Shown: piece by piece, positions 1 to 64,000 of the stretch
Position numbering within the stretch: the first letter of the stretch is position 1
Layout of the letters: every line of letters begins with the position of its first letter
Source: Dictyostelium discoideum
Lineage: Eukaryota
Direction: 5' to 3'
Assembly: GCA_000004695.1 (NCBI GenBank)
Contig: CM000154.2
Coordinates: 704,001-768,000 of the forward strand
DNA: 64,000 nt
The notes under the pieces: generated by a model
Told to the model about the DNA's origin: nothing
Databases searched by the model: none
Seen by the model: the letters and a program-made list of their open reading frames with translations, nothing else
Position numbers and translations under genes: made by a program

Positions 1-2103
1 GGAATTAAAATATCACAATGTAATGGTCTTTTATATGCAATACTAATCATTATTGAATATTGAGATTAATAAATATAAAATGAATGAAAAAAGTTAGTAT
101 ATAGTATGTATATGGTGTGTATAGGGTATTATGAAACTTACATTTACTATCTTCATGTTTAATATATTTTGAAGAAAATGGTATCTGGATTTGGAGCAGT
201 AACATCCCTATATAATTTATAATCCATGTAAGCAACGAATAAACAAAATAATAATTGTTCATCAGTTGGTAATTCATTTGCAATCCAACCTTGACCACCT
301 TAGGAAAACATGTTTATCACGAGATAATTCAATAATTCCAACAGTGTACCATTCATCATATTATCATATTGTTGTTTTGTAAATGAAATAAATATTAAGA
401 AGATTAAAAAAAATGAAATTTAAAACGCATATAATATGACCCAAATCCAATATAATCTGAATATTTGGTATTCTCCCAATTACTTGATATCATTGGAAAA
501 TTTTCACTTTTTAATGTATTTCTATTTGAACTAACAAATGGTGCTGTTTTTGTGGTTTATTTATAATTTGATTTCTATTATTAATAATAGATTGTCTTGG
601 TGTAATAGTAGTAGTTGGTATTGTTCCTGATGTCGATGTTGATGATGTTGTTGGTATTCTATTTGCAGATCTTGATAATGCACTTGTTGTTAATCTTTCA
701 ATTTTATTATTATTATAATTATTATCTTTATAATCTTTATTATTACATAAAACATCTTGAATTATAATAATTTTAAAATTTAATAGTTTCATTTACATCA
801 TCATCATCATCATCACACATATATACATTCTAGTTTTCCATTATTTTTTTTTTTTAATTAATAAATAAAAATAAAATCATTGGAAAGATTTTTTTTTTTT
901 TTTTTTAAACAAAATATTTTTTAATTATTAAAAAATGAAAAAAAAAAAATTTAAGTATGTGATATAGTTAACAATACTTTTTTATTTTTTATTTTTCATT
1001 TTTCACATAGAAAAAAAAAAAAATTTCCACTTTTTTTTTTTTTTTTTTAAAAATAATATCACAAGATATTATATGAAAGAGAAAAAAAAAATTTTGTCAT
1101 AAAATTGGGAAAAAAAAAAAATGAGAAATAAAAATAAAAAAAAATTAATGAAAAACAAAAAGATATTCATTAATAAATGTGTAATTGTTATTTTTTTTTT
1201 TTTTTTTTATTTTTTTTTTTTAAAATAATATCACAAGATATTATATTAAAAGTATATTTTATTTTTTTTTTTTTTATTTTTTTTTTTTTTTATATGAGAA
1301 TATTTACTACATTAGGAATGAATTAATTGAACTACTTATTGAAACTTTCTTTAATTATAATTTTATTTTGGCATAATATTATTTTAAAAACATTTACTAA
1401 TTGTTATGTTAATTTAAATCTGTATCATAGTCATTTTTTTCATTTTTTTTTCCTAATTTTAATTTTTTTCTATCTTTTTTAATTATTGATTTTGTGAATG
1501 ATATTATACCTAAAGATATAGTTTTTGTTGTATCATATAAAACCCAAAATAACTTTTCCAATATACATAATATGAATAAAAATGCCAATAAAAATGGTAT
1601 ATATGAAAATATACATAGGATGTAGTATAAAAAGTAAACTGTGTAATAGATGATTATGTAAATATTTTTAAAAGTAAAAAAATGAGATATTACAATAAAT
1701 AATGAAATTATTATTATAATTAAAAAAAGTTTGTTGTAGTTGTATTGAGTTTATTTTATCCATTTTTAATAAACCAAAATTTATTTTTTGAAAGTTTAGA
1801 ATGATTTAATTATGAAATAATTTTTTTTTTTTTTTTCCAATAGCTTTTTATAATTATTTTTGAGTAAATTATAAATAAAAAAAAAAAAAAAAGAAAATTG
1901 AAAAAAAAAAAAAGTTTTCTTTTTTAGGAAAGTTAAATATTTTTATTTTTTTTATTTTTTTTTTTTATTAATTATTTTTATGGTAATCAAAATATCGTGA
2001 TTAATAATAAAAAAATAAATATAATATTTTAAATTCTTTTTTTTTTTTTTTAATTTTTTTTTTTTTGATTTTCATCAAATTTGATAACGGGAAGGAAAAA
2101 TAA

Positions 2104-2487
2104 TTATTTTGGAGAGCAAACAATGTTTGAACAATTACCAGGAATTATAGCATCCATTCTTTGACCGAAATTAGTGAGAGCAGCATAATTTCTATGTGAT
2201 TCACCAGCAGTGATTTGATATTGTTCTATTGGATACCATTTTACAAAACACACATCAGCACCACTAATAAAAGATTGAACATTACCACGGAAACCATCAG
2301 ATAATGAGAGATAACCTTGAGAGACATTGTAAACATAACGATCACCTTTGAAATCCCAACTACTAAATAAGTAAACTTGACCATCTGGTGCACCAACACA
2401 TGTTGGATCTAATGATAAACTACCATTAATAATTGAAAAAAATAAAATTGTTGAAATAATTAAGATTAAGGAATTTCTAATATTCAT
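2104..2487 (-). CDS. Small secreted protein (127 aa) with a cleavable signal peptide. The product may have a beta/gamma-crystallin-like Greek-key fold.
   Basis: Uninterrupted ORF with ATG at 2487. The N-terminus [25 protein letters not shown] is a classic hydrophobic signal peptide. The mature part contains [16 protein letters not shown] and CFVKWYP, which resemble the Y/FxxxxFxG Greek-key signature of beta/gamma-crystallin or killer-toxin-like folds. Codon usage is ordinary (not a homopolymer artefact) and AT-rich flanks are on both sides. Confidence 0.5.
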
Positions 2488-3065
2488 TTTTAATTTTTTT
2501 ATTTGTTTTTTTTGTTAAATGTTTGAATTTTAATGAAGACTTGAAAAACTAAATTCTCAATCTATTTATAGTTTTTTAATTTCAATATTGAAAACATATA
2601 AAAAAATTCAGATTTTATATTAAAAAATCAATATTACTTACTTTGGATAATTAAAAAACTTTAAAAATAAAAAATCCAAGTTTATTAACCGACTTTCTTA
2701 ATTTCAGTTGGTAAATGTACATTTTATATATTTAATTAATATCATCATAAATAAAATAATATTTTATTAAAAAAAAAAAATTAAAAAAAAAAAAAAAAAA
2801 AAATTAAAAAAAATAAAGATATTAAAAATTAATAGATCTATATTTTATTTGGTTTAAATTTAGAAAAAAAGTTTTTACTAATTTTTTTTTTTTTTTTTTT
2901 TTTAATTTTTTTTTTTTTTATTTTAAAATTTTTTTATTTTTAATTTTTTTATTTTTAATTTTAATTTAATTTAATTACAATTTAATTATAATTTATTTAT
3001 TTTAATTTTGAATTTTTAAAATAGAAAAAAAATAATTAAAAATGGAAATTGGTTTTAAGTGTTTC

Positions 3066-3110
<45 letters not shown>

Positions 3111-3216
3111 TTTGATATAAAATAAAACATTTATTTCTATTTGAATTAAATTATATTTTTATTATGAAAGAATAACAACAGTTTAAAGTTGATATTATCA
3201 TAGAAGATGTGATTGT

Positions 3217-4009
3217 TTAATATTCTTCTTCTTGTTCTTCACCTTCAGTTGAGGCAGAAACAGATTCATAATCTTTTTCGAGAGCAAGTAAATCGTCACG
3301 AGCTTCAGCAAACTCACCTTCCTCCATACCTTCACCAACGTACCAATGGACGAAAGCTCTCTTGACAAACATGAGATCGAATTTGTGGTTGATTCTTGAG
3401 AAGACTTGAGAGATGGCGGTGGTGTTTGATAACATACAAACGCTCTTCTTGACTTCAGCCATTTCACTATCTTTGGTTGAAACTGGAGCTTGATTATTGA
3501 TACCACATTTGAAACCAGTTGGGGACCAATCGACAAAGGAAACGTTTCTTGATTTCTCTGAACGAATGTTTTGAACGGCTTTTTGGGCTTCTTTTGGTAC
3601 GATATCACCTCTGTACATTAAACAACAGGCCATATATTTACCAAGATTTGGTTGACATTTGGCCATAATGTTCTTTTCAGAGAAGACGGCACTGGTGATG
3701 TTATCGACAGTGATGGTTTCGTGGTGAGCTTTTTCACGTGAGATAACTGGTGCATATGAGCAGAGTACAAAGTGAAGACGTGGGAATGGAACTAAATTGG
3801 TTTGAATATCATTGATATCAAGATTTAATTGACCTGGGAAACGGAGTGATGAAGTTAATGAACTAATAACTTGAGCAATTAAACGATTCAAATTGGTATA
3901 AGTTGGTTTTTCAATATCTAATGAATTCTTACAAATATTATAAATTGCTTCATTATCCAACACTATTTTTTTTAAAATAATAATAAAAAAAAGTTAATAT
4001 TTAAAAAAT

Positions 4010-4061
<52 letters not shown>

Positions 4062-4704
4062 ATTAAAATAACTTACTAAAACTAACATCAGTATGTTCTA
4101 ATAAAGAATGAGTTGAAAGTACAGAATTGTATGGTTCAACGACAGAGGTTGAAACTTGTGGTGATGGGTAAACACAGAAATCGAGTTTTGATTTTTTACC
4201 ACCATAGTCGAGAGCTAATTTTTGGAGTAATAAAGAACCGAAACCAGAACCTGTACCACCACCAACACTGTGGAAGACGAGGAAACCTTGGAGACCATCA
4301 CATTGATCGGCTAAACGTCTGATACGATCGACGCAAACATCGATTAATTCTTTACCAACGGTGTAGTGACCACGAGCATAATTGTTGGCAGCATCTTCTT
4401 TACCGGTAATGAGTTGTTCTGGATGGAAGAGATTCTTGTAATCACCAGTTCTAATTTCATCAATTACGGTTGGTTCCAAATCTAAAAAGATGGCTCTTGG
4501 GACAACTTTCTTACCATTGGTTGATTCGCTAAAGAATGTACCTAAATCTTTGTTGAGGTTGTTGACGTCACTTGATTGTTTACGATCAGCTGGAATTGAA
4601 CCATCACGTTCGATACCATGTTCTAAACAGTAAAGTTCCCAACATGAATTACCTACTTGGACACCTGCTTGACCAATATGAATTGAAATAATTTCACGAC
4701 CCAT
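3217..4704 (-). CDS. tubA: Alpha-tubulin, 2 exons, 457 aa
   Basis: Exon 1 is 4077..4704, with ATG at 4704. It encodes [31 protein letters not shown] and the tubulin GGGTGSG motif. The donor is GTAAGT (plus-strand acttac at 4071-4076). A 114-nt intron spans 3963..4076 and contains a 45-nt T run, with acceptor AG at 3964-3963. Exon 2 is 3217..3962 and ends ...EGEEQEEEY followed by a stop. The splice is phase 1 and restores ...[34 protein letters not shown]. The protein is full length and colinear with alpha-tubulins. The ORF track shows the same two pieces as 4063..4704 and 3217..3963. Confidence 0.95.
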
Positions 4705-4947
4705 TCTTTTTTTTTATTAATTGTTGATTGTTGGTTTTTTTTAAAAATACACAAATAAAATAAAATTGAAAAAAATAAAATAAAACTATTTAATTTAAAT
4801 TGAAATAAATATTATTTGTATAAGTTTCTGGTAATGAAGAAATCTTTACAAAGTTATTATTAAAAAAAAAAAAAAAATAATAATAAAAAAAAAAATAAAA
4901 AAAAAAAAAAAAAAATTGAAAATTGGTGATGAAAAAAAAAAAATTGG

Positions 4948-4994
<47 letters not shown>

Positions 4995-5194
4995 AATCTT
5001 TTTTTTTTTTATTTTTTTTTTTTTTTTTTTTTTTGTGAAATTGAAAAAATTAATTTTGCGCGCCTTTTGTGAAAGGGATTTTTAATTAAATTGAAAATAA
5101 AATAGGAATGTATAGATTAAATTACCAAATTAAGATTGATTATAAAATTATTATATTAATATATATTTTTATGATAATTATGACATGAAAACTT

Positions 5195-5232
<38 letters not shown>

Positions 5233-5301
5233 ATTCAATTTTATTTATTATTTCCAAATTATTTACTTTAATAAAATATTATTTTATTAAATTATAAAAA
5301 A

Positions 5302-5832
5302 ATGATAAGTAATTTTTTAAAATCAAATAATATTAAAAACAATTCTCCCTTTAGATCATTTTGTACTCGTTATAGTGAATCTCACGAATGGATTAAATTT
5401 AACCATAGAAATAAAACTTGTACTTTAGGAATAACTAAATATGCTTCGGATCAATTAAAATCAATTGTGTAAGTACCAAAATTAAAAAATTAAAAAAAAA
5501 AAAAAATTATAAACTAATAATTATAAATTTTTTTTTTTTTAAAAAAAAGAAATATTAATTTACCAGATTTAAATTCAACGATTACAAGAAAACAACCATT
5601 TGGAAATATTGAAAGTACAAAAACTGTTGCTGATCTTTTTTCAGATGTCGATGGAAAAGCAGTTTTATTGAACTCAGATGTCATTGTAGATCCAACAATA
5701 GTTAGCCATAGTCCAGAGGACAAAGGGTGGTTAATTAAAATGGAAAGTAATGACTTTGAATCATTTAATAAAATGATGACAAAAAGTGAATATGGTCAAT
5801 TCTTAAAAGATATTAATAAATCAAATGTTTAA
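5302..5832 (+). CDS. Glycine cleavage system H protein (lipoyl carrier), mitochondrial-type, 2 exons, about 149 aa
   Basis: Exon 1 is 5302..5468 (MISNFLKSNNIKNNSPFRSFCTRYSESHEWIKFNHRNKTCTLGITKYASDQLKSI plus gt). The donor GTAAGT is at 5469. The acceptor AG is at 5548-5549. Exon 2 is 5550..5832 (VNINLPDLNSTITRKQPFGNIESTKTVADLFSDVDGKAVLLNSDVIVDPTIVSHSPEDKGWLIKMESNDFESFNKMMTKSEYGQFLKDINKSNV then stop). HEW..GIT..A...LG.IV...LP and IES(T)K...SP.SG...N...DP...GWL are the GcvH signatures. The lipoyl-lysine is present in ESTK. Confidence 0.85.
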
Positions 5833-5866
5833 AACAATTAATAACAATTAATAACAATTAATAATA

Positions 5867-5949
<83 letters not shown>

Positions 5950-6170
5950 TAATAATAATAATAAAAAAAGATATTAATAAATCAGAAAATACCATAAAAA
6001 TCCCAAAACAACATAAAAATAGAAATATGGATTTTTATGGCGACACAATTTTTTTATTTTTAATTTTTTTTTTTAATTTTTTTTATTTTTTTTGTTAGCT
6101 AAATTTCTCTTTTTTTTTTTTTTAATTAAAACTTCAAAAAATTAATTAATTTCACAACACATACAAAAAA

Positions 6171-6938
6171 ATGTCAAATAAAGTTATTTTATTTGGTGAT
6201 TTAATGTCACAACCAACAAGAGCAGTATTATGGTTTATGATATTAAATAAAATACCATATGAATTTCGTTTAATTTCAATTAGAAATATGGAACAAAGAT
6301 CAAAAGAATTTGAAAAAATGTAATTATATATATATCAATTTAAAAAATAAATAATAAGAATAATAAATTATAAAAAAAAAAATATATATATTTACTAATT
6401 TTTAATTTTTTTTTTTAGTAATCCATTTAAAAAATTACCAGTAATTCAATATGAAAATCAAAGATTATTTGAAAGTCATACTATATTAAGATGGTTATCA
6501 CAACAATTTAAATTACCACAATATTATGATTACAATGATTTAAATAATAGATGTAAAGTTGATATGTATTTAGATTGGCATCATCTTGGTTTAAGAAAGG
6601 CAACAGCGGGTTTATTCTTTCAAAAGTTTATTTTACCAAAATTTGGTAAATCCGAATCTGAAGATATGGTAAAAGATGCAGAATTAAATATTCCAAGAGC
6701 ATTCAAAGAGATTGAATCAATATTTTTAGCAAATGGTAATAATAATTATTTAATTGGTGATCAAGTTACAATCGCTGATTTCTCATGTTATTGTGAAATT
6801 AATCAATTGGAAGCATTAAATTTTGATTTCAAACCTTATCCAATCCTTACAAATTGGATGGAAAGAATGAAACAATTTAATGGTTTTGAGGAATCTCATA
6901 AAATTATTCATAAAATTGCTTCACAATCAAGATTGTAA
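6171..6938 (+). CDS. Glutathione S-transferase (theta-like class), 2 exons, 222 aa
   Basis: Exon 1 is 6171..6319 (MSNKVILFGDLMSQPTRAVLWFMILNKIPYEFRLISIRNMEQRSKEFEK plus at). The donor gtaatt is at 6320. A 98-nt intron follows. The acceptor AG is at 6417-6418. Exon 2 is 6419..6938, continuing I-NPFKKLPVIQYENQRLFESHTILRWL... and ending ...VTIADFSCYCEINQLEAL...HKIASQSRL. The EF.KINPF.K.P motif and the C-terminal helical domain (TIADF) are typical of GST theta and zeta. Confidence 0.85.
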
Positions 6939-7020
6939 ATTAATAAAATAATAAAAAAAAAAAAAAAAGAAAAATCTATACAAATAATTATTTGTTTTAT
7001 TTAAATTTGAATTTTTATTT

Positions 7021-7516
7021 TTATTTATAATCAGTATTTTCACAATAGTGAGCATACTCTTCTTCAGTCATTAAATGATTGGTTTGAAATGGTTCATTAA
7101 TTTTTAATTCAATTGTCCATGAATCTTGGTCATTATTAAAAAATAATGAATTTGATTTTAATGGTAATTTTGGTTTAATCTTTGTTGTTGTTGTTGTTGT
7201 TTTCGTTGAAATTGTTGTAGTTTGTTGATTATTAAATTTATTATTAACTTTTGAAACTATACCAGATAATGGTGATTTAAATTGAATATTTTCTTCTTCT
7301 TTTGTCCATATAGATAGAAATGGTTGATTTAACCTTATTTTATCATTTATTTTTGGTAATTTAATTTTTAAGATTTTATTAAATTCATTATTTACAATAT
7401 CTGATACATAATTAGTAATACCAATTGTTGCAAAATCTTTATTTTCTGAAATTTTAATCCATTGGTGATTTGGTGAATATTTTAACTTTTTATTTCTATT
7501 ATTATTATTATTATTA

Positions 7517-7548
<32 letters not shown>

Positions 7549-7650
7549 GTTTTTATTATTAATAAAATTTCTAATAAAGAATAAATTATTAAAGTTATTC
7601 CTAAATATTATATTATTATTTATTATTTTATTTGATATTATTTTGTTCAT
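7021..7650 (-). CDS. GcvH-family paralogue (glycine cleavage H-like protein) with N/T-rich inserts, 209 aa
   Basis: Single ORF with ATG at 7650. The core is SPNHQWIKISENKDFATIGITNYVSDIVNNEFNKILKIKLPKINDKI...LSIWTKEEENIQFKSPLSGIV...EPFQTNHLMTEEEYAHYCE. It aligns to GcvH over the H.W..GIT...LG.I..LP...SP.SG...N motifs. A poly-N tract and a poly-T tract sit in surface loops. The position of the lipoyl lysine is ambiguous (TK is two residues off the canonical register). Confidence 0.7.
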
Positions 7651-7674
7651 TATTTTTGTTTATATTAAGAAAAA

Positions 7675-7712
<38 letters not shown>

Positions 7713-7960
7713 AACTTTGAACAATAAAAAAAATATATTCCTTTTTTTTTTCCCTTTTTTTTTTTCCTTTTTTTTTTTTTCCTTTTTTTTTTTTTTTTCC
7801 TTTTTTTTTCCTTTTTAGTAATTTTTTTATTTTTAATTTTTAATTTTTTTTTTTTTTTGAGATTTATATCTTTTTGTAAACCAAAAGTTGGATTTTAATT
7901 ATTAATTTAATTGAGGGTCTTTTTATTTTTTTATTTTAATTTTTATTTTTTATTTTTATT

Positions 7961-8302
7961 TTAAATTTTAATTATTTTATTTTTACAATAATTATCATAT
8001 TCATTTTTATTCATTAAACTATTAAAATCATTTATATTTGAAAATTTTATTTTACATAACCAACCCTTTGACATTGGTGATGAATTTATATAATTTGGAT
8101 AATCGAGTACATCTTGATTAATTGAAATCAATTTACAATTTCTTATTGGTGAATTTAAAAGAATTTGGTCAGAAATTGTATCTAAAGAAATGGTTAATGG
8201 TTCATCATCAACTTGATTTTCATCTTTTATTATTGGAAATTTGATATATAAAACATCATCAAATTTATTAATTGGGCCATTCTCTGTTAATCCTAATGTA
8301 CC

Positions 8303-8343
<41 letters not shown>

Positions 8344-8452
8344 TATTATTATTATTAATTGAAATCCATAAATGATTTTTTGAATATCTTGTACAAAAAA
8401 ATTTATTTGAAAGACTTTTTCTTAAATTATTTGTTGTTTTGAACAAAAACAT
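7961..8452 (-). CDS. GcvH-family paralogue lacking the conserved lipoyl-lysine, 163 aa
   Basis: Single ORF with ATG at 8452. The N-terminus ...FCTRYSKNHLWISI matches the FCTRYSESHEWIKF of the gene at 5302. The core is LGLTENGPINKFDDVLYIKFPIIKDE...PLTISLDTISDQILLNSPIRNCKL...SKGWLCKIKFSNINDFNSLMNKNEYDNY. The GcvH fold motifs are kept, but the ESVK lipoylation site reads SLDT, so there is no lysine. Confidence 0.7.
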
Positions 8453-8677
8453 TTTTTTTAATTGCTCGCTCTAAAAAATGAAAAATAAAAATTAAAAAAA
8501 AAAAAAAAATATTTTCATTTTTTTCATTTTACATTTTTTAAAAAATGTTTTAATTTTATTTATTTTTATATTAATTTTCTATATCAAATAGATCAGTCAA
8601 AAATACTCAAAATGATATAAAAAAAAAATCAATTCAACCATCTATTTTTTTTCAAATTTTTATAATGCCAAAACTGA

Positions 8678-8686
8678 CATCGAACC
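8678..8686 (-). promoter_or_regulatory. External B box (ex-B) downstream of the tRNA gene
   Basis: The minus strand reads GGTTCGATG (embedded in gtcgctGGTTCGATGtcag), a duplicate of the intragenic B-box consensus GGTTCGANTCC. It lies about 30 nt 3' of the tRNA end. This arrangement is characteristic of Dictyostelium tRNA genes and is the landmark used by TRE3 retrotransposons. Confidence 0.55.
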
Positions 8687-8715
8687 AGCGACTTTAGGCT
8701 CGCAGATTGAAAAAC

Positions 8716-8805
8716 TGCCCGAGCTCAGAATCGAACTGAGGACCCTCTGTTATCGCTTTAGTACATAGTACAAGACAGATATAATAACCACTATACGACA
8801 CGGGC
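8716..8805 (-). tRNA. Intron-containing tRNA gene, 90 nt pre-tRNA with a 17-nt intron between positions 37 and 38. The anticodon reads UGU under the most parsimonious fold, so the isotype is tentatively Thr and uncertain.
   Basis: Minus-strand sequence: GCCCGTG-TC-GTAT-AGTGGTTA-TTAT-A-TCTGT-CTTGTA-[CTATGTACTAAAGCGAT]-A-ACAGA-GGGTC-CTCAG-TTCGATT-CTGAG-CTCGGGC-A, followed by GTTTTT (Pol III terminator). The T-arm with TTCGATT loop is perfect. The acceptor stem is 6/7 paired. The D-loop carries AGTGG..A. The anticodon stem TCTGT/ACAGA only pairs if 17 nt are removed as an intron. Confidence 0.75.
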
Positions 8806-8829
8806 TCACATGTATTTTTTGTATTAAAT

Positions 8830-9180
8830 AGCAGTTACCATATTCAGAATTTACCATTATTCCATTCAAAAATAATATTCAGAATGTGCCCAAGGAGAAA
8901 AAACTAATAATTGCGTTATCCAATTCAAAAAAAGAAAAATATTCAGAATGCGAGATAAAGGTGGAATTGGTTAAGTTTTAGTGAAAAAGTATCTAATATT
9001 CCCTTTTGACGTAAAGGTCCTCTCTGTACATAATAAACCAAAGAAGGATATTACAGTTTTGTAATGAATAGCACTTGGAAAAACCATCAAAATGTTAAAC
9101 CATTAAAAGATTGCACAATAGCCATCCAATATAAAAACATATTAAGAATTTAACCACCAACAAATAATAAAAAAAACTCT
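8830..9180. repeat. Compositionally distinct non-coding block with three degenerate direct repeats of about 45 bp. Each repeat ends in AATATTCAGAATG. It may be a remnant or solo module of a tRNA-gene-targeted (TRE5-like) element, or a regulatory repeat.
   Basis: The block begins 25-50 bp upstream of the tRNA 5' end, where TRE5 elements integrate. Its GC content is clearly higher than the surrounding intergenic DNA. There is no ORF. The repeats are ccattattccattcaaaaataatattcagaatgtgcc, ccaattcaaaaaaagaaaaatattcagaatgcgag and an earlier accatattcagaatttacc. It cannot be matched to a known element without a database. Confidence 0.3.
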
Positions 9181-9204
9181 TTAAAGATTTTTTATGGCTT
9201 TTTT

Positions 9205-9350
9205 ATTTATTTCTATTTCTATTTCTATTTCTATTTCTATTTCTATTTCTATTTCTATTTCTATTTCTATTTCTATTTCTATTTCTATTTCTATTTCTAT
9301 TTCTATTTCTATTTCTATTTCTATTTCTATTTCTATTTCATTTCTATTTC
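9205..9350. repeat. Microsatellite (TTCTAT)n of about 22 units, followed by (TTTTA)n at 9355-9405
   Basis: A perfect hexanucleotide array is seen directly in the sequence (ttctatttctatttctat...). It creates the spurious ISISISIS ORF at 9194..9418. Confidence 0.95.
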
Positions 9351-9389
9351 TATTCTATTCTATTTTATTTTATTTTATTTTATTTTATT

Positions 9390-10242
9390 TTATTTTATTT
9401 TATTTATTAAATTTGTGAAAATATCATCACTATCGCCATCATTAATTACTTTAATGATATTTTTATATTTTCGATAAAATTGGTCATCATATAATTGAAT
9501 TGCATCGTTGGGTAAATAAAGCGATGTTAAAGAGGGAGGATGTAATGAAAGATCCAATGAAAAATTTGCAGAGAGTAATATTAGAGTTTCTAAATTTTGA
9601 GGTAATAAATGAGATTCCAATAAAGGAATTTCTTCTAATCCATTTGAAACATAGATTTGTAAAATCTTTAGATTAACTAAATCTGTTAAAAAATCACTTG
9701 CAGAATAATATTGTGGTAACCAGTGAAATGAAAATGATGTTAAATTCTTCAAGTTTGATAATGATCTAATATTCTCTATTTGACTATTATACTGTGACAT
9801 ACTAAAAATAATAGTCTCACAAGATTGTGGTATTGAATCTTGAATAATTGCACGAGTATAACCACAAATTTCTAATGATTTCAAATTCTTTAAATGTGAT
9901 AAACACATAATACCACCAGCACCAGCACCAGCACCAGCACCAGTACCAGTACCAGTACCAGTACCAGCTTCACCATCTTCTGTTGATGATGGAATTAAAT
10001 CACGATCATATAAATTTAAATTTAAATCTGTTATAGAATTTGGTAATAAAGGTAATGTGAAATTTTCCATTCCACCATCCATATTATTTGCTTTGAAATT
10101 TGGAAATGGGTATTTTATATTCAACTTCTTCATTGTTGAATGTAATGTTAATAATGCTTGATCATTTTCAATTAGTTCTCTAGAAATTGATAATGATTCA
10201 ATTGAATTTGGAAATTCTTTAAAATTTTGATTACTATTACTT

Positions 10243-10291
<49 letters not shown>

Positions 10292-11399
10292 GATTATTTT
10301 TACTTTTATTTTTGGTTTCATCTTTTTTTTGAATTGATAAAAATTTTAAAGAATTTGGAAAATTAATAAAATGATTTGTTTTGAATTGGTTTTGATTAAC
10401 AGTTATTTTTAAATCTATTAAATTTGTTAATGATGGTATAAGTAATTCATGATTAAATGGTTGAGATATTTCTAAACTTGTTAATGAAGTTGGTAAGAAA
10501 TTGGTTAGGGATGTTGATGATGGTAATTGATGCAATTCTAGTTGTTTTAAATTTGATGGTAATGAATTACATAGATCAGTACCAATGAAATTCGGAATAC
10601 CACATGATTTTAAAGATGTTATTGAATTTGGTAATACACCTGGTTCAATATCACCTTTGAACGTACCTAAATCTAATGATTTCAATTGTTTATTTGGTAA
10701 TGAACCTTGTAGTAATCGATTCTTATATTTAAAGCCTAAATCCAATTCAATTAAATCATCTGGTAACCAACCTGGTTCAATGGCTAACCTATAGGCATCA
10801 CCAATTTCTAATTTAGTTAATGATTGTGGTAATAGGTTAGGTCCGAGAGGATAGCTATTAAATGATTTACCAATGTATAATGTTTCTAAACCATTTGGTA
10901 TTATAGATTTATTAGTAGTTTGGTCTAGTAAACTTTGTGAAAAAAAGTGACCAAATTTCAAAGTTTTTAAAGTCGTTGATGGAAATAAACCAGATATAAT
11001 TCTTTGATTATTTGAAAAACATGTTGTAAATTTTTTAATAATTTTTGGAAATGGTAATGGTGGTGGTGGTGATGATTCATTTGATTCATTTGATTCATTT
11101 GATTCATCATAATCTTCACTTGTAAATACTTTTTTATATGGTGTCATGGTTGGATTTGGTGTTTCAATAACTTGAACATTTTCTATAAAATATGAAAGTA
11201 ACGGTTCAATTTTATGAATTTCCATTATAGAATTGGATGGAATCGTTATTGTTATATCTCTTAAATATTCTCTTTCTTTATAGTTTTTTAATTGTTCAAT
11301 AGTAAATATCCTATTTGAATAATTTTGATTAAATAGTTTCAAATATTCAATAATTTGATTCTTAATTACAATATTCCTCCATAATTTATAAAATAAAAA

Positions 11400-11463
<64 letters not shown>

Positions 11464-11477
11464 TTTATAATTTCCAT
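9390..11477 (-). CDS. FNIP-repeat / leucine-rich-repeat family protein with N-terminal poly-N, 695 aa
   Basis: Single long ORF with ATG at 11477. After the poly-N tract come repeated units of the form LP.SL..L.FG..FNQ.L..G.LP..L..L. Examples are LPQSLTKLEIGDAY, LPDDLIELDLGFKYKNRLLQGSLPNKQLKSLDLGTF and LPNSITSLK. These are typical of the Dictyostelium FNIP repeat family. A GTGTGTGAGAGAGAG-encoding stretch is internal. Confidence 0.7.
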
Positions 11478-11716
11478 TTTGTGTTTTGTCTTGAAAAGAT
11501 TTTTTTTTTTTTTTATTTTTTTTTTTTTTTTTTTTTTTATTTTATTTTTTTTTTTTTTTTTTTAACAAAATTTTTAAAAAAAAAAAAAACCTCAAAAAAA
11601 AAATAATTTTTATCTATCTATCTTAATCATATTTATTTTATTTTATTTTATTTTTTTTTTTTTTTTAATAATTTCTTTTAATAATTTAGGGAAGGAAAAA
11701 CTTAATTCAATAAAAG

Positions 11717-11751
<35 letters not shown>

Positions 11752-11754
11752 AGA

Positions 11755-17476
<5,722 letters not shown>

Positions 17477-17591
17477 ATTACCAAGAAAACTATTTTATTG
17501 TTATTTTTAATTACAAAATAAATTGTAAAAAAAAAAAAAAAAAAAAAAAGAGAAATTATTTAATTTATTTTTATTTGTTTTTTTATTATTT

Positions 17592-20251
<2,660 letters not shown>

Positions 20252-20441
20252 TTTATAAAATTTTTTAAAAAAAAGAAAAAATTATTGTTGGTGTTTTTAA
20301 TATGGTGTGAAAAAATAAAAAAATAAAAAAAATAAATAAATAAATTTTATAATGAAAGATTTTAGTGTGCGTTTTAAAATAGTGAAAGTAAGTGTGGTAG
20401 GGTTTTTATACAAATAATACTATCTCTTTTGATCCCTTTAC

Positions 20442-20472
<31 letters not shown>

Positions 20473-20796
20473 CAAATTAAATTAAAAAAATTTAAAAAAA
20501 AAAATAAAAAAAAAAAAAATAAAATATTATAAAAAAAATCAAATGTGGTAAAAAATATATATATAAAAAAAAAAGATTTTTTTAAAAAATAATAAAAATA
20601 GTAATTATAATAAAAAAAAAAATGGAAAGAAGTAAAGGGTCTTAGGACTCACTAAAATGGGAAATATATATAATTTTTTTCTTTTTTATTTTTATTTTTT
20701 TTTATTTTTTTTTTATTTTTTTTATTTTTTATTTTTTTTTATTTTTTTTTTTTTTTATTTTTTTTTTTTTTTTAAATTAAACGAAAAAAATAAAAA

Positions 20797-22740
20797 ATGA
20801 TAAGAAATTTATCTATTTGTAAAAATTTTAGTAGTAGTAATAATATTATTAGTATTAAACCAATTTATTTATTAAATATAAAAAGAAATTTTTCAACCAC
20901 TCAACAGCAACAACTTAAAAAAGAAATTAAATCAAATCAAATAGAAGATTTTAATGTAAAGAATAAATGGTTTGATATAAATTCAAGATCAGCATTTTTA
21001 TTATTAAATCAATGTTTTAAATCAATATTTGAAAAAGCATTAACAAAAGAAGAGATTGAAAAAGTATTTAAAAATGAAAAGATTAAATATCAAGCATCTC
21101 TATCAACAGTACCATCAAAGAAAGTATTTGATCATGACTATTCGCTAAGTAATTTAGTGGTAGCATCAATGTTATTAAAAGACAATAATTTAGGTCAAAA
21201 ATTAATTGATGCATTTGAGTCTAATAAATCGGAAATACCCTATTCATCAATGATTGAAAAGTTAGAATTAAGTAATAAAGGTCATTTAAATCTTCGAGTT
21301 TCAGACGAATATTTAACAACTATATTAAAACTATGGATCAACCCTAATGAGGATAAATCGAAATTCCTAATAGATAATTTAAAATTTCAAGACGATGTTA
21401 ATTTAAATGAAATGGAAAAAGAGAATAAACTATTACCAATTAGAAGTAAGAAAGTTTTAGTTGATTTTGCATCACCAAATATGTCAAAGGAATTGCATGT
21501 TGGTCATTTAAGATCGATTGCATTGGGTGAATCAATTTGTAGAATTTTAGAATACATGGGACATGATGTGGAAAGAATTAGTCATGCTGGTGATTTCGGT
21601 ACACCATTGGGAATTGTATTGGCACATTCATTGGAGACCAATGCTGATTATTTAAAACATATTCAAGATCCAACTTGTAAAGATAACGAACCAATTATAC
21701 CAACACCAAAGGAACTATCTGAACTTTATACCACATCAAAGAAAAGAACTAAATCTGATGAACAATTTTCAAAGAGAACACTTTGGACTGCCGCTGAATT
21801 TCAAAAGGGCCCACCAATCTATGACAAAGTTAGTGGAGAACAAATTGGTGGTAGTGATCCAATAGTGTATGATGCATGGTTATCACTTTGTGAAGCATCT
21901 AGAATCGGATTCAATAAAGTGTTTCAAATGTTGGATATTAATGTAAACGAACGTGGTGAATCATTCTATAGGGATATGTTACCTGGTGTAATTGAAGATT
22001 TGACTAAAATGGGATTCGTAGATATTTCAGATGATGGTAGAAAATGTATATTCTTGGATAAAACCAAATGTAAAGATTCTCAAGTTCCAGTAGTAGTTCA
22101 AAAGAGTGATGGTGCTTATCTATACGCCACAACCGATATCGCCGCAATTAAACATCGTGTTGAAAATGGTAAAGAATGGGTCATTGTCATCACTGATGAT
22201 TCACAAAGTGATCATTTCCAACAAGTGTTTAAAATTGCTGAAGATGCAAATTGGTTAAATCGTAAGCAAACTCGTGTTGATCATTTATCATTTGGTGTTG
22301 TTCGTGGTCCCAATGGTCAAAAATTATCATCTCGTGATGGTAATCCAATTGCTTTAATCGATCTATTACAAGAATCAATTGAACGTTCAAAACAAGCTAC
22401 ATCACTTTCAAAATCTTTTACACGTTCTGAAAAATTAGATATTACTCAAAATGCAAATAATGTTGAAATTAATAGAATGCTTGATACTTTTGAAAATAAT
22501 AATAATGATGATAATAATAATGAAACTACAATTGATGAAAAACATTTCCTCAAGATTGGTATGGGTGCATTAAAATATTATGATTTAGCACACAGAAACA
22601 ATCCATATGTTTTTTCTTATGATAGTATTTTATCATTTAAAGGTAATACAAGTATTTATATTTTATATTGTTATACTCGTATTTCAACTTTATTAAGAAG
22701 AGCTAATTTTGATGGTTTAAATTTAAATCCAAAGTATGTA

Positions 22741-22773
<33 letters not shown>

Positions 22774-23090
22774 AAAGTATTAACTTTTTTTTTTTTTTTT
22801 TTTTTTATTTAGTTTGATTGAATTTAAAGAATTTACAGAAAAAGAAAGAAATTTAGTATTTATTATGTCTAGATTTAGTGATGTAATGAAAGGTACAGAA
22901 CAATCATTAAAACCTGGATTTATTTGTGATTACCTTTGGGATCTCGCAAATAGTTTCCATCAATTTTATGAAACTGAAAAAATTATTGGAAATGAAAGAC
23001 AAGATCAAAGATTATTTATTTGTTTGGCAGTTCAAAGAATTTTATCAACCGGTTTACATTTATTAGGTGTTGAAACTGTTGAAAAATTAT

Positions 23091-23092
<2 letters not shown>
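20797..23092 (+). CDS. Arginyl-tRNA synthetase, probably the mitochondrial isoform, 2 exons, about 738 aa
   Basis: Exon 1 is 20797..22733. The donor GTATGT is at 22734. A 79-nt intron is made of an A-run and a T-run. The acceptor AG is at 22811-22812. Exon 2 is 22813..23092. The class-I HIGH-type motif of ArgRS is present: SPNMSKELHVGHLRSIALGESICRIL..GHDVERISHAGDFGT. The catalytic core includes QKLSSRDGNPIALIDL. The C-terminal DALR anticodon-binding domain spans the intron (..CYTRISTLLRRANFDGLNLNPK-N-LIEFKEFTEKERNLVFIMSRFSDV...). The N-terminus MIRNLSICKNFSSSNNIISIKPIYLLNIKRNFSTT looks like a mitochondrial presequence. Confidence 0.85.
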
Positions 23093-23128
<36 letters not shown>

Positions 23129-23879
23129 AATTAAGAAATAGAAAAAAAAATAAAATAGAATGAATGTAATAATTTTATATTTTTTTTTTTTTTTTTTTTT
23201 TTTTCAGGGTTTAATTATTTTTATTTATGATTAATTTTTTGTAATTGTTTTTTTTTTATTTTAATAAAATAAATATATTAAATTTTTTTTTAAAAAAATT
23301 AAATTAAAAAAAAATAAAAAAAAAAATGATTTCAAAAACTAATAATACTAAATAGTAAAAAAAATTTTTTTTTTGGTTTTTTGAAAAAGAAGTTCCATCA
23401 AATTCATATAATAATAAATTCCAATCTCATGTCCATCGAAAAAAAGATTTTTTTTTAATTTTTTTTTTTTTTTTTAATTTTTTTTTTTTAATTTTTTTTG
23501 ATTTTTATTTTTATTTTTTTTTTTTTTTTTTTTTTTTACCCAACCTTTTTTTTATTTTTTTATTTTTTTCACACACACATTATCTTTTTGCTTTTTATTT
23601 TGAAAAATAAAATAAAAACTAATCAAAGAGTTGTAGTAAATAAATAAATAAATAAATAAATCACCACTTGTAATATTATATATATATAAATTTATTATTA
23701 TTATTATTATTATTATTTTTTTTTGTATTATTATTATTATTTTTTTTTATTTCCACAAACACCGCAATCACACAACCATTGCCATCAATCACACCCAATA
23801 TATACATTTTAATAAATACGCTCAATAAAAAAAAAAAAAAAAAAAAAAAACCTCAATAAATAAAAGTATATACAGACAC

Positions 23880-23907
<28 letters not shown>

Positions 23908-23910
<3 letters not shown>

Positions 23911-24560
23911 TCAGTAGATCCAAAACAATCAAAAATAGCAGATGTATTCGAAAGATGTGATGTTTTAGAGAGTTTTCCATTTCATGATGATCAATCAGAG
24001 ATTGAAGAACAATCACCAAGTATTGGATATGATGCATATGATAAATCATTGAATTATACAGATAGAGGTGCCTATGAAACTCAATGGTCCGAAGAAACAA
24101 TTGGTATGGAAAAAATGGAAGAAGTTTTAAAACAGGGTGATTCATTCATCAATATGGTCTATACATATCGTTCATGTTCAAAGGCATTACCAACTGTTAA
24201 AACCGCTGAACAAGTTAATAAAACTCAAATCTATGAAGGTAATTTCGAAGTGTTAGAACCAGAGATTAAGAAATTAAAGGATTTCATGTACTTTCAAAAG
24301 GACACAATCAAATTATTTTGTGATCATATTAAAAAATTAGCATCAACCTATGATAAAAAAAAAGAAACAATCTCAGCTTCTGAATCTTTTATCAATTATT
24401 TAGTTCGTATTTTAGATCTCTTAGCAATTTTAGATGCTTTAAAAAATATGAAAGCTTGTTTAAATAATGATTTTTCATTTTTTAAAAGGTAAAAATTAAA
24501 TTAAAAATTAAAAAAAAAAAAAAAAAAAGAAAAAATAATTATTATATAATTTTATATTAA

Positions 24561-24594
<34 letters not shown>

Positions 24595-27500
24595 AATAGA
24601 GCAACTGGATTTTTAAGAAAACAAATGTCAGGTACTGAAGATCAAACTCAAGAGAATCATACATTATATTTATTTTTAGCAAATCAAAATTCAATTACAT
24701 CATCATTGAAATTAGAATTACATAATATTGATAAGTTTGATGATATTTTACCAATGATTGTTAATCAATGTGCAGATTATTTGGAGCAAGAAAAGTATAT
24801 TTTACCAAGTGAAAAACATTGTTTACTTAGAGTTATGCCATTTGTATTGTTTTTAATCGATGAGAATGACTCTAAACATAATATCAACAAGAACAAGAAT
24901 TTGAATATCTCACGTTATGCAAAGATTTTCAAAAAGAATCCAGTCGTACCATTGTATGGTGATATGCAAATCACATTGGAATCATTGGTTAAGAGATCAC
25001 CACATTTCGATGAGAAGGCATGGGGTACCTCAACATTGGATAGTAAATCAGCGTTGGATTACGAGATCATTCATGTTTTGGACCAAACACGTTCCCTCTA
25101 CAACGAGTATATGGCACGTTTTGCAAATATGGTCAACGAGATTAGAGCGGCCAAAGCTCGTGGTCCAAAGGAACCATTGCCATTGGCAGAGTCTGATATT
25201 CAAGCAATCACATTGATGGGTTTGAGGATTCTCTCTGATTGGACCTCAAGAGTACTTCAACAATCGGCTTGGAAATATTCTAAACCAAACAATGATCCAA
25301 CCATTTCAGCAACCTTTGATTATGAACGTGTCGTTAAATTCAATTATACCAAAGAGGAGAGAACCGCTTTGGTTCAATTGATCGCCATGATCAAATCATT
25401 GGCTTCATTGATGATGAAGAGTGAAACATTACTTCAACCAATACTTCGTAAGACCATTCATCAAGAGTTGCAAGAGTTTGTTCAAATCAATCTCAAAGAG
25501 ACCATTAAATCCTTTGTAAAGAATAATCCAAAGAAGAAGGATAACATCAAATTGGAGATGTCACAATTGAAGAATATCTCTGTCGATTGGTTCAGTGGTT
25601 TCGAACCTGCCGAAGCTGTACCAAACAAAAAGAGTAAAGAAGTCGAAGAGAAAGTTCAAATTCCTGCTCGTGCCGTACCACCATCACCAACCCAATTGGA
25701 ATTGATTCTCACTTTGGTCTCATCATTAATGGATAAAAAGAAGGATTTCTCCTCTGATCAATATCGTGACTTTGAAGCATTTAGTAGCAAGGCCTTCTTT
25801 TATCGTTACCTTTTATCATTATCCTCATCAATCATTTCAATCACCGATTTAGCCGATCTTTGGTATCGTGAATTCTATTTAGAATTGAACAATCGTGTAC
25901 AATTTCCAATTGAAACTTCGCTTCCATGGATTCTTACCGATCATATCTTGGAATCAGATGATCCATCATTAATTGAACATCTCTTCTATCCTTTGGGTCT
26001 CTACAATGATACTGCTCAACGTGCTCTCCTAAGTTTAAACCAACGTTTTCTCTACGATGAAATCGAAGCAGAACTCAATCTTTGTTTCGATCAATTACTT
26101 TACAAACTCTCTGGTAAGGTTTATACTCATTTCAAGACTCAAGCAAGTTCTATCCTCTTGGATAAACCATATAAAACTCAATTGGAATTGGCTCATTTCA
26201 ATGGTAAATTACATACACCAAAATCACGTTTCGACGTTTTGCTACGTCAAAAACATATTACCCTCCTTGGTCGTTCCATTGATCTTTGTGGTCTATTGGC
26301 TCAAAGACAAAACAATACCATTCGTCAAAATTTAGATTATGCCATCAGTAGATTCGAAGCTTGCGATTTAACATCGATCGTTGAATTGGAGACCCAAATC
26401 GCCAATATCAAACTCACTCACAAACTCTTATCAGAATACTTTGATATAGATCCATTCGAATCAATCTTTAATGAAATCAATGAGTCCACTTCTTTGGTCT
26501 CTTATCATGGTCGTATTGTACTTCATATTATCTTTGAATTGGTGGCCGATTTCGCTCCAAACTATACCTTCAATTCAATCACTCAACGTTTTATAAAGGC
26601 TCCATACACTTTCACCGAAGAATTGAAACGTGATGCACTTCCAAAAACTAATCCTGTCTTTTTGTTTGGTAATAAATATTTGAATGCTGCCTATGCAAAC
26701 TCGATCGAACTCTACAAGAATTTCATTGGTGTACCACATATTCAATCAATCCTTAGAATCGTTGGTAAAAAGAATCTTCCTTTGATCGTTGCTGAGGTAT
26801 TACGTAATATTGAAATCAAGATCACCAATGTTCTCTCACCATACGTTAGTGAATTACTTCAAGGTATGCCTGCATCGACTAAATTACCAATCTATGATTA
26901 TGGTACTGAAGGTGGCTATGGTTATTTCCAACTTAAATTGAAAGACATTTACATCTATCCAGATTTACGTCCAGAGGTACTTCAAACATTCAGAGAATTG
27001 GGTAACAGTTTGGTATTTATGAATCTTTTGGATCAAGTTATCACTCAAACCGATAGTTATAACTTTGCCAAAGCTGCACCTTTCCTTGGTATCACTCCAG
27101 AGACTTGGAAAGATTTAGAACCATCCACTGAGGATCCAACCCTTCAATCACCATTGTACTCTCAATTACAAAAGTTGGCTCAACTCTTGGAGAGTAGACC
27201 AGAGGTTGCCAAATCTTCACAATCACTCAATGATATGGTTGCAAACGCATGGCGTGCCGATAAATTCTATCGTCCATCCGAACAAAACTTTTCTCTCTTT
27301 AAGAGTGTCCTCCAACGTTTCTCTTCAATCCTTAATATTGTTCGTCATGATTGGTCTGGTGCTCCTCCAGATAATGGTGTCATTTGCGTTGATTCCTCAA
27401 CAGAGTTTTATCGTTTATGGAGTGCCCTTCAATTTGTAATCTGTTGGCCACTCTCAAATGAAAATGATAAATCTTTCCATGAATTGTTTGGTGATGGTTT

Positions 27501-27799
27501 AATGTGGGCCGGTTGTTCATTGATCCATTTCCTTGGTCAACAATATCGTTTCGAATTATTTGATTTCTGTTATCACATTTTAAATGTAGAAGAGGCTGCT
27601 GCTGTTCGTTCAGATAAACCTGCCTTAAAGAATTTCTTTAAGAATGCTCAAATCATCAAAGATATCAATAATCAAATCTTTAGTATACTCAATACATATT
27701 GTCCACCACCACCACCTTCTAATATGATCCTTTCACCACCTGCTACTGAACAAGCTGAACAATTTATAGTTACAACCACTGTTGAAGAACAATCAATTC

Positions 27800-27831
<32 letters not shown>

Positions 27832-28112
27832 CTTCAACAATCAACTTCAAATTCTGGAAGTAGTTTATCACTTTCTGCTGCTGGTGCACCACCTCCACCA
27901 CCACCACCATCAACAAATGGTTTACCACCTCCACCACCAATGGCTGTAAGTAAATCAAAAATAAAATTTATAATAAAAAAAAAAAAAAAAAAAAAATTAA
28001 TAATACTAACATGCTCATAATTTAATAGGAATATGAAATGAGTTCAAGTATTGATGATTTTGCTCCACCCCCACCACCACCATTTGGAATGCCACCACCC
28101 CCACCAATGTAA
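23908..28112 (+). CDS. pirA: PIR121 / CYFIP (Sra-1) subunit of the SCAR/WAVE complex, 3 exons, about 1336 aa
   Basis: Exon 1 is 23908..24488. The donor gtaaaa is at 24489. The acceptor AG is at 24598-24599. Exon 2 is 24600..27945. The donor GTAAGT is at 27946. The branch point TACTAAC is at 28004-28010. The acceptor AG is at 28027-28028. Exon 3 is 28029..28112. The protein is colinear with CYFIP1/2. [20 protein letters not shown]...[19 protein letters not shown]...[27 protein letters not shown] matches the human LYTWRSCSRAIPQVK...FMYFQRKAIERF...[27 protein letters not shown]. Further on, [65 protein letters not shown] and [30 protein letters not shown] match their CYFIP counterparts. The last micro-exon adds a Pro-rich tail [27 protein letters not shown]. 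Confidence 0.9.
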
Positions 28113-28426
28113 AAAAAAAAAAATAATAATAATAATAAAAAATCAATTCCAACCTGGAAAATAAAAAAAAAAAAAAATTAATTCCAACTTGGAAAAAAAA
28201 AAAAAAAAAAAGAACAATAATTTGGTACACTACAAAAAAAAAATAAAAAAATAATAAATGGTATTTAATAATAAAATAATAAAAAAAAAAAAATGATAGA
28301 TATAGTTAATGTATAATTAATACACCTATTTTTATTTTTTTATTTATTTTTTTTATTATTTTTTTTTTTTATTATTTTATTACCATTCAAAATTTAATGG
28401 GTACTTGGTGTTTTACACATCCATTA

Positions 28427-28472
<46 letters not shown>

Positions 28473-29542
28473 CTAATGTAATACATTAAAAAGTTAATCC
28501 CTAATACAATGAAAGTAACAACTAAAAAAATAATTATTCAATTTTTTTTTTTTTCATTTTTTTTTTTTTTTTTTTCCACACACAATCATTTCAAAATACT
28601 ATTTTAACACAATGATTACACATATATTTGATTATTTATATATTGTTATTTACATGTGGGTGAGGGGGGTAATCGAAAATGTAGTTTAAAAAAAATTGTA
28701 TTCTCATACACCCACATTCATTCACACTTAATCTATATACAAATATAAATTACAAAAAGCAAAAAAATTATGCACATCCACAATCTACCATGTTAATAAA
28801 ATTCATTTGAAAATAATAATAAACAAACAATGATCCATTGTACAAATTTTTGATTTTAAAATTATTATTATTATTTTTATTATTATATATATTTTTTTTT
28901 TTTTTTTTTTGGTGATAGTGGTGATATATTTTCAGTATACTTAATTTAATTTATTTAATAGAAAATAATAATAAAAAATTAAAAAACAAAAAAAAAAAAA
29001 AAAAAAAAAAAAAGCATTTATATTATTATTAATATAATCATAAAGATAGGGAGTTCTCAATTTTATTCAAAAAAAAAAGTAATATAAAAAAAAATTAAAA
29101 AAAAAATTGTTAGGTAAATTAAATTTTATTTCAATAATTTAAAAATTTATTTTATTGGTTGATATTAATGTTCAAATAATATTTTTTAGAAGAATTTTTT
29201 TTTATTATTTTTTTTTTTTTTTTTTTTTTTTGAACTTTACAATTTTATATATTAAAAAAAAAAAAGATTGTAAATAATAATAAACAAACAAAAAAAAAAA
29301 AAAAACAAACAAAATAATAATATAACAGGAAAAAAAAAAAAAAATAAAGTATGTTCATATTTATTAATAATCAAAAAATAAATTATAAATAGAATTATTA
29401 ATATTTTTAAAATTTTATCCTTTTTTAGTTTTTTTCAATTTTTTTTAATTTGTACATAGGAAAAAAAAAATAGTAAAAGAAAAAGAAAAAAGAAAAAAAG
29501 AAAAAAGAAAAAAAAGAAAAAAAGAAAAAAAAAATAAACAAA

Positions 29543-32500
29543 ATGAAATTATTTATTTATTCAATTTTATTTCTTTTAATATTTAAAAGTTTTTTTGTAA
29601 ATTCAACAACATTAAAAGAAAATGAAATTGGTTCAATAAAAAAACAAAAGTCTCCATTTGAAGAGAATAATATTTCACAATTAGATTTTACATCAGTTTT
29701 TTCGCCAGGTGTTTATGCTATACCTTGGACTGATCCAAATATGCCAACAGTGGCATTGGAACAAGCCTCACATTCTGGTTATTTCATTGGAAATGTTATT
29801 CTTCAAGGAAGTCAATTCAATGACCCAAAATTGAGTGGTTTATTGAATGGAAAGGATCTTTATGTACTCAGTCATTTTTCAGGTGCAGCTTGTTGTCAAA
29901 ATGTTACAAGTGAAATAAAATTATTATTTACCTTTCCAATAAGCAATATTTGTTTGTTGATCGCATCTGTTGATGAGAGTGATTTTGTTACTGTAAGAGC
30001 CAGAAAAACACAAACCGATAATATTTATGGAATTGGTAGCTCAAATGCTCAAATGGATATGAAAAAAGATTGGGCAAACTATGGACAAGGCACTTTATCA
30101 GTTTCAGGGGTACAACCATCAAATAATTCGGGTATACCTCCAATTGTTCTCACTAGAGATCATTCAAAAGCTTTTATTACAAGTATGGGAAATCCAACCA
30201 CAATTAACTATCAGATCTTGGCTCCATTCATTAATGTATCTTCAATTCATATTTCTTATTCAACTTTATCCGATTCTCAATACGTATTTTATGCACTTTT
30301 CCAATGTCCAAAACCAACCAGTGATATTGAACCAACCTGTGAACCTGGATGCATGACAAGTGGAACTACTTCAACAACAACAACATCAAAAACAACAACA
30401 ACAGCAACAACTAAAACATCAACAACCGGTTCTTTGACTACTGGCCCTTCACAAAGTACTGGTCCTTCAACAACTACAACTACTGGTGGATCACAAAGTA
30501 CTGGTGTTTCAACGACCATAACAAGTGGATCACAAAGTACTGGTGCATCAACAACTGCCACAGCTAGTGGATCACAAAGTACTAGCGCATCAACAACTGC
30601 CACAGCTAGTGGTTCACAAAGTACTGGTGCATCAACTGCCACAACTAGTGGAGGAAGCACTGGATTTATTTCCGGAGCTTCAACAACTTCAATGTCAACA
30701 ACAACAGCAACAGGTAGTATTCCAACAACTGGATCACAAACCTCTACATCAGGATCATACACAACAACTGGATCACAAACCTCTACTTCAGGAACATACA
30801 CAACAACTGGATCACAAACTTCCACTTCAGGAACATACACAACAACCGGATCACAAACTTCCACTTCAGGAACATACACTACAACAACTAAACCATCTAC
30901 AACTACTGGTGGAGGAAGCACTGGATTCCTATCAGGAGCTTCAACAACTTTGGGTGGTGGGTCAGGATCATCGACCTCCTCACAATCTGGTCAAAGTTCA
31001 ACCGGTATTATTTCAGGAGTTATATCAGGAGGTAATAGTGTCGCAGGAGGATCAGGATCAGTCGGAAATAGTGGTTCAATTACTGGTTTAACAACAACTA
31101 CTGGTGGAATAAGTGGAGGTAATTTTATTGCAGGTGTAACAACTTCAAATTCAATCGCTCAAACTGGATCAGTTACAGGTTTAATTGCCAATGGTATTGC
31201 AGGATCAGTCGGAGGTTTAACAACAGCCAATTCATTAACAGGAGTAGGTTCAATTGGTAATATCGCCAATGCAATTTCAACTGGTCTTGTCGGTCAAATC
31301 ACAACATCAAAACCAACAATCTCATCAACAACAACAACAATATCCAGTCAAGCTACAAGTGGCTTTATTTCTGGAGCAGGTAGTATCGCTGGTGGATTAT
31401 CAATTGGTAATAGTGGATCAGTAGCCGGAATAACAACTCAATCAGGAAGCTTAACTGGTGCAAATACAGTAGCAGCAGTAACAACAGCCAACTCAATTGG
31501 ATCCAAAACATCAATAACTGGTGTTTCATCAATTGGAGCAATTTCAGGTTCAATTGATGGATTAACAACTGCAAACTCATTAACTGGTGTGTCATCAATC
31601 GCTGGTATAACTAATCAAGCATCATCAATCGCCAATGCAATTTCAGGTGGTAATATTGCAGGTGTAACTACATCTCAAATTTCAACCGGTATTATTTCAG
31701 GAGTAATTGCAGGAGGATCTGGATCAATCACATCTCCACAATCTATAACTGGCCAAAGTTCAACCAGTATTACTTCAGGAGTAATTTCAGGAGTTATATC
31801 AGGAGGTAATAGTGTCGCAGGAGGATCAGGATCAGTCGGAAATAGTGGCTCAATTACTGGTTTAACAACAAATGGTGGAATAAGCGGAGGTAATGCTATT
31901 GCAGGTGTAACAACTTCAAATTCAATCGCTCAAACTGGATCAGTTACAGGATTAACTGCAAATGGTATTGCAGGATCAGTCGGAGGATTAACAACAGCAA
32001 ACTCATTAACAGGAGTAGGTTCAATTGGTAATATCGCCAATGCAATTTCAACTGGTCTTGTCGGTCAAATCACAACATCAAAACCAACAGTTTCATCAAC
32101 AACAACAACATCAAGTCAAGGTACAAGTGGCTTTATTTCTGGAGCAGGTAGTATCGCTGGTGGATTATCAATTGGTAATAGTGGATCAGTAGCTGGAATA
32201 ACAACTCAATCAGGAAGCTTAACTGGTGCAAATACAGTAGCAGCAGTAACAACAGCCAACTCAATTGGATCCAAAACATCAATAACTGGTGTTTCATCAA
32301 TTGGAGCAATTTCAGGTTCAATTGATGGATTAACAACTGCAAACTCATTAACTGGTATATCATCAATCGCTGGTATAACTAATCAAGCATCATCAATCGC
32401 CAATGCAATTTCAGGTGGTAATATTGCAGGTGTAACTACATCTCAAAGTTCTACTGGTATTATTTCAGGAGTAATCGCAGGAGGATCTGGATCAATTACA

Positions 32501-35332
32501 TCTCCACAATCTATAACTGGCCAAAGTTCAACCAGTATTATTTCAGGAGTAATTTCAGGAGTTATCTCTGGAGGTAATAGTGTCGCAGGAGGATCAGGAT
32601 CAGTCGGAAATAGTGGTTCAATTACTGGTTTAACAACAAATGGTGGAATAAGCGGAGGTAATGCTATTGCAGGTGTAACAACTTCAAATTCAATCGCTCA
32701 AACTGGATCAATTACAGGCTTAATTGCCAATGGTATTGCAGGATCAGTCGGAGGTTTAACAACAGCAAACTCATTAACAGGAGTTGGTTCAATTGGTAAT
32801 ATCGCCAATGCAATTTCAACTGGTCTTGTCGGTCAAATCACAACATCAAAACCAACAATCTCATCAACAACAACAACATCCAGTCAAGCTACAAGTGGCT
32901 TTATTTCTGGAGCAGGTAGTATCGCTGGTGGATTATCAATTGGTAATAGTGGATCAGTAGCTGGAATAACAACTCAATCAGGAAGTTTAACTGGTGCAAA
33001 TACAGTAGCAGCAGTAACAACAGCCAACTCAATTGGATCCAAAACATCAATAACTGGTGTTTCATCAATTGGAGCAATTTCAGGTTCAATTGATGGATTA
33101 ACAACTGCAAACTCATTATCTGGTATATCATCAATCGCTGGTATAACTAATCAAGCATCATCGATCGCTAATGCAATTTCAGGTGGTAATATTGCAGGTG
33201 TAACTACATCTCAAAGTTCTACTGGTATTATTTCAGGAGTAATCGCAGGAGGATCTGGATCAATTACATCTCCGCAATCCATCACTGGTCAAAGTTCAAC
33301 CGGTATTATTTCAGGAGTTATCTCTGGAGGTAATAGTGTCGCAGGAGGATCAGGATCAGTCGGAAATAGTGGTTCAATTACTGGTTTAACAACAAATGGT
33401 GGAATAAGTGGAGGTAATGCTATCGCAGGCGTAACAACTTCAAATTCAATCGCTCAAACTGGATCAGTTACAGGATTAACTGCAAATGGTATTGCAGGAT
33501 CAGTCGGAGGTTTAACAACAGCAAACTCATTAACAGGAGTAGGTTCAATTGGTAATATCGCCAATGCAATTTCAACTGGTCTTGTCGGTCAAATCACAAC
33601 ATCAAAACCAACAGTTTCATCAACAACAACAACATCAAGTCAAGGTACAAGTGGTTTTATCTCTGGAGCAGGTAGTATCGCTGGTGGATTATCAATTGGT
33701 AATAGTGGATCAGTAGCCGGAATAACAACTCAATCAGGAAGTTTAACTGGTGCAAATACAGTAGCAGCAGTAACAACAGCCAACTCAATTGGATCCAAAA
33801 CATCAATAACTGGTGTTTCATCAATTGGAGCAATTTCAGGTTCAATTGATGGATTAACAACTGCAAACTCATTAACTGGTATATCATCAATCGCTGGTAT
33901 AACTAATCAAGCATCATCAATCGCCAATGCAATTTCAGGTGGTAATATTGCAGGTGTAACTACATCTCAAATTTCAACCGGTATTATTTCAGGAGTAATT
34001 GCAGGAGGATCTGGATCAATCACATCTCCACAATCTATAACTGGTCAAAGTTCAACCAGTATTATTTCAGGAGTAATTTCAGGAGTTATATCAGGAGGTA
34101 ATAGTGTCGCAGGAGGATCAGGATCAGTCGGAAATAGTGGTTCAATTACTGGTTTAACAACAAATGGTGGAATAAGCGGAGGTAATGCTATTGCAGGTGT
34201 AACAACTTCAAATTCAATCGCTCAAACTGGATCAGTTACAGGTTTAATTGCCAATGGTATCGCAGGATCAGTCGGAGGATTAACAACTGCAAACTCATTA
34301 ACAGGAGTAGGTTCAATTGGTAATATCGCCAATGCAATTTCAACTGGTCTTGTCGGTCAAATCACAACATCAAAACCAACAGTTTCATCAACTACAACAA
34401 CAACATCAAGTCAAGGTACAAGTGGTTTTATTTCTGGAGCAGGTAGTATCGCTGGTGGATTATCAATTGGTAATAGTGGATCAGTAGCTGGAATAACAAC
34501 TCAATCAGGAAGCTTAACTGGTGCTAATACAGTAGCAGCAGTAACAACAGCCAACTCAATTGGATCCAAAACATCAATAACTGGTGTTTCATCAATTGGA
34601 GCAATTTCAGGTTCAATTGATGGATTAACAACTGCAAACTCATTAACTGGTGTGTCATCAATCGCTGGTATAACTAATCAAGCATCATCAATCGCCAATG
34701 CAATTTCAGGTGGTAATATTGCAGGCATAACTACATCTCAAAGTTCAACTGGTTTGACATCATCAGTATCAATTGCATCCTCTGGCCAAAGTTCAATTGG
34801 TATTACTTCTGGAGTTATCTCAGGAGGCAACAGTGTTACAGGAGGATCAGGATCAGTCGGAAATAGTGGTTCAATTACTGGTTTAACAACAACAACTGGT
34901 GGAATAAGCGGAGGTAATGCTATCGCAGGTGTAACAACTTCAAATTCAATCGTTCAAACTGGATCAGTTACAGGCTTAACTGCCAATGGTATTGCAGGAT
35001 CAGTCGGAGGATTTACAACAGCAAACTCATTAACAGGAGCAGGTTCAATTAGTAATATTGCCAATGCAATTTCAACTGGTCTTGTCGGTCAAATCACAAC
35101 ATCGAAATCAACAACATCAGCTCAAGGTACAGGTGGACTCACTACTGGCAGTGGTTTGATAGGTTCTACAAATCCAACCAAAAAACCATCTTTTAGCTCC
35201 ATTGGCTTCATTTCTGGTAGTTTTAAAATGAATGATGATAAACCATTCATTTTTGAAAATGATAAAGTTGATAAAAAAGATATTGTTAAAGAAGTACCTC
35301 GAAATCAAAGCCCAGCTTTTAGTGAAAATTAA
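29543..35332 (+). CDS. Large secreted or cell-surface Ser/Thr/Gly-rich repeat protein (mucin or adhesin-like), 1929 aa, single exon
   Basis: The ORF starts with a signal peptide MKLFIYSILFLLIFKSFFVNS. A Cys-containing globular N-domain of about 260 aa follows. A Thr/Ser-rich linker follows, (GSQSTGxSTTxT)n then (TGSQTSTSGTYTT)x4. Five near-identical 256-aa units follow, each GSVGNSGSITGLTT..GGISGGNAIAGVTTSNSIAQTGSVTGL.ANGIAGSVGGLTTANSLTGVGSIGNIANAISTGLVGQITTSKPT.SSTTTT. The C-terminal tail is short and basic. There is no internal stop over 5.8 kb in 22%-GC DNA, and codon usage is non-homopolymeric. Confidence 0.8.
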   Translation: MKLFIYSILFLLIFKSFFVNSTTLKENEIGSIKKQKSPFEENNISQLDFTSVFSPGVYAIPWTDPNMPTVALEQASHSGYFIGNVILQGSQFNDPKLSGLLNGKDLYVLSHFSGAACCQNVTSEIKLLFTFPISNICLLIASVDESDFVTVRARKTQTDNIYGIGSSNAQMDMKKDWANYGQGTLSVSGVQPSNNSGIPPIVLTRDHSKAFITSMGNPTTINYQILAPFINVSSIHISYSTLSDSQYVFYALFQCPKPTSDIEPTCEPGCMTSGTTSTTTTSKTTTTATTKTSTTGSLTTGPSQSTGPSTTTTTGGSQSTGVSTTITSGSQSTGASTTATASGSQSTSASTTATASGSQSTGASTATTSGGSTGFISGASTTSMSTTTATGSIPTTGSQTSTSGSYTTTGSQTSTSGTYTTTGSQTSTSGTYTTTGSQTSTSGTYTTTTKPSTTTGGGSTGFLSGASTTLGGGSGSSTSSQSGQSSTGIISGVISGGNSVAGGSGSVGNSGSITGLTTTTGGISGGNFIAGVTTSNSIAQTGSVTGLIANGIAGSVGGLTTANSLTGVGSIGNIANAISTGLVGQITTSKPTISSTTTTISSQATSGFISGAGSIAGGLSIGNSGSVAGITTQSGSLTGANTVAAVTTANSIGSKTSITGVSSIGAISGSIDGLTTANSLTGVSSIAGITNQASSIANAISGGNIAGVTTSQISTGIISGVIAGGSGSITSPQSITGQSSTSITSGVISGVISGGNSVAGGSGSVGNSGSITGLTTNGGISGGNAIAGVTTSNSIAQTGSVTGLTANGIAGSVGGLTTANSLTGVGSIGNIANAISTGLVGQITTSKPTVSSTTTTSSQGTSGFISGAGSIAGGLSIGNSGSVAGITTQSGSLTGANTVAAVTTANSIGSKTSITGVSSIGAISGSIDGLTTANSLTGISSIAGITNQASSIANAISGGNIAGVTTSQSSTGIISGVIAGGSGSITSPQSITGQSSTSIISGVISGVISGGNSVAGGSGSVGNSGSITGLTTNGGISGGNAIAGVTTSNSIAQTGSITGLIANGIAGSVGGLTTANSLTGVGSIGNIANAISTGLVGQITTSKPTISSTTTTSSQATSGFISGAGSIAGGLSIGNSGSVAGITTQSGSLTGANTVAAVTTANSIGSKTSITGVSSIGAISGSIDGLTTANSLSGISSIAGITNQASSIANAISGGNIAGVTTSQSSTGIISGVIAGGSGSITSPQSITGQSSTGIISGVISGGNSVAGGSGSVGNSGSITGLTTNGGISGGNAIAGVTTSNSIAQTGSVTGLTANGIAGSVGGLTTANSLTGVGSIGNIANAISTGLVGQITTSKPTVSSTTTTSSQGTSGFISGAGSIAGGLSIGNSGSVAGITTQSGSLTGANTVAAVTTANSIGSKTSITGVSSIGAISGSIDGLTTANSLTGISSIAGITNQASSIANAISGGNIAGVTTSQISTGIISGVIAGGSGSITSPQSITGQSSTSIISGVISGVISGGNSVAGGSGSVGNSGSITGLTTNGGISGGNAIAGVTTSNSIAQTGSVTGLIANGIAGSVGGLTTANSLTGVGSIGNIANAISTGLVGQITTSKPTVSSTTTTTSSQGTSGFISGAGSIAGGLSIGNSGSVAGITTQSGSLTGANTVAAVTTANSIGSKTSITGVSSIGAISGSIDGLTTANSLTGVSSIAGITNQASSIANAISGGNIAGITTSQSSTGLTSSVSIASSGQSSIGITSGVISGGNSVTGGSGSVGNSGSITGLTTTTGGISGGNAIAGVTTSNSIVQTGSVTGLTANGIAGSVGGFTTANSLTGAGSISNIANAISTGLVGQITTSKSTTSAQGTGGLTTGSGLIGSTNPTKKPSFSSIGFISGSFKMNDDKPFIFENDKVDKKDIVKEVPRNQSPAFSEN
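30990..34880. repeat. Tandem array of five roughly 768-bp (256-codon) repeats inside the coding region of the gene at 29543..35332
   Basis: The periodicity shows in the antisense ORFs at 31365, 32133, 32901 and 33657 (spacing 768, 768, 756) and in the recurring protein blocks. The units differ by only a few substitutions (for example V/I, T/I, Q/A). Confidence 0.9.
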
Positions 35333-35514
35333 TATCTGTGACTTTATGTCCAAATTATGTCTAAACAAGAAAATAATGTTAATTTTATTTTTTATTAATG
35401 AAAATTAAAAAATAAAAAAAAAGATAAATAAAAATTAAAATACGAAATTAAACAAATAAATTTTTAATATAAATAAAAAAAGAAAGGTTTATTGAAATAA
35501 TTTTAAGAAAATGG

Positions 35515-38500
35515 TTAATTATTCATAGTTTTCATTGAAATATTATTATTTTTTTTAAATTTAGATTTAAAAGATAACATTTTAGTTCTAACACTTATGT
35601 TTTTTGTGTAAAGTACAGACATTAATACAGTTACAACGATAGCAGCACCAACAACTGAAACAACTACGGCAACTGGTAAAATCCATTTTCTTTTATCATT
35701 GAAGTTGTTGGAAGAGTTTTCAATTTTAATACCACATTCATCATATTCATCTTCATTGAAATTTGGATCTACCAAAACTGAGAAATCTGGATCTAATTCT
35801 ATATATTCTTTAAAAAAAGGTATATTAACTTTAACTTGAATTGTTGTACCAAACTCTAAACCTTCATTTGAAGTTGAAACAACTCTACCATCAGCGATTA
35901 GATAATTTGAGAATTTACCATACAATGATACTTGATTATTTGGTAATGTTACCCAATGCATATCTGTTGATTTCTTTGCGCCCCATGCAATTGATTGTTT
36001 AATTTCACATTCTGTTGATAATTTCGAATTTGGTGATGCTTGATAAATCAATTGTAAATTATTTAAATTTGAAACAAATGTATAATTTTCAATTCTTACT
36101 GAATATTTAATTGAGTGATCAGGTAAATTTAATAATTGACCTGCCCACTCTCTTGTTGTTGCAACGGTAATAGTTTCTAGTTCTACCAAAACCTTTGAGT
36201 ATTCAGTTAATGTAGTGTTATAGATAAGAATATTATTTTCATCGGAAAGTAAAGACCATGAATCTGTTGTAAATGTATAATTTTTAACCAATTTACCATT
36301 GAAATCGATTTCTTGAATGTATGGTATTAGAATTGAATAACCAGATGATTTGGTATAGTCATTTAAAGTTGAACTACTATTTGTTGAGAAGGAACCCAAG
36401 TCAATGGATGGCTGGTTTTTACTTGTATTCATTGTCATTGATAAACCAAGATCGGGTGAATATTGATTACAAGATACACCAGTGTAATCCTTATTACAAT
36501 TACAAGTCATATCATTAGAACAAACTCCTTTTCCACTACAATTATTAATACATTTAAATGTCATATCGATTGAACAATCCGAACCTCCCCATCCATTTTC
36601 GCAGGTACAGGTTGATAAAGCTACATTACAAACACCATTACCACTACAATCTGATTTCATACAAGTTTGAATGAAAACACTAATATTTTTAATTCCATTA
36701 AAACCATAATCAACAGAGATGCTAAATGGATTGGTTGCAGGTGCCTTTAATGTATAGAAACCCAATGTACCATTAATCATTGTTAAATTTGAAGTTGAAA
36801 CCAATAATGATTGATAATCTAAAATTTTTGAAGGTAATAAATCGAGGTTTGTACCAGTAACATACAAAACTGTATCATTCATCATCACTGAAATTTGCCA
36901 AATATTTGGATTATAAAAATCTTGATAAAAGAAAAAGATTGGACAATTTTGAATGACCCCACCATTTATAACTCCATTTGAATCTACCATATTCCAAACA
37001 GAACATTGACCAACCATTCTTAAACCCCAATATAATGGAATTTCCATATCACATGTATATAATGATGATAGATTTGAAATTTGTTTTAGTGAACACTGAA
37101 TTTTCTCGTTGGTTTGTTTTTCTGAAATATAGAAAATTGGATCTTGACCATAGGATGGTGTAAAAATTTCATTGTTTGAATATTTCAAATCAATTGATAT
37201 TTTTAATTTACGATTTGAGCTACTAACATCAATAAAATTTCTAGAAAATGTTGGTGTACCAATTAAAACTGGTTTAACAATTGGTGGTGGTATAATATTG
37301 ATATATTGTTGACTAGTTTGGAATGCTGTTGGACTTAATTCATAACAATTATCGAAAATATCACAAAATGATTCTATAAATGCATTTGGATTCAAATAAT
37401 TATATTTTGCATTTAAAGTTAACAATGTACCACTTAAATTAAAATAAGAAGTTGGATCATCTTTTAAATATACCAATGATTGAGTATAACTATTGAAAGT
37501 ATCTTTAATTGTTAAAGTTAAATTCTTAATATCGGGGAATTGAGAAGATTTAATATTGAATTTTGTTGGTTGACTATTATCAAAATCGCCCAATCTCAAA
37601 AATCTTAAAATTAACTCCGGTCCTTGATAATCTTTATTTCTAATTATAAATTGTGAGTCAACGACTGTTGTGGTTGTTTGAAACTTTTGGGTTAATTTAT
37701 TAATAAATTCTAATTCTTTAGTTGAAAGTGTAAAAGTTGATGTTGGATTTGATTTCTTTGAAACATTAATTGAAATAAATTTCTTTTTACTTAAAGTTGT
37801 TGAATCGATTGAAAAATTAAAATTTCCTTTAAATAATGCTGAATTTGTTTCAGGTAGATAGGTCATTGTTAATGGTATACTATTTTCAATTGGTCCTTTA
37901 TTTTCATAATCACCAAATATTTGAACCACAACATTATAATCTTGATCAAAAACATTTCCAAATAATGATGAGAATGTAACGTTTGTTGCTGAATTAAAAG
38001 TTACAAAGTTTGTAAATAAATGAGCAGTTGGAATACTTGTAGTACCAGTACATTGATCAATATTTTCAAAAAATAATTGACGTAGCTCGGTTGCAGAGAA
38101 ATCATTTTCAAATAATCTATTACCTTTAATATCTGAACAATCAATAACTGGTGAAACAATTGAACAAAAGTAACGATTAAATTTTAATTTAATGGAAAAT
38201 TCTAATGATTGTGAGATATAGGTATGATTAATTGATTTCAAATGAATTGAACTTGGTGATAATGTAAATGAATTTGTTGCAAAACTAAATTTACAAGTTG
38301 ATTGACCAACTCCAACTGTATCCCAAATTGAAATTAAAAATTCATCTTCTTGATTCGATTCTAATGCCCAATTAAATTTAACAGTTAAACTTGGATTTAT
38401 TAAATCTTTTTTTATAAATGGATTGCCCGTCAATGTAATGGATGGATTTGTTGTTGGACCAACTAAACTATAGATCATTGATGGTGTATCACTCGCGATT

Positions 38501-40321
38501 GGTATATATGGAGTCCATTGAAGATTATTACCAGAACCTATGAAACCATGTGGGAATGATGATGAAATATTTAAAAATTCTCTTGAGTTTGGTGATGGTT
38601 TTGAATTTGTTGTTAATTTTCCAACTGGTGTTAATGAAATGGTGACTTCTGAAATTTCATAAAAAGTTTGAGTCATTGAAAAACTACCTTTAACAAATGT
38701 AAAGTATTCATTACCTTTTCCAATTTCAATAGAATTTTTTACTGTTGATATTAAATCTGATTGTGGTGAAATGATATCAATTGTAACTGAACTATTTGAA
38801 TATAATAAAACTCTACCAACACTTTCATAATTACCGAAAATAGCAAAGGCAACTGTTGAACTTGTTATTAAATAATCTGGAAGTGATATAATTTTACAAT
38901 AATAATTTTTACTAAAAAGTTCTCTATCACTAAGGAAAATAACATCATTTAATTTATAATCAATACTATTTAAAATTTGAGTGGTATCAGTGAAATTTAA
39001 TTCAACTAAAATTTGGATTTGTTTATTTTCATATCTATATTTACCACCAAAATATTGTGGAATCTTATAGAATTGATTTGATAATAATGTGACTTTCTTT
39101 GTAAAAGTTGGTATTAATGGAGGAGGTTGAGTATAATGTAACTCTGTACTCCATTGCGATCCTATTGGCTTTGGAATATCTATTCTAATCTTTGTATCTG
39201 AAGGTGATAATGTTAATCTAGCAATAGATGTCCAATAATTTGAAGAGTTTGATTTAATTGATATTGGAACAATATTCCATCCATCAAGTTGCATTGATTC
39301 AATCTTTTCATTTGAAACAAATATACCATAACAAAATGACCAACCATTAACTAAAACAAGTTGAGAGCTAATTGATTTTGGTAAATGATTACTTGTAAAA
39401 GTTGTACTAACTTGTCTTTGTTGACCTGTCATTTCATCTATAATGATTTCAGTGGTTTCAGTCAATTGTGAATCATTAAATTTATTATAATAATAATAAT
39501 AATCCAATCCATTTAAACTTTTAATAAATTGTAAATTACTAAATGTTGAATCTGTACTACTGCTACCATCATTATAAATATCTTTAGAATAAAACATTCC
39601 ATATGAACCTGATTCAGCATTATTAACGGTAACAATTGATAAATGTTTATTATAATCCAAACCAAATCCTAAAATATTATTATTTGTTGCATTGGTTAAA
39701 ATAATTGAATTTTCTTTGATTACATTATATGATGGTGCATTGAATGAAAATGGTACTGTTTTAAATTCTGCAATGACTTGATTTCCTCTTTGTGGATCTA
39801 TATACTCTAAATGTAAATAATAATAATCATAAAATGATTTAGTAGTTTCATCCATAAATGATGATAAACTATATGGCATTATAAATGTGTAATTTGCAAT
39901 TTGTTTAGCTTTTAACCATGTTCTTTTATTTCTTGGTTGACTATCTATTGATAATTTTTGTTGTTGTTGTTGAAATTCATTAAAATCTACCAAAGTTGCA
40001 TCAGTTGTGGATGGTCCAATTGTTGGGACATCTTCATCTAAAATTAAATTATAAGTACCATTTGTTATTATTTGATCTAAACTATTATAAATAACTGCAT
40101 AACCACTTAAAATTGTTGGTGAATCAAAAATTGAACTTAATTTAAAATATAAACTTTGGTTGTCTGATCCTGGATAAAATGGTGTGATTGCAAATGGATA
40201 AATGATATTTGGCGTAGTTATAACAGATTCCACTATCATTTTTTTTTTTTTTTTTTTAAAAAAAATATTAATTTTATGTATAAGTTTTTATTATTATTTA
40301 TTTTTTTTTTTTTTTTTTAAT

Positions 40322-40355
<34 letters not shown>

Positions 40356-40435
40356 GAAAACCTACAATTTAACTGACTATATATTTGATTAATAAATAAA
40401 AAAAATAAAAAAAATAAAATATTAAAATATTTCAT
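35515..40435 (-). CDS. Type-I membrane protein with EGF-like Cys-rich modules, about 1595 aa with a proposed signal-peptide exon
   Basis: The main exon is 35515..40232 (ORF 35515..40239). It ends with EGF-like modules CMKSDCSGNGVCNVALSTCTCENGWGGSDCSIDMTFKCINNCSGKGVCSNDMTCNCNKDYTGVSCNQ. A roughly 300-aa juxtamembrane domain follows (REWAGQLLNLPDHSIKYSVRIENYTF...). A TM helix follows (KWILPVAVVVSVVGAAIVVTVLMSVLY). The cytoplasmic tail is short and basic. The protein is N-glycosylation-site-rich. The proposed exon 1 is 40366..40435 (MKYFNILFFLFFLFINQIYSQLN plus t). Its donor GTAGGT is at 40365. The intron is 133 nt. The acceptor AG is at 40234-40233. This splice gives an in-frame signal peptide. 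The exon-1 call is inference only. Confidence 0.6.
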
Positions 40436-40838
40436 TCCTTTATTTATTTAATATTATTTTTTATTAAAAAAAAAAAAAAAAAAAAAATTAAAGTTATTAT
40501 AAATACTATTAGCAAATCAAAAATATCAAAAAAAAAAAAAAAAAAGAAAAAAAAAAAGTTATCAATTTTTTTTTTTTTTTTTGACCAACACAAAAACTTT
40601 GAATTTTTTGATTTAAATTATTATCATTTATTTCTCATTAATTTTGTTATACCGAAATTAATTTGAATTTTTTTAAAAATAAAAATAAAGATATTTTTTT
40701 TTTTAAAAAATCAACTAAAAAAAAAAAATTTAATACCCTCACATTTTTGAAACAGTTATTTCGAAGTTTAAAACTAATTATTTTTATTTTATTTTTATTT
40801 TTATTTTTATTTTTATTTTTATTTTTTAAAAAAATTAT

Positions 40839-42280
40839 TTACATTTTTATACTATTATTTTTATTATTTCTTTTTAATTTATATTTAAAAGATAAGATTT
40901 TAGTTCTAACATTTGTATTTTTAGTATAAAATAAAGACATTAATAATGCGACAATGATAGCAGCACCAACAACTGAAACAACTACAGCAACTGGTATAAC
41001 CCATTTTCTATTATCATTATTTTTTTTAATTAAAATACCACATTCATCATATTGTTCATTATTCATATTTCCAGAATTTACCAAAACTGAAAAATCTGGA
41101 TCTAATTCTATATATTCTTTAAAAAAAGGTATATTAACTTTAACTTGAATTGTTGTACCAAATTCTAAACCTTCATTTGAAGTTGAAACAATTCTACCAT
41201 CAGCGATTAGATAATTTGAGAATTTACCATACAATGATACTTGATTATTTGGTAATGTTACCCAATGCATATCTGTTGATTTCTTTGCGCCCCATGCAAT
41301 TGATTGTTTAATTTCACATTCTGTTGATAATTTCGAATTTGGCGATGCTTGATAAATCAATTGTAAATTATTTAAATTTGAAACAAATGTATAATTTTCA
41401 ATTCTTACTGAATATTTAATTGAGTGATCAGGAAGTGTCATTAATTGACCTGCCCACTCTCTTGTTGTTGAGATTTTTATCAACTCAATTGATACAGTTA
41501 CATTTGAACCTGCTGATAATTGAGTTTGATAAATTGTAATACTGCCACCAGTTGTTGAATTTTTAGTACTTTCAACTAATTGCCAATCATTTGAATTGGA
41601 GAATGTATAATTTTTAACTAATTCACCATTGAAATCGATTTCTTGAATGTATGGTATTAGAATTGAATATTCCGATGACTTTGTATAATCGTTTAATTCC
41701 AATGAAGTGTTTTTTGAATTTGTTGAGAATGAACCCATTGTAATTGAAGGTTGAGTTAAACTTTTATTCATTGTCATTGATAACCCGATATCTGGTGAAT
41801 ATTGATTACAAGATACACCAGTGTAATCTTTATTACAATTACAAGTCATATCAATTGAACAAACTCCATTACCACTACAATTATTAACACATTGATATGT
41901 TAAATCTATTGAACAGTCTGAACCACCCCAACCTTGTTCACATTTACATTCAATTGTTTCAGGTAAACAAATTCCATTACCACTACAATTTGGTTTCATA
42001 CATGTTAAAATGAAAACATTTATAGTCTGATTAAAATATCCAACCAATTCAATGGAAAATGGTTGAGTAACATTGGATTTTAATAAAAAATATCCAAAAG
42101 TATTAATATCAGTATTATTTAAATCAACATATCCATCATTTGTATTAACTAATAATTCATTGGTAGTATCACTAAATTTAGTTAAATTTAAATTATAACC
42201 TTTTAAATATAATTTATTATCATTCATTTTAACTGATGCTTCATTAACATTTGGGATTCTAACTTTTTTTGTTGTAAAAA

Positions 42281-42312
<32 letters not shown>

Positions 42313-42432
42313 TTTTAATATTAAAGACAACAAAAAAACTATAATTATTAATTATTGACTTATTTATTTACCTGATCCATTTGTTAAGAAAAACAAAGAA
42401 AATAAAAATAAAAAAATAAAATACCTCTTCAT
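40839..42432 (-). CDS. Paralogous type-I membrane protein with EGF-like modules, about 494 aa, 2 exons
   Basis: Exon 1 is 42372..42432 (signal peptide MKRYFIFLFLFSLFFLTNGS plus g). The donor GTAAAT is at 42371. The intron is 109 nt. The acceptor AG is at 42264-42263. Exon 2 is 40839..42262. It has the same architecture as the upstream gene: EGF-like CMKPNCSGNGICLPETIECKCEQGWGGSDCSIDLTYQCVNNCSGNGVCSIDMTCNCNKDYTGVSCNQ, a juxtamembrane domain with REWAGQLMTLPDHSIKYSVRIENYTF..., and a TM helix KWVIPVAVVVSVVGAAIIVALLMSLFY. About 130 residues are identical to the 35515 gene. Confidence 0.7.
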
Positions 42433-42434
42433 TT

Positions 42435-42473
<39 letters not shown>

Positions 42474-42805
42474 GAATATGGGAAAATATTGAATGTGTAA
42501 AAAAAAAAGAGTTTAGAGAAAAGAAAAAAAAATTTTTTGTATTGCCATCCGATTAGAAAAAAAAAAAAAAATAAAAATTAAAATTTACACCAACGTTAAA
42601 ATCCTAAAAATATCTTTTTTTTTTTATTAATTTTATTTATTTTTTTTATTTTTTTATTTTTTAAAAATTCGCGTGCTTAAAAAAAAAAAAAAAAAAAAAA
42701 AAACCATCACTTCCAAATTTATTAATATTAACCCAAAATCAGTGTCGTAATTATATTTATTTTATTTTTAATTTTATTTTTTTATTATAATAAAATTAAA
42801 AGCAC

Positions 42806-42861
<56 letters not shown>

Positions 42862-42960
42862 AATATTTTTTCCTAAATTAATGATATGCTACAATTTTCT
42901 ATTTATTTGAATTTATTTATTATAATTTACAGAATTAATGGAGAATTATGGGTTAAATAA

Positions 42961-43812
42961 TTATGATTGTAATTGTGATTGTAATTGTGATTGTAATTGT
43001 GATTGTGATTGCGATTGTAATTGTGATTGTAATTGAGATTGTAATTTTTTTGATTTTTTTAAACTAATTATTTTATTAGCATTTATGATTAAACATTGTA
43101 AATTAAAATCAAAAGGTATCGATGGTACAGAGATATTATTTTCTAAACGATTAATTAAATCATTTGAGCCATTTTCACCAATTAATTCTATTAAATAATT
43201 TTTAAAAGTGGCTTTATCAATTAAACCATTACCAAATGCAATTGATAATAACATTAACACACCAAAACCTTCATTGTCTTTTTCAACTTTAAATTGTTTT
43301 GAAAATGTTATTTCTGGTGTATTACCTGAATTTCCTAAATTTATACTATCTTGACTATCATCATTTGTACTACCTGATATACTATCTTCCCAATATTCTT
43401 CCTCTATATTATTACTAGAATTAAAAATATTTCTTTTTTCACAAACTTGTTCACAATTTATGGAATCATTAACATCATTATTATCATCATTATCAATATT
43501 ATTATTATTATTATTACTATCATCATCATTTTTAATATTTTTATTATTATTATTAATAACATCTTTTGCTGGCTTAAAACTATTTTGAAAGAAACTTTTA
43601 TTTGCAAGAAAATTGGGAAATGGTGCTTTAGTTGTGAAATTTCTGGTATTTTTATTTGAAAAATTTAATCCAAATACATCTTTATTATTACTATAATTAT
43701 TCTTATTATTGTCATCATCTACATTTATGGCTCTTCCATAACTATTTTTTATTTTATTGCGACTATTAATATTGAAGGTAAAACTTTTCTTACCACCAAA
43801 TATTGTATGCAT
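42961..43812 (-). CDS. Hypothetical low-complexity (N/D-rich) protein, 283 aa, ending in a (QSQL)n repeat
   Basis: The ORF has ATG at 43812. The middle part has ordinary composition (FGVLMLLSIAFGNGLIDKATFKNYLIELIGENGSNDLINRLE). The 3' end is encoded by a 12-bp minisatellite (TGATTGTAATTG)n at 42961-43040. I recognise no homology. It may have further 5' exons (for example the ORF at 44354..44563). Confidence 0.4.
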   Translation of the reverse strand: MHTIFGGKKSFTFNINSRNKIKNSYGRAINVDDDNNKNNYSNNKDVFGLNFSNKNTRNFTTKAPFPNFLANKSFFQNSFKPAKDVINNNNKNIKNDDDSNNNNNNIDNDDNNDVNDSINCEQVCEKRNIFNSSNNIEEEYWEDSISGSTNDDSQDSINLGNSGNTPEITFSKQFKVEKDNEGFGVLMLLSIAFGNGLIDKATFKNYLIELIGENGSNDLINRLENNISVPSIPFDFNLQCLIINANKIISLKKSKKLQSQLQSQLQSQSQSQLQSQLQSQLQS

Positions 43813-44033
43813 TTCTTTATTCTTTGTCCACTTTTTTTTTTTTTTTTTAATAGATTAAAAGCATAAAAAAAAAAAAAAAAGGTTGAGTAATTAATATTTA
43901 TATAATAAATAAATTTAATAATTTCGCTCAAAAAAAAATAATAATAATTAAAAAAAAAAAATAATAATAATTAAAAAAAAAATAATAATAATTAAAAAAA
44001 AAAAAATTAAACAAGAAAAAAAAAAAAATTAAA

Positions 44034-44071
<38 letters not shown>

Positions 44072-44431
44072 AAATTAAATTAAATTATTTAAAATAAATA
44101 TAATAAAATAAACTTTCCAAAAATAAAAAGCTTAAAAAGGATTTGTAAATATAAAAAAAAAAATCTATTAAAAAAAAAAATAAAAAAAAAACTAAAAAAA
44201 ATTAATAGCAAAAAATAATCAAAACGAAACCCACTCCCCCCACACTACTCCCCTTTATTTCATTTTTATTGATTAAAATACTTTAATTGGTAATGTAATA
44301 ATAAAATTGTATTGCTGGTTATTGTAGTTGTAGTTGTTTTTTTAATTAATTGGTTACTCTTTAAGTAAAAGTAAAAAAAATAAAATGAACCAAATGAGAC
44401 TTGCAGTATTTTTATTATTATTATTATTATT

Positions 44432-44464
<33 letters not shown>

Positions 44465-44965
44465 TTCATTATTATTATTATTATTTATATTTATCTGAGG
44501 GTAGCCAGAATTTCCATTTGATCTGAACGATTCAAATCTTCCAGTGGTTAAAGCAGGAAACATTGGTTTTTGTTTAAAATTTGAAATATTGTTTTTTTTT
44601 TTTGAACTGGAAATCTTTGTTTTTTTTAAAAAAGAAAAAAGATTAATATGATTTTAGAATGATAAAAAACAAAAATAAAAAAAAAAAAAAAAAAAAATAA
44701 TAATCTTAAAAAAAAAAAAAAAAAATTAAAAAATAAAAAAAAAAAAAAATAATTAAAAAAAAGAAATTAGTTTGCTCAAAATAAGTAAAAATAATATAAA
44801 ATTAAAAATAAAATAAAATTAAAAATAAAAAAATAAAATAAAAAAAAAAAAAATTAAAAAAAAAAATTAAAAAAAAAAAAAAAAAAAAAATTTTCGATAC
44901 CCAATCATTATTGTTCACAAATAATCGACACTTCAATAAATATAAATATATCAATAACAACAGCA

Positions 44966-45441
44966 ATGGTAATAATTTTAAATAATCAAATTTTCAATCA
45001 ACCCAACAAACAAACAAAAAAAAATAAAAAATAAAAATTAATAAACTAACTTATTTTTTTTTACAAAAAAAAAAATAAAAATAAAATAAAAACAACTCAA
45101 TCATACACCAATTTATTTATTTATTTATAATACAGTCATCATCAATTAAATCATTCAAACCATTATTTGATCGTATTTTAGTTCAAAGATTAAGAAACTC
45201 TGATATTAAAACTGGTGGCGGTATTTATATTCCAGATAAAGTTGCAAATAAAACACACGAAGCTGTCGTAATTGAAGTTGGCACTGGAAGACGTACTGCC
45301 AATGGTTTTGCTCCACCACTCTTAAAGAAAGGTGATCGTATTTTACTTAATGAATCTCCACTTGGAGAAAAAATCACTGTAAATGGTGTTGAATGTGAAA
45401 TTCTCTCTGAAAATGAAGTTTTAGGTTTTATGGGAAATTAA
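44966..45441 (+). CDS. 10-kDa chaperonin (Hsp10/Cpn10/GroES), mitochondrial, 2 exons, 102 aa
   Basis: Exon 1 is the ATG alone (44966..44968). It is followed directly by the donor GTAATA. The intron is 167 nt. The acceptor cAG is at 45134-45135. Exon 2 is 45136..45441, encoding SSSIKSFKPLFDRILVQRLRNSDIKTGGGIYIPDKVANKTHEAVVIEVGTGRRTANGFAPPLLKKGDRILLNESPLGEKITVNGVECEILSENEVLGFMGN then stop. PL.DR.LV.R......T.GGI..P and the mobile loop are GroES family hallmarks. Confidence 0.85.
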
Positions 45442-45667
45442 AAAAAAATAAAATAAAATAAAAATAAATAAATAAATAAATAAATAAAACAAAAGTAATA
45501 AAAAAAAAAATGTACAAAAAAAAAAATAAAAAAAAACTTAAAATCGAGAAATTTAAAAAAATACTTGGATGCCCAAGATCTTTTTTTTTTTTTTTTTAAT
45601 ATTATAAATTTTTTTTTTTTTAATATTATAAATTTTTTTTTTTTTTCTTTTTTTTTAATTTATTTTA

Positions 45668-46615
45668 TTAATGAAGTAAATTTAATTTTTTTAATTCTTC
45701 TAATTCTGGAGTATTTTCAGGGGTGAAATTAGTCATGAATTCGACTTGAGTTGACATGGCAGATTTAATTTTCTCTTCTTCAGTACGTTTATCAGTATCG
45801 ACGATACCATATTCATCACCAAGAGCCTTCATTTTTTCACGATACCAACGAAGTACCTTAAAGAAATCTGAATGCATTTCAAGCATACGTACACGTTTAG
45901 CCATTGCAGAAGGATCTTCAACCATATTTTTAGAGACATATTCAAGATCTTGTTCCAATTCAGCAATGATATGAGAACGACGTGGGTTATCTTCTGGGAA
46001 ACTTTTGACAGCTTCGATTTGAGCTTCAATAATCTCCTTTTCCATTCTATGATATTGACGAAGACGACCATCCAATGAAGCAGAGAAGAAATCTTGGCTC
46101 TCTTGGAGATTGTAGGTGATCTCGTCGAGACCCTCTTTGTATGCGCTGTACTTTTCTTTGGATAATGGTTCGTTTGGGATCACTTCAAAACCCAAATCCA
46201 TCTTTAAATGATTTACACAATAATCGTCCAAACCATCCTCTAACCATTTAGTAACCTGAACGATACCATTTGACCAAACGTAAAGTTTTCTATATTCCTC
46301 GGCTTTGGTTGAGAATTTCTTTTTCATTGATACTAATTTATCATTCTCCTCTTGTAACTCCTCTTCATATTCACGACGTTTTGGATGAATTGGGAATTTC
46401 TTCATTACATTCAATTGTGCTTCAATCATATTTTGATCTGTTGTAACCTTTTTTAATTCATCTTCAAAGTATTCTGCTTGTTGTAATTTGGTTGCACTAC
46501 CACCAACATAAAAGTTGGTCATAATTTTCATTACTCTCTTTAATTTTTTATATTCTTGAATTGTTGGTGTATCATTGATATAATCAATATCATCTGCTGG
46601 TAAAATTCCGTGCAT
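45668..46615 (-). CDS. Hypothetical coiled-coil protein with an internal duplication, 315 aa
   Basis: The ORF has ATG at 46615. Composition is charged and helical (E/K/L rich). There are two related segments: ...MIEAQLNVMKKFPIHPKRREYEEELQEENDKL... and ...IIEAQIEAVKSFPEDNPRRSHIIAELEQDLEYV.... I recognise no family. Confidence 0.5.
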   Translation of the reverse strand: MHGILPADDIDYINDTPTIQEYKKLKRVMKIMTNFYVGGSATKLQQAEYFEDELKKVTTDQNMIEAQLNVMKKFPIHPKRREYEEELQEENDKLVSMKKKFSTKAEEYRKLYVWSNGIVQVTKWLEDGLDDYCVNHLKMDLGFEVIPNEPLSKEKYSAYKEGLDEITYNLQESQDFFSASLDGRLRQYHRMEKEIIEAQIEAVKSFPEDNPRRSHIIAELEQDLEYVSKNMVEDPSAMAKRVRMLEMHSDFFKVLRWYREKMKALGDEYGIVDTDKRTEEEKIKSAMSTQVEFMTNFTPENTPELEELKKLNLLH

Positions 46616-47625
46616 GGTCTTTAAAATTTAATATATTTATTTATATAAATAAATATATGTATTATTGTAATGATAAAATTAAAAAATTAAAATAAAAAAA
46701 TAAAAAAAAAAAAAAAAAAATGAAAAAACGAAATAGATTTTTTTTTATAAAAAAAATAAATTAAAATAAAAAAAAAAAAAAAAAAAAATTAAAACCCGAA
46801 TTTTGCCAGAGTTGATGATGTTATAATTGGTTTTAATTAAATATTTTTCTTTTTTTTTTTTTTAAAAAATTAAAAAAACCAAAAAAAAAAATAATTGAAT
46901 AAATATTTATATATATATTTCATATCAGTTATTTAAAAATTAATGAACATTATTTTTTTAATTTAATTTATTTTGGTTTAAAATTTATTGATGTTTTTGA
47001 AATTTATTTAATTTTATCCACTAAATTTTATTTTTATATATTATTTTATTTTCTATAAATGGATTATTTGTTAATTTATTTAAATGCCAAAAAAAAATAA
47101 AAAAATAAAAAAAAAGATGAATTTGGGAATTATTTAAATTTAAGTTAAAGTATAAATATAATAATTATTATTATATTAAAAGGAGTTAAAATGAAATTTT
47201 AGATAATTTTTTTTTTTTACTTTTTTAATACAAATAAATACCATTTATTTTATTAAAAATAAATGAATAAATAAAATAAAATAAAATAAAATTATTCAAA
47301 TCAGATAATAAAAAATAAATAAATAATTGGCAAAAAACCGAACGATTTTTTTTTTTTTTTTTATTTTTATTTTTTTTTTATTTTATTTTTTTTTTTTTCG
47401 TTTTCCAATTTTTTTTTTTTTTAGTTTTTTTATTCGTTTTTTTTTTTTCTCTTGATTTTTTATTGATTTATTTGTGTACAGTTTATTTAATTTCTTTTCT
47501 TTTTTTTTTTATAATCAATTTTTTTATATTTTTATTTTTATTTTATTATTTTTTATTTTTAAAAAAAAAAAAATAAATAAAAAAAAAGAGAAAAAAAAAA
47601 AAAAAAAGAAAAAAAAAAGAAAGAA

Positions 47626-51503
<3,878 letters not shown>

Positions 51504-51902
51504 AGAATTAATTCATAATAATAAAAAAAAAAAAAAATAAAAAAAAAAAAAAAAAAAAGTATTTACAAAAGATAAAATAAAATTAATAAATAAAAAAAAA
51601 AAAAAAATTATATAAAATAAAAACCAAAAAAAAAAAAAAAATAATTCAATATTATATTCCATTGTCAATTATTTGATTTCTTTTTCTCTTTTTTCTTTTC
51701 TTTTTTTTTTTTTATTCATAAATAGAAACACACCACGTGGTGTCTAAAATTTTTTTTTTTTTTTTAAAATTTTTTTCATTTTTTTTTTAAACTTTTCACC
51801 AAACAATAGTTTGCAAATTACATGCTTTTTTTATCTTTATTTTTAAAGATTTTAAATAGTTTTATTTAAAATTGTATTTAATTATATTTTATAATTATTT
51901 AC

Positions 51903-51942
<40 letters not shown>

Positions 51943-52112
51943 AAAATAAAAAGAAAAAAATATATATAAAATATAAAATATAAAATATAATATATAAAAT
52001 AAAAAATAAAAAATAAAATAATAGGTAAAATTCCATTTTTTTTTTTTTTTATTTCATTTTATTTTTTTATTTTTTTAATTTTTTTTATTTCTTTAAGAGA
52101 TTTTAAAATTAT

Positions 52113-53297
52113 TTGATGGATTTATTATGGTTATTACCTTTAATAATTGGTGCAATATTATGGGCAGGATGTGATGTAATTTCAGATGGTGTGATTGGAG
52201 AAGATCATGAAGAAGGAATTGAAGAGAAATCAAAAAAAGATATAGATTTAAAAACCATTGAAATTGCATCATCGTCATCAACAATATCAACATTATCATC
52301 ATCATCATCGTCATCATCATCAAGTAATAATCAACACCACCATGGTAGTGAACAATCATCAGATAAATTAACAGGCGAACAAGATTCAATTGTATCAGCT
52401 ATTGTAATGTTTTTTTTAGTAATATTAGTACATATGGCAATGGGTAACGAGCTATTGTATGATTATTATGAAAGTTATTTAGTGAATGGTGGATTCACAG
52501 CAGAGAATAGTTTAGAGCGTATTAAACCATCCACAATTACATTGGCAGCATTAATTGGAGGTGCATTTCAATGTGGCTCATTAATTTATCTATTGAAGGC
52601 ATTTGAAACATCATCTTCAACCATCATCGTACCAATGATGCAATTAAATTCAATCATAATTCTACCATTAAGCATCATCCTATCAATACTTTCCTACTAT
52701 TTCCCAATTTTGGTGACCTTTCATAAAATCATCACACCAACCCATCTATTTGCATTTGTTTTAATCTTTGTGGGAAGTTTCTATCCATCATTGGAGGGTG
52801 ATTTCAGCCAATTATCAAAGATGTCATTTTGGAGACAAAAGGCGGTCAAATACGTTTTAATCTCTGATTTCCTAATTGCAATCTACTATTTGATCGTATC
52901 GTTTTGTACAAATGAAACTGGTGCTATGAGCTCAAAATCTTTCTTGGTAATATCAACCTATGGTAGTTGTATGACCTTTGCGTTGTTAATTGCCTTTGTC
53001 AAAACTTTTAGAAGGTCTGCCTTAACATTGGTCAATGTCAAAAGAAAATATGTTTATCTATCCTCAGCTGGTGAAATTTTATCATTATCTGGTTACTTTT
53101 TTGTTTCAATATCTTATCATCTCTATTATAATAGTGGCATTGTTTCTGCCGCTGAAGGTGCCCTCAATCAATTCTTTAATCTCATAGTTGCCATTCTCTT
53201 AAAGAAATTTATAAACTTTGGTAGAGATGTTAAAAGAGTTAAAGAAAAGGTTTTCTCTTGTTTAATTGTTACTGTTGGTTTACTTTTAACAACTTAA
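52113..53297 (+). CDS. Polytopic membrane protein (about 9-10 predicted TM helices), 394 aa, function unknown. It may be a transporter-like (DMT/EamA-type) fold.
   Basis: The ORF has a hydrophobic N-terminus (MMDLLWLLPLIIGAILWAGC) and a Ser-rich loop. Hydrophobic 20-residue stretches then repeat through to the C-terminus (VMFFLVILVHMAMG, ITLAALIGGAFQCGSLIYLL, IIILPLSIILSILSYYFPILV, LFAFVLIFVGSFYP, VLISDFLIAIYYLIVSF, FLVISTYGSCMTFALLIAFV, ILSLSGYFFVSISY, FFNLIVAILL, CLIVTVGLLLTT). Confidence 0.6.
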   Translation: MMDLLWLLPLIIGAILWAGCDVISDGVIGEDHEEGIEEKSKKDIDLKTIEIASSSSTISTLSSSSSSSSSSNNQHHHGSEQSSDKLTGEQDSIVSAIVMFFLVILVHMAMGNELLYDYYESYLVNGGFTAENSLERIKPSTITLAALIGGAFQCGSLIYLLKAFETSSSTIIVPMMQLNSIIILPLSIILSILSYYFPILVTFHKIITPTHLFAFVLIFVGSFYPSLEGDFSQLSKMSFWRQKAVKYVLISDFLIAIYYLIVSFCTNETGAMSSKSFLVISTYGSCMTFALLIAFVKTFRRSALTLVNVKRKYVYLSSAGEILSLSGYFFVSISYHLYYNSGIVSAAEGALNQFFNLIVAILLKKFINFGRDVKRVKEKVFSCLIVTVGLLLTT

Positions 53298-53446
53298 ATA
53301 AACAAATAAATAAATAAATAAATTAATGAATAAATTAATAAATAAATAAATTAATAAATCAATTAATTAATTAATAAATAAATAAATTAATAAATTAATA
53401 AATTAATTAATTAATTAAATAATTAGTTAATAAATTAATAAATGAA

Positions 53447-53505
<59 letters not shown>

Positions 53506-53560
53506 ATTAATAAATTAATTAATAAATAAATAAATAAATAATAAATAAATAAATAAATAA
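53295..53560. repeat. (AAAT)n / (AAATAAATTAAT)n compound microsatellite
   Basis: Seen directly: aaataaataaataaat... and ttaataaattaataaat blocks over about 270 bp. Confidence 0.95.
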
Positions 53561-54175
53561 AAAATAAATAAATTTCAAAAAAAAAATTAATTTTTTTATA
53601 AATAATTTTAAATTTTATTCAATTTAATATTATTTGAGATTAGTTATTTAATTATTTTTTTATTTAGATGATAATATATTATTTATTAATTAATTAATTA
53701 AATTTTTTATTATTTATTTATTTAAAAATTATTAAAAAAAATTTTGATTTGTTTTCAAATGAAAATTTTTTTTTTTAGGAGGAATTGTAATCAACTATTA
53801 TTATTTTTTTCTCTTTTCGTTTATTAAAATCTTATTTAAAAAAAAAAAAAAAAAAAAATTAATAAAAAAAGGATTTAATTATTCATTTTATTTGCCCGAG
53901 TATCTCATTTAAAAAATAAAAAAAAAAAAAAAAAAAAAAAAAAATCGTTCAATAACCGCCAAAAAAAAATTTTCCACCCATTTTTTCAAATTTTCAAAAA
54001 CTTATTCTTAATACTTTTTTTTTTTATTTTTTTTTTTTTTATTTTTTTTTCAACTTACGTTCTTGTTTTATATCCATTTTTTTTTTTCCATTAATTTTTA
54101 TTATAAAATAAAAAAAAGATAAATTTTTTAAAAAAAAAAATAAAAAAAATAAATAAAAATATATATAAATTTAAA

Positions 54176-56474
<2,299 letters not shown>

Positions 56475-56532
56475 CAAATTTAACATATGTATAACAAAGA
56501 TTCGTAATAAAAAAGTTTATTTGTGTATATGT

Positions 56533-56574
<42 letters not shown>

Positions 56575-56581
56575 TTTATTT

Positions 56582-57257
56582 TTATTTTTTAAAAGGAGTA
56601 CAAATATGAGTACAACCAGTTGGACAAGATTTTTGATTTTTATCAATAAACCAACTTTTCATATGTTCTAAATGACCACCATGACCACAACCTTGACACC
56701 AAACCCACATACCTTTTACAGGTAAACGACAAATGGAACATTTACTTGATGCTTTATTACATTTCTCACAGATGATACTATTTTGAGGAATTGATTTGCC
56801 ACAGGATGAACAAGCACTAATGAGAGTGGTATGTCTTTTCGAAGCTTGATTAATGATTTGATCATCACAATATTTCATTACTTCCAAAGCCAAGCTCCAC
56901 ATTTTATAACGTTGAAGTAATTCAATGTAAGAACCAAACCACGTTGTCAATCTATGTTTTTCAATATTTAAATCCATATATCTTCCCAAAATTAATACAA
57001 TGAATACACATGTTTGAACATCACCTTTCTCTATACATGCTTCCAACATATCTGTTATAATTGGCTGAAAGTTAAATTCTTCAAATTCAAAACATGGTAT
57101 TAAAATCTTTAATGAATCATTTTCATCATTTGATTTATTATCTTCATCATTGATTTCTTTTTTATCTAAAATATCTTTTTTATTTTCTATTGATTTATTT
57201 TTGATTTTATTCTTTTTATTATTTATATTATTATTATTATTATTATCATTATTATTA

Positions 57258-57355
<98 letters not shown>

Positions 57356-58119
57356 GTTATCATTATTATTATTGATTTCATCGTTATCTTCACCAATATT
57401 GTCAACATCATTGTCGTCATCATCATTATTATCTTTATTGTCATTATCTATTTCATTATTATCTATTTTTTCTTTATTATCATTTCTTTTTTGTTTATTT
57501 TGATCAGTTAATGATGATTCTTTATTTTCTTTTGTTGATTTTGATTTATTACTTTTCTTTTCTAAATTATCTATATTGCTATTATTATTATTATTATTGG
57601 TTGGTTGATTTTGCCTTTTGATATTTACATGTACATTAGAATTATTATCTGAAATATTATCGGTTGATTTTTGTCTTTCTAAAGAAATTGATGTTGGTAA
57701 TGATACTAAAGGTGTAACAGCTTCCGCTGAGAGTATATTACAAAATTGATCATTGCCAGTATCATTTGCATTAAATTCCATTAATGAAGAGGAGGGTGGT
57801 TCTTTTGCAGTCATCATATCATTTGATGGGTCAAATATATCACCCATTTGATTATCATCAAGGTTATTACTTGTATTATCATCATCCTCTTCTTCATCTT
57901 CTTTGTCCTCTTTATTTATATTAATTTCTTGATTACTATCATTACTATTATCTATGATATTTTTTGAATCTAATTGTTTATTCTCTAAATTTTCAATATA
58001 TTGAATTTGTTGTTCTTTTATATTTTTATCATTTTGTTGTCGCAATTGTTGTTGTGGTTGTTGTAGTTGTTGTTGTTGTTGTGGTTGTTGTAGTTGTGGT
58101 TGTTGTAGTTGTTGTTGTG

Positions 58120-58168
<49 letters not shown>

Positions 58169-58637
58169 CTTTAATTTTTGAGGTTGCTGTTTTTCAATTT
58201 TTTTATTATTTAATTTTTCCAATTCTTCTTTTTGTTGTTGTTCGATTAATTCTTTATGTTGTTGAATTTCATCCAAGTTACTATAATGAAGTTTTAAAAG
58301 TGACCACATTGTACTTATATGATGTTGATTTACAGATTGTGATACAAATTGATTATGATCACATAATTGATTAAAAGATTCACCTCTAAATCTATAGTTT
58401 TTTGCAAAATGTTCAAATAAATATTTTTCGTCATATACAATTTCAGAGTTTTGATATTTTGGTGTATAAATATTCATTATACCTTGTTCAACTTTTACTA
58501 AAGGTGGTAATGGTGGTGGTGTTGGTACATTAAATGATGCAAAAAATGATGGAAATTGTGTTGATAAAGATGGTAATGATCTGAAATAATAATAATAATA
58601 ATAAAATATTAATATTAATAAATAATTTGAATTTAAC

Positions 58638-58734
<97 letters not shown>

Positions 58735-60012
58735 GTTGATTAATTAATTTAACTTACTCATTACTTTGTGTTCTATTAATTTTATCATTAATTGAAGCTA
58801 ATTCATTATTTACATTCCAAGTAATACCAGTTGTACGAATATGTTGATAAGGTTTATAAGAATCTTGAAACTCATTAAGGAGTAAATGGCTATCTTTACT
58901 ACAAGAGATTAGAGAGGAAGGTGATTTCCAAATTAGACCAGTTGGAACATCACGATGATCAGTGAAAGAGAATAGAGGGATATAAGGTTTTTTAACGTCC
59001 CAAATATGAATTTGAAAGTCTACGATTGAAGAACAACTTGCAATATGCCATTTGTTACCAGGACGCCATTTGATACGTGAAACACTTGAGATGGTGGAAA
59101 CATTGTTTAGAGATTTACCATTTGAGAAATCCCAAACTCTAATGGCACGATCTCTACCACCACTTGCAATGATATTCTTCTCTTCTGGATGCCAATCGAT
59201 GGTTAATACCAAACCTTGATGAGAGGTGATTTTCTCCACTGCAATCGTTGGTTTTCTGATATCCCATAATTGAATGGTACCATTATCAAATGCTGCAGCA
59301 AATTGATTGGCTTGTGATGGATTAAATTGAACGTCTCTTATCGATTCAGATTTTGGTGAAAATGTAATCTTACTTGCATTTGCACTATCCCTAATATCCC
59401 ACATTCTAAGGGTATTATCTTGTGAACCAGTTAATATACAATCCAATTTCTCTGGATGCCATGCTAATTTATTCACTGCTCTACTATGATCTGTAAAAAC
59501 TCTTTCAACTGATTTAGATCCTTCTCTAACTGTATTCCAAATTACTACTGCTCCATTTGTTGCTGCTGTTGCTATTAAAAATCTATAATCTTTTATTTTA
59601 TTTTATTTTAATATTTATATAATTATTTCTTTTTTTATTTTTATTACTAAATATTTTTTTTTACTTACTTTCTAATAATGATGGATGCCAACAACAATCA
59701 TTACCAGTATAATTTAATGATTGAGTTTTACCTGCTCTTAGATTACTTGTTACTTTAAATTCATTATTTTGTACAGAGACAATTTTCACAACTTATTTTT
59801 TTTAAAAAGTTTTTGAAAAAATTAGTATTTATTTATTTAATTTTATTATTTGTTTATTTATTTATTGTTTATTTGTTTGTTTGTTTATACATACTATCTC
59901 TACCGGCTACAATTAATTTTGTACTATCAGGTGATGAACTGATTGCACTAAGTGGACTACCCAAGTTTAAATAAGTCTGGCATTTATTTGGTGGTTGATT
60001 CATTTGATTCAT
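56582..60012 (-). CDS. WDR24 homologue (GATOR2 / SEA complex WD-repeat subunit with C-terminal RING-like zinc finger), 4 exons, about 1023 aa
   Basis: Exons on the minus strand are 59895..60012 (MNQMNQPPNKCQTYLNLGSPLSAISSSPDSTKLIVAGRD), 59669..59791, 58758..59589 and 56582..58580. Donors are gtatgt, gtaagt and gtaagt. The protein is colinear with WDR24. AISSSPDSTKLIVAGRD matches AISVCRDAAQVVVAGR. FLIATAATNGAVVIWN matches LLATAATNGVVVTWN. There are seven WD repeats (..GTIQLWDIRKP.., ..RAIRVWDF.., ..IHIWDVKKP..). FRGESFNQLCDHNQ matches LAELCDHNAK. The C-terminus is CSICRLPVKGMWVWCQGCGHGGHLEHMKSWF...CPTGCTHIC, the GATOR2-type RING-like finger. Long poly-N and poly-Q tracts are internal. Confidence 0.85.
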
Positions 60013-60641
60013 GATATATTAAATTTTATTGTAAACTATTTATATTATTATTATTATTGTTATTATTAACTATTATATATTATCTATCTATTATTAAATT
60101 TTTTTATTTTTATTTTTGTGTGTGCTGTATAAAAAAAGGGAACAATTATTAAAGTTGCTTTTTTTGAAATATCATATTAATAATAGAAATAAAGATTTTT
60201 AGATCTCCATCCCTATTGTAAAAATCAGTATACTATGATTAAATACTGATTCAAATAAAAAAAAAAAAAAATTTAAAATGATTTGTAATGAATGAGATAA
60301 TTATGTGTTTGTGCACACAGGTGAAGGTTGAAAAAAATAAAAATTAAAAAAAAAAAAATAAAATTAAAAAAAAAAAATAAAAAATTGTTGAAAAATAAAA
60401 AATAAAAAAAATAAAAAATAAAAAAAAAAAAAAAATGGTGGTTAGCAAGATAATTCCAAAATATCAAAAAAAAAAAAAATTAATCAATCGTTTTCCCAAA
60501 ATTTATAAATAGAACAAAAAAAAATAAATAAAGAAAATAAATAAAAAAAAAAAAACAATTAAATAAATAAATTATTTTAAAAGTGAAAAATTAATTTTTA
60601 TTTTAAAATTAATGATTAAATTTGATGATGACCAGGAAAAT

Positions 60642-61139
60642 TTAGAATCTGATATAAAGGATACTTAAATTTGGTTGTCTATTTCCTTCAATAATGAAAC
60701 CAAAAGTGTATGATGCATGGGCATTGATTGATTCTTGATAAGATGGAAGAGTCATAACACCTGGTGAAATACGAACCATATTCCAAAGTGAGCTTGAATC
60801 TCTTAATCTGAAACTATAATCATAACCAATATAAATATCCAAAATATTACAGTTTGTTGGATTTACAATTGTGACATCATATTGAGTGTAAGTTTTACCA
60901 CAGTCAACCCAACTATTAATACATTTGAACACTAAATAAACTTCTCTATAATGTCCATGGTCATAACAAGAACATTTGTTATCTTTTACATGACAAGTAT
61001 GTTCACCTCCACAATTACCTGGACAACTATAAGGTGGTCTTCCTCTTGCAACTGCATCATTGAACTCTTCAGAATTTTGAGCTGAAACAAATGCAATTGT
61101 TAATAATAAACCAAGTAATATTAATACTATTGATTTCAT
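60642..61139 (-). CDS. Small secreted Cys-rich protein, 165 aa (tandem copy 1)
   Basis: The signal peptide is MKSIVLILLGLLLTIAFVSA. A Cys-rich segment CPGNCGGEHTCHVKDNKCSCYDHGHY...CINSWVDC is followed by a beta-rich C-terminal half. It is nearly identical to the ORF at 61881..62378. Confidence 0.65.
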   Translation of the reverse strand: MKSIVLILLGLLLTIAFVSAQNSEEFNDAVARGRPPYSCPGNCGGEHTCHVKDNKCSCYDHGHYREVYLVFKCINSWVDCGKTYTQYDVTIVNPTNCNILDIYIGYDYSFRLRDSSSLWNMVRISPGVMTLPSYQESINAHASYTFGFIIEGNRQPNLSILYIRF

Positions 61140-61258
61140 TTTTTATTATTATTATTAAGATTTATAAATTATTCTTTAGCAATTTAATTTATTACTGTTA
61201 TAATTAAAATTCAAATATCCCTTTATATACTTTTTTTTAAAAAAATTAAAATAAATAA

Positions 61259-61289
<31 letters not shown>

Positions 61290-61880
61290 ATAGATAAAAA
61301 AAAAAATAATAATAAATAAATAATAAAAATAATTTTATTAATTTAAATAAAAAAAGGAAATAATTATTAATTATTTCAAAGGGATATATGATTGTTAATA
61401 TTTTTTGATTGTTAGTTTTACAACCTATTAAAAGAATAAAAATACCCCCATTTTAAATTTTGAAAAAAATAAAATATAAAAAATAATAAATTTGGTTTTG
61501 TTAAAAAAAAAAAACCACATTCAAAAGCAAAAACATTTTTAATATTATAACCCTTTCCATGATTTTTTATAATTTTAATAGTTTTGGTCTTTAAATATTT
61601 TAAATTATTTTAATGAAAATATTATAAGGTTGAACATTAAAATGGTGAAAAGTAATTCCATGAGGCGCAGTTGGCCACCTTTTTTTTTTTTTTACTTTTA
61701 TTTTTTATTTCCAATACAGCGCCCCCTCAATAAATTATTTATTTAAAAAAAAAATTAAAAAAAAAAAAAAAATTTGTATATTCATTTCCAAAAAAATAAA
61801 TAAAAAAATGTGTTTTAAAAAGTGAAAAATTAATTTATTAATTAATGATTAAATTTGAAGTGATTTCCAACTTTAATAAT

Positions 61881-62378
61881 TTAGAATCTGATATAAAGGA
61901 TATTAAAATTTGGTTGTCTATTTCCCTCAATAATGAAACCAAAGGTGTATGATGCATGAGCATTGATTGATTCTTGATAAGATGGTAGGGTCATAACACC
62001 ATGTGAAATACGAACCATATTCCAAAGTGAGCTTGAATCTCTTAATCTGAAACTATAATCATAACCAATGTAAATATCCAAAATATTACAGTTTGTTGGA
62101 TTTACAATTGTGACATCATATTGAGTGTAAGTTTTACCACAGTCAACCCAACTATTAATACATTTGAACACTAAATAAACTTCTCTATAATGTCCATGAT
62201 GGTAGCAACTACATTTGTTATCTTTTACATGGCAAGTATGTTCACCTCCACAATTACCTGGACAACTATAAGGTGGTCTTCCTCTTGCAACTGCATCATT
62301 AAATTCTTCAGAATTATGAGCTGAAACAAATGCAATTGTTAATAATAAACCAAGTAATATTAAAACTATTGATTTCAT
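61881..62378 (-). CDS. Small secreted Cys-rich protein, 165 aa (tandem copy 2)
   Basis: Same architecture as the gene at 60642. It differs at about 5 residues (Q21H, D59H, P126H, L158F, S159N). Similarity extends about 70 bp into the 3' flank. Confidence 0.65.
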   Translation of the reverse strand: MKSIVLILLGLLLTIAFVSAHNSEEFNDAVARGRPPYSCPGNCGGEHTCHVKDNKCSCYHHGHYREVYLVFKCINSWVDCGKTYTQYDVTIVNPTNCNILDIYIGYDYSFRLRDSSSLWNMVRISHGVMTLPSYQESINAHASYTFGFIIEGNRQPNFNILYIRF

Positions 62379-62913
62379 TTTTTAAAGTTTTAAATATTAT
62401 TTAAATTAATATTTATTTTATTTTTTTTAAAAGATTTGAATGAATGTTTTTAAAGATAATTAAAATTTAATTTATACTTTTTTTTTTTTTATTATTTTTA
62501 TTTTTTATTTTTTTTTTTTTTTCTAAATATTAAAATAATTAAACAATTAAAATTAATATATTACCAAGAGGTTATTATTTTATAAAAATAGGTTAAATAT
62601 TTTTTTAAATTAATAGAATCGTTCCATACCCCCATTTTGTTTTTATTAAATTTTTCCAAAAATAAAATATATAAAAAAAAATTATAAAAAATAAATTAAT
62701 TAATTTTTTAATAATATTACAGCAAACATTATAAAAAAATCTTAATTGGATATATAATCTCAAATTCAATAATCACAATTCATTGTTATTTGAGTTTTTT
62801 TTTTTTTATTTACAAACACATAATTTAATAAACTAACAATTTTTTTTTTTTTTTTTTTTAATAATTATTAAAATTATAATAATAAATTATAAAACTATTA
62901 TTACTTTTTTTAT

Positions 62914-63987
<1,074 letters not shown>

Positions 63988-64000
63988 ATCAAGAAATTTA

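Follow-up and report, generated by a model that had tools for sequence, protein, structure and literature searches.

The stretch of DNA analysed here (the window, 64 kb of chromosome 5 of Dictyostelium discoideum AX4) contains three annotated genes of the glycine cleavage H-protein family, gcvH3, gcvH4 and gcvH5, side by side within 3.2 kb. The segment is organised as follows.

5302..5468, forward strand: gcvH3 exon 1, encoding a basic, acid-free N-terminal extension and FCTRYSESHEW at the start of the H domain
5469..5549, forward strand: gcvH3 intron, GT..AG (GTAAGT...AG), phase 2, in the codon for Val56
5550..5832 including the stop codon, forward strand: gcvH3 exon 2, encoding the hairpin IESTK, with the codon for the lipoyl-lysine K80 at 5620-5622
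6171..6938, forward strand: glutathione S-transferase (GST) gene, 222 aa, intron at 6320-6418, Pfam GST_N/GST_C
7021..7650, reverse strand: gcvH4, intronless, 209 aa, K117 codon at 7300-7302, PF01597 score 45.9 bits
7961..8452, reverse strand: gcvH5, intronless, 163 aa, Ser94 codon at 8171-8173, PF01597 score 52.5 bits

The coordinates and gene structures proposed for the three genes in the first-pass annotation were correct. The gcvH3 product (149 aa) is identical to XP_637059 / Q54JU3 (“Putative glycine cleavage system H protein 3”) and the gcvH5 product to XP_637062 / Q54JU0 (“H-like protein gcvH5, mitochondrial”). The GST gene sits between gcvH3 and gcvH4 and is outside the family, yet it is conserved in the cluster layout. 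Other neighbours are tubulin, a tRNA, a FNIP-repeat gene and a UBR-type ligase. An intron-containing tRNA near the cluster was seen by Rfam and missed by ARAGORN. No further GCV_H copy was found in the 64-kb window. The occurrence of three GCV_H members in 3.2 kb, in a family that is usually single-copy, is not a matter of chance. The genes are already catalogued, and UniProt names gcvH2 and gcvH5 “H-like”. Therefore, the value of this analysis lies in comparative evidence of their maintenance, not in their discovery. We found no literature on gcvH3, gcvH4 or gcvH5 in Dictyostelium, functional studies included, and nothing relevant on lysine-less H-protein paralogues. The H protein does not appear in a paper on the organelles of anaerobic Amoebozoa.

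All three products scored above the gathering score (22.2 bits) of Pfam family PF01597 (GCV_H), with 106.7 bits for gcvH3, 45.9 bits for gcvH4 and 52.5 bits for gcvH5. By sequence, gcvH3 matched H-proteins in the PDB with an E-value of 4e-21. For the AlphaFold models of gcvH4 and gcvH5 (AF2 pLDDT of 70-90 in the gcvH4 core and 76.8 for gcvH5), the top 22 Foldseek matches in the PDB were all H-proteins, with target-normalised TM-scores (TMt) of 0.60-0.82; at TMt 0.75-0.82, too, the models matched H-proteins only. The two reverse-strand products are thus predicted to keep the H-protein fold (barrel-sandwich hybrid, hairpin and C-terminal helix), in agreement with their initial description as H-protein-fold paralogues. 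We also considered whether the reverse-strand ORFs were pieces of other genes and rejected this, since a whole H domain lies between the first Met and the stop codon of each, and the ORFs of their orthologues begin and end at the same places. Pairwise identity among the paralogues of the cluster is 25-28%, and the copies are old. Out of 31 conserved H-protein columns, 22 are kept in gcvH3, 13 in gcvH4 and 16 in gcvH5. The HEW motif is kept in gcvH3 and reads HQW in gcvH4 and HLW in gcvH5. In pea H-protein structures, the Glu of this motif forms part of the wall of the cavity in which the aminomethyl-lipoamide arm is held. Among other motifs, GD is replaced by NK in gcvH4 (gcvH5 keeps the Asp alone) and SG by RN in gcvH5.

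H protein is the shuttle of glycine cleavage and a mitochondrial hub that passes lipoate to 2-oxoacid dehydrogenases. The canonical D. discoideum gene is gcvH1 (ESVKAAS; DDB_G0287773), located about 27 kb away, outside the window. Knockout of gcvH1 raises glycine, and gcvH1-null cells are viable (PMC7024701). The rise in glycine indicates that the paralogues do not replace gcvH1 in glycine cleavage, and gcvH1 is the working carrier. Like gcvH1, the cluster members belong to PF01597, have the same predicted fold, are of comparable size and carry a mitochondrial-type presequence that ends in an FCTRY(S/T)xxHxW junction; gcvH3 additionally retains the lipoyl-lysine. They differ from gcvH1 in that gcvH5 has Ser in the lipoyl-lysine column, gcvH4 has a displaced, non-conserved Lys, neither of these two has the HEW Glu or the acidic surface, and gcvH3 is without the near-invariant Pro after the hairpin.

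The gene at 5302 had been taken for a canonical H protein with two exons and a lipoyl-lysine in ESTK. The exons and the lysine were confirmed: K80 (IESTK) aligns with the lipoyl-lysine of Thermotoga maritima GcvH and is conserved across three species (D. discoideum, D. citrinum and D. firmibasis). Also kept are the Asp four positions after this Lys and the Ser-x-His-Glu-Trp start. However, gcvH3 is a divergent paralogue rather than the canonical protein, as shown by its 22 of 31 conserved columns and by an Asp where a 99%-conserved Pro follows the hairpin. By coordinate arithmetic, its intron lies 14 nt off the first intron common to gcvH1-type genes. From its sequence, gcvH3 can probably still be octanoylated or lipoylated.

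The gcvH5 product begins with FCTRYSKNHLW, sharing the FCTRYS N-terminus with gcvH3 as noticed at first pass, and has a poly-Asn loop and the hairpin SLDTISDQ. The lost lipoylation motif had been read as SLDT; the absence of a lysine stood but the register did not. Both the HMMER alignments to PDB H-proteins and the 159-sequence MAFFT alignment place D91-T92-I93-S94 opposite E-S-V-K, and the motif reads DTIS. Ser94 occupies the lipoyl-lysine column in the predicted hairpin turn 93-95 of the AF2 model, and no lysine occurs between K76 and K107. As the first-pass annotation had suggested, gcvH5 is predicted to be incapable of carrying lipoate at the canonical site. Modification of Ser94 itself was considered, and no motif supports it. 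The Ser is common to D. citrinum, D. dimigraforme, D. firmibasis and D. purpureum. The gcvH5 core from residue ~50 is nearly invariant among three species, and several gcvH5-specific stretches are strongly conserved (GTLGLTENGP, NSPIRNCK and SPMSKGWLCKIK). The poly-Asn tract varies in length between D. discoideum strains, giving a protein of 163 or 198 aa.

The gcvH4 product has a long Asn-rich basic presequence, the HQW variant, an enlarged hairpin SIWTKEEENIQFKSP that holds K117, and a disordered Thr-rich insertion at residues ~141-171. These features bear out the poly-N and poly-T insertions and the shifted lysine described for the 7021 copy: Lys117 aligns one column before the lipoyl-lysine, both against PDB H-proteins and in the 159-sequence alignment. 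Its orthologues are 187-219 aa long. Conceivably, gcvH4 could still carry lipoyl or octanoyl groups through Lys117. It would then form, with gcvH3, a set of specialised carriers (e.g. for relay to the E2 of 2-oxoacid dehydrogenases), and gcvH5 would be the sole non-carrier. K117 does fall within the predicted hairpin turn 117-120 of the AF2 model and is kept in three of the four orthologues, and the viability of gcvH1-null cells (PMC7024701) leaves room for another carrier. However, D. firmibasis has Asn in place of K117 and D. dimigraforme has Gly in place of K125, the second lysine of the hairpin, so that none of the hairpin lysines is shared by all four gcvH4 orthologues. In addition, Trp, Thr or Ser takes the place of the Glu found three residues ahead of the Lys, the hairpin exceeds the canonical length by two residues, and the HEW Glu is Gln. 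We consider such a carrier role of gcvH4 very unlikely. Given the Asn of D. firmibasis, gcvH4 probably carries no lipoate either, although some chance of lipoylation is left in D. discoideum itself, where K117 lies in the predicted turn.

The genome of D. discoideum has at least six GCV_H genes, and that of D. firmibasis has six within 11 kb. The cluster is part of a wider, old, dictyostelid-specific expansion of the H-protein family. In the phylogenetic tree, the divergent paralogues (gcvH3, gcvH4, gcvH5, gcvH2 and a 163-aa GCV_H gene adjoining gcvH1) were placed apart from the gcvH1 clade. The two additional genes have degenerate hairpins, which read ESSN in gcvH2 (“H-like protein gcvH2”, Q54FI0) and GSPDSTK, with a Lys shifted by three positions, in the 163-aa gene. 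Both are located elsewhere in the genome, beyond the window. The 163-aa gene consists of three exons, as does gcvH1; gcvH4 and gcvH5 are intronless. The latter two are sisters with 85% bootstrap support, adjacent and on the same strand, which supports the local duplication-divergence series first proposed. We read them as tandem duplicates that have retained the H fold and a mitochondrial-type presequence.

A D. purpureum orthologue joined gcvH5 at 100% bootstrap. It was initially found as a 66-aa truncated model and was extended by hand; it shows 40% identity and is lysine-less with the same Ser. An exhaustive search with a gcvH5 profile did not find a second cluster below E = 1e-30. Word-indexed protein searches, which missed gcvH1, gcvH2 and the D. 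purpureum gcvH5, returned nothing but orthologues within the D. discoideum species complex, apart from generic bacterial GcvH in the case of gcvH3.

The same cluster occurs in other dictyostelids, where the first-pass annotation had suggested looking for it. The order gcvH5-gcvH4-GST-gcvH3-tubulin recurs in D. citrinum and D. firmibasis, and the GST gene occupies the equivalent place in D. citrinum, D. dimigraforme and D. firmibasis. A gcvH3 remnant was sought in the GST-tubulin spacer of D. dimigraforme and was not found in that spacer. The gcvH5 ORF is intact in two D. discoideum strains, D. citrinum, D. dimigraforme, D. firmibasis and D. purpureum; that of gcvH4 is intact in these genomes except D. 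purpureum, and the ends are the same throughout. The dN/dS ratios were 0.12-0.30 for gcvH3, 0.15-0.28 for gcvH4, 0.26-0.49 for gcvH5 and 0.12-0.21 for the neighbouring GST.

These data bear on whether gcvH4 and gcvH5 are merely decaying duplicates, either relics devoid of function or incipient unitary pseudogenes. Such decay would fit the retention of only 13-16 of the 31 conserved columns, the inserted poly-Asn and poly-Thr tracts, of which that of gcvH5 differs by strain, and the dN/dS of up to 0.49 in gcvH5, which exceeds that of the GST and suggests relaxed constraint. However, full-length ORFs with the same ends were present in all genomes examined (for gcvH4, D. purpureum is not among them), every pairwise dN/dS is well under 1, the gcvH5 core is nearly invariant, and the D. 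purpureum gcvH5 survives at its low identity with the same Ser. Therefore, given the intact ORFs, the dN/dS of 0.12-0.49 and the kept gene order, the genes are not pseudogenes, and we regard decay as highly improbable. Since gcvH4 and gcvH5 are under purifying selection, they do something.

The N-terminal extensions of the three proteins have 22-57 residues with 4-9 Lys/Arg and no Asp or Glu. Those of gcvH3 and gcvH5 share an xFCTRY(S/T)xxHxW junction with the GcvH1 targeting segment, a stretch of 33 residues that directs RFP to mitochondria (PMC7109396). From these presequences, we infer a mitochondrial location for gcvH3, gcvH4 and gcvH5. The H domains differ in charge: that of gcvH1 has a net charge of -12 and a pI of 4.2, those of gcvH3 and gcvH5 have -2, and that of gcvH4 has +2 and a pI of 8.6; the pI of gcvH2 is 9.3. 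The acidic H-protein surface is thus lost in the paralogues, which casts doubt on simple competition for shared docking sites.

As gcvH4 and gcvH5 have lost the attachment lysine and the HEW Glu, neither is expected to carry lipoyl or aminomethyl groups. Two copies without the lipoate lysine that are yet conserved are probably non-catalytic pseudo-carriers. Our preferred reading, to which we give slightly better than an even chance, is that the gcvH3-GST-gcvH4-gcvH5 segment of the dictyostelid H-protein expansion contains, in gcvH4 and gcvH5, such pseudo-carriers kept by selection. They would act in the mitochondrial matrix through protein binding. Candidate partners are the P, T and L proteins, the relay of octanoyl-transferase, lipoyl-synthase and lipoyl-transferase, or new partners, and glycine cleavage or protein lipoylation would be modulated rather than catalysed.

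Other carrier paralogues offer points of comparison. GcvH-L of Staphylococcus and Streptococcus and LbpA of sulfur oxidisers are likewise extra H-protein paralogues with roles beyond glycine cleavage, and a GcvH-L structure (5a35) was among the Foldseek matches of gcvH4/gcvH5. In both groups the lysine is kept and lipoylated, and both are defined by their operon partners, namely macrodomain, sirtuin and LplA2 genes for GcvH-L and sHdr genes for LbpA. Membership of gcvH4/gcvH5 in either was rejected, as the lysine and the defining neighbours are absent. Plant BADC (biotin attachment domain-containing) proteins, BCCP paralogues shown by experiment to bind and inhibit ACCase (bioRxiv 10.1101/634550, PMC12706156), are also swinging-arm carrier paralogues of the biotinyl/lipoyl superfamily that have lost the attachment lysine and are yet conserved. 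gcvH4 and gcvH5 share with them the state of a carrier paralogue without this lysine under purifying selection. However, family, cofactor and organelle differ, and the likeness is one of functional analogy, not membership. By this analogy, a regulatory or decoy role is plausible for gcvH4 and gcvH5, but the absence of the acidic surface speaks against it to some degree, as it does against the regulation of lipoate transfer suggested at first pass.

The loss of this surface (pI 8.6 in gcvH4 and 9.3 in gcvH2) would fit a recruitment of the lysine-less proteins outside lipoate and glycine metabolism, for example into another mitochondrial complex, in which they would be structural or accessory subunits and the fold a scaffold only. 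Most partner-facing motifs are gone (GD to NK in gcvH4, ESVK, SG to RN in gcvH5), and the strong conservation of the gcvH5-specific stretches also fits such a new function. However, no specific alternative partner is positively indicated, and the genes are still clustered with lysine-bearing family members; we consider this recruitment possible but rather doubtful. The pseudo-carrier reading also has a bolder form, which appears unlikely to us: gcvH2, gcvH4 and gcvH5 would represent the first pseudo-carriers of the lipoyl system, and gcvH3 a subfunctionalised carrier dedicated to the lipoyl relay. The lysine-less paralogues would bind to enzymes of glycine cleavage or of the lipoyl relay in Dictyostelium mitochondria and adjust one-carbon flux or protein lipoylation, e.g. 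at the growth-to-development switch, comparable to the control of ACCase by BADC. A relay role of gcvH3 could then help explain the viability of gcvH1-null cells.

gcvH1 is already used in Dictyostelium as a disease and drug-mechanism model. Conserved H-protein copies unable to carry lipoate would represent a natural experiment on scaffold roles of this protein beyond its cofactor. If they had no measurable role, the cluster would stand as a well-documented lineage-specific gene family expansion. If they regulate lipoylation or glycine cleavage, one-carbon and energy metabolism would gain a new layer of control, in an organism that is amenable to genetics.

Three genes of the glycine cleavage H-protein (GCV_H) family were encoded close together in the window (25% G+C; source Dictyostelium discoideum AX4), in the following gene context.

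Genes of the region (window coordinates)
3217-4704, minus strand: alpha-tubulin
5302-5468 joined to 5550-5832, plus strand: gcvH3 (H3), GTAAGT...AG intron, 149 aa
6171-6938, plus strand: glutathione S-transferase (GST), 222 aa, one intron, between gcvH3 and gcvH4
7021-7650, minus strand: gcvH4 (H4), 209-aa ORF
7961-8452, minus strand: gcvH5 (H5), identical to XP_637062 / Q54JU0
9390-11477, minus strand: FNIP-repeat protein
12695-17476, plus strand: UBR/PRT6-type E3 ligase
18241-19236, minus strand: nicastrin
20797-22812, plus strand: arginyl-tRNA synthetase
23908-28020, plus strand: CYFIP/PIR121 homologue

The spliced gcvH3 product was identical to XP_637059 (UniProt Q54JU3, “Putative glycine cleavage system H protein 3”), while UniProt names Q54JU0 “Glycine cleavage system H-like protein gcvH5, mitochondrial”. 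The 209-aa ORF had no match of its exact form in the searched protein collection; it was named gcvH4 by its position and the UniProt naming series, and orthologues of 187-219 aa were found in other D. discoideum strains, D. citrinum, D. dimigraforme and D. firmibasis. Pfam GCV_H scores were 106.7 (gcvH3), 45.9 (gcvH4) and 52.5 bits (gcvH5), all above the gathering score of 22.2 bits, and tblastn across the 64 kb window did not uncover an additional GCV_H copy. Because protein identities, Pfam scores and tblastn agree, the coordinates and gene structures of the first-pass annotation are correct. Immediately upstream of gcvH5 is a tRNA gene (8716-8805, minus strand; Rfam RF00005, 47.7 bits) whose length of 90 nt implies an intron and whose anticodon region resembles GTA (Tyr) by eye. 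ARAGORN did not report it at default settings; a partial tRNA-like sequence (~8660-8710) adjoins the gene. An ORF at 2104-2487 (minus strand; 127 aa, signal-peptide-like N-terminus, several Cys) had no Pfam match; a second D. discoideum strain has a gene call in the corresponding place (L005 15109-15492).

The three products differ at the lipoylation site. gcvH3 aligned with solved H-proteins across its entire domain (E = 4e-21 to Thermotoga maritima GcvH), its IESTK lying opposite IESVK, so that K80 (codon 5620-5622) corresponds to the lipoyl-lysine. In gcvH5, D91-T92-I93-S94 faced E-S-V-K both when aligned by HMMER to three H-proteins of the PDB and in a 159-sequence MAFFT alignment. The motif previously read there as SLDT was thus two residues out of register, while the absence of lysine was borne out, none occurring between K76 and K107. 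The AlphaFold2 model of gcvH5 (mean pLDDT 76.8) has strands at 87-92 and 96-100, which would put S94 at the turn of the hairpin, the site proper to the lipoyl-lysine; all 22 significant Foldseek matches in the PDB were H-proteins (target-normalised TM-score up to 0.82). The shifted lysine proposed for the 7021 copy was recovered as K117 of gcvH4 (codon 7300-7302), one column ahead of the lipoyl-lysine in the alignments. The gcvH4 hairpin is two residues above normal length, with the modelled turn at 117-120 (KEEE). The ordered core of the model matched H-proteins only; the Asn-rich N-terminus and a Thr-rich insertion (residues ~141-171) were predicted to be disordered. At the K117 position D. 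firmibasis has Asn, and D. dimigraforme has Gly in place of K125, the second lysine of the hairpin. Since the hairpin has no invariant lysine among orthologues, gcvH4 is probably also a non-carrier.

The 5302 gene had been regarded as the canonical H protein, a role that belongs to gcvH1 (DDB_G0287773; three exons, ESVKAAS motif), located outside the window ~27 kb from gcvH4 on one contig of D. discoideum assembly GCA_054859385.1. Among 31 columns, each conserved at ≥70% in 133 lysine-bearing H-proteins, gcvH1-type genes kept 27-28, gcvH3 only 22, gcvH5 16 and gcvH4 13. In gcvH3 the Pro that follows the hairpin, conserved at 99%, is replaced (SP to SD) and the GD of GDVV is lost; the Glu of His-Glu-Trp is gone in gcvH4 (HQW) and gcvH5 (HLW). 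The gcvH1 product is located in mitochondria, and cells lacking the gene survive but have elevated glycine and changed folates (PMC7024701). Therefore, the paralogues do not substitute for gcvH1 in glycine cleavage. Adjoining gcvH1 in GCA_054859385.1, and likewise outside the window, is a GCV_H gene of 163 aa whose lysine is displaced, and gcvH2 (Q54FI0; “H-like protein gcvH2” in UniProt), elsewhere on the chromosome, reads ESSN with Asn at the lysine column. D. discoideum thus has at least six GCV_H genes, with the canonical lysine only in gcvH1 and gcvH3.

The triplet was found in full in D. citrinum (H5-H4-GST-H3-tubulin) and D. firmibasis. The latter carries six GCV_H genes inside ~11 kb, in the order H5, H4, GST, H3, tubulin, canonical copy, old-yellow-enzyme gene, 167-aa non-canonical copy and second canonical copy. 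H3 was missing at the D. dimigraforme locus (H5-H4-GST-tubulin), where no trace of it was found in the 772-bp spacer. This block occurs twice, the two copies being exact mirror images (tubulin-GST-H4-H5), in the last ~23 kb at the very end of the 4.68-Mb contig JBTAPM010000048.1 (L002 10001-20157 and L003), with gcvH3 missing from both copies; this may be a genuine inverted duplication at the terminus or an artefact of assembly. The annotated 202-aa H5 product of D. firmibasis (CM069767.1; L004 9033-9822) is mis-spliced into a long poly-Asn tail, and reading the ORF without a splice gives a normal protein of 166 aa ending ...DNYCKNKIE. The GST is embedded in the cluster in all four species examined, and nothing evident ties its function to the H-like genes. 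The order tubulin, FNIP-repeat, UBR-ligase, nicastrin is the same in D. citrinum and D. firmibasis.

Mutual identity among H3, H4 and H5 is 25-28%, and the duplication is therefore not recent. In a neighbor-joining tree (137 columns, 200 bootstraps), H4 and H5, which are intronless neighbours on one strand, grouped at 85%; H2, the 163-aa gene, H3, H4 and H5 grouped at 84%, a node that may reflect long-branch attraction, apart from a gcvH1 clade at 99%. Two intron positions are common to gcvH1-type and 163/167-aa genes, and by coordinate arithmetic the single gcvH3 intron lies 14 nt from the shared first position. An intronless D. purpureum ORF with 40% identity to gcvH5 (tblastn E = 9e-27) joined H5 at 100% bootstrap. 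Its hairpin, IETMSD, also has Ser at the lysine column, so the lysine loss in H5 is older than the D. discoideum/D. purpureum split. The public model (XP_003286134 / DICPUDRAFT_150081, 66 aa) is cut short by starting at an internal Met; an upstream Met start gives ~180 aa (L007 ~9655-10201, GL871002.1), at a locus not syntenic with the D. discoideum cluster (neighbours RhoGEF, DUF2465 and FNIP genes). An exhaustive H5 profile search found no close relatives beyond the H5 cluster (next match E = 2e-13).

Pairwise Nei-Gojobori dN/dS among four species was 0.12-0.30 for gcvH3, 0.15-0.28 for gcvH4, 0.26-0.49 for gcvH5 and 0.12-0.21 for the embedded GST. All of the ORFs compared are uninterrupted, with an H5 core that hardly varies among three species. 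These sequence comparisons indicate that gcvH3, gcvH4 and gcvH5 are being maintained, H5 under somewhat relaxed constraint. The gcvH5 poly-Asn loop (8311-8352, codons 34-47) varies greatly in length between D. discoideum strains, giving 163 aa in AX4 versus 198 aa in GCA_054859385.1, where the region (L005 9103-9699) shows only ~91-92% DNA identity to AX4 with many indels.

The N-terminal extensions of the three products (22-57 residues) contain 4-9 Lys/Arg and no acidic residues. H3 and H5 share an xFCTRY(S/T)xxHxW junction with the published GcvH1 targeting segment, which directs RFP into mitochondria (PMC7109396) and is matched by residues 1-33 of the gcvH1 product from GCA_054859385.1, and UniProt labels gcvH5 mitochondrial. 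All three may thus reside in the mitochondrial matrix.

The bare observation of H-like genes is already known, as GenBank and UniProt hold gcvH3-gcvH5 and curators separate “H protein” from “H-like protein”. Our literature search found no paper on Dictyostelium gcvH2-gcvH5, nor any on H-protein paralogues without the lysine more generally. GcvH-L and LbpA, the additional H-proteins that have been characterised, differ from gcvH4 and gcvH5 in retaining the lysine. Lysine-less GCV_H proteins also occur outside dictyostelids: ~20 of the best 148 H5-profile matches, a list skewed to H5-like sequences, lack it, among them one from the fungus Sporodiniella umbellata and several metagenomic proteins.

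The gcvH5 type is a conserved cofactor-less H-protein, and its mechanism is speculative; gcvH3 may still be a carrier, for glycine cleavage, the lipoyl relay or neither. The mitochondrial lipoyl relay depends on H-protein, as established for yeast Gcv3 and human GCSH. Because the lysine and the His-Glu-Trp Glu are absent, gcvH4 and gcvH5 would be unable to shuttle the aminomethyl group or to act as octanoyl/lipoyl donors in this relay. The fold, retained under purifying selection, suggests instead that they act by binding other proteins. The closest parallel comes from the plant BADC family, BCCP paralogues that have likewise lost their attachment (biotinyl) lysine and inhibit acetyl-CoA carboxylase (bioRxiv 10.1101/634550; PMC12706156). 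The canonical H domain is strongly acidic (gcvH1: net charge -12, pI 4.2), those of H3 and H5 are near neutral, H4 is basic (pI 8.6), and the majority of partner-facing motifs are altered in the H-like paralogues. These changes argue against a simple decoy model, and new partners for the H-like proteins would be about as likely as old ones.

Follow-up and report, generated by a model that had tools for sequence, protein, structure and literature searches.

The open reading frame (ORF) at positions 29543 to 35332 of the window, the 64,000-nucleotide stretch of Dictyostelium discoideum DNA analyzed here, is an independent single-exon gene. Its sequence identifies it as truly protein coding: the product is a very large, mucin-like secreted protein, in which a signal peptide is followed by a head domain, a linker, an array of repeated modules, and a tail. 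Five alleles, those of the window strain and four other strains, were compared, and the array and the spacer grow and shrink between strains in whole-codon steps. The gene has the following features.

29543..35332, forward strand: complete single-exon coding sequence, 1929 codons plus stop, identical in GCA_054883475.1 and intact, with other lengths, in four more strains
29543..29605, forward strand: signal peptide, residues 1 to 21, MKLFIYSILFLLIFKSFFVNS, from hydropathy, with a predicted cleavage site
29606..30352, forward strand: head domain, residues 22 to 270, with six Cys and five N-x-S/T sequons, predicted to be all-beta from the sequence and a model
30353..31012, forward strand: Thr/Ser/Gly-rich mucin-like linker, residues 271 to 490, with 14-aa GSQSTGxSTTxTxS and 13-aa TTTGSQTSTSGTY tandem repeats
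31013..35107, forward strand: module array A1-B1-A2-B2-A3-B3-A4-B4-A5-B5-A6, from repeat alignment
31013, 31787, 32555, 33311, 34079, and 34808, forward strand: starts of the A modules
31358, 32126, 32894, 33650, and 34421, forward strand: starts of the B modules
35108..35329, forward strand: C-terminal tail, residues 1856 to 1929 (74 aa), with the charged hydrophilic end ...NPTKKPSFSSIGFISGSFKMNDDKPFIFENDKVDKKDIVKEVPRNQSPAFSEN, from a hydropathy scan

The sequence-only reading of this DNA had described a giant ORF with a signal peptide, and a single uninterrupted frame of 1929 aa was indeed found. The window contained no N. The ORF contained no AT-rich intron-like island. In GCA_054883475.1, the ORF was 100% identical to that of the window, and the two assemblies differed only between genes, in the lengths of homopolymers and at a few SNPs. 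Because this second assembly was identical across the ORF, there was no sign of the assembly collapse that had been feared for this strain. An interrupting frameshift had also been named as a possible refutation; all five alleles were open, over 5.8 to 9.6 kb. Although near-identical long repeats classically cause misassembly, it is hardly credible that the ORF is a noncoding minisatellite, a pseudogene, or an assembly artifact, given the identity of the two assemblies, the five open alleles in which every indel is in frame, and the excess of synonymous over nonsynonymous changes. The codon usage did not resemble that of strongly expressed genes (GC3 of 0.12; GGT in 47% of Gly codons versus 96% in pirA).

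The gene is located between pirA on one side and DDB_G0287805 on the other, the latter being an exact match to the neighboring ORF. The neighboring genes DDB_G0287805 and DDB_G0287807 encode ComC-type EGF surface proteins, and argS2 (DDB_G0287803), pirA (DDB_G0287855), and an N-recognin ligase gene (DDB_G0287859) were assigned from Pfam domains and from identifiers listed in supplements to papers. No dictyBase ID for the target gene itself emerged from the neighboring IDs and these supplements. Because pirA has its own TAA stop codon (28111 to 28113), followed by a 1.43-kb spacer of ~14% GC, a typical AAAATG context at the start MKLFIYSILFLLIFKSFFVNS, and a signal peptide, the ORF is considered an independent gene. 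Automated annotation of recent assemblies instead places the ORF at the C-terminal end of PirA, in a fused product of 3249 aa. The gene call in GCA_054883475.1 covers pirA together with the target ORF and bears FragX_IP matches, and two other assemblies carry products of 4481 and 4278 aa, which are 1318 to 1320 aa longer than the ORFs there. However, such a fusion is extremely improbable, because the stop codon and the AT-rich spacer lie in between and because a consensus start with a secretory signal peptide is incompatible with a cytosolic subunit of the SCAR/WAVE complex, as is established for CYFIP/PIR121. The gene is thus merged with pirA by automated annotation in GCA_054883475.1, where the domain evidence is direct, and, by length arithmetic, probably in three more assemblies. 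Proteomic and comparative studies can readily overlook the protein, and searches of large protein collections with the head or with the repeat unit did not recover its own record. Exact sequence look-ups of the protein returned no record, our literature search found no paper mentioning the gene, and tblastn detected no paralog of the head, modules, or tail elsewhere in the 64-kb window.

The array had been described as five near-identical 768-bp units. Long near-identical repeats were confirmed, but the array comprises 5.5 units, A(BA)5, with start-to-start spacings of 756 to 771 bp, in which the first half occurs six times and the second half five times. The five full units encode 252 to 258 aa, and all length differences between them are whole codons. 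Their pairwise DNA identities ranged from 94.9 to 97.8%; the earlier figure of more than 95% held for most pairs but not for two pairs at 94.9%. Each unit consists of two homologous modules of ~100 aa, A and B, which are 53% identical and share 54 invariant columns. The connectors between modules are short: those that follow A are Thr/Ser-rich and contain one Pro, and those that follow B are longer, rich in Gly/Ser/Ile/Thr, and likewise contain one Pro. Pro is confined to these connectors and does not occur in the ~100-aa module cores. The array contains 35% S+T, 21% G, and 23% I/V/L, with no Cys and 16 charged residues in 1368 aa. It also contains no N-x-S/T sequon, compared with 5.6 expected (P = 0.0007), despite 16 Asn per unit, and the +2 position is always I, V, L, A, or G, as in all five alleles.

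A short internal periodicity of 12 to 20 residues, suggestive of a beta-solenoid, had been proposed for the units. The sole significant signal in module A was a 3-residue period of I/V/L/F (power of 2.01 versus a shuffle 95th percentile of 1.18; reached by none of 500 shuffles), with the hydrophobic phase maintained over ~26 consecutive triplets, and the power near period 12.75 was 0.2. Module B showed no significant global period, and its phase slips. A periodicity of beta-solenoid coil length (~14 to 22 residues) was absent from the modules, and no collagen-like triple helix was indicated, as the Gly period-3 signal was not significant (12% of shuffles reached the same value) and the module cores lack Pro. 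AlphaFold2 in single-sequence mode, applied to A-B-A, gave a mean pLDDT of 34, a pTM of 0.25, and almost no secondary structure. Neither one unit nor the full-length protein matched a Pfam family at E ≤ 1, there was no NCBIfam match, and a module profile gave only chance matches against the PDB (E = 0.17). The proposed periodicity was therefore not found, structure prediction of the repeat yielded no confident fold, and positive evidence for a beta-solenoid was absent from the AlphaFold2, Pfam, NCBIfam, and PDB profile results. No homolog of the unit was present among the 8000 low-complexity candidates listed in a search of protein collections, in which distant relatives could be missed, and no module relative was found in 185,579 prokaryotic genomes.

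The Thr-rich, mucin-like linker of the sequence-only reading was borne out by residues 271 to 490. Tandem Repeats Finder (TRF) reported 4.5 copies of a 42-bp period at 30449 to 30636 and 4.2 copies of a 39-bp period, with 95% matches, at 30723 to 30885, and few Pro residues occur among the 13- to 14-aa repeats. Judging from this composition, the linker is probably an O-glycosylation region bearing mucin-type O-glycans. Between the end of the head (EPGC) and the first GNSGS motif of the modules, the span was 237 aa here and ~479 to 505 aa in two of the other strains. In L004, the first GNSGS motif is reached only after 1049 residues of the visible ORF, which corresponds to a linker of ~845 aa as a derived figure.

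All five alleles stay in frame, and the encoded proteins measure 1929, 2960, 3161, ~3268, and at least 3103 aa. The window strain has 6A+5B modules, compared with 10A+9B, 9A+8B, 10A+7B, and 10A+9B elsewhere, so that the total numbers of A and B modules, in ascending order, are 11, 17, 17, 19, and 19; expressed as AB pairs, there are five here and ~7 to 9 in the other strains. The four other strains have longer linkers and 17 to 19 modules, and copy-number variation, which had been predicted, is therefore demonstrated. The whole-codon steps fit unequal recombination or gene conversion. Differences between units were mostly synonymous, as in U2 versus U4 (16 synonymous changes and 1 nonsynonymous change). 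Between strains, the head was 94 to 97% identical and the module sequences were 93 to 98% identical; the dN/dS of the head was ~0.19 against the strain whose adjacent DDB_G0287805 is 96.9% identical (3.1% divergent). Column 22 of B is G in all recovered B modules of L005 (7 of 7 cores extracted), and column 24 of A is L in nearly all units of L004 and L005. Alignment of the alleles showed that the arrays are homogenized within each lineage, that is, by concerted evolution, and the substitution patterns showed that the array and the spacer are under purifying selection. Purifying selection together with homogenization therefore indicates that the protein is functional and that its length is a heritable variable.

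The six Cys of the ~250-aa head, which make it capable of disulfide formation, at residues 117, 118, 137, 255, 266, and 270, are the only Cys of the whole protein, in agreement with the Cys-containing head noted earlier. Three remote relatives of the head were found, all dictyostelid (one by inference): P0011, P0012 (EukProt), and P0013, which is RB653_007068 of Dictyostelium firmibasis. The homology extends over ~190 aa, with 25 to 29% identity and 29 invariant positions including three Cys, and the matches had E values of 5.5e-5 and 1.2e-4 in a search of 1.84 billion representatives. These proteins of 356 to 405 aa share the homologous N-terminal head with the target, but in them a single SdrD_B/CnaB-type domain comes after the head, whereas the target carries the mucin-like linker and the A/B array; PF17210 (SdrD_B) is present in P0011 and P0012 and absent from the target (Pfam). 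By these sequence comparisons, the head belongs to a small domain family found only in dictyostelids. A search of domain databases, which had been recommended for the N terminus, returned no Pfam family at E ≤ 1 and no NCBIfam match; a homolog search of protein collections returned none, the head and head-family profile gave only chance matches to PDB sequences, and a scan of metagenomes found no relative. A bacterial beta-propeller, P0010 (E = 2e-6), was rejected as a relative, since the similarity came down to a 36-aa YVTN/lactonase blade motif that aligned six times with a single short stretch of the head. The structural model of the head was of low confidence (pLDDT of 51) and had no Foldseek match at E ≤ 1e-3. 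The head may be a carbohydrate-binding-type jelly roll, as the model weakly resembles a CBM-like beta-sandwich, with sequence identities of 5 to 13% to CBM-like structures. The jelly rolls in question are those of the galactose-binding-domain-like class (CBM32, CBM61, F5/8 type C/discoidin, and IFT25), but sequence comparisons with Pfam, the PDB, and NCBIfam linked the head to no CBM or lectin family.

At the other end of the protein, the final 52 aa hardly differ among the five alleles, and the last 30 aa have a mean Kyte-Doolittle value of -1.1. Values above 1.6 in 19-aa windows occurred only in the signal peptide and in one buried head strand (residue 125), and a hydropathy scan of the whole protein revealed no transmembrane or GPI-type hydrophobic end. 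Because the C terminus is hydrophilic and no other transmembrane-like segment is present, a GPI- or membrane-anchored adhesin is unlikely.

From this architecture, the protein is somewhat more likely than not to be a glycoprotein of the extracellular matrix or of adhesion that lacks an anchor and bears a stalk of variable length, and the role of adhesin, spore-coat component, or sheath component suggested earlier is a reasonable guess. The head would dock on a polysaccharide or glycoprotein found in the extracellular matrix or on the surface of cells or spores; the glycosylated linker and the module array would form a long stalk or a self-associating fiber, and the length of the stalk would set reach, spacing, or adhesiveness. 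How the array behaves in such a stalk can be read in two ways. It may act as a rigid spacer or assemble itself into a filament, unlike a floppy mucin, with the modules folded into a regular rod or fiber (a beta-solenoid, a triple-stranded fiber, or a polyproline-II-type bundle), a possible but doubtful reading. The strict 3-residue hydrophobic phase of module A, the aliphatic content with almost no charge and Pro-free cores, the protein sequence kept by purifying selection, and the complete avoidance of N-x-S/T in all five alleles are consistent with it, whereas the poor AlphaFold2 scores, the lack of a solenoid, hexapeptide, or autotransporter-adhesin match (Pfam, NCBIfam, PDB profile), and a period of 3 that differs from the solenoid coil length of 15 to 22 residues and is lost in the phase slips of module B argue against it. 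Alternatively, and also tentatively, the array may be an intrinsically disordered, densely O-glycosylated "bottle-brush" spacer, of which only composition and length matter. Its high S+T and Gly contents, the failure of AlphaFold2 to find a fold, the free variation in length among strains, and Thr-rich connectors and a linker like those of mucin domains point in this direction. However, nonsynonymous swaps within the S/T/G/I class should then be tolerated, yet synonymous differences dominate; A and B retain their invariant columns, and hydrophobic phasing and sequon avoidance would be unexpected in a simple spacer. A more specific proposal, which we regard as rather unlikely, is that the A/B modules represent an undescribed fibrous fold, an uncharged Gly/Ser/Thr/Asn scaffold with an aliphatic residue at every third position and obligatorily unglycosylated Asn, stacked or bundled into a rod of allele-tuned length. 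If so, D. discoideum would possess a "ruler" that sets cell-cell or extracellular matrix spacing, is inherited, and evolves rapidly.

The very large allele differences between wild strains, and the adjacent ComC-type EGF surface proteins, might also suggest a strain-discriminating surface or matrix determinant (in self/nonself adhesion or in prey or symbiont interaction) whose variants are under diversifying selection. This is very unlikely: the head is conserved rather than hypervariable, the modules are similarly conserved across strains, the protein has no membrane anchor, and the alleles seen number only five. If the anchorless matrix or adhesion glycoprotein is the correct reading, a protein of this kind nearly doubles in length between natural strains, in a design that parallels fungal adhesins and animal mucins with unrelated building blocks and a module that has no detectable relatives. 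The gene would then be a tractable model for the in-frame upkeep and homogenization of long coding minisatellites, for a possible role of stalk length in tuning multicellular adhesion or matrix properties, and for the fold of a period-3 hydrophobic, sequon-free Gly/Ser/Thr module.

In fungal cell-wall adhesins (Saccharomyces Flo1/Flo11, Candida Als, and Epa), the number of repeats varies between strains by recombination, which alters protein length. The target resembles the Flo/Als/Epa adhesins in having a signal peptide, an N-terminal putative ligand-binding head that may be a beta-sandwich, and then Ser/Thr-rich tandem repeats, and its intragenic repeats differ in copy number across strains (11 to 19 modules). 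Unlike them, it has no C-terminal GPI signal or hydrophobic end, its head has no PA14, Flo5, or Als-type domain (Pfam, E ≤ 1), and its repeat units, each ~256 aa long and made of two modules, contain 23% I/V/L and are not homologous to the fungal repeats. Dictyostelium PsA, SP96, and similar proteins are mucin-like prespore or spore-coat glycoproteins. The secreted target, with a linker of polymorphic length whose 13- to 14-aa Thr/Ser-rich repeats are likely O-glycan carriers, resembles these proteins and mucins; unlike mucins, its linker is Pro-poor and most of the protein consists of conserved, hydrophobic-phased modules of ~100 aa. No VWD, CK, EGF, or spore-coat Cys-rich domain was found in the target by Pfam. 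YadA-like trimeric autotransporter heads, curli CsgA, and hexapeptide left-handed beta-helices represent bacterial fibrous adhesins whose short repeats are rich in Gly, Ser, Ala, and Asn. The target is superficially similar in its motif strings ([AG]-N-[SA]-[IVL] as well as S-[IV]-x-G-x-x), uncharged G/S/T/N/I composition, and extracellular setting, but its period is 3 and not 14, 18, or 19 to 23. As relatives, the YadA-like, curli-like, and hexapeptide proteins were rejected, with no Pfam match at E ≤ 1, only chance PDB profile matches, and none in the 185,579 prokaryotic genomes.

In addition, a cluster of motifs was observed in the spacer between pirA and the target gene.

28576..28716, no strand assigned: G-box-like (GBF-type, KGKGKGK) cluster, a candidate developmental promoter element, ~830 to 970 bp upstream of the ATG
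28655-28662, forward strand, and 28709-28716, reverse strand: inverted pair of TGTGGGTG, a sequence that occurs nowhere else in the 64-kb window

The G-box consensus was taken from PMC2257962. Six KGKGKGK matches fall within 141 bp, at the GC peak of the otherwise ~14% GC spacer. The degenerate G-box pattern was not enriched window-wide (34 observed versus 35 expected), and the clustering alone stands out. In strain L003, the motif block was almost perfectly conserved, with one 1-nucleotide deletion in a G run, and the neighboring spacer carried multinucleotide indels. The paired G-box motifs suggest that the gene may be expressed postaggregatively in a GBF-dependent manner.

The target gene occupies 29543-35332(+) as a single open frame of 1929 codons, with an A-rich leader and an AAAATG start preceding a hydrophobic N-terminal signal sequence (MKLFIYSILFLLIFKSFFVNS); the giant secreted-type ORF proposed in the sequence-only reading was thus confirmed. 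The module array is preceded by two regions.

Regions of the protein N-terminal to the array
Residues 22-270: head, normal complexity, with all six Cys of the protein (117, 118, 137, 255, 266, and 270)
Residues 271-490: linker, rich in Thr/Ser/Gly, with tandem repeats (42-nt x4.5 and 39-nt x4.2)

The head holds five of the six N-x-S/T sequons in the protein. A hydropathy scan of the whole protein showed a charged and hydrophilic C terminus and no transmembrane-like segment beyond the signal peptide and one buried head strand. Because a signal peptide is present and a membrane anchor is not predicted, the product should be secreted, with neither a GPI nor a membrane anchor. Antisense and alternative-frame ORFs of 188 to 210 aa, Val/Pro/Asp-rich or Gln/His/Leu-rich in composition, run across the mucin linker at 30289-30921(-) and 30525-31091(+); these were rejected as genes and regarded as by-products of repetitive codon composition.

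The gene lies among the following neighbors. Apart from the pirA and target coding sequences, the window has a GC content of about 18-27%.

Neighbors of the target gene
Upstream: argS2 (DDB_G0287803)
Upstream: pirA/CYFIP (DDB_G0287855), FragX_IP domain
Upstream: N-recognin ligase (DDB_G0287859)
Downstream: DDB_G0287805, exact match to a D. discoideum protein
Downstream: two ComC-type EGF surface proteins, DDB_G0287805 being one of them

The pirA stop codon (TAA, 28111-28113) is followed by a 1.43-kb spacer of about 14% GC up to the target ATG, and no AT-rich intron-like island was found within the target ORF. In assembly GCA_054883475.1 (locus L001), pirA and the target ORF are called as one 3249-aa product. 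The products called at L001 to L004, loci recovered from other assemblies (3249, 4481, 4278, and 4592 aa, respectively), exceed the local ORF by about 1318-1325 aa; direct domain evidence of a pirA fusion came from L001 only, and the L004 excess is consistent with one.

Apparent pirA-target merged calls
Window: 23000-35332
L001: 14908-24725
L002: 14930-24740
L003: 17171-26975
L004: 17214-27013

PirA is a cytosolic SCAR-complex subunit, which is incompatible with an internal secretory signal. We therefore regard the pirA-target fusions in recent D. discoideum assemblies as annotation artifacts. Searches with head and unit queries matched neither the target nor the fused models in protein collections of 5.8 billion clusters and 1.84 billion representatives, and look-up of the exact 1929-aa sequence returned no record.

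Long direct repeats start at 31013 and are spaced 756-771 bp apart. When the five full units were aligned by codon, pairwise DNA identities were 94.9-97.8%, and all length differences equaled whole numbers of codons. The five near-identical units described previously are therefore real, but each 256-aa unit consists of two homologous modules of about 100 aa, A and B (113 and 143 aa; 53% identity, BLASTP E 2e-21); the array is A(BA)5, eleven modules in all. Divergence is greatest in the A copies at the two ends of the array (79% DNA identity over a 300-nt reference segment, against 97-98% for inner copies). The array contains 35% S+T, 21% Gly, and 23% I/V/L. It lacks Cys, charged residues number only 16 among 1368 aa, and Pro is confined to the connectors.

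The previously suggested periodicity of 12-20 residues was absent: autocorrelation gave weak peaks at lags 6, 9, and 15, and the one significant spectral period was 3.0. This signal comes from module A, in which I/V/L/F recurs every 3.0 residues with a power reached by none of 500 shuffles; in module A (31787-32125) and its equivalents, an aliphatic residue sits mid-triplet across about 26 consecutive triplets. A hydrophobic period of exactly 3 differs from the periodicities of alpha-helices, beta-strands, and known solenoids. In module B the triplet pattern is local and slips in phase, and no global period reaches significance. The linker and array of all alleles contain no N-x-S/T, except for NTS at residue 275, the head-linker boundary, in L002 and L003. 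Each unit has 16 Asn and no sequon against 5.6 +/- 1.9 expected by shuffling (P(0)=0.0007), and Asn is followed at position +2, without exception, by I, V, L, A, or G. Because of this sequon avoidance, the hydrophobic phasing, and the conservation, we argue that module sequence matters beyond composition. No module relatives were found in Pfam, NCBIfam, PDB, and prokaryotic genomes, and an AlphaFold2 model of A-B-A reached pLDDT 34.

The 24.7-kb L001 locus aligned end to end with the window, and its ORF was 100% identical; the 5.5-unit structure is thus reproducible for the window lineage. The loci of four further strains were located via orthologues of a neighboring gene, and all four carried an intact ORF, each of a different length.

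ORF length and module content of the recovered alleles
Window and L001 (GCA_054883475.1): 1929 aa; 6A + 5B
L002 (GCA_054859355.1): 3161 aa; 10A + 9B
L003 (GCA_054859385.1): 2960 aa; 9A + 8B
L004 (GCA_054859205.1, D. cf. discoideum): at least 3202 aa, about 3268 with the missing N terminus; 10A + 7B, A/B hybrids included
L005 (GCA_054859235.1, D. cf. discoideum): at least 3103 aa visible; 10A + 9B

These module counts and ORF lengths bear out the copy-number polymorphism anticipated earlier, and the length polymorphism results from in-frame module gain and loss. The window allele is the shortest among those recovered. The linker, from the end of the head (EPGC) to the first GNSGS module motif, measures 237 aa for the window allele and about 480-505 aa for L002 and L003; the L004 figure, about 845 aa, is derived. 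The L004 allele, at 17214-26822(-), also carries truncated modules and A/B hybrids (e.g., ...NIANAISGGNIAGITTSQ...), which point to unequal exchange between A and B at the common IANAIS motif.

Codon differences between units were more often synonymous than nonsynonymous (e.g., 16 to 1 for U2 versus U4). Between the window and L002, the head differed by 10 synonymous and 7 nonsynonymous changes (173 and 637 sites, respectively; dN/dS of about 0.19), and neighboring DDB_G0287805 was 96.9% identical. Head identity to the window was 97% for L002, 97% for L003, and 94% for L004; all six head Cys are kept in L002 and L003, the two complete alleles examined, and the C-terminal 52 residues are nearly invariant among alleles. 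Lineage-specific substitutions run through whole arrays: B column 22 is Gly in 7/7 recovered L005 B cores and Ala everywhere else, and at A column 24 D. discoideum carries Phe or Ala but almost every L004 and L005 unit carries Leu. The blocks of A variants, 5' T/F-type and central N/A-type, differ in size among strains. Together with the selection pattern, these array-wide substitutions are the signature of a functional coding array under unequal crossing-over or gene conversion (concerted evolution).

The head matched nothing in Pfam, NCBIfam, or PDB sequences. An exhaustive HMMER scan identified P0011 (E 5.5e-5) and P0012 (E 1.2e-4) as credible remote relatives, and a profile search added P0013 of Dictyostelium firmibasis. 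In these proteins of 356-405 aa, the head precedes an SdrD_B/CnaB-type domain (for P0013, from precomputed PF17210), and P0011 has an N-terminal signal-like segment. By these comparisons, the only homologs of the head are the head domains of a few dictyostelid SdrD_B proteins. A bacterial beta-propeller (P0010) was discarded, as a single 36-aa segment matched repeatedly: head residues 186-221 (LTRDHSKAFITSMGNPTTINYQ...) resemble the YVTN/lactonase blade consensus, with 49% identity to repeated blades, which we judged a chance or strand-motif match, not homology. The AlphaFold2 head model, from a four-sequence alignment, is all-beta and of modest quality (pLDDT 51, pTM 0.58). Its nearest structural neighbors are galactose-binding-domain-like jelly rolls, with a Foldseek match to CBM61 at E 3e-3 and nothing at E<=1e-3, a lead that the head may be lectin- or CBM-like.

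Altogether, the target is a real, independent gene under selection, with a modular structure; a PirA fusion, a pseudogene, a non-coding minisatellite, and an assembly artifact are effectively excluded. We infer, at slightly better than even odds, an extracellular matrix/adhesion glycoprotein, in which the head would dock on a carbohydrate or matrix ligand and the glycosylated linker and array would form a stalk or fiber of variable length. The array itself may be a folded rod, which we hold tentatively, or a disordered, glycosylated spacer, to which we give the same tentative weight. A role in strain discrimination is possible but improbable, and is not favored because the head and modules are conserved, not hypervariable.

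The design of the protein, a putatively lectin-like head with Ser/Thr-rich, copy-number-variable repeats, would work like that of the fungal Flo/Als/Epa adhesins and resembles that of mucins. However, it has no GPI signal and no PA14, Als, VWD, or EGF domain, and its repeats are unrelated to those of these families. A superficial module resemblance to YadA-like heads, curli, and hexapeptide helices failed every test. Because membership in known families fails on defining features, we class the target as a known architectural plan assembled from orphan components. An in-frame 6-10-kb gene that nearly doubles between strains, its period-3, sequon-free module, and its systematic mis-annotation with pirA are worth follow-up.

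About 0.9 kb 5' of the target ATG, a G-box/GBF-like motif cluster (28576-28716), identified with a GBF-type consensus quoted in PMC2257962, contains an inverted TGTGGGTG pair 54 bp apart, and no other such octamer occurs in the 64-kb window. The block is nearly perfectly conserved in L003, with one 1-nt G-run deletion, whereas the adjoining spacer has multi-nucleotide indels. Because paired GBF sites drive post-aggregative Dictyostelium genes (PMC2257962), post-aggregative or developmental expression of the target is plausible but unproven. The codon usage of the target, with a GC3 of 0.12, is typical of a gene with ordinary or weak expression.

The window and L001 differ at 30 positions, all intergenic and mostly in homopolymer length. 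Over window positions 25492-50304, 18/18 indels are poly-A/T tracts (plus one 1-nt C), shorter in L001, and the 12 substitutions are mostly clustered at 46789-47296; these differences look like homopolymer compression in one assembly and not biological variation. In addition, the adjacent DDB_G0287805 and DDB_G0287807 (ComC_SSD/EGF_TEN) share a segment of about 620 bp at 91% identity (35543-36161 versus 40861-41470), and the annotations of three other strains present them as a single product of 2075-2084 aa.

Follow-up and report, generated by a model that had tools for sequence, protein, structure and literature searches.

Interlocus gene conversion and concerted evolution are familiar from textbook examples such as the primate gamma-globin genes and the opsin genes. 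The adjacent genes DDB_G0287805 and DDB_G0287807 of Dictyostelium discoideum, described here, resemble such cases in that they are old tandem duplicates in direct orientation, in that their paralogues cluster by species within a sharply bounded tract where synonymous sites are homogenised, and in that this tract lies in the most constrained coding segment. Nothing essential sets the pair apart from the known cases; what is new is the locus, in Dictyostelium, where recurrence is documented for three lineages. The pair adds one more instance to a known process, gene conversion that is real but ordinary. A general literature search on gene conversion in Dictyostelium retrieved nothing specific, and searches on both gene identifiers found no paper naming the pair, expression and experimental data included.

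The D. discoideum gene comC is listed as a developmentally essential gene whose product carries EGF domains, a signal peptide and a transmembrane (TM) segment (PMC4931340); a literature search for comC together with lagC found no paper. In the ComC_SSD family (PF22933), which takes its name from comC, EGF-like repeats are followed by the ComC supersandwich domain, a single TM helix and a short tail, an arrangement that both proteins of the pair share, and which was found to be common to more than 30 dictyostelid and Physarum proteins through a C-terminal module query followed by a profile search. Some other ComC_SSD proteins have IPT/TIG domains. The genes tgrB1 and tgrC1, which encode IPT/TIG proteins of adhesion and allorecognition, likewise form a neighbouring pair in a social amoeba and code for type-I surface proteins; in contrast to them, neither protein of the present pair matches IPT/TIG, the process at work is homogenisation of paralogues, and no locus-specific excess of between-strain divergence is seen. 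GLMP, the glycosylated lysosomal membrane protein, combines a supersandwich domain with a TM helix and a short tail, and acts as obligate partner and accessory subunit of the transporter MFSD1 (PMC6819133, PMC11252000).

Gene models

Both genes lie on the minus strand of the window, the 64,000-nucleotide stretch of D. discoideum AX4 that was analysed, and in which blastn and tblastn detected no copies of the tract or module besides these two, and no tRNA genes were found. A preliminary description had proposed two same-strand genes of about 1595 and 494 amino acids, each acquiring its signal peptide from a short upstream exon, and these sizes are reproduced when each ORF is joined to its proposed first exon by a phase 1 splice that keeps the reading frame: the large ORF (35515-40239) grows from 1574 to 1595 residues with the exon at 40366-40435, and the small ORF (40839-42227) from 462 to 494 residues with the exon at 42372-42432 and an acceptor at 42262. 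Neither spliced model had an exact match in the protein collection, because the AX4 model of the large gene differs at its 5' end and that of the small gene at its 3' end.

In the case of the large gene, DDB_G0287805, exon 1 (40366..40435, minus strand, 70 nt) would encode the signal peptide MKYFNILFFLFFLFINQIYSQLN. It is absent from the AX4 annotation, which begins at MIVESV. The putative intron 1 (40233..40365, minus strand, 133 nt, phase 1) is rich in A/T homopolymers and is proposed on the grounds of frame and conservation, with a GTAGGT donor and an in-frame TAG/TG acceptor at 40233/40232; exon 2, including the stop codon, covers 35515..40232 (minus strand), and the ORF from the ATG at 40239 is identical to XP_637069.1 / Q54JT3. 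The proposed first exon gains support from the D. firmibasis model, which contains it with the same junction (after QLNL), and from conservation, since an ORF for a signal peptide followed by a GT donor is kept upstream of the large gene in all four genomes; the donor reads GTAAGT in D. firmibasis and D. purpureum, and the equivalent exon is also present in a diverged "D. discoideum" assembly (hereafter cf. discoideum). Adding this exon to the annotation would change the predicted topology from a cytosolic start to a secreted type-I protein.

The first exon proposed for the small gene, DDB_G0287807 (42372..42432, minus strand; signal peptide MKRYFIFLFLFSLFFLTNGS), is already the first exon of the AX4 annotation, and the same exon and junction occur in the AX4, ACTFIW and D. 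firmibasis models. It is followed by intron 1 (42263..42371, minus strand; 109 nt, GTAAAT...AAG, phase 1) and by exon 2 (40839..42262, minus strand), which runs through the stop codon at 40839-40841 to give the 494-residue product. The annotated AX4 protein matches this model at 493/494 residues, and its 3' extension is doubtful; the end point of the small gene is identical in models from other strains and species. Several newer assemblies merge the two genes into a single model.

A shared membrane-proximal module

The two proteins end with the same order of modules: approximately 75 residues that precede the EGF repeats, two EGF-like repeats, the ComC supersandwich domain, one TM helix and a basic tail. 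Pfam and inspection of the sequence thus bear out the order previously put forward (EGF-like Cys repeats, juxtamembrane domain, TM helix, short basic tail). The EGF-like repeats, of six Cys each, map to 36463..36663 in the large gene (12 Cys; EGF_Teneurin 33.7 bits) and to 41802..42002 in the small gene (41.2 bits; 12 Cys in residues 108-172), both on the minus strand and above the cut-off of 24.3, with EGF_Teneurin matching two stretches per protein. In a sequence search of the PDB they match the EGF repeats of teneurin and Notch, and no other part of the proteins finds a match there, the supersandwich domain being without a solved relative by sequence. That domain covers 35773..36363 (minus strand, 61.4 bits) and 41082..41687 (minus strand, 66.6 bits), and in both proteins exceeds the Pfam gathering score of 24, although these 61-67 bits compare with scores of approximately 245-250 in ComC-like proteins.

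The TM helix of the large protein (35608..35682, minus strand) is a sequence-based prediction, while that of the small protein (40926..41000, minus strand) is predicted by hydropathy, with a single peak at residues 439-450, and by an AF2 model, with a helix at 442-468. The basic tails that follow (35518-35607 and 40842-40925, minus strand) would be cytoplasmic, and their 29-31 residues include 8-9 K/R and no D/E. Together with the hydrophobic N-termini encoded by the first exons, these features make both products predicted type-I membrane proteins, with a signal peptide, one C-terminal TM helix and a basic tail. The AF2 model of the small protein has a mean pLDDT of 69.7, and reaches 80-92 across most of the supersandwich domain; its best structural matches are supersandwich folds, which is consistent with a supersandwich (galactose-mutarotase-like) fold. 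The likeness to GLMP would thus be one of fold, in a model of medium confidence, as opposed to one of sequence: identity is 8-9%, Pfam gives no match to the GLMP / NCU-G1 family, and GLMP has no EGF repeats.

The large ectodomain also contains DUF7034 (PF23033; 36961..37251, minus strand; 37.8 bits, cut-off 27). Its 1187 N-terminal residues have only 4 relatives among 1.84 billion representatives, and a homology search with the full-length large protein gave just 2 clusters, low-complexity words having taken up the list of candidates. A likeness to developmental adhesion or recognition families had been suggested, with EGF, IPT/TIG and PA14 as the domains to be searched for. The type-I EGF architecture and the ComC domain agree with that suggestion, and identification of the juxtamembrane domain as the ComC supersandwich domain gives the pair a link, confined to this domain, with comC, a developmental gene. 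The remainder of the suggestion is not supported: Pfam at E <= 0.1 found no IPT/TIG (PF01833) or PA14 (PF07691) domain in either protein. Nor did it find LRR_ComC (PF24141) or Beta-sand_ComC_1st/2nd (PF24142/PF24143), the leucine-rich and beta-sandwich domains being detected in a ComC-like protein. From their architecture and ComC_SSD, both products look like developmental or signalling-type cell-surface proteins.

A near-identical tract within divergent paralogues

Within the shared region, positions 35783..36123 of the large gene and 41092..41432 of the small gene (both minus strand) differ at 3 of 341 bp (99.1% identity) at a constant offset of 5309 bp, with a longest perfect run of 150 bp. 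At the protein level, the tract corresponds to the supersandwich domain's C-terminal half (PDHSIKY...IELDPD in the large protein, residues 298-410 of the 494-residue small protein). The near-identical stretch of approximately 350 bp noticed beforehand is therefore real, but the intervals given for it (35815-36130 and 41095-41440) were unequal and some 10-30 bp off; likewise, the identity of about 85% quoted for most of the shared region fits the region as a whole (84% over 1140 aligned nt), but not the part outside the tract, where identity is 77.5% (22.5% divergence). Identity is patchy and not uniform: when mismatch positions were permuted 20000 times, no permutation (0/20000) produced a 341-nt window with <=3 mismatches, and the largest permuted window measured 129 nt. 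Synonymous differences occur in 2/109 codons of the tract and 37/177 codons outside it (Fisher p = 7e-7).

The small-then-large pair is syntenic in D. firmibasis, cf. discoideum and D. purpureum, with a Cpn10 gene and a gene of 315 aa upstream in each case, and the gene order and size difference are the same in every species compared. For AX4, cf. discoideum and D. firmibasis, neighbour-joining trees give opposite answers on either side of the tract border. In the 5' flank, large-gene orthologues group together with 100% bootstrap, as do small-gene orthologues (100%), while for the tract the groups are formed by the D. firmibasis paralogues (100%), the four discoideum copies (99%) and the AX4 pair (80%). 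In 120-nt sliding windows, the topology flips only at alignment columns 687-987, with an extra patch in the TM helix and tail of D. firmibasis. Paralogues are 99.1% identical in the tract in AX4, 98.2% in cf. discoideum and 96.8% in D. firmibasis, as compared to approximately 91% between species, and both copies carry substitutions found just in AX4 or just in cf. discoideum (columns 143 and 200). In keeping with these figures, paralogue dS in the tract is 0.029, 0.058 and 0.128, respectively, as against 0.65-0.73 in the 5' flank of the same three genomes. The AX4 value lies below the dS of 0.04-0.11 between AX4 and a diverged strain, in agreement with the proposal that conversion was recent.

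Recurrent conversion and its alternatives

The switch in tree topology exactly at the tract, together with the homogenisation of synonymous sites within but not between species, sustains the idea of gene conversion between tandem paralogues: the tract is very probably the product of recurrent interlocus exchange of the 341-bp segment between old duplicates, and not of constraint at the nucleotide level. The copies would also stay alike, with no exchange between them, under extreme purifying selection or if the nucleotides themselves had a function, such as an embedded RNA element or codon constraint, and no other part of the protein is conserved as well as the tract across all eight sequences and distant family members, or as strongly constrained (dN/dS ~0.03 in the tract). 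Such an account is highly improbable, since dS between AX4 and D. firmibasis orthologues is 0.47-0.51 in the tract, near the 0.54-0.66 of the 5' flank, so that the synonymous sites of the tract evolve freely; within species, paralogue dS is 0.03-0.13, approximately 20 fixed, synonymous species differences are common to both paralogues, and the tract and the CDS have equal GC content. The notion of young, independent duplications in each lineage, with flanks that diverged rapidly instead of being old, finds a point in its favour in D. purpureum, where the copies group together over the whole module. It is nonetheless very unlikely in view of the 100% bootstrap groupings of the 5' flank, of a flank paralogue dS that equals or exceeds orthologue dS, and of gene order, size difference and synteny that do not vary among species. 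The duplication is older than the split between D. discoideum and D. firmibasis, and probably also older than the split from D. purpureum; a separate duplication in the D. purpureum lineage alone is possible, as dS between its clustered paralogues is saturated (0.9), and what speaks against it is solely that gene order and architecture are retained. Assembly of AT-rich Dictyostelium DNA is difficult where repeats are nearly identical, and one copy could have been polished or collapsed with reads of the other, but the chance of this is close to negligible: three more independent assemblies display the same homogenisation restricted to the tract, each with lineage-specific states of its own, the AX4 copies differ at 3 positions, and the protein models of strain ACTFIT are identical to the AX4 ORFs.

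Conversion could also have been favoured by selection, if both proteins needed an identical membrane-proximal surface for the same partner or for pairing in cis. At least three lineages are homogenised, the tract falls on the better conserved half of the supersandwich domain, and GLMP, whose fold is the closest of those solved, serves a multipass transporter as its obligate partner (PMC6819133, PMC11252000). Selection of this kind is nevertheless unlikely, since strong constraint combined with neutral conversion predicts the same pattern, and the low identity to GLMP and lack of a Pfam match to its family weaken the analogy. By that same analogy, and more doubtfully still, DDB_G0287807 might be a truncated partner or decoy of DDB_G0287805, with selection maintaining a shared surface for a common multipass partner or for each other; if true, the genes would form a co-evolving receptor and accessory pair held in register by gene conversion, comparable to GLMP-MFSD1.

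According to the favoured reading of recurrent interlocus conversion, the pair goes back to an old tandem duplication that was partial, taking in the 3' 1.4 kb of the large gene. The copies, 5.3 kb apart and in direct orientation, have since exchanged the 341 bp for the C-terminal half of that domain repeatedly, presumably by non-allelic homologous recombination, and independently in the AX4 lineage, the diverged discoideum lineage and D. firmibasis. Constraint on the segment may hold the copies similar enough for such recombination to recur, while the divergent, indel-rich neighbouring segments probably halt heteroduplex extension, leaving sharp borders. The pair offers a well-bounded protist case in which conversion falls on the same half of a domain as strong constraint on the protein, and would mark the C-terminal half of the ComC supersandwich domain as functionally critical in a large, uncharacterised family of dictyostelid surface proteins. 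The finding opens no new biological question; its interest is modest, as a further example of a known process, and it exposes errors in gene models.

Strain diversity

The locus had also been thought to be of a kind where allelic diversity matters, a hint that the comparison of AX4 with assembly GCA_054859385.1 does not uphold: the two differ by approximately 5% over the whole 27 kb, flanks included, and dN/dS of the large gene is ~0.21. Hyperpolymorphism specific to the locus is ruled out for this pair of assemblies, since divergence is as high in the flanks as in the genes. In the protein models of three strains, the IADGR[VI]V site reads V/I for the two genes in AX4, I/I in ACTFIR and V/V in ACTFIW.

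Identity of the gene pair and its near-identical tract

The large and small genes lie side by side on the minus strand of a window with a G+C content of approximately 22%. The ORF at 35515-40239 (minus strand, 1574 aa) is that of DDB_G0287805 in Dictyostelium discoideum AX4, matching XP_637069.1 / Q54JT3 exactly, and the spliced 494-aa model of the small gene agrees with DDB_G0287807 (Q54JT2, 540 aa) over 493 residues; both are thus annotated already, as hypothetical 'EGF-like domain-containing' proteins that are uncharacterised. A full-text literature search with both gene IDs found no paper naming either gene.

On a codon-guided alignment of the two genes, the near-identical stretch noticed in the preliminary description is confirmed, with its coordinates slightly corrected to 35783-36123 (large gene) and 41092-41432 (small gene), at a constant offset of 5309 bp. 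This tract contains 3 mismatches in 341 bp and perfect runs of 150, 89, and 71 bp, whereas divergence reaches 22.5% over the other 267 aligned codons; synonymous differences number 2/109 inside and 37/177 outside (p = 7e-7). None of 20000 shuffles yielded a window as long as the tract with at most 3 mismatches, the longest being 129 nt. In the small protein, the tract spans residues 298-410, the C-terminal half of its supersandwich domain.

Recurrent gene conversion between the paralogues

In three other genomes, the small-then-large pair likewise lies downstream of the 315-aa gene and the Cpn10 gene: D. firmibasis, D. purpureum, and a "D. discoideum" assembly approximately 5% diverged from AX4 (GCA_054859385.1, here cf. 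discoideum). Identity between the AX4 paralogues is patchy, as had been proposed, being 99.1% in the tract and 75% in the shared module 5' of it (the 5' flank); the corresponding values are 98.2% and 74% in cf. discoideum, and 96.8% and 73% in D. firmibasis. The large-gene orthologues of AX4 and D. firmibasis are 91.5% identical in the tract and 85% in the 5' flank, and between species tract identity is approximately 91% whichever copies are paired. Neighbor-joining trees follow the same division: in the 5' flank, orthologues group with 100% bootstrap, while in the tract the D. firmibasis paralogues group together (100%), as do the four discoideum copies (99%). In sliding windows of 120 nt, the main topology flip is limited to alignment columns 687-987, apart from two other species-clustering patches, one covering the TM helix and tail and driven by D. 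firmibasis, and a weak one in the second EGF repeat.

Such identity could in principle reflect constraint at the nucleotide level. By Nei-Gojobori estimates, the paralogues differ in the tract at a dS of 0.029 in AX4, 0.058 in cf. discoideum, and 0.128 in D. firmibasis, against 0.65-0.73 in the 5' flank, whereas orthologue dS is 0.47-0.51 in the tract, close to the 0.54-0.66 of the flank. Synonymous sites of the tract therefore vary freely between species and are homogenised within one genome, which rules out nucleotide-level constraint and leaves gene conversion. In addition, substitutions that postdate the split between AX4 and cf. discoideum are common to both copies of one lineage at columns 143 and 200, and the two copies read V/I at the IADGR[V/I]V site in AX4, I/I in cf. 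discoideum (ACTFIR), and V/V in another strain (ACTFIW), so that conversion must have gone on until very recently. The conversion between tandem paralogues put forward in the preliminary description is thus strongly supported by the topology flip and the homogenisation of dS, and these comparisons of sequence strongly support its extension to recurrent interlocus conversion, with concerted evolution across lineages. In D. purpureum, where dS is saturated, the two copies cluster over the whole module and have many lineage-specific residues in common, both within the tract and 3' of it, a pattern that would fit whole-module conversion or independent duplication alike.

Regarding the two other patches, the D. 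firmibasis paralogues are 97-98% identical over the TM helix and tail (locus L001, approximately 9480-9600 in the small gene and 14820-14940 in the large), whereas those of AX4 are only 82-86% identical there, without such a homogenised patch. In the second EGF repeat (window 36463-36560 and 41802-41900), the discoideum paralogues are 90-93% identical over a short patch, and both copies carry species-specific residues (NKDYTG in discoideum, NKGYTG in D. firmibasis). This patch, whose window bootstrap is only 64%, may date from an earlier conversion over a shorter tract.

As for why this segment is affected, the tract displays the lowest dN/dS, approximately 0.03, compared with 0.12-0.25 in the 5' flank, and holds motifs kept throughout the wider family of the ComC-type supersandwich domain (SIK..., NY.., LN.LQL, DPDFSVLV), while the segments bordering it are divergent and rich in indels. 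Strong constraint on the tract would hold identity high enough for recombination, and the divergent borders probably terminate heteroduplex.

Protein architecture and relation to known families

Pfam searches detected two stretches of EGF_Teneurin in each protein (33.7 bits in the large, 41.2 in the small; cut-off 24.3), as well as the ComC-type supersandwich domain, ComC_SSD (PF22933; 61.4 and 66.6 bits; cut-off 24), and DUF7034 in the large protein but not in the small one (37.8 bits; cut-off 27). Each protein has one C-terminal hydrophobic helix and a tail of 29-31 residues, 8-9 of them K/R and none acidic. The AlphaFold2 prediction for the small protein, made from a 33-sequence alignment, has a mean pLDDT of 69.7, with values of 80-92 across most of the juxtamembrane domain. 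Homology between the two starts only approximately 75 aa ahead of the EGF repeats (near 36880 in the large gene, at ATG 42227 in the small), and the small gene is therefore read as a copy truncated at its 5' end that has a signal-peptide exon of its own. A search of 1.84 billion representative proteins with the N-terminal ectodomain of the large protein (1187 aa) gave only four relatives (E <= 1e-3): its orthologues in D. firmibasis and D. purpureum, plus two distant proteins. Judging from this search, the ectodomain is lineage-restricted. DUF7034 is the sole Pfam domain of the large ectodomain (window 36670-40230, minus strand, approximately 1170 aa).

At the domain level, both proteins belong to a large dictyostelid and Physarum set combining EGF repeats, ComC_SSD, and a TM helix, whose namesake, comC, is essential for development and encodes EGF domains, a signal peptide, and a TM helix (PMC4931340). 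Unlike ComC, they lack its LRR and beta-sandwich domains, and their scores against the supersandwich model are far lower than those of ComC-like proteins. The IPT/TIG and PA14 domains suggested for the extracellular regions were not found; neither these, nor LRR_ComC, nor the ComC beta-sandwich matched either protein in Pfam at E <= 0.1. A predicted likeness, at fold level only, links them to GLMP, a supersandwich-TM-short-tail protein that is an accessory subunit of MFSD1 (PMC6819133, PMC11252000). The process at DDB_G0287805/DDB_G0287807 is classical interlocus gene conversion, and the pair adds one more case of this known process, within a known domain family.

Gene models and annotation

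A useful by-product of this work is the correction of both annotations. The first exons that had been proposed, 40366-40435 and 42372-42432 (both minus strand), are supported by frame, by conservation, and by gene models made independently in other genomes. Exon 1 of the small gene (42372-42432) encodes MKRYFIFLFLFSLFFLTNGS and ends in the donor GTAAAT; the 109-nt intron closes at the acceptor AAG/TT (42263/42262), which preserves the frame, and the junction is the same in the AX4, ACTFIW, and D. firmibasis models. Exon 1 of the large gene (40366-40435) encodes MKYFNILFFLFFLFINQIYSQLN, with donor GTAGGT, a 133-nt intron, and an in-frame acceptor, TAG/TG at 40233/40232, giving 1595 aa. The AX4 model of DDB_G0287805 has no signal peptide because its annotated start is the internal ATG at 40239, while in D. 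firmibasis the orthologue (model P0002, likewise 1595 aa) starts MKYFIILFILFFNQINCQLNL/VKVV, with the same junction as the spliced form given here. All four genomes (AX4, cf. discoideum, D. firmibasis, and D. purpureum) keep a short ORF for a hydrophobic peptide 5' of the large gene, closed by a GT donor (GTAAGT in D. firmibasis and in D. purpureum), amid what is otherwise intergenic DNA of A/T homopolymers.

At the other end of the small gene, the 540-aa AX4 model of DDB_G0287807 bypasses the stop codon at 40839-40841 via a GTAAAT donor that overlaps it, adding 47 low-complexity residues (FKLRNNCFKNV...) from A/T-rich intergenic DNA downstream (40507-40596 and 40740-40772, minus strand). Small-gene models of other strains and of D. 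firmibasis terminate in ...SIKM or ...SMK, and the AX4 extension is probably an annotation artefact. Three recent assemblies merge both genes into one model of 2075-2084 aa (P0001, P0006, P0009; cf. discoideum locus L002, 10001-16975), by joining the same stop-overlapping donor to the last 11 nt of large-gene exon 1 (...SIK/IQLNL/ESV...). Such a fusion is topologically implausible, as the large ectodomain would come after a TM helix and cytoplasmic tail.

Diversity between strains

Over the 27 kb compared, flanking genes included, identity between GCA_054859385.1 and the window is 91-95% throughout. Against this assembly, the large gene has a dS of 0.073 (dN/dS 0.21), and against D. firmibasis one of 0.62 (dN/dS 0.24), with fast evolution confined to the distal 300 aa of the N-terminal ectodomain (dN/dS 0.4-0.9). 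No locus-specific excess of diversity was seen among two or three strains, too few to settle the matter. The earlier framing of the pair as adhesion genes for which allelic diversity matters is not supported, given the domain results and flanks as diverged as the genes. It is of note that positions 1-26975 of locus L002, labelled 'Dictyostelium discoideum', are just 90-95% identical to window 28624-52511, much more divergence than expected within one species; the assembly may belong to a cryptic lineage, comparable to the 'cf. discoideum' assemblies of the same series.

Neighbouring genes

Convergent with the large gene, with stop codons 183 bp apart, window 29543-35332 (plus strand) encodes a protein of 1929 aa that is rich in Ser/Thr/Gly, has a hydrophobic N-terminus, and matches nothing in Pfam. 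This gene contains 5-6 tandem units of approximately 768 bp, mutually 97-98% identical, as well as microrepeats of 39-42 bp near 30449-30885. The D. firmibasis orthologue is modelled at 2697 aa, and that of the other discoideum assembly, truncated where the locus ends, exceeds 4278 aa; the repeat array therefore varies in copy number. Upstream of the small gene, a 283-aa Asn-rich ORF (42961-43812, minus strand), with no Pfam match, ends in a C-terminal (QLQS)n repeat; its counterparts in other genomes are models of 264-326 aa.
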